Shown in pieces: positions 1 through 64,000 of a stretch of 64,000 bases of DNA. The notes under the pieces are model-generated. The model ran no database searches. It was not told the DNA's origin and was given only the letters and a program-made list of their open reading frames with translations. Both the position numbers and the translations under genes were made by a program. Source of the stretch: an uncultured bacterium (lineage in GTDB: Bacteria > Chlamydiota > Chlamydiia > Chlamydiales > CAZBXE01). The DNA is taken from the NCBI GenBank assembly GCA_964496125.1, contig CAZBXE010000002.1, positions 12,383 to 76,382 of the forward strand. Reading direction: 5' to 3'. Position 1 is the first letter of the stretch, and every line of letters starts with the position of its first letter.

Positions 1-237
1 CAGAAAGATGAAGCGTTTCCCATCCGTGGTATTGTGAAGATGTATAACCGCCCCATTAAGAATAAACCAGGGGATTATATGCTCATCGACCGCACAGATA
101 AACTGCCCCTTGGCTTTTTGTACAGCACAGTTGTAAACCTACAAGAATATGTAGGACAAGAAGTGACTGTATATGTCGTAGGCAGGCCCAATCAACACTT
201 CGCCTATCCAGCTTACTACACACTCGCAGTGGAGTAA
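1..237 (+). CDS. 3' end of an unidentified gene that runs off the left edge
   Basis: Frame 1 is open from base 1 (QKDEAFPIRGIVKMYNRP...) to the TAA at 235-237, followed by a hairpin terminator. No family recognised. Confidence 0.4.
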   Translation, partial: QKDEAFPIRGIVKMYNRPIKNKPGDYMLIDRTDKLPLGFLYSTVVNLQEYVGQEVTVYVVGRPNQHFAYPAYYTLAVE

Positions 238-252
238 TCCCCCTCTATACAC

Positions 253-284
253 AAGTCACCACCCAAACCCTTGGGTGGTGACTT
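253..284. terminator. Bidirectional hairpin terminator between convergent genes
   Basis: Perfect 14-bp stem aagtcaccacccaa / ttgggtggtgactt with a 4-nt loop (accc), lying between the + gene ending at 237 and rmuC ending at 373. Confidence 0.6.
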
Positions 285-372
285 CTTCCTCTTTCAAATC
301 CTATTCCCCTTACCATGTCCCCACCTCATCATCTGTGCTGCCCCTTTCTCTGCGCGGTTCCTACCGGTTGGA

Positions 373-1617
373 TTAGGGAGTATCGGAAAGGCGGCGGGAA
401 AGGGTTTCTATAGTCTCAGCCAAGGGAATCTCCTGCTCACCACCAGCACCAAGCTCTTGAAACTTACGTGCTGTTACTAGCACCCTCCCCTCCAACGAAC
501 CAACAGTCTTGTTATAAGCCTCTACAGTTCGGTCAAGCCCCTTTTTAATCTCTTCCATGTGACCTGCGAGCACACGTACTCGCTCATAGAGCGTTTTCCC
601 AAGAAGCGCTATCTGCTCTGCGTGCACTGCCATCTTTTCGCTGCGCCATCCATATGCAATAGCTCGCAACAGCGCAATTAATGTTGTAGGTGTCGCCAAA
701 ATTACTTTTCTCTCTACTCCAAACTCAATCAAGCTAGGATCCTGCTCAAGGGCGGCCGAGAAGAAGGTCTCTCCGGGCAGGAAAAGAATTACAAACTCAA
801 GTGTGGTTTCAAACTGATCCCAATATGACTTGGCACCGAGCTGCTGAATATGAAACCGAACCTGCTGCGCATGCTCTTTAAGCTTTGCCTTTCTCACATC
901 GTCCTGTTCCGTCTCAAGCGATTCAAGATAAGCTTGCAATGGGGCTTTCGAATCAATGATTACCTGCCGCTCGTTCGGTAGCTTGATGATCATATCTGGA
1001 CGAATCCGCCGCTCTGTTCCCCCAACCTCCTGCTGCACAAAGTCGCAGTGCTCTAGCATCCCTGCCATCTCTACAACCCGTTTCAGCTGGATTTCTCCCC
1101 ATCTGCCCCGAACATTTGGCATCTTCAACGCCTTGACCAAATTAGAAGTTTCTCTCTGCAGCGAAGAATGGGAATGAGCTATCATCTTAACTTGTTCTGC
1201 AATGCTTGCGTACGCCCCGCTTCTTGCTTTTTCCAAATCTTGCATCTTCCCATCCACCTTCTCTAAGGAATCCTTAATCGGCTTTACAAGATCATCAATT
1301 GCCTTTTGCCGCTCCTGAAGATCTCTCTTAGCAAGATCCTGAAACCCCCTAAACTTTACTGAGGCCAACTCAAGAAATGATTTGTTAGATGCTTCTAAGG
1401 CCTCGGAAGAAAGCGCGCGAAAGGTTCTAGACAACCTTTCCTCTCCCTGTTCGTAAGCCTGCAGTTTAGCTAAGGCCACCTCGAGATCAATTTTCAATTT
1501 ATTTCTTTGTTTTTCAAGATTTCGACAAGCCAGAAGAAATCCGCCTGCAAGTAAGGCTAGGAATACAGAGACAAACGGGTGTTCCATCATACAAGAATCT
1601 TGTACCATAAGACGCAC
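373..1617 (-). CDS. rmuC: DNA recombination protein RmuC
   Basis: N-terminal TM anchor, long coiled coil, then the RmuC nuclease-like core ([24 protein letters not shown]...IIDSKAPL...VILFLPGE). Start uncertain: GTG at 1617, ATG at 1608 or 1590. Confidence 0.85.
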
Positions 1618-1669
1618 TATATTGTCAGAAAAAATAAAGACTTTACAAATGTTTTATTTATTTTGATTC

Positions 1670-1698
1670 TTGACATTGGGAGTTTAATTTAATATAAT
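1670..1698 (+). promoter_or_regulatory. Consensus sigma70-type promoter for the His-rich gene
   Basis: TTGACA (1670-1675), 17-nt spacer, TATAAT (1693-1698), in an AT-rich intergenic region about 40 nt upstream of the ATG at 1738. Confidence 0.55.
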
Positions 1699-1737
1699 AC
1701 ATTCATTTGTTATACTTAATATATATGGAGAAATAAA

Positions 1738-2346
1738 ATGACTGAATCTTTAACTCTTGCAGATGCCATCTTCGACCCTTCATCCACAACAGAAACAGGA
1801 CTTGTGGTGTCCGGAAGCACACACTCTTATTCAGCTTCTTTGAACCAAGTAGAAAAGCAATCTGCTGAGCTGCTCGCCCTCTGCCTCCAATTCATTGGAA
1901 AACAACCATCCAGAATAGAACTACTGGGCATCAAAAAAGAGTGGATCGAATTTGAAATCGAAGCTCTAAGAATGAAAGAAAAGCTTGAAAAAGAAGGAAC
2001 ATCAGAGCAAAAGGCCGCGTTCAATGCGCTCATCGACAAGACAAAGAACATTTTTTTCGAAATATTGCCAGCTGAGCCACAGCACAAGTCCCATTCCCAT
2101 GGACATTGCCATGGCAAAAAGAAAGGGGAACACAAGTACGATCACCATCATGGGCACCACGGACACCATCACGGGCACCACGGACACCATCACGGGTATC
2201 ACGGGCACCATCACGGGCATCACGGGCACCATCACGGGCATCACGGGCACCATCACGGGCACCACCACCCGCATAACGACCACGGCACCAGTTTTGGACC
2301 AAAAAAACAATATATATCAGATAAATTTAATTTTCTAAAAGTTTAA
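1738..2346 (+). CDS. Histidine-rich (HGHHHGH)n protein, putative metal-binding
   Basis: SD ggag before the ATG. The C-terminal third reads HSHGHCHGKKKGEHKYDHHHGHHGHHHGHHGHHHGYHGHHHGHHGHHHGHHGHHHGHHHPHNDHG. The N-terminal 120 aa are ordinary helical sequence. Confidence 0.8.
   Translation: MTESLTLADAIFDPSSTTETGLVVSGSTHSYSASLNQVEKQSAELLALCLQFIGKQPSRIELLGIKKEWIEFEIEALRMKEKLEKEGTSEQKAAFNALIDKTKNIFFEILPAEPQHKSHSHGHCHGKKKGEHKYDHHHGHHGHHHGHHGHHHGYHGHHHGHHGHHHGHHGHHHGHHHPHNDHGTSFGPKKQYISDKFNFLKV
2158..2262 (+). repeat. Five tandem copies of a 21-bp in-frame repeat (cacggRcaccatcacgggYaY)
   Basis: Units at 2158-2178, 2179-2199, 2200-2220, 2221-2241 and 2242-2262. Units 3 and 4 are identical. Each encodes HGHHHG[HY]. 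Confidence 0.9.
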
Positions 2347-2360
2347 TTGAAGGAGTATAA

Positions 2361-2804
2361 ATGGCTATTTGCATGACAGAATCACAGTTTGAAGATTTAC
2401 AAAGCGCGCTCGGAAAAACTGTAACTATCCAGGAACCTGAAGTCGCTTCTGCGACACAGGCAGTAGAAGCTCTAGGAAACGAGTTTCTTGCCCAGATGCA
2501 AACTTTTACAAACGCACCTAAAAAAACAAAGAGCCGGGAAGAGACTGTAATGGCTCACAAATTCACTCTCTTCAAAGAAGCCGCAGCTCACAGAAAAGCA
2601 GAAATTCAAGAGGAAATCAAGTCTGAGCTCAGAAACTGGAATGAACAGCAGTACGACCTCGTTATTGTAACAGTTGCAGAGCAATACGCTAAGCTATTTA
2701 GCGCAGCCTACCCTCCGGTAAAGCATGACGTAAGATCGAATGCCTTCAAAAACGAAAAAGCTGCTAAGCAGCGTTTCGATGAAATCAAAGCTTTAAGAAC
2801 CTAA
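2361..2804 (+). CDS. Hypothetical protein (147 aa, helical, charged)
   Basis: SD aaggag 5 nt before the ATG; followed by a strong terminator. No family recognised. Confidence 0.6.
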   Translation: MAICMTESQFEDLQSALGKTVTIQEPEVASATQAVEALGNEFLAQMQTFTNAPKKTKSREETVMAHKFTLFKEAAAHRKAEIQEEIKSELRNWNEQQYDLVIVTVAEQYAKLFSAAYPPVKHDVRSNAFKNEKAAKQRFDEIKALRT

Positions 2805-2840
2805 GTTCATGATTGCCTTCCTAATTGGGTGTTAGGAGGT

Positions 2841-2876
2841 CCCCTATCTCTTTTTTTAAAGAGATAGGGGTTTTTT
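2841..2876 (+). terminator. Rho-independent terminator
   Basis: Stem cccctatctcttt / aaagagatagggg with loop tttt, followed by a T6 run. Confidence 0.8.
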
Positions 2877-2877
2877 A

Positions 2878-2906
2878 TTGATTTAAATTAAACAATTTAT
2901 TATAAT
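2878..2906 (+). promoter_or_regulatory. Near-consensus sigma70-type promoter
   Basis: TTGATT (2878-2883), 17-nt spacer, TATAAT (2901-2906), directly after the terminator and about 40 nt before the ATG at 2946. Confidence 0.5.
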
Positions 2907-2945
2907 TTAGTTCATTAAATTAAAATTACTGAGAAGGAGATTTAA

Positions 2946-3449
2946 ATGTATCTAACCTACCCGCCCCCCCAAGAGAAGGCCCCTGTCGTCCAAGAGTGGA
3001 GAGTTCCCCAGGGTGAAAAAGGCGTAAACACCCTGCTCTCCGATCTAGAAAAAACAGGTAGTCAGATGGTTGTCACCTTTGAGCATATCGTATCAAAAGC
3101 CGCACTGAATCAAGACATCGTCTCTTTAGCATACACATTCTCTCAAGGGAAACAAGCAGTTAAGGATGCAATTGCAGAGCAGGAGAAAAACTGTGGCAAA
3201 AATGCAAACTGCGGTAGAACCTCTGCTTCCCAGACCCAATCTCTTCACGAGTCGGTCAAAAAAGTTCGAAAACAGATCGAAAAACTAGGAGAAAAACACA
3301 TTTTTAAAACAGGGGAAAGATTTATGAGCGGTTTCAAAGCCCACACCCCCCTAAACATTGCCGGTGCCATCCGTCTCAAAGCAGACGCTAAGCTTCTCGA
3401 GCCGAAGAGAGACCTCTACTACAAGCTTCTCCAAGTCACCTCAATCTGA
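2946..3449 (+). CDS. Hypothetical protein (167 aa)
   Basis: SD gaaggag upstream of the ATG. No signal peptide and no recognisable domain. Confidence 0.55.
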   Translation: MYLTYPPPQEKAPVVQEWRVPQGEKGVNTLLSDLEKTGSQMVVTFEHIVSKAALNQDIVSLAYTFSQGKQAVKDAIAEQEKNCGKNANCGRTSASQTQSLHESVKKVRKQIEKLGEKHIFKTGERFMSGFKAHTPLNIAGAIRLKADAKLLEPKRDLYYKLLQVTSI

Positions 3450-3596
3450 GAAAAGGCTCTTAATCCAATCTTAACAATTGGAGCGTAAAATCCTGCCGTT
3501 TTGATTAATAATCAGTCTCTTATAAAAGAGTTTTTGTCTGATAACATTCGAAACAACAAGCCAGACAACCCAGGGTTTTGAAGAGAGCTAAAACAC

Positions 3597-4280
3597 ATGC
3601 ATGAACTCGGCAATACTTTTGGCCCCTTCCCTTGGTGGGCAAGCAAAGAGATCCAGGAAGAGGTCAAGGAGAAAATCTATCCCCCAAAAAAACAGGATGT
3701 AGGCCCTCATAAGCAAGACACCCTCCCCAAAGCCGTCGTAGGCGCCGGAAGAGGCCTTCCTCCCCTGCTTGCCAAATTAGAAGCTGAATTTACCAAGATT
3801 CCAGGAGCCAAAAAGAAAAGAAGCAAGGACGAGCTTGTTGTATATGCTTTGCCCCAGAAAAGTCATACCGTGGAAGCCCTCCTTTCTTACGACAAAGACA
3901 CAAAATCTTGCTTTCTTAAGCTTTCCTTCCAAGGATACAACCACAACGAAAGGTGGGAAAAGATCGCAGAAGCCACCCTTCTTCTACACTCTTCTACTAT
4001 TTTGCCCCTTTCAGAAAAGCCAAAGCACCTGGGTGACCCCTTCGAATGGAATAAGAATCAAAGCGTTACCTTCACCTGGCGAGTCAAGACACTAAAGAAG
4101 ATCAAGGAGGCAATCGCCCTATTGCAGTTTTTCCAAGAGCTATCAGGATGGAAGTCCACGGAGCGCGCCTATGATTTTTACAAACTTATGGTAAAGCTTG
4201 GAATACAAGATAAAGTGCAAGATTACTTCGATACAAAGCAAGAGCCGCTCGCCCCATTTCTTCGCTGGCCCTTTGATTAA
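3597..4280 (+). CDS. Hypothetical protein (227 aa)
   Basis: Long ORF in the same orientation as its neighbours. No recognisable motif. Confidence 0.55.
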   Translation: MHELGNTFGPFPWWASKEIQEEVKEKIYPPKKQDVGPHKQDTLPKAVVGAGRGLPPLLAKLEAEFTKIPGAKKKRSKDELVVYALPQKSHTVEALLSYDKDTKSCFLKLSFQGYNHNERWEKIAEATLLLHSSTILPLSEKPKHLGDPFEWNKNQSVTFTWRVKTLKKIKEAIALLQFFQELSGWKSTERAYDFYKLMVKLGIQDKVQDYFDTKQEPLAPFLRWPFD

Positions 4281-4307
4281 ATTAAACGTTCCTTTACCCT
4301 TAAAACT

Positions 4308-4925
4308 ATGTCACCTTGGGTTTTGTTTTTTCTTGGAATGCTTTGTCTTGCTATAGCAAGCAGGTTCGATCTTGCTGTCTCCTCCTTTTTCTACCCCTTC
4401 AGCCACAACAATGCATTTGCCGAGTGGCTCTATCAATATGGCAATTATCCAGCCATGGCCGTTGTTATTGTTTTAACCATTTGGGGATGGCTGCGACCCA
4501 GTGGGCGAAGAGCTATAAGTGTCTTTGTTCTTACCTACATCATCGTGAGCGGCTTTCTCATCAATGGGATTTTTAAAGAATGCTGGGGCCGCCCCCGTCC
4601 TGTGCAAACAGAAGAATTTGGTGGTCCTTACCCGTTCCGGCAATTTTATGAGCCCGAATTCATCTGTAGGCAGCCCAAAAAATCGTTTTCTAGCGGGCAC
4701 GCGGCCTCTGGTTTTATTTTTTTAGCCCTTGTCCCCATCGGAATAAGAACGAGAAAAAAGTTTCTTGTTTGGCTCGGGCTTTTTCTCGGTCTTACTTTAG
4801 GAGGCCTGCTTGGTTGGGCACGTCTTCTGCAAGGTGGACACTATCTGACCGACATCGTAGCTTCGGGGCTCATGGTTCTCCTTACAGCCTCTATGCTATC
4901 CAGGCAGCTCTCTTCTGAAGCTTGA
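4308..4925 (+). CDS. PAP2-family membrane phosphatase
   Basis: All three PAP2 motifs are present: KECWGRPRP (Kx6RP), SFSSGH (PSGH) and RLLQGGHYLTD (Rx5Hx3D). Multiple TM segments. Confidence 0.8.
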   Translation: MSPWVLFFLGMLCLAIASRFDLAVSSFFYPFSHNNAFAEWLYQYGNYPAMAVVIVLTIWGWLRPSGRRAISVFVLTYIIVSGFLINGIFKECWGRPRPVQTEEFGGPYPFRQFYEPEFICRQPKKSFSSGHAASGFIFLALVPIGIRTRKKFLVWLGLFLGLTLGGLLGWARLLQGGHYLTDIVASGLMVLLTASMLSRQLSSEA

Positions 4926-4962
4926 AGCAAAGTCTAATCTTTGGTACGCTCCTCTGGATCGA

Positions 4963-6198
4963 ATGTATTTTAGATCTAGAACAAAGGCAATTATTCTAAT
5001 GTCAAACCACATTACAGCTATTAGACCACGACAAAGCCACGGGCCTACACCTGCTTATTACCGTTATATCAAGAGGAAATATACCATATGGCCTAAAGAG
5101 ATCCCAGGAGCAGAACAAAAAATGGGAGAAAAGAGAGCCCTCTGCACGATCATCAACGACTTTCTTGCCAACCGAGATCCCGCCGAACTTGTGATGAACA
5201 AAAAAATTACTCAAAAAAAGCGCACCCTCTATCTACACTTGGACAAGACAGAACAAAAGATGCTGCTTGTCATATACGGGGAAGAACCAAGTTGCTTTGG
5301 TACAAATCTTAAAAGTTATTTCCCTGCAAAAACACTAGAGATAAAAATAGCTCGTAAAAAAGATGCTCATTTCTACGACTCTGTCCTCATGCGGATTAAT
5401 GATATAAAAAATGGCCTTGATTTTTCACTGAGGTGTTTTTTAGAGGGAAATGCCACATTAATTTCCCTCCACAAGAAATGTGAGAGAGAGCAGCCACAAG
5501 ACGTCTATCTTGCCCCTCCTTTTGACCAACTAGATGTCAACCTCTTTACGCAAAAGCGCTTACTAGGCTCAATGCAAACCTTTTTTTGCGATCCTAGAAG
5601 CAATGGGCTTCACATTCCTTTGTATCAGAAAGTCGTTTCTACTGTTAAATGGGTAAACGATCAGGGAATTGTCCATCGTGATATAAAATTTGACAACTTT
5701 CTTATTCAGCAAAACCCTGATCAAACCTTCACACCACTCCTTACAGACTTTGATTTATCTGGCAACTTTGGAACAGAAAAAAGCGGTTGGTCCAAGGAAG
5801 AGTATCCCCTATGGGATCCATGCTGCAGCTATCGTGGGGTAAAAGCCCTAACCGATGTGTATAGCATTACCTGTATGTACCTTCTGACCTGGACGCAAGT
5901 AACCACATCAGAACTTTCCAGTAAACGTGATCTTATCATGGCATACACAGAAAACCAGAAACGATTTCATTTGCAAGGCACTACCTGGAATGGAGTAACA
6001 TTTGAAAACCTTACTCAGAGAAGTCGGTTGCGAGTACGTCTTTTTGTTCACGTTTGCCAAGAAAGCGCAAAGCTAGCCTTTCACTTCCACAAGATCAAGG
6101 GCCCTATCAGTCACGAGGAAGCAAAATCCGCTCTTATCCAACTCAACACCCCTGATTTCTGGCCAGCAATTAACACCCTTGTCGGTAAATCTTCATAA
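4963..6198 (+). CDS. Eukaryotic-like protein kinase-fold protein (atypical)
   Basis: Catalytic loop HRDIKFDN (5674-5697) and DFD in place of DFG (5746-5754). Candidate beta3 Lys in LEIKIARKK. The glycine-rich loop is degenerate. Confidence 0.65.
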   Translation: MYFRSRTKAIILMSNHITAIRPRQSHGPTPAYYRYIKRKYTIWPKEIPGAEQKMGEKRALCTIINDFLANRDPAELVMNKKITQKKRTLYLHLDKTEQKMLLVIYGEEPSCFGTNLKSYFPAKTLEIKIARKKDAHFYDSVLMRINDIKNGLDFSLRCFLEGNATLISLHKKCEREQPQDVYLAPPFDQLDVNLFTQKRLLGSMQTFFCDPRSNGLHIPLYQKVVSTVKWVNDQGIVHRDIKFDNFLIQQNPDQTFTPLLTDFDLSGNFGTEKSGWSKEEYPLWDPCCSYRGVKALTDVYSITCMYLLTWTQVTTSELSSKRDLIMAYTENQKRFHLQGTTWNGVTFENLTQRSRLRVRLFVHVCQESAKLAFHFHKIKGPISHEEAKSALIQLNTPDFWPAINTLVGKSS

Positions 6199-6201
6199 CC
6201 G

Positions 6202-6972
6202 CTAAGAAATAGAACTAAGCCATAAACGGAAGTTCAAAAGAAGAGCCATAAAGACATACCCAAAAGCACACAGAAAAAATGCTATTGGGAAGTAGTAGAG
6301 AAACCCATAAAAAAGAAATACAGCTGATACAACAAATGCAAACACACGCTTAAAGGATGAAACGCGAATCTCAAGTGTTTTAAGGCTTGGAAAATGTAGG
6401 TGGCTAATCATGAGATAACCAATCGAAAAGAACATCACCGTTAAAAAAAGGATCTGAGCCGTTTTACCAAAGACCATAAAGTGAGCAAAATCCTCTGAAA
6501 GAACAAACACCGTAGAAGACAAGATGCAAGCTGCCGCTGCAGGAATGGGAAGGCCTAAAAAGAACGAGCCCCCCAGCTTATCCTCGTCCGTCATGACAGA
6601 AAACCGGACAAGCCGAAGTACACCACTTAATGCATAGACCATAGCAGAGCTAGTCAAGAGGAAAGAGAGCCATGTGCTTTCTGGAACGGGCAAGCTCTTT
6701 AAGGCTAAAGCAGCCGGCGCAACCCCAAAAGAGATCGAGTCAGCAAGCGAGTCAAAAAGTCCCCCAAAGGCGCTCTCTTGCTTCAAAGCTCTCGCAATAG
6801 CGCCATCAATGAGGTCGGCAAGAGCCGCCACAAGCAAAAGAGCGATTACAATCATGAGCAACGTATAACTCATCTCTCCCGGAGGCGTCATGTTGATCTT
6901 AAAGATGGCAAAAAGACCGCAAGTAAGTCCGAAAGCTGTGACGATATTTGGAAGTATAGGTACTTGTTTCAT
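6202..6972 (-). CDS. pssA: CDP-diacylglycerol--serine O-phosphatidyltransferase (CDP-alcohol phosphatidyltransferase family)
   Basis: Motif DGAIARALKQESAFGGLFDSLAD (DGx2ARx8Gx3Dx3D) in a polytopic membrane protein. The ORF is open to 7041, but the ATG at 6972 (MKQVPILPNIV...) avoids overlap with the divergent gene. Confidence 0.8.
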   Translation of the reverse strand: MKQVPILPNIVTAFGLTCGLFAIFKINMTPPGEMSYTLLMIVIALLLVAALADLIDGAIARALKQESAFGGLFDSLADSISFGVAPAALALKSLPVPESTWLSFLLTSSAMVYALSGVLRLVRFSVMTDEDKLGGSFFLGLPIPAAAACILSSTVFVLSEDFAHFMVFGKTAQILFLTVMFFSIGYLMISHLHFPSLKTLEIRVSSFKRVFAFVVSAVFLFYGFLYYFPIAFFLCAFGYVFMALLLNFRLWLSSIS

Positions 6973-7026
6973 ATGGGTTATAGCGTTATAGTACATGAAA
7001 GCAAACTTAAGGTGCAAGCTGGTAGC

Positions 7027-9990
7027 ATGAGCAAATTTCATAAAACGGGTTACGCCTACAAAGGCTTCGAGGTCAAAAAGGTAAGAAAATTAGAAGAGCT
7101 TGGGGCTTTTCTGATCGAGCTAATCCACTTAGAGACAGGGGCCGAAATCGTCCATATCGAGTGTGATGATCCTGAAAATGTGTTTTGTCTTTCCTTTCGT
7201 ACCTATCCTGAAAACTCCGGTGGCGTGGCACATATCTTAGAACACATCGTACTTTGCGGCTCTCAAAAATACCCGATCAAAGATCCTTTCTTCTCTATGC
7301 AAGGCAGAAGCCTCAACACCTACATGAACGCTCTCACAGGCTCTGACTTTACCTGCTACCCAGCAGCTTCCCAAATCCCTCAAGACTTTTATAACTTACT
7401 TGATGTCTACGTCGATGCCGTATTTCATCCAAAACTGGAAAGGTTAAGCTTTCTGCAAGAGGGGCACCGACTTGAGTTCCAAGATCCAAAGGACCCATCA
7501 ACTCCCCTTCAGTATAAAGGAATTGTATTTAACGAAATGAAAGGAAGCCTCACCTCCTCTTCAGCCAGACTCTCTGTAGCTGTGGAAGAGACCCTTTTTC
7601 CTGACCTAACCTATTGTTACAATTCTGGAGGAGACCCGAAGCAGATCCCGCAGCTGACCCACCACGAGCTGGTAGCGTTCCATAAAACTTTTTACCATCC
7701 GAGTCGATGTCTATACTTCTTCTACGGAAACATGCCCCTGAAAAGCCATCTTGATTATCTCAGTAAAAATGTCCTTAAAGGCGTAGAAAAAAAGAGAAAA
7801 ATCCCCCCCATCCCCAAACAACCCCGCTTCAACGCTCCAAAGGAAAAAACATTTTTCTATCCGATTGCAGCTACTGATGAGGTAAAAAACAAAACCATCA
7901 TCGCCCTTGCCTTCCTTACATGTAGCATCTTAGAGCAAGAAGACCTGCTTGCTCTCTTTGTGCTATTAAGTGTTCTTATGGACACAGACGCATCTGCTTT
8001 AAAAAAAGCCCTTTTGGAATCACATCTTTGCACACAAGCAAGCGTTCTTGTCGAAAGCGAAATCAGCGAAATCCCCATCGTCTTCACTATGAGGGGCTGT
8101 GAAGAGGAGTATGGAAGCAGGCTTGAAAAGCTGATCTTGGACACTCTAGCCAAGGTAGCTAAAGAAGGAATTGAAGAAGAAAGGATCGAAGATGCGATCT
8201 ATCAGCTGGAGTTTTACAGAAGTGAAATCACAGGCGATAGCTACCCCTTTGGTCTCATCCTTTACTTCCGCTCTTGCCTTGTCAAGCAGCATGGCGGTGA
8301 GGCAGAAGATGGTCTTGTCATCCACGAGCTATTTGGAAAACTAAGAAAACGGATCGAAGAAGACCCCAAAACATTTTCTAAGCTCATCGAAAAATACTTT
8401 TTGGAAAATCCCCATGTCGTGCGCGTTACAATGGCTCCCGATCCCACCTTGGAAAAAAAAGAGAATGAAGAGGAGAAAAAGATCCTTCAGCGGATTCAAG
8501 AAGGGCTTTCTGAAAAAGAGAAGAAGACAATTGTAAAGCAAGCACAAGAGTTACAGAGCTTCCAAAAAAAGCAAGAAGAGGAGAGTCTTGAGTGCTTGCC
8601 TATGATCGGGCTTACAGATATTCCTTTGAATCCGCAAGATTTCCCGCTTAAAAAGGAAAAACATGGAAGTCTAAACGTCTACCATCACGACTGTTTTACC
8701 AATGAAATCCTCTACGCCACTCTCTACTATGACCTTCCTGCTATCGAAGTAGAAGACATTCCCTATCTTCGCCTTTTCTCCTCGCTCACAGCCAATCTAG
8801 GGATGGGTGGGAAACCCTATGAAAAAGCATTAGAGATCATGCACGGAAATCTAGGTGGTATCGGGGCCTCCATTACCATGCACCATGAGGCAAACGACTT
8901 TAGAAAATTTACCCCAGCCTTCTGCCTCAAGGCTAAAGCGCTGCATAGAAAAGCCTATGCGCTTTTTCCCATCATGCAAGAGATTACGGGCTCTCAGGAT
9001 TTTACAGATAAAAAGCGCCTTAAAGAGCTGATTTTACAGTACCACACATCTCTTGCCCATGCGATCAATTCGAATGCACTACGCTATGCTTGGAACCTCT
9101 CAGCGGAAAATCTTAATGTTGCGTGTAAAATGAGCAGCCACCTGAATGGCCTGAGCTATTTTTACCTCTTAAAAGACCTTGCAGCTCATTTTGACGAGAG
9201 GGCTGATTTCCTGATCCATAAGCTTCAGGCATTTCAAAAGACACTCTTTTTACTTCCTAATGCAGATCTTGTTCTCTCCTGCAATCAGAAGATGTATGAC
9301 ATTTGCAAAGGACAAGACTTTTATGGATTTTCCCATCTACCGCAAAAACCCTGCACGAAGTGGAAGGGTGATTACCCTCTCATCACAGGCTCTCAGCAAG
9401 CTCGTATCATCGCCTCCCCTGTTGCCTTTATTGCTCAGGCAATGAACGCCATTTCTTATACACACCCTGATAGTCCCTCTCTGCTTCTTGCCCCTTCGAT
9501 TATGGAGAATAACATTCTCCACAAACTCATCCGCGAAGTCGGAGGAGCCTATGGAGCAAGCTCAGGTTTTCATCCGATCAACGGTCAATTTTATTTTTAC
9601 TCCTACCGCGACCCTAACATCCTATCAACATTGCAAGCTTTTGAAAAAGCGATCGAAACACTTGCTGCAGGCGATTTTTCAGAAGATAACCTCCGAGAGG
9701 CCAAGCTAGAAGTGATTCAGAACCTAGACACCCCAGTATCGCCAGGCAGCCGCGGTGACATGAGCTATGGGCGTTTGCGCAGCCATCTTACGCTTGCCAT
9801 GAGAAAACGCTTTCGAGAAAACATTCTTTCTTCGACCAAAGAACAAGTTAAAAACGCTGTGCAAAACCACATCTTGAAAGCAAGGGAAGGTTCTTTTCCA
9901 GCTGTGTTTGCAGGCAAAGAGCTGATCGAGCGAGAGAATGAAAAGCTAAAGACAAGCGGGCTTGCTCCCTTCCATGCCACCTCCATCTAA
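7027..9990 (+). CDS. M16C (PreP-like) zinc metallopeptidase
   Basis: Inverted zinc motif HILEH (HxxEH). About 987 aa, typical of presequence-protease-like M16C enzymes. Start taken at the ATG at 7027 (MSKFHKTGYAYKGF...), not the ORF-track start at 6778. Confidence 0.85.
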   Translation: MSKFHKTGYAYKGFEVKKVRKLEELGAFLIELIHLETGAEIVHIECDDPENVFCLSFRTYPENSGGVAHILEHIVLCGSQKYPIKDPFFSMQGRSLNTYMNALTGSDFTCYPAASQIPQDFYNLLDVYVDAVFHPKLERLSFLQEGHRLEFQDPKDPSTPLQYKGIVFNEMKGSLTSSSARLSVAVEETLFPDLTYCYNSGGDPKQIPQLTHHELVAFHKTFYHPSRCLYFFYGNMPLKSHLDYLSKNVLKGVEKKRKIPPIPKQPRFNAPKEKTFFYPIAATDEVKNKTIIALAFLTCSILEQEDLLALFVLLSVLMDTDASALKKALLESHLCTQASVLVESEISEIPIVFTMRGCEEEYGSRLEKLILDTLAKVAKEGIEEERIEDAIYQLEFYRSEITGDSYPFGLILYFRSCLVKQHGGEAEDGLVIHELFGKLRKRIEEDPKTFSKLIEKYFLENPHVVRVTMAPDPTLEKKENEEEKKILQRIQEGLSEKEKKTIVKQAQELQSFQKKQEEESLECLPMIGLTDIPLNPQDFPLKKEKHGSLNVYHHDCFTNEILYATLYYDLPAIEVEDIPYLRLFSSLTANLGMGGKPYEKALEIMHGNLGGIGASITMHHEANDFRKFTPAFCLKAKALHRKAYALFPIMQEITGSQDFTDKKRLKELILQYHTSLAHAINSNALRYAWNLSAENLNVACKMSSHLNGLSYFYLLKDLAAHFDERADFLIHKLQAFQKTLFLLPNADLVLSCNQKMYDICKGQDFYGFSHLPQKPCTKWKGDYPLITGSQQARIIASPVAFIAQAMNAISYTHPDSPSLLLAPSIMENNILHKLIREVGGAYGASSGFHPINGQFYFYSYRDPNILSTLQAFEKAIETLAAGDFSEDNLREAKLEVIQNLDTPVSPGSRGDMSYGRLRSHLTLAMRKRFRENILSSTKEQVKNAVQNHILKAREGSFPAVFAGKELIERENEKLKTSGLAPFHATSI

Positions 9991-10022
9991 GATGAGCAGC
10001 AGGGTTTATACACAACGGGACA

Positions 10023-11000
10023 CTAGAAAATTTTTTGGGTCAGAAATCGGACAGCGTTGCTATGCGCAATTTTTCTCGCATCTTGCTTAGAAAGATTTAG
10101 CTCTTTATGCCAAAGAGAAAAAAGCTTGGGATAGGTCTCTGCACTATTAAACTCAGGAAAGTAAAGAACATCTTCTGGCTTGCGAAAATTCTCCGGAGCA
10201 TCCTCAATACAAAAAAAGTCTGCACCAAGAGCTATCCCTTCTATTCCCACAATAGTGATGGCATGCTCTAGTTGCTTTGCTAAAAATTTCGTATCCGCAG
10301 CTCCCACCATATAACGGATAAGATTAAATCCGATCACCCCACCTCGACGTACTAGTTCCTTCGCAAGATCATCTGGCAAATTCCGCTGAAAATCAGCTAC
10401 ATAGCGGTAGTTGCTATGGCTTGCCATGACAGGAATATCAAGGCCTTTTTGGTCCACATATTCTAAGATTCCATAGGCAAGAGGGTCTGAAGTATGAGAA
10501 AAATCCACTCCAATTCTCTTCCCATCCAAAAAATCAAGCAGCCTCTTCCCATCCTCCTTCAGCCCCACCTTCGATAGATTTCCCCCACCAAAGCGGTTCT
10601 CCTCATTCCAAGTAAGACTTATGTAAATGGGTTTGGGCCCAGAAGAAAGCCGTTTTAGGCCAACGTCTAACTTTTCCCCCTCCTCGGAAAAACTAGAGGC
10701 ATTTTCATAGGCAAAAAGAAGCCCTACCTGCTCACTCTGAATAGCGAGCTCCTCTTTTGTCTTTACATGGCGAAATAAAGTCTCATGCTTCTTTGGCAAC
10801 TCTGAATAGATCGCACTTTGAGAGCTCCCAGATGCTGCTGATCCTCTGGCTGTAAAGGTAAAGGCAGCCATCGTTTGGACGCTCACGCCCCCTCTTTTAA
10901 GCTGGGGATAACTACAGCGAACAGCAGGGTCAAAAGGACCTCGCTTCTCGTCAGTCACCGCATAGAGAAGATAGTCGCAGTGGAAATCAATGATGTTCAT
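10023..11000 (-). CDS. Membrane dipeptidase family (peptidase M19)
   Basis: M19 metal-ligand blocks: FHCD (HxD), LTWNEENRFGGG, VDFSHTSD, VMASHSNYRYV and GADFF. Confidence 0.78.
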   Translation of the reverse strand: MNIIDFHCDYLLYAVTDEKRGPFDPAVRCSYPQLKRGGVSVQTMAAFTFTARGSAASGSSQSAIYSELPKKHETLFRHVKTKEELAIQSEQVGLLFAYENASSFSEEGEKLDVGLKRLSSGPKPIYISLTWNEENRFGGGNLSKVGLKEDGKRLLDFLDGKRIGVDFSHTSDPLAYGILEYVDQKGLDIPVMASHSNYRYVADFQRNLPDDLAKELVRRGGVIGFNLIRYMVGAADTKFLAKQLEHAITIVGIEGIALGADFFCIEDAPENFRKPEDVLYFPEFNSAETYPKLFSLWHKELNLSKQDARKIAHSNAVRFLTQKIF

Positions 11001-11033
11001 TCTCTCTCCCAGAAGAAATCAAAATAAAGAAGC

Positions 11034-12104
11034 TTACGCCACTGTAACCTTTGGATCTAAATAGATATCTTGAATCGCATGCAAGATCTCTACTCCCTCT
11101 TTCATTGGCTTCTGGAACGCCTTTCGCCCTGAAATCAGTCCCATTCCACCTGCCCTTTTGTTGATCACAGCTGTACGCACCGCCTGCCCGAGATCATCCT
11201 CACCAGAAGCGCCGCCTGAATTAATCAGTCCCGCTCTACCTGCAAAACAGTTCAGCACCTGGTATCTGCAGAGGTCAATCGGATGATCTGTTGCAAGATC
11301 GCTATACATCTTGGGGGAAAATTTGCCAAACTTCTGCCCACCTTGATTCAGCGCCTGGTACCCTCCATTATTGACCGCCATCTTTTGCTTGATGATATCA
11401 GCACCAAGCGTTACACCGAGATAATTTGCTTGTCCTGTCAAGTCAGCACTCTCGTGATAATCCACACCTGCCACTTTGAAGCCAGAGTTACGAAGATAAC
11501 ACCAGAGGATACAAACAAGACCAAGCGAGTGTGCTTCATAGAAGGCCTCCCTGATATCTTGGATTTGTCTATCTGATTCCTGGGAACCAAAATAAATAGT
11601 CGCTCCAACACCGATAGCGCCCATATCAAACGCCTTATGAACATTTGCAAAGAGAACTTGGTCATACTTGTTAGGATAAGAGAGAAATTCGTTGTGATTG
11701 ATCTTTACAATCAGAGGGATTTTATGGGCATACTGCCTTGCCACTATGCCAAGGCCACCTACTGTGGAAGCTACGGCATTACACCCCCCCTCTAGACCAA
11801 GTTTGATGATGTTTTCAGGATCAAAATAGATCGGATTGGGGGCAAACGAAGCGCCTGCTGAATGCTCCACTCCCTGGTCAACAGGAAGAATAGAAACATA
11901 CCCTGTGCCTGCAAGCCTGCCGTGGTTAAAGAGTGTTTGCATATTGCGAAGAACAGCAGGAGATCGATCGCTTTTACTCAAGACGCGGTCAATAAAGTCA
12001 GGTCCCGGCAGCTGCAAGTCTGCTTTTTTCACCTTGTTACACGTGTAAGAAAGCAAATCTTTTGCTTCTTTGCCTAAAAGCTCTTCGACACCTTTATTTT
12101 TCAC
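11034..12104 (-). CDS. fbaB: Class I fructose-bisphosphate aldolase (FbaB/DhnA type)
   Basis: Near-colinear with my recollection of E. coli FbaB ([43 protein letters not shown]...[11 protein letters not shown]...[18 protein letters not shown]). Start set at GTG 12104, preceded by GAGGAGAG; the 28-codon upstream extension has no FbaB counterpart. Confidence 0.9.
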
Positions 12105-12188
12105 TGCTCTCTCCTCACTCAATAAATTCTTTGGAAGCTGCAGAATAAGCCTCAAGCCAAAAAAAAGCAAATTTCTTATAATAACCAC

Positions 12189-13442
12189 ATGTTCTACTCA
12201 CTGTTTTACCTTGTTCTTGTCCTCCTCTGCATTAGCCTCGGGGCTGAGCTAAGAACCCCAGATTATTTTCTTACTGAAGGCATTGCCTTTCTTGCAGGTC
12301 TTGCCCTCTATGGAACAACTCTTGTTTTCCTTAGATTCTTTGCCAAATTACCCCCCCGATCCTACACACTCCATGGTGTCAACCTTGTTTTGCTTCTTTT
12401 TTTTATCTGTTACCACCTTATCCTAGGTTCCGATGCCTGGATGCTTTCCACCTTCGGACTCACTGCCCCTATTGTCCTTTTTTCCCTTGCTCTCTATTTT
12501 TTTGCGCTCAACTTCTATCACTCAAGGGCCAAGAATGCCTCTTATGCAAGAGCCCAGCTGCTGTTTCTCCTCCCCTTCACCCTTCCTTTTCTTCTTTTAC
12601 GTGGGGCTGTAGACCTCTTCTCCTTACTCCCTCTTTCCCAAAAGGATAGCGAAATGGCAACAGCTTTTTTCTATCCCCTCTTTGCTTCTCTACTACTTTT
12701 TTTCCTTCCCTATGCATTCCAAAAAATCTGGAACTGCAAACCTCTTGCCGAAGGGCTGCTCAAGGAGAGACTGAAGAGGCTTTGTGAGAAAGCAGACTTT
12801 AAAGTTGCCTCGATGTGCACCTGGAGTATCATGGAAAATGCCCACACTGCAGCTATCTTAGGGGTGACCCCCAGATTTCGTTATGTTCTTTTTACCAAGA
12901 GACTACAGCAAGATTTTACAGACGATGAGATCGAAGCAATTTTGGCGCACGAAATTGGACACAGTAAATACCACCATCTCCTTCTCTATCCTTTCATCAT
13001 TTTCGGCATGCTAATTGCTGGAGCCCTTCTCTTTCAAATTGTCAGTCCTACTCTAGAGCTTTTCTTTATAGAGCATAGACTCCCCTTCTATTTGCCTACT
13101 TTTTTTGTCCTTTATTCTCTCTTCTTAGCTTTCTACTTCCGCTTCATTTTCGGCTTTTTCTCCAGACAATTTGAAAGGCAAGCAGACCTTTATGTCATAG
13201 AACTTGGACTAAGTCCACACCATCTCATCAAAGCCTTAGACCACATCGGAGTGGTAAGTGGCGGCATCCACAAAGACCCGAACTGGCACCACTATAGCAT
13301 CGAAAAAAGAATTGAGCAGCTTGAAAGGGCTATCGAAGATAAGTCCCTTGTAGGAAGACACAAGCGATGGGTTCAGTTCACCCTGGCCTGTTATTTTCTT
13401 ATCGTAGGGATCGCTTGTCTGCTTCTTTTGCTGTTTTCTTGA
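12189..13442 (+). CDS. M48-family (Ste24/HtpX-like) membrane zinc metallopeptidase
   Basis: HEIGH (HExxH) between multiple TM segments. Confidence 0.8.
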
Positions 13443-13502
13443 TTTATTTCAGAGGTAGACGGAAAAGGGGCAGATGAGCATAATTGCCTCTAGGAGATCT
13501 GT

Positions 13503-14873
13503 ATGAGCGACGGTTTTAGAGATTATTTTGTAAAAAATAAAGAGAAAATTCTAGACGACTACCTGACTCTACTCAAATTCCCGAGCATCAGCGCAAAGCC
13601 TGAGCACAAAGATGATTGTAAAAAGTGCGTTTTGTGGCTGCAAAACTTTCTTCAAGGGATTGGCTTTGAAACAGAGCTTTGGGAAACAAAAGGTAATCCC
13701 ATCCTCTTTGCCACAAACCTCAAGGCAAGCAAAAAGAAACCAACCCTCCTTATTTACAACCACTACGATGTGCAACCCATTGATCCTCTTAAAGAGTGGG
13801 TTTCCCCCCCTTTTACACCTGTCACACGAAATGGTGAAATTTATGCAAGGGGGGCAGCTGACAACAAAGGCCAGCTTTTCTACGTCCTACAATCCTTAAA
13901 AGCCTTCCACGAGCTTGGTGAAGAGCTTCCGATCAATCTTAAGCTTTGCATCGAAGGGGAAGAAGAGGTGGGAAGCCCCTCGCTTTCGAAAATACTCGAA
14001 GAGAAAAAAAAGGAACTCAAAGCAGACTATTTAGCCATTGTAGACGTCGGCATCCCTGATCCAGAGACACCAGCTGTCACGCTTGGTGTGCGCGGCCTTG
14101 TCACTTTCGATCTCGAGCTAACGGGGACAAACACCGACCTACACTCTGGATCCCATGGTGGGATTGTCTATAACCCCATTCACGCTCTCTTAGAGATGCT
14201 CGCATCGCTGCGCGATAAAAATGGATGTGTAACAATCCCCGGGTTTTATGATGATGTTGCCCCCATTGACGAGGTCTCAAAGAAATACATCAACTTCGCA
14301 TTTGATGAAACGAAATACAAACAGCAATTCGAAGCAGAAGCGACAGGGGGAGAAAAAGAATTCTCTCCTATTGAAAGAGCCTGGATTCGTCCTACCCTGG
14401 AGATTAATGGAATTACAGGGGGCTACTCTGGAGAGGGGTTTAAAACGGTCATTCCTGCGAAAGCATCAGCTAAGATTTCCTGCCGTCTTGTTCCCAATCA
14501 AAGCCCAGAAGGGATTGCAAAACTCGTCAGTCATCACCTGTCGAAAATCGTACCCCCAGGGATTGTAGCCAAAGTAAAAATTCACCCTGGTGGTGGAAAG
14601 GCGGCACGAGTATCTCCCACATCAAAACTGACAAAAGCCTTTGCTAAAGCGTATGCTGACGTATTTGGAAAGGAGTGCCAGTACATTTTCGAAGGGGGCT
14701 CTATCCCGATTGTTACAGAACTTGCTGAAAAATCTGAAAGCGAAGCAATTCTTGTAGGACTTGGCCTTATTGATGATCAGATTCACGCGCCCAATGAACA
14801 TTTTGGCACCCAGCGCCTAGAAAGAGGCTTTCATATCATGGTAAATACGTTTTTCAACCTATCCACAATATAA
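13503..14873 (+). CDS. M20-family dipeptidase / amidohydrolase
   Basis: M20 blocks NHYDVQP, GRGAADNKGQ and IEGEEEVGS. Confidence 0.85.
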   Translation: MSDGFRDYFVKNKEKILDDYLTLLKFPSISAKPEHKDDCKKCVLWLQNFLQGIGFETELWETKGNPILFATNLKASKKKPTLLIYNHYDVQPIDPLKEWVSPPFTPVTRNGEIYARGAADNKGQLFYVLQSLKAFHELGEELPINLKLCIEGEEEVGSPSLSKILEEKKKELKADYLAIVDVGIPDPETPAVTLGVRGLVTFDLELTGTNTDLHSGSHGGIVYNPIHALLEMLASLRDKNGCVTIPGFYDDVAPIDEVSKKYINFAFDETKYKQQFEAEATGGEKEFSPIERAWIRPTLEINGITGGYSGEGFKTVIPAKASAKISCRLVPNQSPEGIAKLVSHHLSKIVPPGIVAKVKIHPGGGKAARVSPTSKLTKAFAKAYADVFGKECQYIFEGGSIPIVTELAEKSESEAILVGLGLIDDQIHAPNEHFGTQRLERGFHIMVNTFFNLSTI

Positions 14874-14891
14874 ATTGAGGAGTTTCGCTCT

Positions 14892-16331
14892 ATGAATAAG
14901 ATCTTTCGTACCCGTAGTACCCTATCGCTTCTGACAGCTCTTTGGCTTCTTTGTGGCACGTTCACAAGTAGCTGTGCTGCCGCAAATGGACTTCCAGACA
15001 TTACATCTGTTGCAAAAAAAGCGATGCCTGCTGTCGTCTTCATCCAGGTAAAAGGAAAAAAACCCGAGATGTACATGGGAAGGCAAAACCCTGGGCAGGG
15101 TGACTATGTGGACCCATTCGACTATTTCAGTGAAGATTTTTTTCAAAGATTTTTTGGAGCCCCCAGGGGCGCTCCCAGACAACCAAATGGGGGTGAAAGC
15201 CCCATTATAGGACAGGGATCAGGGTTTATCATCGATACAAATGGCCACATCCTGACAAACAACCACGTAGTGCGCGACTCTGACAGCATCAGTGTTACCT
15301 TAAATGACGGAAGAGAATTCCCAGCCAAAATCCTAGGCCAAGATCCAAACACTGACCTTGCCTTACTTAAGATCGAAGGCAAGGACCTCCCCTACCTACA
15401 GCTTGATGGGGTAGATGACCTAGAAGTAGGAGACTGGGTGATCGCCATAGGGAACCCGCTTGGCTTGCAAGCTTCTGTCACTGTGGGAGTCGTCAGCGCA
15501 AAAGGAAGAAATAACCTTTCTATTGGAGATACACTAGAAGATTACATCCAAACAGATGCAGCCATTAACCGAGGCAACTCGGGAGGCCCTCTCCTTAGCC
15601 TCAAGGGGAAAGTCGTAGGGATCAACACCGCGATTGCCACAAACACAGGCGGATACATGGGCATTGGATTTGCTATCCCAAGCACAATGGCAGAAAATGT
15701 CGTCAACCAGCTCCTTGCAAACGGAAAAGTGACAAGAGGATTCATGGGTGTGATCCTCCAAAAAATTGACCAAGAACTCGCCTTCTCCTTCGGCCTTACA
15801 CGTCCCTTAGGAGCTCTTGTCGCAGAGGTTACGAAAAATTCCCCCGCAGAAAAAGCTGAGTTAAAACAAGGTGACATCATCATCAGCTACAATGGACAGC
15901 AAGTTGAAAACATTGGACAGCTACGGAATGCTATTTCGTTCATGAAGCCAGGAAGCAAAGTAAACTTACAAATTAAACGTGGTAAGGACACTATTTCTAA
16001 ATCCGTAGAAATCGCCCCCTTCCCCCAGAAAACTGAGCAGGCTATTGCGGCAACCAGCATCATAGGAATAAGTGTAGGTACTGCTCTTGATGACAATAAA
16101 CCTGGTCAACCCCTTGAAAAAGGTGTACAGGTCATCAAGGTTGAACCCGGGAGTCCAGCTGAAATGGCAGGCATCCGAAAAGGGGCAACTATCGTTTCCG
16201 TGAACCAAATCCCCGTCCAGACACCAGAGGAATTTTATTCCCTTATCCATGAATCAGAAGGTTCTGGGCGAGTTCTCTTGCTTGTAAAACAAGGAAATGT
16301 CATGAGGTATATATCACTTAGGATGGGGTAG
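14892..16331 (+). CDS. htrA: Periplasmic serine endoprotease HtrA/DegP with two PDZ domains
   Basis: Signal peptide; catalytic triad contexts TNNHVV, DLALLKI and GNSGGPL; two PDZ-like C-terminal repeats. Confidence 0.92.
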
Positions 16332-16334
16332 ATA

Positions 16335-17672
16335 GTGAGTATTCTTATACTCTCGACCAATAGCAAGAGCCAAGATACGTATTGGAAGCGTCATCTGCAC
16401 TCTGGGTCCGAGGTGCACATTATCCACGAAGAATGGAAAGGGGGTGCCGGCAATTGGCTAGGCACCCTTTATGCTTTTGCGGAGGTGCAAAAAAAGCGAG
16501 ATCTTTTGCGAGCCCTCCGAGAGGGCACTTCTGTCATCATCTACCACACTGCTGGCAAAGGGACAAGAATGTATCCCTTAACAGCGAGCGAAGGAGGAAA
16601 TAAGTCAGCCGTCAGACTTACTGACAAGTGCACTCTGCTTGAAGCAGTCATCCGCCAAACCATGGCCCTAGAAAGTTCCCAAAAAGGGAGGTTGTCTGTT
16701 TTCTTAGGAGACCAAATCTTCTTACCCTCAAAGCCTATCGCTACACCTTCTCATCACGCTGAAATTTTCACTAAAAAAATCGACTTCCCTACAAAAGAGA
16801 CCTGGCAAAAAGGCCACTTTGAGCAATATGGTCTGTTTGCCATAGACTCTGTAGGAAGGGCTCGGGAGATCAATAAGACAACGTACGAAAAGTTTGATGC
16901 TTACAGCAACAATAAAACGTTCGACTCTAGCCGGGGACTTGGTATAAGCCTTGGCTCCTTTACTCTCTCCTACGAAGCACTGTGTCTTGCCTTAGAAGTT
17001 TTTTCAAAAGAGCTAGCAGAAAAAAAAGGGCAAATGGATGTTGAGCCTTCCGTCTGGTTAGCTGCCTCGTTTGAAGAGACTCCTTACGTGGAGATGATGC
17101 AACAAAGCGGCCTTTTCCGAGGTGAGGAAAAAAAACACTATGCAAGGATGAAGCGCTATTTTGACATGTTGCCGGGGAAAAAAGAGAACTTTCTCGGCAT
17201 GCTAGATATAGGACAAGATGCCTACTGGTGGGACTATGGAAATATTGAGTCGTACTACCAAAACCTCCTTAAACTTCTTAGTGATAGCGAAGAGGGAAAA
17301 GCCATGCGCGAATTCTTCCACCTCAAAAAGCAAGACGGCTCTGTCATCAGTAACTCAGAAATCGGCTCGGGGAGAGTAAGAAATTCTATTCTTTTTGGGG
17401 TAAAGGCAAAATCTCTAGATGTGGAAAATGCGGTCGTGATTAATGCAGAACTACCCTCCCTTGAAGGGAAAAACTTTCTTCTCTACAATGTCAAAGAAAA
17501 AAAGCCGCTCGTGATGAAAGAAAAGTCCGTGAGGGCCGATGCCCTGATCCAAGAGACACATATGCCGATCAAGACAAACCTTGGACGCGATAGCAAAAAC
17601 GATTGGGAGGTGAAGCTCCCAGGCAACACTTTTACATATAAGGAAATTTTTAAACTTCTCTCTTCCCCTTAA
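16335..17672 (+). CDS. Putative sugar-phosphate nucleotidyltransferase-like protein
   Basis: GTG start 3 nt after the htrA stop. N-terminal signature HTAGKGTRMYPLT (GxGTRxxPxT). The remainder is unrecognised. Confidence 0.55.
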   Translation: MSILILSTNSKSQDTYWKRHLHSGSEVHIIHEEWKGGAGNWLGTLYAFAEVQKKRDLLRALREGTSVIIYHTAGKGTRMYPLTASEGGNKSAVRLTDKCTLLEAVIRQTMALESSQKGRLSVFLGDQIFLPSKPIATPSHHAEIFTKKIDFPTKETWQKGHFEQYGLFAIDSVGRAREINKTTYEKFDAYSNNKTFDSSRGLGISLGSFTLSYEALCLALEVFSKELAEKKGQMDVEPSVWLAASFEETPYVEMMQQSGLFRGEEKKHYARMKRYFDMLPGKKENFLGMLDIGQDAYWWDYGNIESYYQNLLKLLSDSEEGKAMREFFHLKKQDGSVISNSEIGSGRVRNSILFGVKAKSLDVENAVVINAELPSLEGKNFLLYNVKEKKPLVMKEKSVRADALIQETHMPIKTNLGRDSKNDWEVKLPGNTFTYKEIFKLLSSP

Positions 17673-17682
17673 ACTCTTAAAC

Positions 17683-19776
17683 CTATTGCTCATCCAGATC
17701 TTGTTTTTTTGTTAACAGAAAACAGTTGGAGCCAGTAAAAATCTTATACTTGCTGAACTTGCCTTCTTTCTGCAGCTGTTCCAACATGCTATGGATCCCA
17801 GCATAAGTGCTTAGGCCTTCGGGAATGTTTATTATAGCTTCATTCTTTGGGCCATTTACAAATTGGAAAACATCCTTTTGAAATTCTGCAAGTAGGCCCT
17901 TGTCCCTTTCCGCTCTCAGCTCTTTTAATACTTCAGGATCAAAAGGTTTTGTCCTTGTAAAGCACACATAACACTGTGTACTTCCAGGTCGGCCAGGTAT
18001 TGGTTTGTCAAATTCAACAGTCACCGAAAAATCGTTTGGCATCGGATTTTTTGCGATGAAGGTGTCTATTATCTCGCCAGTCCCTGTGGCGGCATTTTTT
18101 AGAAGAAAAGCGCATTCCTTTGGGAAGTGCTGATTCATCCAAATCCGATAAGGACTATCTAGCCCTTTTGGGTCTTTCTTTTTGATCTCCTCTAACCGAT
18201 TTTCGTGGAATTGCAAGAACCCCTTTCCCAGCAATTCGTAATCTATCTTAGGACTCACACTTATTATCCAGTTAATATCTTCTTGTAGTGTACCCTTTCT
18301 TTCAACCCACCTCTCAAACCTTAACTCAAAGCCAATTGCATTGTACTTTTTCTTCAATATCTCGTCTGCATTAAACATGTCCTTCAATTTCTCTCTTACT
18401 GCTTCATTTTCTAAGGCAGTAAATAAAGGCGTGTGCATGCGTTGCTGGTACGACTCCTGCGACCCACCAGAAGGATATTGCCCAGCTTTCAAAGCCTTAA
18501 AAATCATTTCGACACTCTCCTCTTCGGCTTTTGTTAAGTTTCGAGGGGCCTGGGTTGGCTTTGGCTGCTTTACAGGAATCTCCGGCTGAACACCAAGAGA
18601 CCTCATCATATCCTGCTGATTGGCGGTTTGCATGGACTCTGGACCTTTCTGCTCCACCACTTGTAGATTCAATCCCATACTACCATCATCGAGAGTGCAA
18701 TTCGATATCTTAAGACCCGTTTTTTTCGTTTTCTTCCACAATTCTAAGAACACTGTTTGCGTCGTAGTCTCACTAAACAAAGAATGCAAATGGGTTCCTT
18801 CTGTAAGTGTGACAGATGGATTTTCTCCTAGACTCTTGAAAACCAATAGGATTGCGCTTTGAAACTTTTCCATCTGCTCCTGTTTATCGTGTATTGGTTC
18901 CCGATTGGTTATAGGAGATGAAGATTTTGGCATGCTAGTCTCTGTAAATAACCTCGCCACATCGCTAAGAGCTTCAAAATACAGCTGCTCATTCTCGTTC
19001 GCCTTACTTTCTGTTGAACTAGGCACCTCATCGGGAGAATCAGGGAATTTGCTTAAAGAAACAAGCGTGGAAGCCTGACCAGCAGGATTTATATGACCTC
19101 CTGATGAGGCGGGAGCTACGGCTGGATCCGTTTTTGTGACGCGCCTTAAATTGGTGCGAACCTGGACTATTTTCTCTTCAGCTTTAGACTCGTCTTTATC
19201 TTGATGTTCTTTAGGGGGACTCTTTTCAGGTCCACGTGATAATAATTCGTCTCCAATAGGTTTGTCGTTGTTAGATGGATCACTACGTGGCGGCTTCATC
19301 GTAGGTATCGTTGATGTTGGGTTTTCCGGAGAGCTAGACCCAGGACTTGGAAAATGGATAAGCAGATCTACTATCTTTTTTTGTTTTGCAGAAAGATCTT
19401 CCTTTTTCATCTTTCCAAATTGCATTGTTACAGATACGCTTTTCCCCTTTTCATTTGTGCCAGAAACCTTAACGCCCACAATCCTATTTGTAAACCACGT
19501 CTTTTTTAGTTTTACCTGAGCGTTCTCAGAAAAGCTAGAATGTTCCAGCAAAGGAAGAAGCTCAGTCCTTATATCATTTAAAGCTTGTGCCATAGAGCCG
19601 TATCTGTCAATAACCTTAGAATCTAGGGTAACTTGATATAGGTGTCCGCTAATTTCTATGATCCCTTTGCGCCCCTTTCTCCCATTTACATCCACTTCTT
19701 TGCTTGTGTTAGACACCCCTAACCACGAAATCTGCGCGTTATCGCCCGAACCTGTGAGTAATGTTATGGAGTTCAT
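17683..19776 (-). CDS. Large orphan protein (697 aa) with a disordered S/P/E/K-rich centre
   Basis: Uninterrupted 2.1-kb ORF with no signal peptide or TM segment. The central region of about 200 aa is low complexity. By eye, more AT-rich than its neighbours. Confidence 0.6.
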   Translation of the reverse strand: MNSITLLTGSGDNAQISWLGVSNTSKEVDVNGRKGRKGIIEISGHLYQVTLDSKVIDRYGSMAQALNDIRTELLPLLEHSSFSENAQVKLKKTWFTNRIVGVKVSGTNEKGKSVSVTMQFGKMKKEDLSAKQKKIVDLLIHFPSPGSSSPENPTSTIPTMKPPRSDPSNNDKPIGDELLSRGPEKSPPKEHQDKDESKAEEKIVQVRTNLRRVTKTDPAVAPASSGGHINPAGQASTLVSLSKFPDSPDEVPSSTESKANENEQLYFEALSDVARLFTETSMPKSSSPITNREPIHDKQEQMEKFQSAILLVFKSLGENPSVTLTEGTHLHSLFSETTTQTVFLELWKKTKKTGLKISNCTLDDGSMGLNLQVVEQKGPESMQTANQQDMMRSLGVQPEIPVKQPKPTQAPRNLTKAEEESVEMIFKALKAGQYPSGGSQESYQQRMHTPLFTALENEAVREKLKDMFNADEILKKKYNAIGFELRFERWVERKGTLQEDINWIISVSPKIDYELLGKGFLQFHENRLEEIKKKDPKGLDSPYRIWMNQHFPKECAFLLKNAATGTGEIIDTFIAKNPMPNDFSVTVEFDKPIPGRPGSTQCYVCFTRTKPFDPEVLKELRAERDKGLLAEFQKDVFQFVNGPKNEAIINIPEGLSTYAGIHSMLEQLQKEGKFSKYKIFTGSNCFLLTKKQDLDEQ

Positions 19777-19960
19777 CTACTCTCCCTTGAATCGAATCGA
19801 CGATATTCATCCTGCCCTATTATAGAACAAATGCGAAAAATTAGTTTAAAAAACCACAAACTAATCATTAAGTTGCTAATTTTTAACATACTAAAAAAAC
19901 AATAATAGTGTGTTACTTGGGGCTCGCTATCGCTTGACACATGGGCTATACACAAATTAA

Positions 19961-21109
19961 CTAAAGACTAGAGTTTGAAAGGAATTTTTGGAAAGCAGGA
20001 GAGAGACGTACCGGATCAAACTCCTTTCTGGCAAGCGTCTTTGCTATATCGCCAAGACCTTCATTCACAGCACATTGCAGCCACCCAACGGCAGGCAGTT
20101 CTTGCCCCATTTGTGCATGGGCCATCGCATTATTAACCGCTGTCTCCGCAGAAGGGGTAGCCTCATGAACCCTTTTCCCCACATCCGCTGCTTCTTGCCA
20201 GAAATGAAGAGCAAGGGCTGTTTTCTGCAGAAGCACAAGGCCTTGAATACTTAAATATTTCTGCACGGGATGCAAAAGCTCGTAACTTGCCTCCTCACGC
20301 CCTTCTTGATAGGCAATACGAGCCAAATCCTCAGTGGCCTTTACAAAAATCACGCCCCGTTTCGTTTCCTCTCTAATTTTTGAAAGCTTATGCCGTGCAA
20401 GCTCTTTGCTCCCTTCCATGAAATCTCTTCGCGCCTCCCCTAAGAGCTGCTGCATTCTGGGCTCCAAATCAGCTGGGGAGACAACTCCAAACTCTCTCCA
20501 CATCTTAAAGCTTTCAAAAGCAAAAAGAGTAAAGAGCACGCCAGGCACAATTTGTTGAAGAAGTAGAAAACAAATCGCAAATCCCACAGAAAAAATAAAA
20601 CTCGATAGATAAGAATAACGCATTCCCTTGAAGCCGAACACCCCTTCCAAAATAATCCCTACAAGGCGTCCCCCATCTAAGGGGACTACAGGCAAGAGAT
20701 TCACAAGTGTCCAGAAAAAGTTGACCGAAACACTGACTTGAAAAGCATACGTCAGCGCTAAAGGGAGAGAGGGAAACTTTAAGAGAACATAAGACGAAAG
20801 CACAAAAAGAACAAACCCCGCTGCCGGCCCATTGACAACAATCAAAAACTCCTTCGGCAAAGACAATCTCCCTCCCTCGCGGAGGGTAAGCCCACCATAT
20901 CCCATCAATTCAACAGTCGCTCGCTGTCCAAAAAAAGTAGCCGTGAGCGCATGCCCCATCTCATGTACAAGAAGGGACACGATAATTACGATCAGCCAGA
21001 GAAACGCCTCCAAAGGAGACCCTCCACTCCCAAGGAGCGACAGAAGTCCCGCCATCAGCCAGAAGATGGGGTGAATATGGATGGGGATTCTCGAAGGGAT
21101 CCGGATCAT
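19961..21109 (-). CDS. M50-family (site-2 protease-like) membrane metallopeptidase with a helical-repeat C-terminal domain
   Basis: HEMGH in TM context plus [12 protein letters not shown] (NxxPxxxLDG). Its start overlaps the sucD stop by 4 nt. Confidence 0.8.
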
Positions 21110-21984
21110 TTCTTTCTCACAAGCTGTTCTACTGTTTTTCCAATCAAGGCTGGGTTCTCAGCAATCACAACCCCTGCCTTTTTTAAAGCTTCTATTTTAT
21201 GGGCAGCACTTCCCTCACTTGCAGACATAATAGCGCCTGCATGGCCCATTCTCTTCCCTGGGGGAGCTGTACGGCCTGCGATAAAGGCAACAACTGGCTT
21301 TGTACAGTGCTTGCCAATCCACAAAGCTGCCTCCTCTTCTGCCACACCGCCAATTTCTCCAATCAATAAAATCGCCTCCGTCTCAGGATCTTTTTCAAAA
21401 AGTTCAAGCACATCCACAAAACTCGTCCCATTCAGAGGATCGCCGCCAATTCCCACGCATGTCGATTGCCCGAGATCAAGCTTGGTTGTTTGCCATACCG
21501 CCTCATAGGTAAGCGTCCCGGAGCGAGAGACGATACCGATCCTTCCCTTCTTGTGGATGTATCCTGGCATAATCCCCATCTTGCATTCATCTGGCGTGAT
21601 GATCCCAGGACAATTGGGCCCAATCAGACGGATCCTTTTATTCTGCTGCATTGTCGTTTTTACATCCAGCATATCCCGAACAGGAATGCCTTCCGTAATG
21701 CAAATAATCAGAGGAATCTCGGCATCAAAGGCTTCTAGAATCGCATCGGCAGCATACGCAGGGGGCACGAAAATCATTGTGGCATTGCAGCCTGTTTCTT
21801 CCACAGCCTCTAGAACAGTATCAAAAATCGGCAGATGAAAAATCTCTTCTCCCCCCTTGCCAGGTGTGACTCCACCTACCATGTGCGTACCATATTTTAC
21901 GCACATCTCCGTGTGAAAGCGGCCAGCCTTTCCAGTAATTCCTTGCGTGATCACCTTCGTATTTTTATTGACCAGAATAGACAC
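21106..21984 (-). CDS. sucD: Succinyl-CoA synthetase alpha subunit
   Basis: [26 protein letters not shown]... matches the SucD N-terminus. The GTG start at 21984 overlaps the sucC TAG (TAGTG). The 60-codon upstream extension in the ORF track lies inside sucC. Confidence 0.9.
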
Positions 21985-23138
21985 TAGGTGGCCTCCATTG
22001 CCTTTTCGGCAGCTTCCGCAAGGTCGCCTGCAAAGCTGATCTTTAACCCTGACTCGGCAAGTTTGCGTCTTCCCTCCTCCACATTCGTTCCCTCCATTCT
22101 CACGACAAGGGGAAGGGACTGCCCTTTGGAGAACGCTAGCAGAATACCCTCTGCTATCGTTTCGCAATTCATAATGCCCCCAAAGATGTTCACTAAGATC
22201 ACGCGCACATCCGGATCTGCCAGAATAAGCTGTAAACCCACAGCAATTTTCTCACACGTCGCGCTTCCACCTACATCCAAAAAGTTGGCTGGACTTCCCC
22301 CATAGAGCTTTATCATATCCATTGTTGCCATCGCAAGACCTGCTCCATTCACCATGCACCCAATATTTCCCTCAAGAGAAACATAAGCAATACCTTCTCT
22401 TCGTGCGATCACCTCCGAGGGACTCTGCTGTGTTGGATCGTAAAACTGCTTAAACTCTGGATGACGGTAGAGAGCGCTATCATCGATTGCCATCTTGGCA
22501 TCCAAAGCGAGTAACTCTTTGTTCTTTGTCAAAACCAGGGGGTTGATCTCAAGCAAAGAGGCATCTTTCTCGGCAAAAACTAAAGCAAAGGCACGCGCAA
22601 TCTCCTCCCCCTGCCTTGCGACATCCCCTTCCCAACCCATGAACTTCAAAAGACGCGTCAACTCAAACTGGCGAAGAGTCCCATCCAAGCGAATAGGCAA
22701 GCGAAGAATTTGATCAGGAGAGGTTTTTGCTACCTCTTCAATATCCATGCCCCCCATCGGGGAGGCAAGCAGCATGGCTTTAGCCTCTTTCCGATCGATC
22801 AAAGCGCCGAGGTAGTATTCTTTGAGAATCGGTGTTGGCATGGCAAGTGTCAATTTTTTTGCAACAAGACCACGAGGACCTGTCTGCGCATTGACAAGCT
22901 TAAACCCAAGCATCCCCTTAGCCGTCCGTGCAATCTCCTCTCGCCCCTTAACTATTTGCACCCCGCCCGCCTTTCCGCGTCCACCCGCATGAACCTGCGC
23001 TTTAATCACCGCACGATCAAGACCTAGATGTAGGATAGCTTCCTCAATCTGCTTCTCATTCTCGACTACTGTAAAAAAATCTGTAGGAATACCATGACTT
23101 TTCAACACCAATTTCGCTTGATATTCATGCAAATACAT
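21984..23138 (-). CDS. sucC: Succinyl-CoA synthetase beta subunit
   Basis: [18 protein letters not shown]... N-terminus, ATP-grasp core and ligase-CoA C-terminal domain. Confidence 0.93.
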
Positions 23139-23225
23139 TGCCTACCGCCCAGCCCAACCTTTCTGTATAATTGGATAGTGTGGTAGACTGCCCATTCAAA
23201 TCAACTTGAAAAAAGGAAGAAAAGC

Positions 23226-24158
23226 GTGGTTTTTGGTTTTTTTAAATCGGGAGTGGAAAAGCTAAAAAAAGCCCTCTCTACAACACGTTCTTTTTTTGCG
23301 AGCCGCATTGCTACCCTTTTTAGCAGAGGAAAGCTCGACGAAGAGACACTAGACCAGCTGGAACAAACCTTTTATGAGGCGGACCTCGGTGTTGAAACAG
23401 CAACCGAGCTCACAAAAAAAATCCAAAACGCCTTTGCCAAAAACCCCAAACTCACAAGTGAAGAGCTCCTCCAGATCGTAAGATCGGACCTTGAAGCCCT
23501 TCTACTAGAGAACCAAACCCCAGTGGATGAGGCCATAAGACAAAAGCCCAAGGTGGTCTTAATTATCGGGGTCAATGGAAATGGGAAGACGACCACGATT
23601 GCAAAACTTGCTAAACGGTATAAAGACGCCGGCAAACAGGTAATGCTAGCTGCAGCTGATACCTTTAGGGCAGCAGCTATTGAACAGCTAACCCTCTGGG
23701 CAGAAAGACTTTCCATCCCTATTGTTAAGGGAGCACCAGGGGGAGATCCCGCAGCGGTTGCCTTTGACGCCATAGCCTCTGCCAAAGCCAAAGGGGTAGA
23801 TGTACTCTTGATTGATACTGCTGGGCGTCTGCATACTAAAACAAGTCTTATGCAAGAGCTTGCGAAAATCCGCGCCATTTGTCAAAAGTCTTTAGAAGGC
23901 GCTCCCCATGAAACCTATCTTATTCTTGATGCCAATACAGGACAAAACGGCATAGACCAAGCAAAAACCTTCCACGAAACCCTCCCCTTGACTGGGCTCA
24001 TACTGACAAAATTGGACAGCACTGCCAAGGGCGGAATCGTCATTCGGATCCATCAAAACCTAAAAGTTCCTATTAGCTACGTGGGACTTGGAGAAGGGAT
24101 TGATGATTTGCAACCATTTGACCCCAAAGCATTTATCTCAGCTCTATTCGATTCTTGA
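23226..24158 (+). CDS. ftsY: Signal recognition particle receptor FtsY
   Basis: SRP GTPase motifs GVNGNGKTTTIAKLA, DTAGRLH and TKLDSTAKGG. GTG start. Confidence 0.9.
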   Translation: MVFGFFKSGVEKLKKALSTTRSFFASRIATLFSRGKLDEETLDQLEQTFYEADLGVETATELTKKIQNAFAKNPKLTSEELLQIVRSDLEALLLENQTPVDEAIRQKPKVVLIIGVNGNGKTTTIAKLAKRYKDAGKQVMLAAADTFRAAAIEQLTLWAERLSIPIVKGAPGGDPAAVAFDAIASAKAKGVDVLLIDTAGRLHTKTSLMQELAKIRAICQKSLEGAPHETYLILDANTGQNGIDQAKTFHETLPLTGLILTKLDSTAKGGIVIRIHQNLKVPISYVGLGEGIDDLQPFDPKAFISALFDS

Positions 24159-24241
24159 CATCCATCCCCCCCCTTGCGGTAGAATGAGGTTAGGGCCAGG
24201 TTTCTTAAAGAAACTTAAAAGCCCCCAAAAGGAGGAGTTGT

Positions 24242-24610
24242 ATGGGTTATGCTCACAATATCTCTCTCCACAAAACGGTTCTTATTTTGGTCGCATGTCT
24301 CCTACTCCTAGGAGAAGACGCAAATGCAAGGGGTCCCAATCTCTATGATCGGATGACACAAGGGACCCTCTATAAAGACAAAGGCTATAGCACTTCCGGC
24401 TATTACAGAAATGGGCGATTCAACACACCCTATAATACCAGAAGCTACTACTTTGACTCGTATAACCCTAAGTATCCTCACCTTTACCCAAGAGCTTTGG
24501 AACACCCCTATTACTACAAGCAGCAGTTTGGCTATCCTTACTATGAAGGAAAAGGGGAACAAGGTTCTTCTAACGTTTCTGAACCATCAAAGAAATCAAG
24601 TAACCAATAA
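24242..24610 (+). CDS. Secreted Tyr-rich low-complexity protein 1 (122 aa)
   Basis: SD aaggagg; signal-like N-terminus (...LILVACLLLLGEDANA). 18 Tyr by hand count (GYYRNGRFNTPYNTRSYYFDSYNPKYPHLYP...HPYYYKQQFGYPYYEG). Confidence 0.7.
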   Translation: MGYAHNISLHKTVLILVACLLLLGEDANARGPNLYDRMTQGTLYKDKGYSTSGYYRNGRFNTPYNTRSYYFDSYNPKYPHLYPRALEHPYYYKQQFGYPYYEGKGEQGSSNVSEPSKKSSNQ

Positions 24611-24636
24611 TTCTTTAGCTAAGGGAGGAAAATAGC

Positions 24637-24981
24637 ATGAAAAGGCCTAAATTTATTACTCTACTATGCGTCAGTGCACTTTGTGTCTCTGGGGCAGCCT
24701 ATGCCGATATGTACAACAACTCGCCTATGGGCACGCAAAACCCAGAAATGATGAAAAGCAAGAGCGTAAACTCACCCAAACAAAACACAGCTCGTACACG
24801 TGGGGAAATCTCCACCGATAGCAACAAATCAAGCCGTTTTGAGACATCAAAACACTACAAAAATGACAGAAGAGCTTCCAATATGGACAGGGCAAAAAAT
24901 GGGCAAATGTCTACCAATCTAAACCGAGACAACCAGGAAAGACAAAACGATAACTCGTGGTGGAACTGGAGCAGCAACTAG
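24637..24981 (+). CDS. Secreted N/S/K/R-rich low-complexity protein 2 (114 aa)
   Basis: SD gggagg; clear signal peptide MKRPKFITLLCVSALCVSGAAYA. Polar low-complexity body ending NDNSWWNWSSN. Confidence 0.65.
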   Translation: MKRPKFITLLCVSALCVSGAAYADMYNNSPMGTQNPEMMKSKSVNSPKQNTARTRGEISTDSNKSSRFETSKHYKNDRRASNMDRAKNGQMSTNLNRDNQERQNDNSWWNWSSN

Positions 24982-24988
24982 AAAAGCA

Positions 24989-25027
24989 AGAGGGCAAGGC
25001 TACTCCCTTGCCCTCTCTTTACATTTT
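24989..25027 (+). terminator. Rho-independent terminator inside the Tyr-rich cluster
   Basis: Perfect 11-bp stem agagggcaagg / ccttgccctct, 6-nt loop, T-rich tail. Confidence 0.7.
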
Positions 25028-25037
25028 GGAGGAAATC

Positions 25038-25292
25038 ATGAAAGTGATAAAGACTCTTTTGTTTTTCTGTCTTGTTTCATCGCAGGTCTCTTACGGAGAG
25101 TACCAGCCCGTGTACAGGCCAAATGCTAACCCAAGTCGGCCGTATCAGACACCAATGCCTACAGAACCAGACGTGACTCCCTATCAGCAACGTTCATCAT
25201 CAAGCGGCATCGAGATTACGCCGAAACCGAATCCTTACAACGAAAATAGGAACTCCATCGACATCGATACAACCTGGGAGGATGAGTTTTAG
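25038..25292 (+). CDS. Secreted P/Y/N-rich small protein 3 (84 aa)
   Basis: SD ggagg 5 nt before the ATG at 25038; signal peptide MKVIKTLLFFCLVSSQVSYG. Body reads EYQPVYRPNANPSRPYQTPMP...PYQQ...PNPYNEN. Confidence 0.6.
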   Translation: MKVIKTLLFFCLVSSQVSYGEYQPVYRPNANPSRPYQTPMPTEPDVTPYQQRSSSSGIEITPKPNPYNENRNSIDIDTTWEDEF

Positions 25293-25325
25293 TTGTTTTT
25301 TAGACTCTAAAAGGAGGGTATTTTT

Positions 25326-25640
25326 ATGGATATCTCGCGAACTTTAAGCGGTGTTGGCATAGGTTCTGCACTGCTCATGGGCTCTCTCTTTACACCACAA
25401 GAGGCAAAAGGCGTAGAAAGACCGGATGGAGTCCGTGCCGAGCAAGCCGGCGTGTCTTTCTATGTAGGCCCAAGCTATGGCTATGGTTACTATGGCTATC
25501 CTAGCTACTATCATAGACCCTACTACAACAATGGCTATTATTATTACCCTTATCGAAGAGGGTACTACTACAGGCCTTACTATCGCGATGGCTACTATCG
25601 AAGAGGCTGGGGCGGTGGTTTTGGTCTCTATTTTAGATAA
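25326..25640 (+). CDS. Secreted extreme Tyr/Gly/Arg-rich protein 4 (104 aa)
   Basis: SD aaggaggg; hydrophobic N-terminus. The last 62 aa contain 23 Tyr (VSFYVGPSYGYGYYGYPSYYHRPYYNNGYYYYPYRRGYYYRPYYRDGYYRRGWGGGFGLYFR). Confidence 0.7.
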   Translation: MDISRTLSGVGIGSALLMGSLFTPQEAKGVERPDGVRAEQAGVSFYVGPSYGYGYYGYPSYYHRPYYNNGYYYYPYRRGYYYRPYYRDGYYRRGWGGGFGLYFR

Positions 25641-25647
25641 AGTAAAA

Positions 25648-25678
25648 GCCCCAGGGCTATATCCCTGGGGCAATTTTT
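25648..25678 (+). terminator. Rho-independent terminator
   Basis: Perfect 9-bp stem gccccaggg / ccctggggc, 6-nt loop, then aattttt. Confidence 0.7.
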
Positions 25679-25691
25679 AAAAAGGAGATCT

Positions 25692-26162
25692 ATGAACCTA
25701 TCCGGATATTACACCTGGTTCTTTTTGAGTCTTTTTTCTCTAGCTGTTTGTTCATTCCTTAGGCTGCTTTTTAAGCAAGCCCAGCGAACCAAACAAACAG
25801 CTAGAGAAAAAATCCTTCAAAAATACCAACAGGTGGAATATCCGGATAGGTTCATGAATAACGTGCAAACCCTAGCCTTTGGCCTTCTGCTCATCAGTGC
25901 AACAGCTCTGCAAGCGACAAGCTCTAGGGAACGAATCGGCGTCTCCTATTATACAGGTCCTGGGTATCGCTACGAAGGAACCTATAGCTATCCGGGGACA
26001 GAATACAGAAGAGGCTACCCTACCTGGGGATATGGCCCTTACTATAACTACAACTACTACCCCTACAACGACAGCGCTTATACCTATCAGGGTCGCATTC
26101 ACTATCGACACGGCTACAAAGGATATGGAAGCTACAATAACTTTAACCAAGGGAACCGTTGA
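25692..26162 (+). CDS. Tyr-rich protein 5 (156 aa; paralogue of protein 4)
   Basis: SD aaggag; two hydrophobic N-terminal segments, with an alternative start at M55 (25854). The last 81 aa contain 21 Tyr. Shares the GVS[FY]Y[VT]GP[SG]Y entry motif with protein 4. Confidence 0.65.
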   Translation: MNLSGYYTWFFLSLFSLAVCSFLRLLFKQAQRTKQTAREKILQKYQQVEYPDRFMNNVQTLAFGLLLISATALQATSSRERIGVSYYTGPGYRYEGTYSYPGTEYRRGYPTWGYGPYYNYNYYPYNDSAYTYQGRIHYRHGYKGYGSYNNFNQGNR

Positions 26163-26285
26163 TTCCTTTGAGCAGCGATGAACCTATCTGAATAAATATT
26201 CTAGATGATACAGTCTTTTGTCATAAACCCATGTGTGGTTAATAATGATTGCCAAGAGACAGATAGGCAAAAAGATTTTACAACT

Positions 26286-26500
26286 CTCACGGATGAGCAA
26301 TGGACTGTTATTCAAAGTCTTATGGACTGGGAGCCTTCACTGGAAAGAGGCAAATCGCGCGCTAAGTGGACGTGCCTCCTGATAGAAGTTTCTATGCTGC
26401 TAGGGCGACAGCGCATCAATGGCTTTTACAATGGCAACACCTCGGATTTTTTGATAGAGTTTTAAGTGGCCTTCTGCAAATTGCAGTCCAAAAAAAAAGA
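26286..26500 (+). pseudogene. Frameshifted, truncated remnant of an IS5/IS4-type transposase N-terminus (DUF4096-like)
   Basis: LTDEQWTVIQSLM...ERGKSRAK in one frame continues as ...FYAARATAHQW...WQHLGFFDRVLSGL in another. Resembles the LTDEQW...RGRPR...FYVLRTGCQW...RWxxxGVFERI pattern. No DDE domain follows. Confidence 0.45.
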
Positions 26501-26516
26501 AGAGGTGGATCATGGC

Positions 26517-26688
26517 TATACACAAATAAGCTGAAAAGTTGGGAATATGCCAAGGAGGCGCTCTCAATTTTTGCAAGCTTAGCGTCGCCGAAGAAGCTAA
26601 GGTTAAAAACCTTAGCAATGCAGGCGGGCAAAAATTGAGAGCTAGCCCGACGCAGGCAGAAACCAACTTTTCAGCTTATTTGTGTATA
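26517..26688. repeat. 172-bp composite palindrome with perfect 26-bp terminal inverted repeats (MITE-like or IS-end relic)
   Basis: tatacacaaataagctgaaaagttgg (26517-26542) is the exact reverse complement of 26663-26688. Inner complementary blocks are ctctcaatttttgc (26561-26574) / gcaaaaattgagag (26628-26641) and a central gctaaggtt-aaa-aaccttagc. Confidence 0.8.
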
Positions 26689-26771
26689 TACTCGAAAATT
26701 ACAAATTTTAGGCCTATCCTGCCGCAGCGTCAGCTGCGATCCTGCCGCGAAGTCTCTTGGCGATCCTGTTT

Positions 26772-27695
26772 CTATTTGAAAACATAAGAAGCAGATACAA
26801 GTTTGATGCGGGCCCTAATGTGTTTTAAAATGAGCTCTGCGATCTGCTTTCCTACGACTTGCTCCATCCCAGAAAAGCCAGGCGATGAATTTGCCTCACA
26901 AACCGCAAATCCCTTTTTACCAAAGAGCAGATCTATGCCTGCTACCTCTAATCCTAAAATACGTGCCGTTTGCACACCAAGCTCTCTCACCTCCTCCGAA
27001 ACAGGAAAAGGCTCTACGCTTCCCCCCATTGAGAAGTTTGCCTTAAAGCTTGTCTTTGACTTTCTCAGCATGCACCCAGCAACTGTGTCCCCAATCACAA
27101 ATACACGCACATCTCTACCAAAACTTGTTTCAATAAACTCTTGCAAGATCATATTTGCCTGCGAATTAAAGCTATGGACAAGACGAATGACATCCCAAAA
27201 CCGATCTTCTGTCTCACAAAGAAAAACCCCAGCTCCCCTCGTGCCCGTAATATTCTTTATCACCAGGGGAAAGCCTATTTCCTCTCGTACCCTCTCAATA
27301 CTCGGCGGAAAATTTAAATACATCGTTTTCGGATGAGGAAGAGCACTTTTTGTAAGCAGCTGGGCCATTCTTAGCTTATCTTTTGTATTCTCAATCGAAC
27401 GGGACGAGTTGCAACAATACACCCCCTGATTTTCCAACTGCCGAAGCAGAGAAAGGCCTAAAAAGCTTGTCTCACTTCCGGTGCGTTGCAAAATAAAATC
27501 AGGAAGAGGTTCACTCTTACCCCGGATTATGATGGTTTCCTTGTTTTCTTGTGCCGTCACAAGATCAAACTCCTCAGGTGCGTACGCCTTCAAATCGATT
27601 CCGAGGTGAGAGGCTGCTTCCAATAGCCTTAAGATGCTGTATTGGTCTTCTGTTAGCTCACTCTGCCTTCTTTTGGAGAGGATAAAGCCCTTCAT
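26772..27695 (-). CDS. RimK-family ATP-grasp ligase (alpha-L-glutamate ligase-like)
   Basis: ATP-grasp blocks GFPLVIKNITGTRGAGVFLCE, QEFIETSFGRDVRVFVIG and GLEVAGIDLLFGKKGFAVCEANSSPGF. Its start overlaps the upstream stop by 4 nt. Confidence 0.8.
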   Translation of the reverse strand: MKGFILSKRRQSELTEDQYSILRLLEAASHLGIDLKAYAPEEFDLVTAQENKETIIIRGKSEPLPDFILQRTGSETSFLGLSLLRQLENQGVYCCNSSRSIENTKDKLRMAQLLTKSALPHPKTMYLNFPPSIERVREEIGFPLVIKNITGTRGAGVFLCETEDRFWDVIRLVHSFNSQANMILQEFIETSFGRDVRVFVIGDTVAGCMLRKSKTSFKANFSMGGSVEPFPVSEEVRELGVQTARILGLEVAGIDLLFGKKGFAVCEANSSPGFSGMEQVVGKQIAELILKHIRARIKLVSASYVFK

Positions 27696-28282
27696 TTAGC
27701 GACTTGAAAGGTAACTTGGAAAGAGGTTGCTGGAAACAGGAAGGCTAGCCTTTTCTCATAAAAACGCGGGAAGAGATTGGCAAGAAACCCGATGCCAATC
27801 GCGCATGTGAAGTCATCAAAATAAATCTTCTTGTCCGCATAGACAAAATCTGTCTGATAGAATTTATTGCCCTGCAAAAAATAATCAAATGATTGGAACG
27901 AGAACATATGGCAGTGCTCAAAATGGCGGTATGCCTCAAACCAAGTATAGTGGGGGGTTTCGAGAAAAACCTTGCCCCCAGGTTTGATAATCCTATTCAT
28001 CTCTTCTAAGGTTTTTACTGTATCAGGAAGATGCTCAATCACATGCTGACACACAATCAGATCGTAGGAATTATCAGGGATAGGCCATGGAAACTTTGTC
28101 AAGTCGTGATCAATGTCAAGCTGCTGCTCTTTTGCAAATTTGCTTGTCACTCTTCTATCAATCCCAACAGCCCCCATGGTCTTACGAAAACCACACCCTA
28201 CATCGAGGATTTTCTTGCCTCGAAACTCTTCTAACAACCTAGCTTTTGTTTTTTTAGCATTCGGAAAAAGACGCATCATCAC
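27692..28282 (-). CDS. Class I SAM-dependent methyltransferase
   Basis: Motif I ILDVGCGFRK, post-I/II blocks (YDLIVCQHVIEHL) and IIKPGGKVFLETP. Overlaps the glmS stop by 4 nt. Confidence 0.75.
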   Translation of the reverse strand: MMMRLFPNAKKTKARLLEEFRGKKILDVGCGFRKTMGAVGIDRRVTSKFAKEQQLDIDHDLTKFPWPIPDNSYDLIVCQHVIEHLPDTVKTLEEMNRIIKPGGKVFLETPHYTWFEAYRHFEHCHMFSFQSFDYFLQGNKFYQTDFVYADKKIYFDDFTCAIGIGFLANLFPRFYEKRLAFLFPATSFQVTFQVAK

Positions 28283-30105
28283 TCCACTGTAACAGATTTG
28301 GCGAGATTTCTTGGTTGGTCTATGTCCTCACCCCTTTCTTTTGCTACATAGTAGGCAAACAACTGAGTTATAATGGTGATGAGAATAGGAGCAAGTTCAT
28401 CGATTGTCGAGGGAACAAACACAACATCATCGGCAATCTTTTCAAGACCCTTCTGCCCCTCTTCTGCACATGCAATGATAGGACCATTTCTTGCCTTGAC
28501 CTCCAGGAGGTTGCTTAGCATCTTTTGGTAGGTGGTCTTATTTGCAACCAAAGCAACAGTTAGGCATTCAGGGCTGATGAGAGCAATCGGTCCGTGCTTC
28601 ATCTCTCCTGCTGGGTAGGCATTGGCATTGATGTAGGAGATCTCTTTTAATTTAAGCGCTCCCTCAAGAGAGGTGGGAAACATGTAGCGTCTACCGAGGT
28701 AGAAACAGTTTTGGAAATGCGCATACTTTTTTGCAAGAGATTCAATCTGAGAAGCCTTTTTTAGCACTTCTTCCACTTGATGAGGTAGCTTTTCCATAGC
28801 CTTGATAAAGGCAACGCCTTCTGCCTTATCCATATGGCGCATTCTTGCCATCATGAGGGCAAACAAGGTAAGCACCACTACCTGGCTTGTAAACGCCTTT
28901 GTAGACGCCACACCAATCTCAGGGCCTGCCTTTAAATAGATTGTATAATCCGACTCCCTTGTAATCGCTGAGCCATACACGTTGCAAACAGCAAGCACAC
29001 GAGCTCCTTTTGCCTTAAGCTCCTGCACAGCTGCAAGCGTATCGGCCGTTTCCCCCGACTGGCTAATAGCTATGACCAGGGTTCCCCTCGGCACTACAGG
29101 GTTCTTGTAGCGATATTCAGAGGAAATATGCACCTGCGTAGGAATACGTGCCAAATCTTCAAGCATGTCACCTGCAATGAGACCGGCATGCCAAGATGTT
29201 CCACAAGCAATCAGCACAATCCGCTCCACAGAAAGCAGATTTCCTATATCGGAGGTAAGCTCTTCAAACGTAGCCGTACCAAACTCTTCTATAAAACGCC
29301 CCAACAAGGCAGAGCGAATAGAATCCGGTTGGTCATAAATCTCTTTTAAGGTGTAGTGGGGAAACTCTCCCTTAGAGATAAGAACCTCTTTCAAATCCAT
29401 GATTTCAGAATTCTTCTCTATGCGCCCTAAATCCAGATCGAAAAATTCTTGCTCTCGTGCCTTTATAACACCAATCTCTCCATTTCTTAAAAATAAAACT
29501 TCATTTGTGTGCTCAGCAAATGCCTTTGGATCAGAGGAGACAAACGCTTCTCCCTTGCCAATACCCACAGTCATGGGCGCGTTGTGGGCAAAAACGATGA
29601 TCTGCTCTGGAAAATCTTTATGGATCAGGGAAAAGGCGTATGAGCCCTGCAACAAGGGGATTGTAAGTCGTACAGCTTCTAGGATATCGCCCTTATAGTG
29701 GTAACCAAGGAGCTTAGCTACAACCTCCGTATCGGTCTCGGTTGTGCAGTGCACGCCCCTTTCTTCCAAAAATTTACGGAGAGCTTCAAAATTCTCCACA
29801 ATACCGTTATGCACAAGCGCAAGCTTTTCATCTGCATCAAAATGAGGATGCGCGTTATTTTCTGTAGGCCTGCCGTGGGTTGCCCATCTTGTGTGGGCAA
29901 TGGCAACATCAAAATCACCCTTAATTTTTGTGATTTCTGGCTCAATCACTGAGATTTTTCCAGGCTTTTTACAAAAAACAATCGTAGAAGGCCTAAGTCC
30001 GGCTACACCAGCTGAGTCGTAACCGCGGTATTCTAGCTTTTTAAGCCCTTTGACTGCCTTCTGGATGGCATGTCCCTTGCCGATGTACCCAAAAATCCCG
30101 CACAT
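28279..30105 (-). CDS. glmS: Glutamine--fructose-6-phosphate aminotransferase
   Basis: MCGIFGYIG N-terminal nucleophile, two SIS domains, canonical ...KSVTVE C-terminus. Confidence 0.95.
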   Translation of the reverse strand: MCGIFGYIGKGHAIQKAVKGLKKLEYRGYDSAGVAGLRPSTIVFCKKPGKISVIEPEITKIKGDFDVAIAHTRWATHGRPTENNAHPHFDADEKLALVHNGIVENFEALRKFLEERGVHCTTETDTEVVAKLLGYHYKGDILEAVRLTIPLLQGSYAFSLIHKDFPEQIIVFAHNAPMTVGIGKGEAFVSSDPKAFAEHTNEVLFLRNGEIGVIKAREQEFFDLDLGRIEKNSEIMDLKEVLISKGEFPHYTLKEIYDQPDSIRSALLGRFIEEFGTATFEELTSDIGNLLSVERIVLIACGTSWHAGLIAGDMLEDLARIPTQVHISSEYRYKNPVVPRGTLVIAISQSGETADTLAAVQELKAKGARVLAVCNVYGSAITRESDYTIYLKAGPEIGVASTKAFTSQVVVLTLFALMMARMRHMDKAEGVAFIKAMEKLPHQVEEVLKKASQIESLAKKYAHFQNCFYLGRRYMFPTSLEGALKLKEISYINANAYPAGEMKHGPIALISPECLTVALVANKTTYQKMLSNLLEVKARNGPIIACAEEGQKGLEKIADDVVFVPSTIDELAPILITIITQLFAYYVAKERGEDIDQPRNLAKSVTVE

Positions 30106-30107
30106 AG

Positions 30108-31493
30108 CTACACTCCGATCTCTCTGCGAACTGCCTCCGCAACCACAAGAGAGAGCATCTCTACCTGTTTTTTATTCATCCCCTCCACCATAACACGGCA
30201 AAGCATTTCCGTGCCAGAATAGCGCACAAGCACACGTCCTTTATCCTTGAGAAGCTCTTCTGCTTTTTTAATCGCTGACTGAACGAGCTCTACAGACTCT
30301 AAAGCAGGCTTACTCTTTACAACCACGTTCACAATGCACTGCGGAGCCCTTTTAATAAAGGAGGCAAGCTCAGAAAGGGACTGGCCGGTTTCCACCATAA
30401 TGCGAAGCACCTGCAATGCGGACACCAAACCATCTCCTGTTGTATTATGCTCGAGGAAAATGATATGACCACTTTGCTCCCCTCCTAGGACGGCGCCTTG
30501 TTTCAGCATCTCCTGAATCACATACCTATCCCCTACCTTGGATGAGAACACCTGAATGCCAAGCTTTGTGAGCGCTTCAGTCAGTCCAAAATTTGCCATA
30601 ATAGTCGTAACCACTTTGCCATCAAGAAGAACGCCCTTTTGATGCATATCTCTTGCACAGATCGCAAGAATGGTATCACCATCGATGATCTGCGCCAACT
30701 CATCAACCATAATCACGCGGTCTCCATCGCCATCTAAGGCAATACCCACATCTGCGTGGTGGTCAATCACCCCTTTTTGCACCATTTCTGGATGCAGCGA
30801 GCCGCAGTCTAAGTTGATATTAAGCCCGTTTGGGGTAGTGCCATAAACAAAAACCTGGGCATCAAGTTCTTGCAGCACAAGAGGCGCTACCTTGTAGGCT
30901 GCCCCGTTGCTACAGTCAAGGGCTACTTTTAAATTCCGCAGCGACTTTTGCCTTGGAAAAGTCGCCTTTACATACTCAATATACCTCCCATCAGCATCGT
31001 GCACTCTTGTGTTTCGGCCAATATTCTCATTCAAAGGAAGGCTGTGGAGGTAGTTTTTTTGTTCAATAATTTTTTCAATTTCTTCTTCCACAGAATCGGG
31101 CAACTTAAAACCTTCTGAGGAGAAGAACTTAATCCCGTTATCGTAATAGGGGTTATGGGAGGCGGAAATCATAATCCCCGCATCAGCCCGATATGCCCTT
31201 GTGATAAAAGAAATCCCAGGTGTTGGAAAGGGTCCTACCATCAGCGTATCGATTCCCATGGAGCAGAGGCCAGCGATTAAGGCGTTTTCAAACATGTAGC
31301 AAGACAGTCTTGTGTCTTTTCCCACAACCACGCGGTGCTTGCCATCATGTTTTCGAAAGAGAAGACCAGCAGCGCGTCCTAAGGCAAGAGCAGTTTCTAC
31401 AGTCATGGGGTAGTGATTTGCCTTTCCTCTTACACCATCCGTACCAAAAATTTTCTCCTGTTTTCCCCTTTCCCCATGTGCCGTGCTCGTCAT
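30108..31493 (-). CDS. glmM: Phosphoglucosamine mutase
   Basis: FGTDGVRGKAN N-terminus, active-site GIMISASHNPYYDNGIKFF, metal loop ALDGDGDR. Confidence 0.92.
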   Translation of the reverse strand: MTSTAHGERGKQEKIFGTDGVRGKANHYPMTVETALALGRAAGLLFRKHDGKHRVVVGKDTRLSCYMFENALIAGLCSMGIDTLMVGPFPTPGISFITRAYRADAGIMISASHNPYYDNGIKFFSSEGFKLPDSVEEEIEKIIEQKNYLHSLPLNENIGRNTRVHDADGRYIEYVKATFPRQKSLRNLKVALDCSNGAAYKVAPLVLQELDAQVFVYGTTPNGLNINLDCGSLHPEMVQKGVIDHHADVGIALDGDGDRVIMVDELAQIIDGDTILAICARDMHQKGVLLDGKVVTTIMANFGLTEALTKLGIQVFSSKVGDRYVIQEMLKQGAVLGGEQSGHIIFLEHNTTGDGLVSALQVLRIMVETGQSLSELASFIKRAPQCIVNVVVKSKPALESVELVQSAIKKAEELLKDKGRVLVRYSGTEMLCRVMVEGMNKKQVEMLSLVVAEAVRREIGV

Positions 31494-31620
31494 TTTTGCC
31501 CCCTTTTTCTAAATATCCGAAAAGATACCAATTTGAATCTTTTGCAACAACGTGTTGGTGTTATCTTGACGAAAATACTCCTTTTCGTGACGATTAATAG
31601 ATAAAGTCCTATGACCCACT

Positions 31621-32889
31621 TTGGAGCCCACCACCTTGACAAAAGAGAGAATTCATCCCACGAAGGGAGAATCGATTGACGAAAACGCAATCGATTCTGA
31701 TGCCCTAAACGTAGTAGACACCTTACAGAAAGCAGGCTATACAGCCTATATTGTGGGAGGCTGTGTACGAGACCTACTCCTCCACCAGAAACCAAAAGAC
31801 TTCGACATCTCCACAAACGCCATGCCTCACGAAATTAAAAAACTCTTCAAGAGAAGCTGCCTTCTCATTGGGCGCAGGTTTCGTCTTGCCCATCTTCGCT
31901 TTGGAAAAAAGGTCATCGAAGTATCAACCTTTCGATCAGGGGGCAATGAAGGGGAGCTCATCATCCGCGATAACGAGTGGGGAACCGAGAAAGAAGATGT
32001 CCTTAGGCGCGACTTTACCATCAACGGTCTGCTCTACGATCCCTCCACAAAAGAAATTATTGATTATGTAGGCGGTGTAAACGACATCCGAAAGAAGCTG
32101 CTGACCACCATCGGCGACCCGATCACTAGGTTTAGGCAAGACCCCGTGCGGATGATCCGCCTGATCAAGTTCCAAGCAAGACTTGGCTTTACTATTGAAC
32201 CAAAAACCCTTCATGCCCTCAAAAAATGTGGCGATGAAATCATCAAGAGCGCACCTGCTAGGCTCTTAGAAGAAGTGCTACGTATGCTTGAGTCAGGCTC
32301 TTCCTCTCCCTTTTTCCGCCTGATGGTCGAACATGAACTTCTCGAACACCTCTTTCCCGCCTTTGATCGTTTCCTACGAGATAAGCATGGAGAGGAAATC
32401 TTTAAGTATCTGACCGCTGCCGATGCTCTTACAAAAGAAAGCGAAGCGGGGTATCTAGATAGAGCGTGCCTTGTGGCCTGTCTTTTCTTCCCTATATTAG
32501 AACAAGAGCTTGATATTCAATATATTCAGCATGATACTATACCTCATACGGGCGAGATACAGGACCTAGCTGTTGCCCTAATCGACGGTGTCGAGAGCAC
32601 CTCCTTTTTTCAGTTCCCAAAAAAGCTTCGCGCTTCTCTCATCTTTATCTTATCCACCCAGTTTCGACTGATTCCTATGAAAGGACAACAGAAGTTAAGA
32701 ACGCGCTTTATGGGGCATGAGGAGTTTGCCTCTGCGCTTCGTTTCCTTGAGATAAGGGCTCTGGCGGATGAGACTATAAAACCCCACTATGAAGAGTGGC
32801 AAAAAGCCTATGAATCGCAAGCGCCGTCCTCAACCGAAGAGAGGCGCCCACCTTCCCACCGCCGGCGCAGGGGACGCCGCCCGGCCTAG
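31621..32889 (+). CDS. pcnB: Poly(A) polymerase I / tRNA nucleotidyltransferase family
   Basis: YIVGGCVRDLLL...KDFDIST and RRDFTINGLLY motifs; basic tail RRPPSHRRRRGRRPA typical of PcnB. Non-ATG (TTG) start. Confidence 0.8.
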   Translation: MEPTTLTKERIHPTKGESIDENAIDSDALNVVDTLQKAGYTAYIVGGCVRDLLLHQKPKDFDISTNAMPHEIKKLFKRSCLLIGRRFRLAHLRFGKKVIEVSTFRSGGNEGELIIRDNEWGTEKEDVLRRDFTINGLLYDPSTKEIIDYVGGVNDIRKKLLTTIGDPITRFRQDPVRMIRLIKFQARLGFTIEPKTLHALKKCGDEIIKSAPARLLEEVLRMLESGSSSPFFRLMVEHELLEHLFPAFDRFLRDKHGEEIFKYLTAADALTKESEAGYLDRACLVACLFFPILEQELDIQYIQHDTIPHTGEIQDLAVALIDGVESTSFFQFPKKLRASLIFILSTQFRLIPMKGQQKLRTRFMGHEEFASALRFLEIRALADETIKPHYEEWQKAYESQAPSSTEERRPPSHRRRRGRRPA

Positions 32890-35800
32890 TAATAGCCAGG
32901 GTTTGTATAGAGAATGGGCGCAGCCCCACGGTAAATCTTATCAAGGATGGTATACATCTCTTGGTCTTGTACGGATAACATTTTCAAATTTTCTCTCCCC
33001 ACGACAAGATCTCCCTTGTATTCCTTAAATCGATTATTGCTATTGGCCTCAAAGTAGAAATTACTCATTTCCGCAAAGTACTCGGCAGGATCAACGGCCG
33101 CATAGGCATCTTCAGAGAACTTCCATCCCTCCAATTCTTCTCCATATTCCCGCATTTTTTGTTTGTAAAGAACCTGGACTCTTGCCCTTACGTTTTTGGG
33201 AACAGTAGTATAATCAATCAAATGAGCAAGCTCATGTGAGGAGGTGGTCCCAAGAGCCTCTCCCTCACGGACTGACTCAACCTCCGTCCACCCCCAAAGT
33301 CGCTCCTCTCCTATAAACACGTTTTTTGATTCTCTGGAATGGGCATAGAGTCCATATGTGTCGGTTCCCGCGCTGGCGCAGAGGATTTGATGCTTCTGAC
33401 ATTCATCTGTGAAATGTGTCTCACTTGGTACGATAATCACCTTCCCTTTAGACTCAAGAAGGGTACTACTGAGCTCACTATTATTTTCAATCATTTTTGA
33501 AAACACGCGAACAAGTTCAGCATGAGCCTGAGTTCTTCTGTAGGGAGGTAAATCAGGATTCTGGATCATCATAACGGCTGTAAAAAGAGCTAGCTCTTTG
33601 CTGTTTAAGACTTTTGCCATCTTCTCCCGAAATTCGGGACTGTCTTTTGCTTGAAGGGCCTCAATGACTTGAGGGTGGCTAAAAATCCTTCGTTCTAACA
33701 CTTCCACCATGTGCTTTTCTAACTTCTCCTCCGAAAGCAAGTAAGACCACCTTGAATCGGCATAGCGAACTAAATCGGGCAGAATGGTGTTCATCTGTAG
33801 CATGCTTTCATCAAGCTGGATATCGATTCCCAATTCCTCTAGTTTTTTCCAAGGTGCTTCATCATGAAAGGCAATATCTTTCCATTCACCCGTCCATGCC
33901 CACTGCTGCAGCTTATCCAGAATAAACTGTGTTTTCTCATCTCTTTTCACCCACTCACCAACATAGGCTCCAGTAATCTCTAGGAGTTCTGGTTTTGTAA
34001 AACTTTCAACCCAGCCCCTTACTTGCTCGTAATAGGCTGTCTCAAAAAACACATCGAGATCTCCCTCTAAACTGGCACCCTCTTTTGACTCGTAGAATGA
34101 AACAGCTGACAAGAAATGAGAGATTTGTTTTTGGATGCTTTCTGGATGACTTGAAGAAAATTGGCAAGCGCCCCCCACACTTTGTTCAAAAGCTTTGATT
34201 CGCTCCTCTGTAGGTGCATGCCTCAGAATAATTGCCATCAGCTGCAAGGCAGGATAGTTGACAAAAAGGCTTTCTTCTACAGCCGTCTCAGCAAGTCTAA
34301 AGGCATTTTCGTAATCAGGTGTCTCTTGGGAAAGAGCTTCTGTAGCCAACGCAAGGCAAGAGAGAGGAAACATTCTTGTCTTTTCACCCCCCCCCATTTG
34401 GGCCTCTGCCCATAAAAAAGAGCGAGACTCAGCAGATATCTGACTTGCATACTGTCCTATACTTGCTGGCATGCCAGATTCCATAAGGCTATTTGCTGCG
34501 CTCTCGATCTGCGTCTGCCCAGTCAATGGTTCTGAAACGTGAACCGGAGAGGAAACGACTTCTCTCTCCACAAGCTGTTCTTGCTGAGGAGCCGCAAATG
34601 GTCCTGGTAGCTTGGCGTTTAAGTAATCAGTTGATACCTGTCTAATGCCTTTGCCATACACAGGCTCTGTGGCGTTTCTTACCTTGTCTAAAATCGCTCG
34701 CGTGTCTGGGTAGCGTTTGGTATAGGCTTCAAACTCTTCTGGGGTCATGTTCCGAAGGGCCATTTGCTTATCTTCTAGTGTAACCTCAATGAATTGCACT
34801 TGCCTTTCATGTTGCGCTTCTAAGGGCTTTCTAAGCGCTTCTTGCCTTGCCTGTGCTTGAATTTTTAAGTCTCTTGATGACTTCGTAGTGACAAACTCCA
34901 GATCAGGTGTGATCACTTTTTGCACAAGCTGCCCTGCTTGAAGAAGCTGAAAGAAGGTTCTCCACCTTCCCTTTTCAGCCTCACTCATCCCTTCCAAGCT
35001 TTTCTTCATCGCTAGCGCTCTTTCTTGTCTCCGCGACTTAGTTTTTTCTTCTTTCTGTGGCTCCGTTTCAGGCAAGACCTCGTAAACAGCTTGCAAATCC
35101 GCTTGCTCTGTCGGAATCCTTCCCATCTTTTGACGAGCGGTCTTAAGCACATCGCGCAAAGTTTTTAGCTCAGAAGCAACCTCCCTCTCCCCCTCCTCTG
35201 TATATTTACGAAAGAACCAACTTGAGACATAAGAAAGCACTCCTTCTCTTGGTAAAGAGGAAAATCTCGGGTCTTCGAGCAGACCCTCCATCTTTTTTAT
35301 CTCCTTCTCGAGCAGGTTGTTAAATTCCTTACCCCTCGCCTCAAGATAGCTGATATTTCGTTTGCACCTTTCTATCTCCCTCTTCTCTCCTTTGGCTTCA
35401 GCCAGGCTAAGATTCAGTTTTACATCTGTTATTTCCATCTCCAAACTAGTGATAAACTCAAGACAAAACTCTTCCACAAGAAGTGAGCGTTGATGAAGAT
35501 CCTGGATGACCTCCCCTAAAACAAATCCATTAGCTACTGACACCACCTGGGGAATGCTCTCCAAAAAACCTTCTAAAGGCTGACTTGCAAAAGAAATATG
35601 CCCCATTTCGAGATCTTCTCTTTGACCTGTCAGCAAGACACTTGCGGGCTCAAAATCATCTTGAATGCTTTCCAATCTAACAAGTACATCAAACTCTGCT
35701 CTCTTTCTCTGCTGCAGCTTCTTCCCTTCGGAACCAGGTCCCTCGCTCTCAATGGCACGGGCTCTTTCTAAGCATCTTGAAAAGACTCTTACCACTGTTT

Positions 35801-44128: not shown

Positions 44129-44602
44129 TCACTCTAAATCAGCAAAGGGATTTTGCCCCTTCTCTTTCTTTTTCGTATAATTTTCTATTTCTTTTCTCTT
44201 GCTGCACCTGCCGCCATTGCACTCTGCAAACTGTGGTATCTGGGCGACAAGCTCCTCTCTTAAGACTTCTCTGAAGTCAAACACTCCAGACCTAACCTCA
44301 GCTAAAGGCTGATCATAGTAGAAATCAGTAAAGATAAGGGGCACAGTCACCCATTCATTGCAGACTGAACAGGGCATCTTTACTTCAGTCTTCGCACTTA
44401 GCTTGAGCAAAATTTCCTTTCCGACCACGGACGCAGCCCCTTCAAAAAAAACAGGGGCTTCGCAGGTCAACTCGTCCTCGGAGAGCTGCAGGAAATCCGG
44501 GGAAACCTCACCTGAGAATCTCTCTTCTTTTCCTTCTCTTAGCCTAGCGGTATAAATGCAAAAAAGGTCATTTGACATATTCAAGTAGCACATTCTAACC
44601 AA
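44129..44602 (-). CDS. yceD: DUF177 / YceD-family protein
   Basis: Conserved position upstream of rpmF; C-terminal CSVC...ECNGGRC cysteine pairs typical of DUF177. Start uncertain: TTG at 44602, ATG at 44593 or 44578. Confidence 0.72.
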   Translation of the reverse strand: MVRMCYLNMSNDLFCIYTARLREGKEERFSGEVSPDFLQLSEDELTCEAPVFFEGAASVVGKEILLKLSAKTEVKMPCSVCNEWVTVPLIFTDFYYDQPLAEVRSGVFDFREVLREELVAQIPQFAECNGGRCSKRKEIENYTKKKEKGQNPFADLE

Positions 44603-44854
44603 TTTTTTCTTTTTTCTCCAGTCATTTAGAGAAAATAGTCCCTCTCTTCAAATTAAAAATATTTATTAACAACCTCGCAAAAAACAGACTGGACAAAAGC
44701 GGGTCTTTCCTATATCCTGAACATTTAAATATCGGGTTTGGAAGTGCCCAAATCAAAAGCTTTTCGTAGATTCCTCTCCTCTACTTAGGAGAGTCGCAGT
44801 TTTTCTTCTCGGTAAGTTTGCAACCTTGCACTTCACTCCCCCACAGCTTTAACC

Positions 44855-46402
44855 ATGGCAGGAATTATGCAAGAAACCCTACTAAACGTAGAATCAAAAG
44901 AAACAAGATGCGCAACGCTTCGCAACGGACAACTCATTGATCTTGAAATCGAAAGAAAAAAAGAAAGACAACTCACCGGTAATATTTATAAAGGACGTGT
45001 TACAAACACTCTCCTCAATATCCAGTCCGCCTTTATCGACATCGATGAAGGCGATAATGGCTTTATCCACATTTCCGATGTTCTTGAAAACACAAAGAAG
45101 TTTGAGCAAGTCTACGACATGGACTTTGACCTTGACGAACCCGAAGAGCAAGAAGAGGAGCCTAAGGCTAAGGTAGACATTACGCAGCTGATGAAAGTAG
45201 ACCAGCCAGTACTCGTGCAAGTTGTAAAAGAGCCGATTGGTACAAAAGGAGCCCGCCTTACCTCGAATATCTCCATGGCAGGCAGATACCTTGTCCTACT
45301 CCCCAACTCCTCCCACAGAGGTGTCTCGCGAAAAATCGAAGACCGCAACCTAAGAGACCGTCTAAAAAAGCTCATCCGCTCCTTCGAAATGCCAAAAGAC
45401 ATGGGTCTTATCTGCAGAACCTCGTGCCAAAACGCAACAGACGAGATGTTAATTGATGAGGCAAATGAGCTCTTCCAATCATGGCAAAAGATCGTAGATG
45501 ACTTCCAAAACAAAGGAGGCCCTGTTCTTCTCTACCAAGAGTCTGATATTATCAAGCGCGCACTCTTTACAGCGGTTGACCGCCGCTTTGACCGCCTTCT
45601 GATTGACGACTACAACGTCTACCAAGCTATAAAAAGACTCTCAGACCGCTACGTGAGTGAGCACCCTCTCCGGATCGAATACTACCGTGACAAAGTTCCC
45701 ATGTTTGAACGCTTTAACGTAGAGAGGGAAATTGAAAAGGCTCTGAAGCGTAAAATCTGGCTCCCAAGCGGTGGCTATCTTTTCTTCGACAGGACAGAAG
45801 CCATGTACACAATCGACGTCAACTCAGGAAGAAGCTCTGGGGAGCACTCGGATGTCGAAGAGTCTCTTGTCCGTATCAACCTCGAAGCTGCCGAAGAGAT
45901 TGGACGCCAGCTCCGTCTTCGTAATATTGGCGGCCTTGTCATCTGCGACTTTATCGATATGAGAATGAAAAAGAACCAAAGAAGGGTTCTCGAAAAGCTT
46001 AAAGAGAGCATGCGGGAAGATAATGCAAAGTGCACTATTTTGAGTATGAGTGAATTTGGCCTTGTTGAGATGACAAGGCAAAGAAGCCGCGGCTCACTCT
46101 ACCAAACCATGTTTACCGCCTGCCCCTACTGCAACGGCACGGGTCTGATCAAAAATCACGAAAGCGTTTCGATTGAAATTGAAAGAGCCCTAAAAAAAGT
46201 CATCCAAGTCCAGCAGCAGTTTGCCATACGCCTTGTTGTGCACCCCGCACTCAATGACTACCTGGCTCAGATTGATCGCGACTACCTCCTTAAACTTGCA
46301 GACCATATGAACGCCCACTTGGAGATCGCAACGAGTGATTCGCTCCATTTGAATGGATTTGAGTTTTATTCCACCATCAGCAATGCAAAGCTTGAAATAT
46401 GA
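44855..46402 (+). CDS. rng: Ribonuclease G/E family endoribonuclease
   Basis: S1 domain (GNIYKGRVTNTLLNIQSAFIDI...GFIHISD), catalytic block GGLVICDFIDM, and CPYCNGTG zinc link. Confidence 0.88.
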   Translation: MAGIMQETLLNVESKETRCATLRNGQLIDLEIERKKERQLTGNIYKGRVTNTLLNIQSAFIDIDEGDNGFIHISDVLENTKKFEQVYDMDFDLDEPEEQEEEPKAKVDITQLMKVDQPVLVQVVKEPIGTKGARLTSNISMAGRYLVLLPNSSHRGVSRKIEDRNLRDRLKKLIRSFEMPKDMGLICRTSCQNATDEMLIDEANELFQSWQKIVDDFQNKGGPVLLYQESDIIKRALFTAVDRRFDRLLIDDYNVYQAIKRLSDRYVSEHPLRIEYYRDKVPMFERFNVEREIEKALKRKIWLPSGGYLFFDRTEAMYTIDVNSGRSSGEHSDVEESLVRINLEAAEEIGRQLRLRNIGGLVICDFIDMRMKKNQRRVLEKLKESMREDNAKCTILSMSEFGLVEMTRQRSRGSLYQTMFTACPYCNGTGLIKNHESVSIEIERALKKVIQVQQQFAIRLVVHPALNDYLAQIDRDYLLKLADHMNAHLEIATSDSLHLNGFEFYSTISNAKLEI

Positions 46403-47394
46403 CCTTTCAAGACAACTTGAAAAAGAAAATGGAGGAGGGGGTCATCCCCAAGAAAGCCCTCTCTACTCTTGACCAGTTCTATAAGAGCTTTCAAAAGGCC
46501 ATGCAAGAAGATGGCCTCGACAGCAGGCAGCTAGACAAAAGTCTGGCACTTCTTCTGCAATTTATTGAGCAAGAGGTCAAACACCCCTTCCCTTTTCCTT
46601 CTTTTCACAAAAGGGTAGAGGAGGGTTTTGACTATTACCAATTTGGCCTAGACTTCATCCGTCCCCTAGTCCGGTTTGAAAGCTCCTCTGTTCAAGGAAT
46701 ATCCAATATCGAAAAAATGATGGGACAACTGAAAAACAAAGAAAATGTCATCTTGTTTGCCAACCACCAGATCGAGCCTGATCCTCACGTCATCTGTCTC
46801 ATGCTAGAGAAGAACTTCCCTGAATTTGCTAAAGACATAATCTTTGTTGCAGGGGATAGAGTCATTACAGACCTTCTTACCATTCCTTTTAGCATGGGGA
46901 TGAACCTTGTCTGCATCCACTCGAAAAGGCATATTAACTTCCCCCCCGAACTCAAAGAAAAAAAGCTCTTGCACAACCAGCTTGCGATGCGGGGTCTTGG
47001 AGAAATTTTAGCATCTGGAGGAAAATGCCTCTATGTCGCAGCCAGTGGAGGTAGGGACAGAAAAGATGCAAACGGTGCGCTAAAAGTAAGCCCTTTCGAT
47101 CCGGGCAGCATCGAAATCTTCCAGCTCCTTGCAAAAAAAGCAAAGACAAAAACACACTTCTATCCTCTTGCGCTTTCCACCTACAACCTCTTTCCTCCCC
47201 CTCAAAAAATTGAAACTAAAATCGGGGAAATGCGACTTGTCAATCGGAGTGCTGTACATCTTGCCTTTGGTGAAGAGATTGACATGGAAGCCTTGGATGC
47301 AGATGATAAAACCTTGGACAAACATAAAAAAAGGGAAAACCGTGCGCATGCTATTTGGGACCTTGTACAAACTCTCTATCAAGGTATTGCCTAA
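46399..47394 (+). CDS. Glycerol-3-phosphate acyltransferase, soluble plant-plastid (ATS1) type
   Basis: FANHQIEPDPHVICLML matches the plant GPAT NHQSEADP (HxxxxD) block. About 330 aa and soluble. Overlaps the rng stop by 4 nt. Confidence 0.78.
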   Translation: MTFQDNLKKKMEEGVIPKKALSTLDQFYKSFQKAMQEDGLDSRQLDKSLALLLQFIEQEVKHPFPFPSFHKRVEEGFDYYQFGLDFIRPLVRFESSSVQGISNIEKMMGQLKNKENVILFANHQIEPDPHVICLMLEKNFPEFAKDIIFVAGDRVITDLLTIPFSMGMNLVCIHSKRHINFPPELKEKKLLHNQLAMRGLGEILASGGKCLYVAASGGRDRKDANGALKVSPFDPGSIEIFQLLAKKAKTKTHFYPLALSTYNLFPPPQKIETKIGEMRLVNRSAVHLAFGEEIDMEALDADDKTLDKHKKRENRAHAIWDLVQTLYQGIA

Positions 47395-50230
47395 CCTTTG
47401 CCTTTTTTTCTTGGTTAGCTCCTGCCTACTCGCGGGAGAATCTCTTTCCTTTGCCGGTGCAAAAACTGCCAAACTCAAACTGAAAAATGATCTAGAAGTA
47501 TTTCTTGTTTCTGATCCCGAGGCGCAGCAGTCTGCTGCTGCTCTCGTTGTGGATGTTGGCAGCTGGCAAGATCCAGATTCCTTCCCGGGGCTTGCCCACT
47601 ATCTTGAACATGCCCTTTTCCTCGGGACGAAGAAATACCCCAAGGAAAACGATTTCGATCGGTACATAAAAGAAAACGGAGGCTCCACAAATGGTGTTAC
47701 CGATCATGAAATGACGCTATTTGTGTTCAACGTGCGTACCGATGCTTTTGCTGATGGGCTCGAGAGGTTTAGTGCCTTTTTCAAAAAGCCTCTTTTTCCC
47801 AAGGCGGGGGTTAAAAGGGAAATCATAGCGATCGACCAAGAGTTTCATAAAAACCTAGACAATGATGCCATGCGGCTTCTCTACGCCACAAAAATGCAGG
47901 CAAAAAAAGAGCATCCGTTTCACCGCTTTCATATGGGCAATCAAGAGAGCCTCAAAGAAGCAACTCCTGAAATCTTAGAGCGGTGGTATCGAAAATATTA
48001 TAGTGCAGATAAGATGCATCTTATTCTCTACTCAAACCTTCCGTTGGATGAACTCAAGAAGCTTGCAACCGAAGATTTCCAGGATATCCTTAAAACAAAA
48101 ACACCCCCTCTCACTGACCCAGGACCACTTCTGCCCAAAGACGCCAAGGGCAGACTTGTTTTTGTAGAACCCTCTGAAAACTTGCACGAGCTGCTTGTAG
48201 TTTGGGATATCCCTACTCCCTTTGTTAGAAATCTTGAAGAAAGGCCAGGCACTCTCATTGCCCACTTGCTAGGGCATGAAGGTCCAGGGAGCCTCATTGC
48301 CTACTTAAAGGACGAAGAGCTTGCCACAGATATCAACGTAAGCGAAGAAAGGCTTAGCCAGAGCCACGAACTTTTTTCCGTGAATATTACACTAACACGA
48401 AAAGGGGTTAGGGAAAAAGAAAGAGTGATTGAATCCGTATTTCAAACGATCAACCAGATAAAGTCAGAGGAATCATTAGAGCGCAACTTCGAAGAACTGC
48501 AGAAAATGAACACTCTTATCTACCAATTCCCTATGCATAAGGAGCCACTCAAAATCGTCTATGAGCTGGGACGATCTATGTCCTTTGAACCGCTTGAGAC
48601 CTTTCCGCAGCAGAGCATGATTATTGGAAAATATAGCGCCAATACACTCTTTAGTTTTCTTCAAGAATTGTCCCCCGACAAAGCCCTTTACCTCCTTCTT
48701 ACAAAAAAAAGAAAAGACCAGCTAGCAAAGATTGAACCGTGGATGGGGTTTGGCTACAGAGAAGAAACAATTCCCAAAGCAACCCTTGAAAAATGGAGCC
48801 GCTTGCCAGCGAACAAAGAGATCTCCTTACCCGGCCCCAATCCCTTTTTACCAAGCACTCCCCTTTCACTTCCAAGCTGCACTAAAGATTACGAAAAAGT
48901 TCTCCCCACAGCAGAATTAATCAGAGATACCCCGCTTCAAAAAGTCTACTATGCCCCATGTCATACCTTTGAGGAGCCAAAAGCATACGTCTTACTCCGC
49001 ATCAAAATGGCAGCCCTAAAAGAAGCAGGCGTAGAGCAAATGGTTTACCTCGATCTTTTTCTCAAATCGATCAAAAATGCCATCAACGATTGGGGCTATT
49101 TAGCAAAGCTTGCAGGGATTGAGTATACACTTGCGCAAGAAGATGTTGCCTTTTCCCTCTCTCTCTATGGGTTTTCGGAGAACTTGGGTCTTTTCCTTAA
49201 GAAGTTTGCAGAAATGCTTAAAACGCTCCAAATCACTGAAGAGATGTTTGAACAAAATAGAATAAGCCTTATCCGCAATTACAAAAACCAAACCTTAGCC
49301 GCCCCTTATGAACAAGCAAGGGATCTTCTGGAAGAAGTTCTCTACAAATATAAAGTAGGCGCACTGACCAAGCTGAAGAAGGCCAAGGAAATAACCTTTC
49401 AGGGTTATACAGAGTTTGCAAAAAATGCACTCTCCTCCACTTTCACAGAGGGGATCTTTTACGGCCACATCACCCATGAAATGGCGCAAAAATCATTTGC
49501 CGATATGGAAAGCGCCCTCGGGACCACTCCCTACACACACCCGCTTGAGCAAGAGGTGATTGTGCTGCCTAAAGATAAAGGGCCTTTTTACATCGAACGA
49601 AAAACAAGCCTAAAGGGAAATGGCATTCAGCTTGCCATCAACACAGACTCTTATTCCCCAAAAACAAGAGGGGTGCAAGATATGCTGAGCCTTGCTCTCT
49701 CAGAATCTTTCTTCACAGAGCTGCGAACAAATCAGCAGATAGGCTATATCGTAGCAAATTATAGCGCGGAGATCCAAGGGGAGCTTTTCCTTCTCTGTAT
49801 GGCCCAATCGAGCAACCATGAAGGCAAGGAAATGCTCGACAGATTCGAAGGGTTTTTTGAAGACTACTATAACAAGATTGAGCATGAAATCCCAAAGGAA
49901 AGACTAGAAATTTTGCGACGCACCACGATCCAAGCCCTCAAGAGACCGGCAAAAGACTTGCGCGAGATGGGAGAGCTGCTCGACAAGATCTGCTTTGAGT
50001 ATAAAGGCGATCTGAATCGGATTGAAGAGAGGATCAAGGCGCTGCAAAATACAACCTATGAAGAATTTCTCTCTCTTGCAAAACAGATGATTGGCAGAAG
50101 CAATAGAAGACGTGTAGCTACAATCTGTAACGGACAGGAGCGGGAGAGGGATAAATTTGATTACAGCAAGGCGGCTAGTCCCTCGGATATCCGCGCTTTC
50201 TCCCGCTTTACCTCCCGCTACAACCCCTAA
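47348..50230 (+). CDS. M16A (pitrilysin/insulinase-like) zinc metallopeptidase, probably exported
   Basis: HYLEH (HxxEH) zinc motif. Start taken at the ATG at 47348, giving [26 protein letters not shown] (signal peptide with a possible lipobox VSSC). The upstream 73 codons of the ORF overlap the GPAT gene. Confidence 0.8.
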
Positions 50231-50280
50231 CAAAAGCTCGATCTTGCTGGATAATGAGAAAAGCTGTTATAGAGAAAACC

Positions 50281-50691
50281 ATGTCGTTTATTCAAGAATT
50301 TAAGACATTTGCAATGCGAGGAAGCGTAGTCGACCTTGCAATTGGGGTTGTAATCGGTGCTGCATTCGGAAAGATTGTAAGCTCCCTCGTCAACGACATC
50401 ATTATGCCTCCGATCGGGGCGCTCCTTGGAGGTATAGACTTTAGCAGCCTTTCCCTTACCATCCATGACGCCGCCCAGGGAACCCAGCCGGTTGCGATCA
50501 GATATGGCGCTTTTATCAACACGGTTGTAGATTTTGCCATTATTGCCTTTGTGATCTTTCTGGTTGTAAAGGCCATGAACCAACTGATGCCACCACCTGT
50601 TGCTCAGGCGACAACAAGAGATTGTCCAGAGTGCCTAATGCAAATTCCCACAAGAGCCAAAAAATGTGGCCACTGCCAAAGTAAACTCTAA
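50281..50691 (+). CDS. mscL: Large-conductance mechanosensitive channel MscL with a C-terminal CxxC...CxxC extension
   Basis: [46 protein letters not shown] is the canonical MscL N-terminus. The tail reads [22 protein letters not shown]. Confidence 0.88.
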
Positions 50692-50851
50692 ATAGTAGAG
50701 CCTAACGAACTCAACTACGCCCAGACAAAAGAAGCACTGGACAATTTTAAGGCCTTATTGTGACTACTCCTTCCTCTTTCGGGGAGGGATTGGTCGCAAC
50801 ACTGAAACTATTTTGTTGAAAAAAATATAGAAATGGTTTACCATACTATTA

Positions 50852-51169
50852 ATGTTTGAACTATTTGAAACTACAGATCAAAAAGAGCGAAAACGAGCTC
50901 TAAGGCTCAAAGAGCTTGTTTTGGAGATGGAGAACCTTGACCGTCTCGAAAAAGAGCTCCGCCATGGCCTTCCCCCAGGGGAAGAACGGCCGGCCGTTTC
51001 CTTAGATAACAAAGAAAACTTCACTAAAGAAGAGTGGGAAGTGCTCGAAGAGCTCAAGAAATGGCATGAGGAAATCAAGGAGAAGCTAGGTCTCTCCTCC
51101 CGGACTCCCACTCAGCCAAAAAAAACTCTTAATCTAGATATCCGTAGTCACTGGATTCACGTCCGATAA
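50852..51169 (+). CDS. Hypothetical charged coiled-coil protein (105 aa)
   Basis: E/K/L-rich ORF between mscL and proS. No family recognised. Confidence 0.45.
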   Translation: MFELFETTDQKERKRALRLKELVLEMENLDRLEKELRHGLPPGEERPAVSLDNKENFTKEEWEVLEELKKWHEEIKEKLGLSSRTPTQPKKTLNLDIRSHWIHVR

Positions 51170-52678
51170 TCAGTATGCTTTAGCAATAATGATGTCTGTT
51201 TTAGCAGGGCGACCTGTCATGATACAGCGTCCCTCTTTCCCCGATTGATCGAGCGGAAGACAACGTATTGTCAACTTATGTTCCTTAAGCTGTTCTTCGG
51301 TAACCGGGTCTTCACACCACTTCACACGCGCAAAACCGCCGTGAATCTCCGGCTTCTCTTCATTCTTCGGGGTAAAGTAGGCAAGAAGCTCATCAAAAGA
51401 TGTAAACCCTTCCTTAATTGCACTGTCCCGAAATTGCTTGGCCCTCTCAAAGTAGCCTTTTTGCATTTCATGAACCACGCTGCCGATCGTTTTGGGTAGA
51501 ATGTCCATCCCCACTTTCAGCTTTTCCTTATGAGGCTTATCACGCCTTGCCACCATGACAGCACGAGACTCCAGATCACGAGGCCCGATCTCTATGCGCA
51601 CAGGCACGCCCTTTTTAATCCACTCCCATGTTTTATCACCCCCACGCAGATCCCTCTCATCTACAAACGCTGAAATCCCTGCGCCTTCCAAGGTCTTTGC
51701 GATCTTACGGCACTCCCCAAGTACCTCTTCAGCCGTTTCAGGTTTTGGAATCACAGGGATAATAACCACTTGCTTCGGAGCAATTTTGGGAGGAAGTCTC
51801 ATCCCATCATCATCTCCATGCACCATCACAAGGCCACCAATTGTTCGTGTTGTCATACCCCAAGAGGTGGTATAGCCATGCTCTAACACTCCCTCTTGAT
51901 TACTGAATTGGATATTGTAGGCTTTAGAAAAGTTTTGACCAAAATAGTGGCTTGTACCACCTTGCAAGGCCTTTTTATCTTGCATCATCATTTCAATTGT
52001 GTACGTAGCTACAGCTCCAGGAAATCTCTCTCCTACAGACTTCTCTCCTATGATGACAGGAATAGCAAGATACTCCTCTACAAAATCGCGGTAGAGATAA
52101 AGGGCCTTTAAGGTTTCTTCCCTGGCCTGTTTTTCACTGGCCAAAACGGTATGCGCCTCCTGCCAAAGAAACTCAGTCGTACGCAGAAAAAGACGCGGTC
52201 TCATCTCCCAACGCACCACGTTTGCCCACTGGTTAATCAGAAGTGGCAAATCTCGATACGATTGTACCCATCTAGAGAATGCATCCCCAATAATCGTTTC
52301 GGAAGTAGGTCTTACAACTAAAGGCTCTTCTAGTTCGGCGGCCGGTACGAGTTTGCCATCTTTTTCTTCTAAACGATGGTGTGTAACGACAGCACACTCT
52401 TTTGCAAACCCCTCAACGTGGTCTGCCTCCTTTTCCAGAAAGCGAAGAGGAATAAAGAGGGGAAAATACGCGTTTTGATAGCCTATTTCCTTGATTTTGC
52501 GATCGAGGGTACTTTGGATCTTTTCCCAAATACCGTAGCCCCACGGCTTGATGATCATAGAGCCACGTACCGGGGAATTTTCTGCTAGGTCAGCTGCCTT
52601 TACAGCTTGCTGGAACCATTCAGGAAAGTCTTCGTCTCTTGTCGGGGTTATTGCGGTCTTATCTTGCGTCACTGCCAA
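51170..52678 (-). CDS. proS: Prolyl-tRNA synthetase (archaeal/eukaryotic-like type)
   Basis: Class II aaRS core, no bacterial INS editing insertion, C-terminal zinc-binding-like domain ending in ...IIIAKAY. SD aaggag before the TTG start. Confidence 0.92.
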   Translation of the reverse strand: MAVTQDKTAITPTRDEDFPEWFQQAVKAADLAENSPVRGSMIIKPWGYGIWEKIQSTLDRKIKEIGYQNAYFPLFIPLRFLEKEADHVEGFAKECAVVTHHRLEEKDGKLVPAAELEEPLVVRPTSETIIGDAFSRWVQSYRDLPLLINQWANVVRWEMRPRLFLRTTEFLWQEAHTVLASEKQAREETLKALYLYRDFVEEYLAIPVIIGEKSVGERFPGAVATYTIEMMMQDKKALQGGTSHYFGQNFSKAYNIQFSNQEGVLEHGYTTSWGMTTRTIGGLVMVHGDDDGMRLPPKIAPKQVVIIPVIPKPETAEEVLGECRKIAKTLEGAGISAFVDERDLRGGDKTWEWIKKGVPVRIEIGPRDLESRAVMVARRDKPHKEKLKVGMDILPKTIGSVVHEMQKGYFERAKQFRDSAIKEGFTSFDELLAYFTPKNEEKPEIHGGFARVKWCEDPVTEEQLKEHKLTIRCLPLDQSGKEGRCIMTGRPAKTDIIIAKAY

Positions 52679-52698
52679 AATTCTACTCCTTCACTCGT

Positions 52699-53430
52699 TT
52701 ATTCGGAAACATCTGGTTCTTCCATATTATGATAAACGACATCAATGTCGTCAATTCCCTCTAGCCATTCAATCAAAGCTTCATTTGCCTTTCTTGTTTC
52801 CCCATCGCAATTGACATATGTCTTCGGAATCATGTCAAACTCGGCATGGGCAACAGTGATACCTGCTGCCTCTAATTTTTCACGGACAGGGAAAAGGTCT
52901 TTTGGGTCTGTTGTGATCACATAGTAGTCGTCTCCCACTTCAAAATCCTCGGAACCTGCCTCCAGGGCTAGGTGAAAAAGGGAATCTTCTACTGCTTTGC
53001 TTCTTTCCACTTGGATAATCCCCTTGCGGTCAAAGTTATATACCACAGCTCCAGGCATGGCTACAGTACCGCCCCGTTTGTTTGTGGCAATCCGGATGTC
53101 TGAGGCAATCCTGTTTTTATTGTCCGTCATGATCTCTGCAATCAGGCCTACTCCCCCATGTCCATAGAGCTCATAGGTGATCTCATCATAGCTTTTTTGG
53201 TCTGAGTTCAAGGCGTTTTTGATGTTTCTTTCAACGCTCTCCTTGGGCATATTTTCTGCTCTTGCCTTCTGCAGAGCAAGCCGAAGTCTTGGATTCCCCT
53301 GTGGGTCAGCTCCACTTAGCTTGACAGCTGTAATGATCTCTTTTGCAATACGCGTAAAGACCTTGCCCTTCTTTGCATCCTGCTTTTCTTTGCGAAACTT
53401 AATGTTCGCCCATTTGCTATGCCCAGCCAT
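52699..53430 (-). CDS. yebC: YebC/PmpR-family DNA-binding regulator
   Basis: MAGHSKWANIKFRKEKQDAKKGKVFTRIAKEI... is the family signature. Confidence 0.93.
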   Translation of the reverse strand: MAGHSKWANIKFRKEKQDAKKGKVFTRIAKEIITAVKLSGADPQGNPRLRLALQKARAENMPKESVERNIKNALNSDQKSYDEITYELYGHGGVGLIAEIMTDNKNRIASDIRIATNKRGGTVAMPGAVVYNFDRKGIIQVERSKAVEDSLFHLALEAGSEDFEVGDDYYVITTDPKDLFPVREKLEAAGITVAHAEFDMIPKTYVNCDGETRKANEALIEWLEGIDDIDVVYHNMEEPDVSE

Positions 53431-54100
53431 GCACCATACCTAACGTTTTAATATTTTGCTGAATCCATTTTTTGGCTTCTTGATACTTATAAAACCTCTT
53501 CTCGAGCGCCCTAAACTCTTTGCTATGGATCCTCTGCACACCCGAGCTATCGACATAGGGGGGGCAAAAAGCATGGAGCATCTCATGATAAATCACCGAT
53601 TCAATCACAAATTCTGGAATGCCTTCTTGGTCTAGTCTTCGATGGATTTTCACAAGCCGAAGAGGCGCAACATACTTTCCAAAAAGCAGAGTTGCAGCCC
53701 GGCTTGCCCGGCTTTCTCCAAACCACGTAATGGAAAGCTTTAAAACGCCCCCAAAATACTCCTCATTCACCCTTTCAAGAAGCGTTTGCAAATCAAAAAA
53801 CCTTCCTTGCGTAGTAAGAGCTTGCTTCTTTACCGTGTGACTTAAGTCGATACGATCTGCATTTTCCGTAAAAAAGTTTCGCACCACACGAAGGGCGCTT
53901 CTTCGAAAAGAGCAAAGGTAGGAGGCAAGAGCTGTAATTACGTCCTTGGGGGCATCTGTAAACATTTCATGGAGAGAAACTTTAATATGTCTCGAGTCTC
54001 TCTTAACGCTTAAAAAAGTAGATCTGTTCTGGTTAAAATGAATGTCTACTCTTCTCCCTGTTTTCTCCTCCAAAAAAGCCTGAACTGACTCTGCCTTCAT
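53417..54100 (-). CDS. SprT-like zinc metallopeptidase-domain protein
   Basis: VIYHEMLHAFCPP (HExxH) in a SprT-like context. Overlaps the yebC start by 14 nt. Confidence 0.62.
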   Translation of the reverse strand: MKAESVQAFLEEKTGRRVDIHFNQNRSTFLSVKRDSRHIKVSLHEMFTDAPKDVITALASYLCSFRRSALRVVRNFFTENADRIDLSHTVKKQALTTQGRFFDLQTLLERVNEEYFGGVLKLSITWFGESRASRAATLLFGKYVAPLRLVKIHRRLDQEGIPEFVIESVIYHEMLHAFCPPYVDSSGVQRIHSKEFRALEKRFYKYQEAKKWIQQNIKTLGMVHGWA

Positions 54101-54603
54101 ATGAAGCGCTCCATAAAAATACGAGCCCGGTATTCACCGCCATCTTCCTTAATCCAATGCGTTTGCCTTCCAAATTCTCTAAACCCCATTCTTTCATAAA
54201 GCCGGATCGCCGGGTTATGCTCATAGACTTGAAGATGAAGAAGGTCTATTTTAAAATTTTCTTTTGCCAAAGAAATGAGACTTTTCAAGAGGTATGTCCC
54301 AATCCCTTTACCCCTCATATCATCGGCTACAATAATTCCAAACTCGCATTGGTGGGCAAGCTTTCGGTATGGCTGTAAATAAAGGGTTGTAAGGCCACAA
54401 GGGACCCCCTGATACACTGCTGTCAAACTACAACGGTATCTATAAAAACTCATCCATTTGTTAACAGCATCATCTACCTCTGCTTCATCCGCCATGGGAA
54501 ACCAGCGCAGAACATTAGGCTCCATAAGCCAATCCTTCAAATGCTTTCCATCACCAAAATCGGTGTATCTGACTTCCAAGCCCGGAAGTATCTGATCGAC
54601 CAT
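54097..54603 (-). CDS. GNAT-family N-acetyltransferase
   Basis: Acetyl-CoA loop DMRGKGIGTYLLKSLISLAKE. The ATG overlaps the prfB TAA (TAATG). Confidence 0.75.
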   Translation of the reverse strand: MVDQILPGLEVRYTDFGDGKHLKDWLMEPNVLRWFPMADEAEVDDAVNKWMSFYRYRCSLTAVYQGVPCGLTTLYLQPYRKLAHQCEFGIIVADDMRGKGIGTYLLKSLISLAKENFKIDLLHLQVYEHNPAIRLYERMGFREFGRQTHWIKEDGGEYRARIFMERFI

Positions 54604-55698
54604 TATCCAAACTCCTTTAAAAATGCATTTATGAAGAGATCAATGTCTCCATCCATAACTGCCTGTACATTTCCTGCTTCCACCTTTGTACGCGTATCCT
54701 TTACCAGCGTATAGGGTTGAAAGACATAATTTCTAATCTGACTGCCCCAGGCAATTTCCTTCTTTTCTCCGCCCATCCCCTGGATCGCCTCTTCCCGTTT
54801 TTGCACTTCAATTTCATAAAGCTTCGACCTCAGAAGCTTAAAGCAGGTTTCTTTGTTCTGCGTCTGACTTCTCTCGCTTTGGCATGAGACTACAATGCCA
54901 GAGGGGCCGTGTGTGAGCCGGACTGCTGAATCAGTTACGTTTACATGCTGGCCTCCAGCGCCGGATGAGCGAAACGTATCAATACGCACATCTTCTGGCC
55001 GAATGACAATTGTGATATCATCAGTAATTTCTGGTGTCACATCGACAGAAGCAAAGCTTGTATGTCTTCTTGCATTGGCATCAAAGGGAGATATTCGGAC
55101 TAGTCTATGGACTCCCTTTTCTGCTTTTGCGTACCCGTAGGCAAACTCTCCAGTAATCTTCAAAGTAATATTTTTAATGCCCGCCGTTTCACCTGCAACG
55201 CGGTTGATGACCTCAAACTGCCACCCTCTCTTCGTTGCCCACTTCTGGTACATCCGGGCAAGCATATTTGCCCAATCGCACGATTCCGTGCCACCTGCAC
55301 CAGCGTTGATATCTAGATAGCAGTTTTTACTATCCAACTCACCGCTTAACATCCTGCGGATCTCAAGTTCCTCTAAGATCTTATCTAGATAGTCGGTTTC
55401 AGACAAAAGATCTTCAATAAGCTCTTGATCTTTTGCCAAAACTGCTTCTGGAAGAAGGCTTTTGACGTCATCAAGCCTTCTTTTGAGCTCTTGACAGGGT
55501 ACTGTCCAGAGTCGCAGGTCGTTGCATTCTGCGATGACACCTTGCGCTTTTTCTTGGTTTTCCCAAAAGTCAGCAGACTCCATGACGGATTCTAATTCTT
55601 TAACTTTTGCTCTTTTTGACTCGAGGTCAAAGATACCTCCACATGTGGAGAAGTCTGGAATCGATGTTCTTTATCTTTTGTTCCGTTTCTGGATTCAT
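54603..55698 (-). CDS. prfB: Peptide chain release factor 2 (requires a programmed +1 frameshift)
   Basis: ORF0 [23 protein letters not shown] ends at an in-frame TGA (55627-55629). The +1 frame continues [25 protein letters not shown]... through SPF and GGQ ([10 protein letters not shown]), giving about 364 aa in total. Confidence 0.93.
55626..55640 (-). promoter_or_regulatory. RF2 autoregulatory +1 frameshift site
   Basis: Minus-strand sequence GGAGGTATCTTTGAC: internal SD, 3-nt spacer, slippery CTT, then TGA C. Essentially the E. coli prfB site (AGGGGGTATCTTTGAC). Confidence 0.9.
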
Positions 55699-56142
55699 AA
55701 AAAAGCCTACCTTTTCTCTTCAGGATAGCATCTTTTTTTCAAAAAGTCAAAGGAGTAACCCTCAAAAATAACTTACATATATAATTACATTCTATACACT
55801 TCTCTGTGAACCGAGCCAATAATTGATTAAGATGATTGAAATACAAAGGCACGAAGACACAAAGAAGTCTGTTGAGACCTGCCTCTCGTACAAGATCATT
55901 GGTGTGCTCTTGAAGTGCACCGGACACTCGGGGAACCTGGCCTAGTTGAAAGCATTTATGAGTCCGTTTGAGAAAATACGATTTAAAACAAAAAAAAGCC
56001 AAATCTTGAATCTACTCAACTTAATATAATTAAAATTTTAATGCGTTTTACTTGGAATCCTCTTGCACAAAATAGACCCTGCTCTTATAGTCTGAAGATT
56101 GTTTTTTTTCGGCTATATAACTTATGCAAGCAAGGAGGAAAT

Positions 56143-56577
56143 ATGCAACCACAAGCAGCAACAAATTCAATGCAAAAAGCTATTGATGCGGTTTCTAAAG
56201 GAGCCGGACAAGCTCTAAATACAATCAAGGATTGCGTTCTTTGGCTCGGCCGCCAAATCGCCTGGGTCAGCAAAGAAGGATACCAGTGGGCGCAAAAAAG
56301 TTTTGCTCAGATCGGAGCCCTTGTTGCGACAGTCGTTGCGTGGATAAAGCCCCTTATTGGTGCAGCCATGGATTTCTTGAAATCAAATCAAGGTATCTTA
56401 GGCCTAGTGAGCGTTGGCTCTCTTCTTTGCATCCAGCAAGCAACAAACTTAGAAAACGAAGAATCCTACAGAATGGGCTACGGCTTTCTCGCCATTGGAG
56501 CTGCTGCCTTCGCAGGGGCCTTTGCCGTTCAAACAGGTGTTGTTTCAGCTATTGCCCTTTCCGCTCTAGTCGTATAA
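56143..56577 (+). CDS. Hypothetical multi-TM membrane protein (Inc-like)
   Basis: SD aaggagg 5 nt before the ATG at 56143 (MQPQAATNSMQK...). The C-terminal bilobed hydrophobic stretch reads YGFLAIGAAAFAGAFAVQTGVVSAIALSALVV. Confidence 0.55.
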   Translation: MQPQAATNSMQKAIDAVSKGAGQALNTIKDCVLWLGRQIAWVSKEGYQWAQKSFAQIGALVATVVAWIKPLIGAAMDFLKSNQGILGLVSVGSLLCIQQATNLENEESYRMGYGFLAIGAAAFAGAFAVQTGVVSAIALSALVV

Positions 56578-56589
56578 ACTTTCTTTTGA

Positions 56590-56625
56590 CCTAGGCAGTA
56601 TGCTTGCCTAGGTTTTGTTTTTTTT
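56590..56625. terminator. Bidirectional hairpin terminator
   Basis: Stem cctaggca / tgcctagg, 7-nt loop, then ttttgtttttttt. Lies between convergent genes ending at 56577 and 56632. Confidence 0.7.
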
Positions 56626-56631
56626 AAAAGG

Positions 56632-58770
56632 TCACGAATTTAGAGCCGTCTTTTCAAGTTGGATTTGAAAATTTTTATCGACAGAGTACTGCCAGAACCA
56701 GGAAGGTGATCTTATTTTTTCCGTTCGAAACTTGACCAGGCCTTCCTCCATAAAAGCTACCATCCGATGGTGATCGGGCACAGATAGTGCATAGGATCCT
56801 AGGAACGTAACATTTTCAGCGTAAAACTCGCTATTGCCTTCCAAGGTAATCACAAGGCATTCTGTCCGCCTTACCTGATTACGCCAGTGCTGATTTTCGG
56901 GATGCTCCTCTACTCCTCGGTTGCGGACAGTCACATTTTTAAGGGTGCATCTTCCAGCGCCTTTCTCATAGTCGATAAGCCCCTTGGTATCTTTTTCCCC
57001 TAAGACGTTTTTAGCCTTAATGAGAAGACTTCCCTCGACCTCAACCTCCTCAAGATCAAGCTCGGCAATTTCAAGTTGCATCTCCGCATGCTCATGCAAC
57101 TTTCCCCCTCGCACTTTTTGCGCAATCACAGAATAGAGAGGACCTAGCGCTGGATGATACAGAATCACAAAGGGAGGACCCTGTTTCAAAAATGCAGAAG
57201 GGGTTCCTAAAGGCGGAAGATCCATCTTGCACATCTTACCAAAAAGATAAGCCTGATTGATGAGAAGATCAAAAAAACATCCTCTAGGAGTCCCTACAAG
57301 TGACCTTTGAGGCACAAAGGCATTTTTAGTGACCGAAATAGTTTTAATCCTCTCGTTGAACGTAATGTAGGTTTGGAGGTGGGTCGCATGCCCTTCTTCA
57401 AGCGGTGTCTTAAAATAGTCAATAAAATTGTCAGCGATGTTTTGCATGGTTGACTCAAGGCGCCCCCCCTTTTTCATCACCACATTCCCCTGTTCATCCA
57501 GGAAGGGAGCATCGCTCTTCATATTTACAGTCAGTCCCGGGATGATCCCTTGCTTTGCCACATTTTCAACCGCATCAATATCGGCAAAAAGGATGTTTGT
57601 ATTCGAAGGATAGATAGAATAAGGGCTTCCCTCAGAGATAGGAACATCCTGAATCCCTTGACGGTCAAATTCTGTATACTCTACGTTTGTGATGTGGTAC
57701 TCAACCCTTGCCTTTCTCTTTTTTTCCATAAGGACACACATTCCCTCTGCCGTGTGTAAAAGCCTGCGACAAGAGGCAAACCCAAATTTTTTATCGCGGC
57801 TAATCCCAATCCCCGTAAAAGCCAAAACCCCATGATCTATCCCTGCCATAGGGTTATTGATCTGACGAAGCAAAAGCTTCTTCTTCCCTAGCTCCTTAAG
57901 CCAGGAAAAAACATTATTCTCATAAGCTAAATTCCAAAGAACCCCATGTCCGCCCGGCTTCATGAAAAGCTTCAAGGGTGAGGACAAAGAGAAATTTCCC
58001 TCAGCGTCAAGTACAGGAACAAGAGGCTGTCTAAAAAACTGAAAGAACTCTCTCTGCCTGCCAAAATAATTTGCCTCTTCACAAATCTCTAAAATGTGGT
58101 CGTGATTGTCCTTCTCAATCGAGGTCATCATAGCAATCGGCACAGTGATCTGTTTATGAAATAGCTTGTAATAAAGGTACTCCTTTCCCTGGACATCGCG
58201 AATGAGCCCCTCGAGAAGAGAGTGACCGCAATAAGCAAGGCGCGCTGCTGGAAGTGGGGAGCCTGTTGTTTCATCGATGAGATTCAAACGATCGCCTGCT
58301 CCCCCTACAGGATACATCTCTGCCATTTCGGGAAGAGAACGAAGGCCAAAGTAGGTGGCCTGCCTTGTCTCCAAAGTGTCGTGTGCAATGTCGAGTCCCT
58401 CCGGCATCCGAAAACACACCGCCTCATCTCTACAAACCTCTGTTTTTAGGCACCTTTTCAAAGTAGCTACGTACCCTAAAAGCCCCCCCATCCGCTCATA
58501 CGACTTTTCTACCACAGAGAGACAGGCAAGAAGATTCAAGAGTTTTTCTACGTTTTCACTCTCTTTCAAAGCAGGATCAAACTTCAGGATATGGACTTGC
58601 CCGAGAAGAACAAGAGAGTAGATCACAATTTCCTCATCCTTGCTCCTTCCCCCCAAAAAAGCCCCTAAAAACCCAGGATTTTCAAGAAAACGCTGGACAC
58701 TTGCCTCCCTTTGGAGCAAGGCATGCTTTTCTTCTTGCATACGGCCCAAAACCTTTTCCAACACGTCCAC
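56632..58770 (-). CDS. UDPGP-family (UTP--sugar-1-phosphate uridylyltransferase-like) protein, long form
   Basis: Blocks VGGAGDRLNL (variant of the LxGGxGTRLG loop), VPIAMMTS, ANYFG...FFQFFRQPLVP and KPGGHGVLW follow the UDPGP order. 712 aa. GTG start. Confidence 0.68.
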   Translation of the reverse strand: MDVLEKVLGRMQEEKHALLQREASVQRFLENPGFLGAFLGGRSKDEEIVIYSLVLLGQVHILKFDPALKESENVEKLLNLLACLSVVEKSYERMGGLLGYVATLKRCLKTEVCRDEAVCFRMPEGLDIAHDTLETRQATYFGLRSLPEMAEMYPVGGAGDRLNLIDETTGSPLPAARLAYCGHSLLEGLIRDVQGKEYLYYKLFHKQITVPIAMMTSIEKDNHDHILEICEEANYFGRQREFFQFFRQPLVPVLDAEGNFSLSSPLKLFMKPGGHGVLWNLAYENNVFSWLKELGKKKLLLRQINNPMAGIDHGVLAFTGIGISRDKKFGFASCRRLLHTAEGMCVLMEKKRKARVEYHITNVEYTEFDRQGIQDVPISEGSPYSIYPSNTNILFADIDAVENVAKQGIIPGLTVNMKSDAPFLDEQGNVVMKKGGRLESTMQNIADNFIDYFKTPLEEGHATHLQTYITFNERIKTISVTKNAFVPQRSLVGTPRGCFFDLLINQAYLFGKMCKMDLPPLGTPSAFLKQGPPFVILYHPALGPLYSVIAQKVRGGKLHEHAEMQLEIAELDLEEVEVEGSLLIKAKNVLGEKDTKGLIDYEKGAGRCTLKNVTVRNRGVEEHPENQHWRNQVRRTECLVITLEGNSEFYAENVTFLGSYALSVPDHHRMVAFMEEGLVKFRTEKIRSPSWFWQYSVDKNFQIQLEKTALNS

Positions 58771-59075
58771 TTCTCTCTGAATCCTCTCGTTATTTTTTAC
58801 AAGTTATGCTACATTTACACCCAATTCCCTGGAGAAAACGTGCAAAATAGTAGAAGTCCCGAGTCTAACCCAAAAGAAAATTTTCCACAACGGGGTGTTA
58901 TTCACCTATTTCATCGTAAAGCACTTAGGGGGCAAAGCAAGAAGCTATCCCCCCTCACAGAGTAGTGAGAGGCTATCGATTTATTTTGACTCAAAATGTA
59001 TCCTAGAGCTAAAAGAATGCAGGAACTAAAAGATTTTTTTTTGAACAAGATCGTAAAACTAAAAGGAGACAAAAC

Positions 59076-59351
59076 ATGGTAGAAAAGAAGCCTTCGGCCT
59101 TTAAAAGACCTGTAGAAATTTCAGAAACTCTGGCGGACATCGTTGGCAAAGGGCCAATGCCTCGAACAGAGATCACAAAAAAACTCTGGGCCTACATTAA
59201 AAAACACAAACTGCAAGACACTAACAACAGAAGAAACATCAATCCTGATGAAAAACTTGCAAAAGTACTTGGCACATCAAAACCAATTGATATGTTCAAA
59301 ATGACAAGCAAGCTTTCTAAGCACATTAAAGAGCCTGCCTTAGCAAAATAA
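59076..59351 (+). CDS. SWIB/MDM2-domain protein
   Basis: SETLADIVGKGPMPRTEITKKLWAYIKKHKLQDTNNRRNINPDEKLAKVLG matches the SWIB pattern. SD aaggag. Confidence 0.88.
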   Translation: MVEKKPSAFKRPVEISETLADIVGKGPMPRTEITKKLWAYIKKHKLQDTNNRRNINPDEKLAKVLGTSKPIDMFKMTSKLSKHIKEPALAK

Positions 59352-59367
59352 TCCAAGCCAATTTTCT

Positions 59368-59409
59368 AAGCTGATCTTCCCTTTTTGAAGAGAGGATCAG
59401 CTTTTTTTC
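59368..59409 (+). terminator. Rho-independent terminator after the SWIB gene
   Basis: aagctgatc...gatcagctt stem with an internal cttc/gaag extension, followed by a T7 run. Confidence 0.6.
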
Positions 59410-59450
59410 TTGCACATTGGCTCCCTTGTCGCGTACACTCTCTCTCGTAA

Positions 59451-60422
59451 ATGATAAAAAAAAACAGTTCCCGAAACGCCCTTTTCCACTCCCTTTTTGA
59501 TGCAGCCTGTCTCTTCTCACTTGTCGGCATCTGGCCACGATTTATCGAACCCTCCCTCCTTTCTCTGACAAAAAAAGAGATTAAGATCCCGAGGCTACCA
59601 AAAGACCTAAAGCATTTCAAAATTGTCCAGCTTTCTGATTTACACTTTAGCGCGAAAACACCCCTTCGGTTTATAAATAAAATCAAAAAAGCGCTTTTCT
59701 CTCTACAACCAGACCTGATCGTTTGCACCGGGGATTTCATTTGCTATGGCGAGATGGAACACGAGAAAAATTTAAAAGAATTTCTTGAATCTTTAAAGGC
59801 GCCTTATGGTGTATTTGCCATCTTCGGAAACCACGATTATGACGACTATGTCAGTGTCAATAAGGCAGGTGACTACAGCCTGCTTCCAAAAAAGGAAGCA
59901 CCTCTTTCAATCGCGATCAGAAGAATAGTAGGCAAACCGCAAAAGCTTACAGGAAAATGCGACGCAAGCCTAAAGGGAATTACGCCAAACAGAGAGCTGA
60001 TGGCGCTTTTGTTAGACAGTGGAATCACCCCCTTGCACAACGAATGCAAAAAAATTCCTGTTGGCAAAAGTTTTCTCAACATCTGCGGTCTTGGCGAGTT
60101 GATGGCAGGCCACTTCGAACCAGACAAGGCCTATGCCAACTATGACCGAAACCACCCAGGGCTTATCCTTTCCCACAATCCAGACACTTTGCCAGCCCTG
60201 CGTACTTATCCGGGTGATCTTTTCCTCTTTGGACACACACATGGGGGACAAATCAATATCCCCTGGATTAAGGATCGCTTCCTGATGATGGAACGCCCCT
60301 ATTTTTATCGTGGAGAATTTACCTATGGAGATAAATGGTTCTATGTCAATAGAGGCCTTTCAGGAACTCTCCCCTTTCGTCTGAGAGCAAGGCCTGAAAT
60401 CTTAGAAGTGGTGTTAACATGA
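59451..60422 (+). CDS. Calcineurin-like metallophosphoesterase (YaeI-like, membrane-anchored)
   Basis: Motifs QLSDLHF, CTGDFI, FGNHD and GHTHGGQ, with an N-terminal TM segment. Confidence 0.8.
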   Translation: MIKKNSSRNALFHSLFDAACLFSLVGIWPRFIEPSLLSLTKKEIKIPRLPKDLKHFKIVQLSDLHFSAKTPLRFINKIKKALFSLQPDLIVCTGDFICYGEMEHEKNLKEFLESLKAPYGVFAIFGNHDYDDYVSVNKAGDYSLLPKKEAPLSIAIRRIVGKPQKLTGKCDASLKGITPNRELMALLLDSGITPLHNECKKIPVGKSFLNICGLGELMAGHFEPDKAYANYDRNHPGLILSHNPDTLPALRTYPGDLFLFGHTHGGQINIPWIKDRFLMMERPYFYRGEFTYGDKWFYVNRGLSGTLPFRLRARPEILEVVLT

Positions 60423-61072
60423 GCGCCTTTGGTGTCATTCTTCTTTCCGGAGGCACTGGCACACGTTTTTCAAGCCCTATCCCCAAACAATATCTCCTCC
60501 TCGGCGATAAAGAAATCGTTCTCCATAGCTATGATCTTTTTTGCGATGTTTCCGAAGTGCATGAAATTGTGGTTGTATGCCATCCAGAGTACAGGTATCT
60601 CTTTAAAAAGGCGAAAACCTCCTTTGCCCTTCCAGGTGTTAGAAGGCAGGACTCAGTGTTTTCAGGTTTTAAGGCCCTGAGCGAAAGAGTAGACTATGTC
60701 ACAATACATGATGGCTGCCGTCCCCTCATTGATAAGGAAATGATCGCTCGGGTACACGCATCTGCACTCGAGAATGGAGCAGCAACAGCCAGTATGTCGA
60801 TCCAATACACTGTGAAAGAACGTACAGCGGAAAACTTTGCCAAAAAAACCCTCGATCGCTCCCACCTTTTAGAAATCCAAACGCCGCAAAGCCTGCATAG
60901 GGAAATCCTTGAGCGTGGATTTAGGCATGTACATACTCACAAGATCACGGTAACTGATGATGTTTCTCTTGCAGAAGCGATCGGGCAACCTGTAAAACTA
61001 GTTGTTGGTTCTTATAAAAACATTAAAATTACAACCCCTGAAGATCTCCTGATCGCCCGGGCACTTGCATGA
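60419..61072 (+). CDS. ispD: 2-C-methyl-D-erythritol 4-phosphate cytidylyltransferase
   Basis: VILLSGGTGTRFSSPIPKQYL, HDGCRP and EIQTPQ blocks. Confidence 0.9.
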   Translation: MSAFGVILLSGGTGTRFSSPIPKQYLLLGDKEIVLHSYDLFCDVSEVHEIVVVCHPEYRYLFKKAKTSFALPGVRRQDSVFSGFKALSERVDYVTIHDGCRPLIDKEMIARVHASALENGAATASMSIQYTVKERTAENFAKKTLDRSHLLEIQTPQSLHREILERGFRHVHTHKITVTDDVSLAEAIGQPVKLVVGSYKNIKITTPEDLLIARALA

Positions 61073-61833
61073 AATACAAAATGATCATTGCCTACGACGG
61101 GACGAACTACCCTGGGTGGCAGGTACAAAAAAAACAAATTTCCATCCAACAGAAGATTGAAGAGGCTCTTTCTCTTCTTATAAAGGAAACAGTACGGGTG
61201 ATTGGTTCTGGGCGAACCGATGCGGGGGTGCACGCCCTTGCTCAGGTGGCCCATTTTAAGACATCGAATCCAGTAAAAGACTTAAGTCACCTAAGGCTCC
61301 AGCTGAATGGGATTCTTCCCTTTGATATCCGGATTAAGAGCATCGAATCGGTGGATGATTCGTTCCATGCGCAGCTCTCTGCACTTGGCAAACTTTATAT
61401 TTATCACCTTCACGTCTCTTCTGTCTCAGATCCCTTCACCAGGCTCTATAGTCTACACATCCGCAAGAAACTAGACATTCCACTCTTAAAAGAAGCCGCC
61501 AAGCTATTTACCGGCACGCATGACTTCTCCTCCTTTTCCAATAAGCCAGAACATGGCAGCGCAGGAAAAGATCCTGTGCGCACCCTCTTCCGCCTAGATG
61601 TGGTAGAGAAAGGGGAAAAGATAGACCTTGAGTTTGAAGGAGATGGGTTTTTGTATAAAATGGTGCGCAACATTACAGGTGTTTTATTGGAAGTAGCCAC
61701 CGGCAAAAGGAAAATTAACGAAATCAACGAGATTTTTGCCGCCAAAGACCGTAGAAAGTCAGGAATGGCAGCGCCTGCACATCCCCTTTTCTTAGTGAGA
61801 GTGGATTATCCCGAGCAGTTCCACAAAACTTAG
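61069..61833 (+). CDS. truA: tRNA pseudouridine(38-40) synthase
   Basis: IAYDGTNYPGWQVQ and GSGRTDAGVHA (catalytic Asp) motifs. Confidence 0.92.
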   Translation: MKYKMIIAYDGTNYPGWQVQKKQISIQQKIEEALSLLIKETVRVIGSGRTDAGVHALAQVAHFKTSNPVKDLSHLRLQLNGILPFDIRIKSIESVDDSFHAQLSALGKLYIYHLHVSSVSDPFTRLYSLHIRKKLDIPLLKEAAKLFTGTHDFSSFSNKPEHGSAGKDPVRTLFRLDVVEKGEKIDLEFEGDGFLYKMVRNITGVLLEVATGKRKINEINEIFAAKDRRKSGMAAPAHPLFLVRVDYPEQFHKT

Positions 61834-62484
61834 ATAGTGGATCACTCCCTGTTTTTTAAATTCCGATATTTCGGGGTAATCAATTTGTGATACTAACACA
61901 GGCTGAGCCCTTGATCCTTGCAGGGCATAAATTCCCCTTGGGGTATCTTCAAAACCAATCACCTTCTCATAGGGTTTTGCCATGACAGAAATTGCATGGA
62001 GATAGCCGTCTGGAGCAGGTTTTGCTCTCGGATAGTCTTCCCGAGAAAACCAGACAGGGATACTCCCTAAGATATCGTGGTGCTTTACAAGCTTATCCAC
62101 CACATCTCGTGGGGAGTGGGTCACAACGCACCTCTTCATCCCCCTCTCTTTTAGCAAACTTAAAAACTCCTCGACACCTGGCATAAGCTCCACCTCTCCA
62201 CTTTCAAAAAGATGAGAGAGGGCGCGTTTTTTCTCTTGGTAGAGGACATCCCATCTAGGCTCAAGGGCTTTTAGCTTGGGGTTTTCTTCGTAGATTTTTT
62301 GCTCGAGCCCGGAGGAGTGGTAATGAGCAATCTTGCAATAGGTAGAAAAATCCCATCCCAGATCAAAACCCCGATCCCGCATCATGATCTGGTAGGCTTC
62401 GAAATGCACTTTTTCTGTGTTCACAAGAAGCCCGTCAAAGTCGAGCATGACTAAAGAGTATTCTTGCAGAGGGTCCATAAGCAA
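61792..62484 (-). CDS. HAD-superfamily hydrolase (beta-phosphoglucomutase-like subfamily IA)
   Basis: Motif I MLDFDGLLVNTE (DxDG), motif II VVTHS, and a C-terminal G(F)EDTPRG. Its 3' end overlaps the truA 3' end by 42 nt (convergent). Confidence 0.8.
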   Translation of the reverse strand: MLMDPLQEYSLVMLDFDGLLVNTEKVHFEAYQIMMRDRGFDLGWDFSTYCKIAHYHSSGLEQKIYEENPKLKALEPRWDVLYQEKKRALSHLFESGEVELMPGVEEFLSLLKERGMKRCVVTHSPRDVVDKLVKHHDILGSIPVWFSREDYPRAKPAPDGYLHAISVMAKPYEKVIGFEDTPRGIYALQGSRAQPVLVSQIDYPEISEFKKQGVIHYLSFVELLGIIHSH

Positions 62485-62535
62485 ACATTACACATTTTTT
62501 TTCTTTTCCTTGCAACTATTATCCAGATCGTTAAA

Positions 62536-62721
62536 ATGCTTACTATGAGGGCTCTTCTTCTCCTACTAGTCTTAGTTTCGTGCACAAACGAAGGTTCATC
62601 CCGTCCAAGGCGAAAAAGTGAGCGTGTGGAGAGGATCCATCGCAGTGAAGCGCAGGTCTTTTACGCAGAACCTCCCCTCGAGAGAAAGGAGAGTCCCCCT
62701 TATCCTTGGAAGGCCCCCTAG
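62536..62721 (+). CDS. Putative small lipoprotein (61 aa)
   Basis: MLTMRALLLLLVLVSC has an n-region, h-region and lipobox (LVSC). Short, with no homology judged. Confidence 0.4.
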   Translation: MLTMRALLLLLVLVSCTNEGSSRPRRKSERVERIHRSEAQVFYAEPPLERKESPPYPWKAP

Positions 62722-62779
62722 AGTTGATTTTTTCTTTTGCAAAAAGCCCACTTCGGATAGACTAGTGCTACCCAATTTT

Positions 62780-62863
62780 GCCGACGTGGCGGAACTGGCA
62801 GACGCGGCAGACTCAAAATCTGCTCTTGGCGACAAGGTGTCGGTTCGAGTCCGACCGTCGGCA
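62780..62863 (+). tRNA. tRNA-Leu (anticodon CAA), type II with long variable arm; CCA not encoded
   Basis: Acceptor GCCGACG/CGTCGGC plus discriminator A. Anticodon stem GCAGA/TCTGC with loop CTCAAAA. Variable arm CTTGGCGACAAG. T arm GTCGG-TTCGAGT-CCGAC. Confidence 0.92.
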
Positions 62864-62868
62864 CATCC

Positions 62869-62909
62869 CCGGAGACATTTTCAGAAATGACAATGTTTCC
62901 GGTTTTTTT
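62869..62909 (+). terminator. Rho-independent terminator after tRNA-Leu
   Basis: 11-bp stem ccggagacatt / aatgtttccgg (one G-U pair), followed by T7. Confidence 0.65.
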
Positions 62910-63028
62910 CTTTTTGTAACCCATTGGATTTCTGTAAGATAATCGCTAACGCCGGATTGAGAGTTGGGGTTCGATACTTTCCAGCATCAAAGATCAGTTT
63001 TAAGGGAAAAATCGAACCAAGTAGTTTT

Positions 63029-63201
63029 CTACGAATCTCCAAAACGGGTATACTTCTGAAAATCTGAGCACTGTTGATTCCATTTCAAGAGTGTCGGCTT
63101 CGAAACGCCTATTATTTGTGCAATCTTATCGTAAGATATTCCTAAGGCTCTAAGCCGGATAAACTCTTCTTTTCCATTTGATTTTTCATAACTTTACTCA
63201 T
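63029..63201 (-). pseudogene. Frameshifted small helix-turn-helix gene remnant (phage/IS-type HTH)
   Basis: The ATG at 63201 opens MSKVMKNQMEKKSLSGLEP*. The adjacent frame has no start and reads ...EEFIRLRALGISYDKIAQIIGVSKPTLLKWNQQCSDFQKYTRFGDS* (classic HTH). A 1-nt shift near gaaaagaagag would fuse the two. Confidence 0.4.
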
Positions 63202-63265
63202 TTTACTCCGCTATTTCAATCCATTCCTATGACATAGAAGTGGCCTATTGCTTACATATTCTATG

Positions 63266-64000: not shown

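Follow-up and report, generated by a model that had tools for sequence, protein, structure and literature searches.

A histidine-rich, repeat-bearing protein from an uncultured chlamydial bacterium as a candidate metal buffer

Why would an intracellular bacterium place the gene for a protein with a long tract of histidine and glycine behind an exact consensus promoter, and is that protein a buffer for metals, an agent directed at the host cell, or merely the outcome of a repeat that grew unchecked? The question is raised by a locus in the 64-kb stretch of DNA analysed here (in the following, the window), for which a preliminary description had proposed a histidine-rich protein of Hpn/HspA type encoded by short tandem repeats.

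The proposed gene of 202 amino acids (aa) was recovered at 1738-2346 on the forward strand (ORF1). It encodes a protein of 22.9 kDa with 39 histidines in total, a share of 19%, which is the highest among all window ORFs of at least 100 aa (next 6.9%; median 2%). Its coding potential was assessed with a codon log-odds model trained on 26 housekeeping genes of the window. The N-terminal 118 codons score 0.246 in their own frame, and the two shifted frames give -0.39 and -0.27; for the reference genes the mean is 0.287 and the lowest value 0.092, with all shifted frames at or below -0.152. Within the repeat, the +1 frame (Thr/Ile/Gly) outscores the histidine frame (0.448 vs 0.078), so codon statistics are uninformative there and the His frame of the tract rests on its continuity with the coding flanks. 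ORF1 is lineage-specific, and we regard it as a genuine gene of this uncultured bacterium on account of its coding score, of a GC content and codon usage in line with the genome, and of a helical core that is predicted even from a single sequence. Neither ORF1 nor five alternative-start versions of it have an exact match in a collection of 15 billion proteins, although ORF2 to ORF4 and the PAP2 protein (all described below) are in it, from a 248-kb NCBI contig. The public record may lack the ORF1 coding sequence or contain a different version of it, or the collection may have dropped it.

Expression of this gene appears to be well provided for. The promoter, TTGACA-17-TATAAT at 1670-1698 on the forward strand, is of the sigma-70/sigma-66 type and, as had been pointed out before, matches the consensus exactly. 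It is the sole site in the 64 kb with at most one mismatch to this pattern. By chance, 0.01 exact sites would be expected in a window, and one of 100 shuffled sequences contained one. An A+T-rich stretch (83%) at 1640-1669 on the same strand abuts the -35 hexamer and is possibly UP-element-like. The end of the -10 hexamer lies 39 nt from the ATG at 1738, and with a transcription start predicted at 1705 the 5' leader would be short (1705-1737, forward strand); a Shine-Dalgarno sequence, GGAG at 1727-1730, is found 7 nt 5' of the start codon. The RNA from 1705 to 1770 folds poorly (-1.9 kcal/mol vs -6.3 for shuffled sequences; z = +1.94; 199 of 200 shuffled sequences form a structure of equal or greater stability), which predicts an unusually open ribosome-binding region. 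Judged by these signals, expression of ORF1 should be strong and would probably be constitutive. A search of the promoter for metal-responsive operators brought up none, only weak A+T-rich inverted repeats, and no riboswitch or other known RNA was found near ORF1 in an Rfam search. The only Rfam match in the window is a tRNA-Leu at 62780.

ORF1 is followed after a gap of 14 nt (stop at 2346, next start at 2361) by ORF2 (2361-2804, forward strand), which has its own Shine-Dalgarno sequence, AAGGAG at 2350-2355 on the same strand, 3 nt past the ORF1 stop and 5 nt before the ORF2 ATG. An intrinsic terminator is located downstream at 2841-2880 on the forward strand, with a 13-bp stem (6 G-C pairs) and a 4-nt loop followed by TTTTTTATTG. 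After it and before ORF3 comes a promoter-like element, TTGATT-17-TATAAT (2878-2906, forward strand). The short gap with its AAGGAG and the terminator after ORF2 give the layout of an operon; co-transcription of ORF1 and ORF2 as a two-gene unit ending at the 2841-2870 hairpin is therefore probable. The product of ORF2 has 147 aa, a pI of 6.3 and a normal coding score (log-odds 0.314), and its structural model is all-helical, with a mean pLDDT of 52 (low confidence). A protein search with ORF2 returned ORF2 itself as the sole match, and paralogy of ORF1 and ORF2 was rejected (E = 65).

The histidine-rich part of ORF1 comprises residues 119-182, HSHGHCHGKKKGEHKYDHHHGHHGHHHGHHGHHHGYHGHHHGHHGHHHGHHGHHHGHHHPHNDH, encoded at 2092-2283 on the forward strand. 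The preliminary description had placed a His/Gly tract of about 70 residues at the very end of the protein; the tract is present, but it measures 64 aa (37 His, 14 Gly and a single Cys, with one Tyr within the repeats) and is subterminal, being followed by 20 ordinary residues, GTSFGPKKQYISDKFNFLKV, and a TAA stop (2284-2346, forward strand). Its core is a 21-bp tandem array at 2143-2265 on the forward strand, for which Tandem Repeats Finder gives 5.9 copies with 94% matches and no indels. Read in codon register, the array encodes HHHGHHG twice, HHHGYHG, HHHGHHG twice again and HHHGHHH. The five units reported earlier at 2158-2262, two of them identical, are this same array in another register, and units 2206-2226 and 2227-2247 are indeed the same. 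The longest exact self-match at an offset of 21 bp spans 43 bp from position 2198. Five unit-to-unit differences occur at four variable positions; four of the five are synonymous, and the remaining one changes His to Tyr. Upstream of the array, at 2092-2114, Tandem Repeats Finder detected a degenerate 12-bp repeat (HSHG/HCHG), and the tail also contains a Cys-bearing HGHCHG motif. The 12-bp repeat is older than the 21-bp array, and its presence before the array suggests that the tail has apparently grown in more than one episode.

The 94% identity of the units and the 43-bp self-match indicate that the expansion of the 21-bp array was recent. One trait of contingency repeat loci is an array of long and nearly perfect head-to-tail copies that can misalign, and the array is of this build. 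The suggestion that it is a substrate for slipped-strand change is plausible in view of the 43-bp exact self-match and the in-frame steps of seven codons; from the sequence, slippage or unequal recombination at the array is credible, and the length of the tail could thereby change without loss of the frame. The gene is carried by one assembly only. With this single-genome occurrence, there is no conservation to support a function of ORF1. The only independent sequence of the locus is a 1097-bp Logan contig (L001, from SRR11845633, an accession for which the literature search returned no paper), which matches ORF2 and the beginning of ORF3 without a difference. Its first bases lie within the repeat, at a branching k-mer: the array has two copies of this initial 30-mer, and they continue with different bases. 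With the k-mer size of 31 used by Logan, this recurrence would explain why the contig breaks at that point, and the copy number is not readable from it.

The remainder of ORF1 is dominated by a predicted three-helix bundle at residues 33-109 (1834-2064, forward strand; helices 33-50, 59-86 and 89-109). In the single-sequence AlphaFold model, the means of 10-residue blocks between residues 31 and 110 range from 66 to 88 in pLDDT, and from residue 115 on they are at most 54 with long segments below 50, so that the tail is predicted to be disordered. The bundle has no detectable kin. When the N-terminal 118 aa were compared exhaustively by HMMER with 1.84 billion representative proteins, nothing reached E <= 0.001; ORF1 had no match in Pfam or NCBIfam (E <= 0.1) or in PHROGs, and a metagenome scan with the N-terminal domain found no other copy. 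Searches with the full-length protein were swamped by histidine words; the two PB1-domain proteins that passed are unrelated. A sequence search of the PDB with the N-terminal domain gave no credible match, the weak similarities, all of them with designed helical repeats and none better than E = 0.0035, being judged spurious. Foldseek likewise found nothing in the PDB at E <= 0.001 for the ORF1 model, and a function could not be drawn from the fold, given that only generic antiparallel three-helix bundles came up (GAT, syntaxin Habc, BAG and designed bundles). The bundle may serve in oligomerisation or in the binding of a partner, possibly the product of ORF2.

The genomic setting offers a similar picture. 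ORF1 to ORF4 form a lineage-specific island of 2.7 kb (1618-4307) between rmuC and a PAP2 gene. The former (373-1617, reverse strand; Pfam E = 2.8e-101) lies upstream of ORF1 in divergent orientation, and the latter encodes a PAP2/LpxF-like lipid phosphatase (4308-4925, forward strand) and precedes a gene annotated from Pfam as a eukaryotic-like Ser/Thr kinase (4963-6198). ORF3 (167 aa; log-odds 0.31) has only sub-threshold family matches and ORF4 (227 aa; log-odds 0.26) has none; neither ORF2 nor ORF4 matched anything in Pfam, NCBIfam or PHROGs, and a metagenome scan with ORF2 to ORF4 concatenated found no relatives. For ORF3 and ORF4, relatives were sought by family profiles and by this concatenated scan. 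A foreign composition of the island was ruled out, as its GC content (0.43 vs 0.45 for the window) and its codon usage, which falls inside the range of the housekeeping genes, match the rest of the genome. Candidate origins from a plasmid or a phage were rejected as well, with no tblastn match in PLSDB and no match in PHROGs, respectively. Elsewhere the window carries housekeeping genes, namely those for M16, M19, M20, M48 and M50 peptidases and HtrA, sucCD, ftsY, glmSM and pcnB, and further lpxB, plsX, RNase E/G, proS, prfB and ispD.

With one genome per GTDB species searched, the closest relatives of rmuC reach 64% identity at most and come from chlamydial MAGs, those of Parachlamydiaceae and Waddliaceae included. 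They place the organism in the Chlamydiota, as a species absent from these representatives; Chlamydiota are obligate intracellular bacteria, which bears out the earlier supposition of an intracellular lifestyle. In six related chlamydial MAGs (L005, L006, L008, L010, L014 and L023) rmuC and the PAP2 gene stand divergently with a gap of just 0.1-0.5 kb, and in two others (L011 and L047) the slot beside rmuC is occupied by an inositol-monophosphatase-like gene, a hypothetical gene or a transposase. Among 80 related loci scanned for histidine-rich ORFs near rmuC, none was found in the chlamydial ones.

What, then, might such a protein do? We cautiously favour, on balance and by analogy, the view that ORF1 is an abundant, high-capacity protein for binding and buffering divalent metals that is analogous, and not homologous, to Hpn. 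In Helicobacter, histidine-rich proteins of like composition bind and sequester nickel (PMC4671568). According to the mechanism that we envisage, the consensus promoter, the open leader and the good Shine-Dalgarno sequence would yield a strong bicistronic ORF1-ORF2 transcript, and the tail would have grown recently through in-frame duplication of the 21-bp unit. The flexible tail, with its clusters of imidazole groups, could then chelate Ni(II), Zn(II), Cu(II) and Co(II), its capacity being high and its affinity moderate; if some three to four histidines serve one ion, each ORF1 chain would take up about 10 ions. The protein might thus be a buffer, a store or a sink for metals in the manner of Helicobacter Hpn, having arisen independently. 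In favour of this reading, the same imidazole chemistry underlies Hpn, Hpn-2 and the HspA tail in Helicobacter, and ORF1 has neither a signal peptide nor a transmembrane segment. Against it speak the absence of any metal-related gene from the Pfam annotation of the 64 kb, of a recognisable metal-responsive operator and of conservation beyond one genome, as well as the missing ORF1 entry in the 15-billion-protein collection and the higher score of the +1 frame within the repeat.

A second reading, the leading alternative, keeps the mechanism of the tail and places its action outside the bacterium. ORF1 could be a substrate of type III secretion whose histidine tail works in the host cell or in the inclusion lumen, by holding or stripping host Zn, Ni or Cu, by inhibiting metalloenzymes, or as an acid-switched polycation that binds membranes or polyanions. 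We find this conceivable but doubtful. The first 31 residues (1738-1830, forward strand) are predicted to be disordered (pLDDT <50), and this N-terminus of some 30 residues is 40% Ser/Thr, the top value among 46 window genes, and contains no Lys or Arg; a disordered N-terminus rich in Ser and Thr is typical of chlamydial type III signals, but Ser/Thr richness is a weak heuristic. Neither a signal peptide nor a transmembrane segment was found in ORF1 (maximum hydropathy over 19 residues on the Kyte-Doolittle scale 0.9, whole protein), which argues against export by Sec or Tat and agrees with a type III route. The island without detectable relatives, near a gene for a eukaryotic-like Ser/Thr kinase, is also in keeping with secretion, as such lineage-specific loci are the usual look of chlamydial effector loci. 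In addition, the computed net charge of the tract rises from +2 at pH 7.4 to +29 at pH 5.5. Two precedents can be cited: poly-His/poly-Gly peptides of viper venom have been proposed as metalloproteinase inhibitors that act by metal chelation (PMC9472272), and tandem-repeat proteins of Ehrlichia are reported to be secreted and to interact with host targets (PMC3417381). Against secretion stand the absence of any type III secretion gene from the window and the predicted nature of ORF2, which is small and has a pI of 6.3 but whose model, of low confidence, is all-helical, unlike class I chaperones. These type III chaperones have an alpha/beta fold, and a small acidic alpha/beta chaperone encoded next door is common, but not obligatory, for chlamydial type III substrates. 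The most elaborate version, to which we assign a low probability, would have ORF1 made in bulk by an environmental chlamydia and injected through type III secretion into a protist host as a 'protein metal sponge' or acid-switched polycation, where it would capture transition metals, disarm metalloenzymes or buffer the pH of the vacuole, with ORF2 as its partner and its capacity tuned by gain and loss of units of seven residues. We know of no described chlamydial effector of the metal-sponge or polycation class.

Alternatively, ORF1 might be young and evolving fast, with a His/Gly tract that arose by runaway expansion of a repeat, is neutral or almost so, and has no specific role. Its occurrence in a single genome, the lack of any relative of the N-terminal 118 aa among the representative proteins searched, the near-identical units that speak for a very recent expansion, and the variable content of the rmuC-PAP2 slot among relatives would all fit such an origin. 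Yet a gene without function is unlikely to come with an exact consensus promoter, a good Shine-Dalgarno sequence and an open leader. The N-terminal part has a normal coding signature, and four of the five differences between units are synonymous. Moreover, high-level synthesis of a protein with 39 histidines would burden the cell and upset its metal pools, so that persistence of the gene without benefit seems unlikely. We therefore hold this reading to be improbable.

Very little probability, in our estimate, attaches to a strict nickel store of the Hpn type that serves urease or a [NiFe] hydrogenase. Composition alone speaks for it, and against it is the lack of sequence similarity to Hpn. 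In the preliminary description, no urease or hydrogenase context had been visible, and the annotation agrees: a Pfam search that covered most ORFs of at least 150 aa of the 64-kb window (46 proteins) revealed no urease, hydrogenase or accessory protein, no Ni, Co or Zn transporter and no regulator of the NikR or Zur type, which leaves such a store with no nickel enzyme, accessory protein or nickel transporter in the 64 kb. Chlamydiae are not known for the use of urease or [NiFe] hydrogenase. Hardly any credence can be given to the idea that the 37 His codons gauge the supply of His-tRNA and tune the output of ORF1 and ORF2 under restriction of histidine by the host, for the extreme density of His codons, the start of ORF2 only 14 nt past the ORF1 stop, and a precedent in concept, namely the proposal that the amount of Trp in chlamydial proteins influences how they are translated during starvation (PMC3937554), are set against the strong AAGGAG site that ORF2 has of its own, the lack of a terminator-like hairpin between the two genes on inspection of the sequence and of the predicted terminators, and the predicted folded domain of ORF1, which leader peptides do not have.

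The metal-buffering reading has a wider bearing. Histidine-rich proteins are a recurrent, independently invented bacterial way of handling metals, and obligate intracellular Chlamydiota depend for all their metal ions on a host that limits the supply; should ORF1 be abundant and bind metal, it would be a lineage-specific adaptation in the metal economy of this organism, and if it is secreted it would represent a new type of effector. Literature searches found no described histidine-rich proteins of the Chlamydiota. ORF1 is besides a clean case of a young gene, in which a domain without relatives, a fresh repeat and optimal expression signals have come together. Its practical reach is limited: the gene is known from one uncultured genome, and no link to a wider system was found.

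Among known systems, the closest in character are Hpn and Hpn-2 (PMC4671568), which like ORF1 are small, lack a signal peptide and are very rich in histidine, arranged in short repeats with an occasional Cys. Like them, ORF1 is restricted to a lineage; Hpn is an abundant protein, and the signals around ORF1 predict strong expression. The likely mode would be the same, i.e. multivalent chelation of divalent metals. The differences are nevertheless considerable. Hpn has 60 aa and is histidine-rich nearly throughout, whereas ORF1 possesses a part of 118 aa outside the His tract, with a predicted three-helix bundle, and a tail of HHHGHHG heptads. Hpn also works together with urease, hydrogenase and NikR, none of which is encoded in the 64-kb window around ORF1. 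The earlier label of an Hpn/HspA-type protein is hence to be taken as a compositional analogy only: a BLASTP comparison of ORF1 with Hpn gave no meaningful alignment (E = 60), and the domains of the HspA-like proteins are missing. No Cpn10/GroES domain was found with Pfam or NCBIfam (E <= 0.1), the predicted fold being all-helical, and the same two collections showed no FKBP, CobW/HypB/UreG GTPase (including the COG0523 type) or UreE domain.

In its architecture, a folded domain joined to a disordered histidine-rich tail, ORF1 resembles HspA (a GroES protein), SlyD, HypB, UreE, CooJ and the mycobacterial GroEL1, metallochaperones in which the tail stores Ni, Zn or Cu or passes it on; its predicted folded domain has no match to any of these families in Pfam or NCBIfam. 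A more distant likeness is to the tandem-repeat proteins of obligate intracellular bacteria, for instance those of Ehrlichia (PMC3417381), and to ORFan chlamydial effectors, which share with ORF1 an intracellular bacterium as bearer, restriction to a lineage, an in-frame repeat, a disordered N-terminus and a variable genomic slot. The repeats of those proteins are acidic and rich in Ser, in contrast to the His/Gly repeats of ORF1, and there is no homology. With the viper-venom peptides (PMC9472272), ORF1 has in common a low-complexity sequence of His and Gly, which in the venom peptides is proposed to chelate the metal of metalloproteinases; these peptides are eukaryotic and secreted and have separate blocks of His and of Gly. 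The likeness is compositional only. More than 40% His over tens of residues, disorder and expression define a broad class of histidine-rich metal-binding proteins, and ORF1 falls within it with 37 His among 64 residues in a tail predicted to be disordered, its expression being read from the signals described above. It fits only this broad, composition-defined class, and by analogy with its members would bind metal. ORF1 is thus a further example of a familiar kind of histidine-rich metal protein and not of a new kind.

The junction between rmuC and the PAP2/LpxF-like gene is a variable slot in Chlamydiota. In six related chlamydial MAGs (loci L005, L006, L008, L010, L014 and L023) the two genes lie only 0.1–0.5 kb apart, the slot in two others (L011 and L047) contains a transposase, a hypothetical gene or one of inositol-monophosphatase-like type, and in the window the slot (1618–4307) is occupied by four genes without detectable relatives. 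The last two of these, ORF3 and ORF4 (2946–4280), appear to form a separate small transcription unit, the second after that of ORF1, which encodes the His-rich protein, and ORF2. A candidate promoter for this second unit, TTGATT-17-TATAAT (2878–2906, 10/12 match), is found directly 3′ of the ORF1-ORF2 terminator.

No start-codon variant of ORF1 (1738–2346) was found in a collection of 15 billion proteins; the same collection contains ORF2 (as a 143-aa version), ORF3, ORF4 and PAP2, all from one 248-kb NCBI contig. The public record may lack an annotation for the His-rich gene or carry it in a different form. The gene may also be prone to collapse or splitting in short-read assemblies of the locus. 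Positions 1–40 of a 1097-bp Logan contig from SRR11845633 align with 2219–2262 of the window, and because this contig begins within the His repeat, the break in the SRR11845633 assembly is placed at the 21-bp array.

Across the repeat region, ORFs of 56–117 aa are listed in five other reading frames, covering all or most of the repeat (1985–2338 on the forward strand and 2002–2310 on the reverse strand; TITGTTD and VMVPVMP are examples). The repeat gives rise to these alternative-frame ORFs as by-products. By codon statistics, the +1 frame even outscores the His frame inside the tract.

Elsewhere in the window, three large ORFs without a Pfam match at E ≤ 1e-6 probably encode further lineage-specific chlamydial proteins (1207 aa, 32886–36509, reverse strand; 697 aa, 17683–19776, reverse strand; 445 aa, 16335–17672, forward strand). 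Two large M16-family (insulinase/PreP-like) zinc peptidases (6778–9990 and 47129–50230, both forward strand) share the 64 kb with M19, M20, M48 and M50 peptidases, an unusually high density of metallopeptidases; any tie to ORF1 would be hypothetical.

Adjoining the island is a 411-aa ORF (4963–6198, forward strand) that matches Pfam Pkinase (E = 8.5e-8, residues 221–323). The match is confined to the catalytic-loop half of the domain, and an HRDIKFDN motif is present. The product is a divergent eukaryotic-like Ser/Thr kinase and a possible effector.
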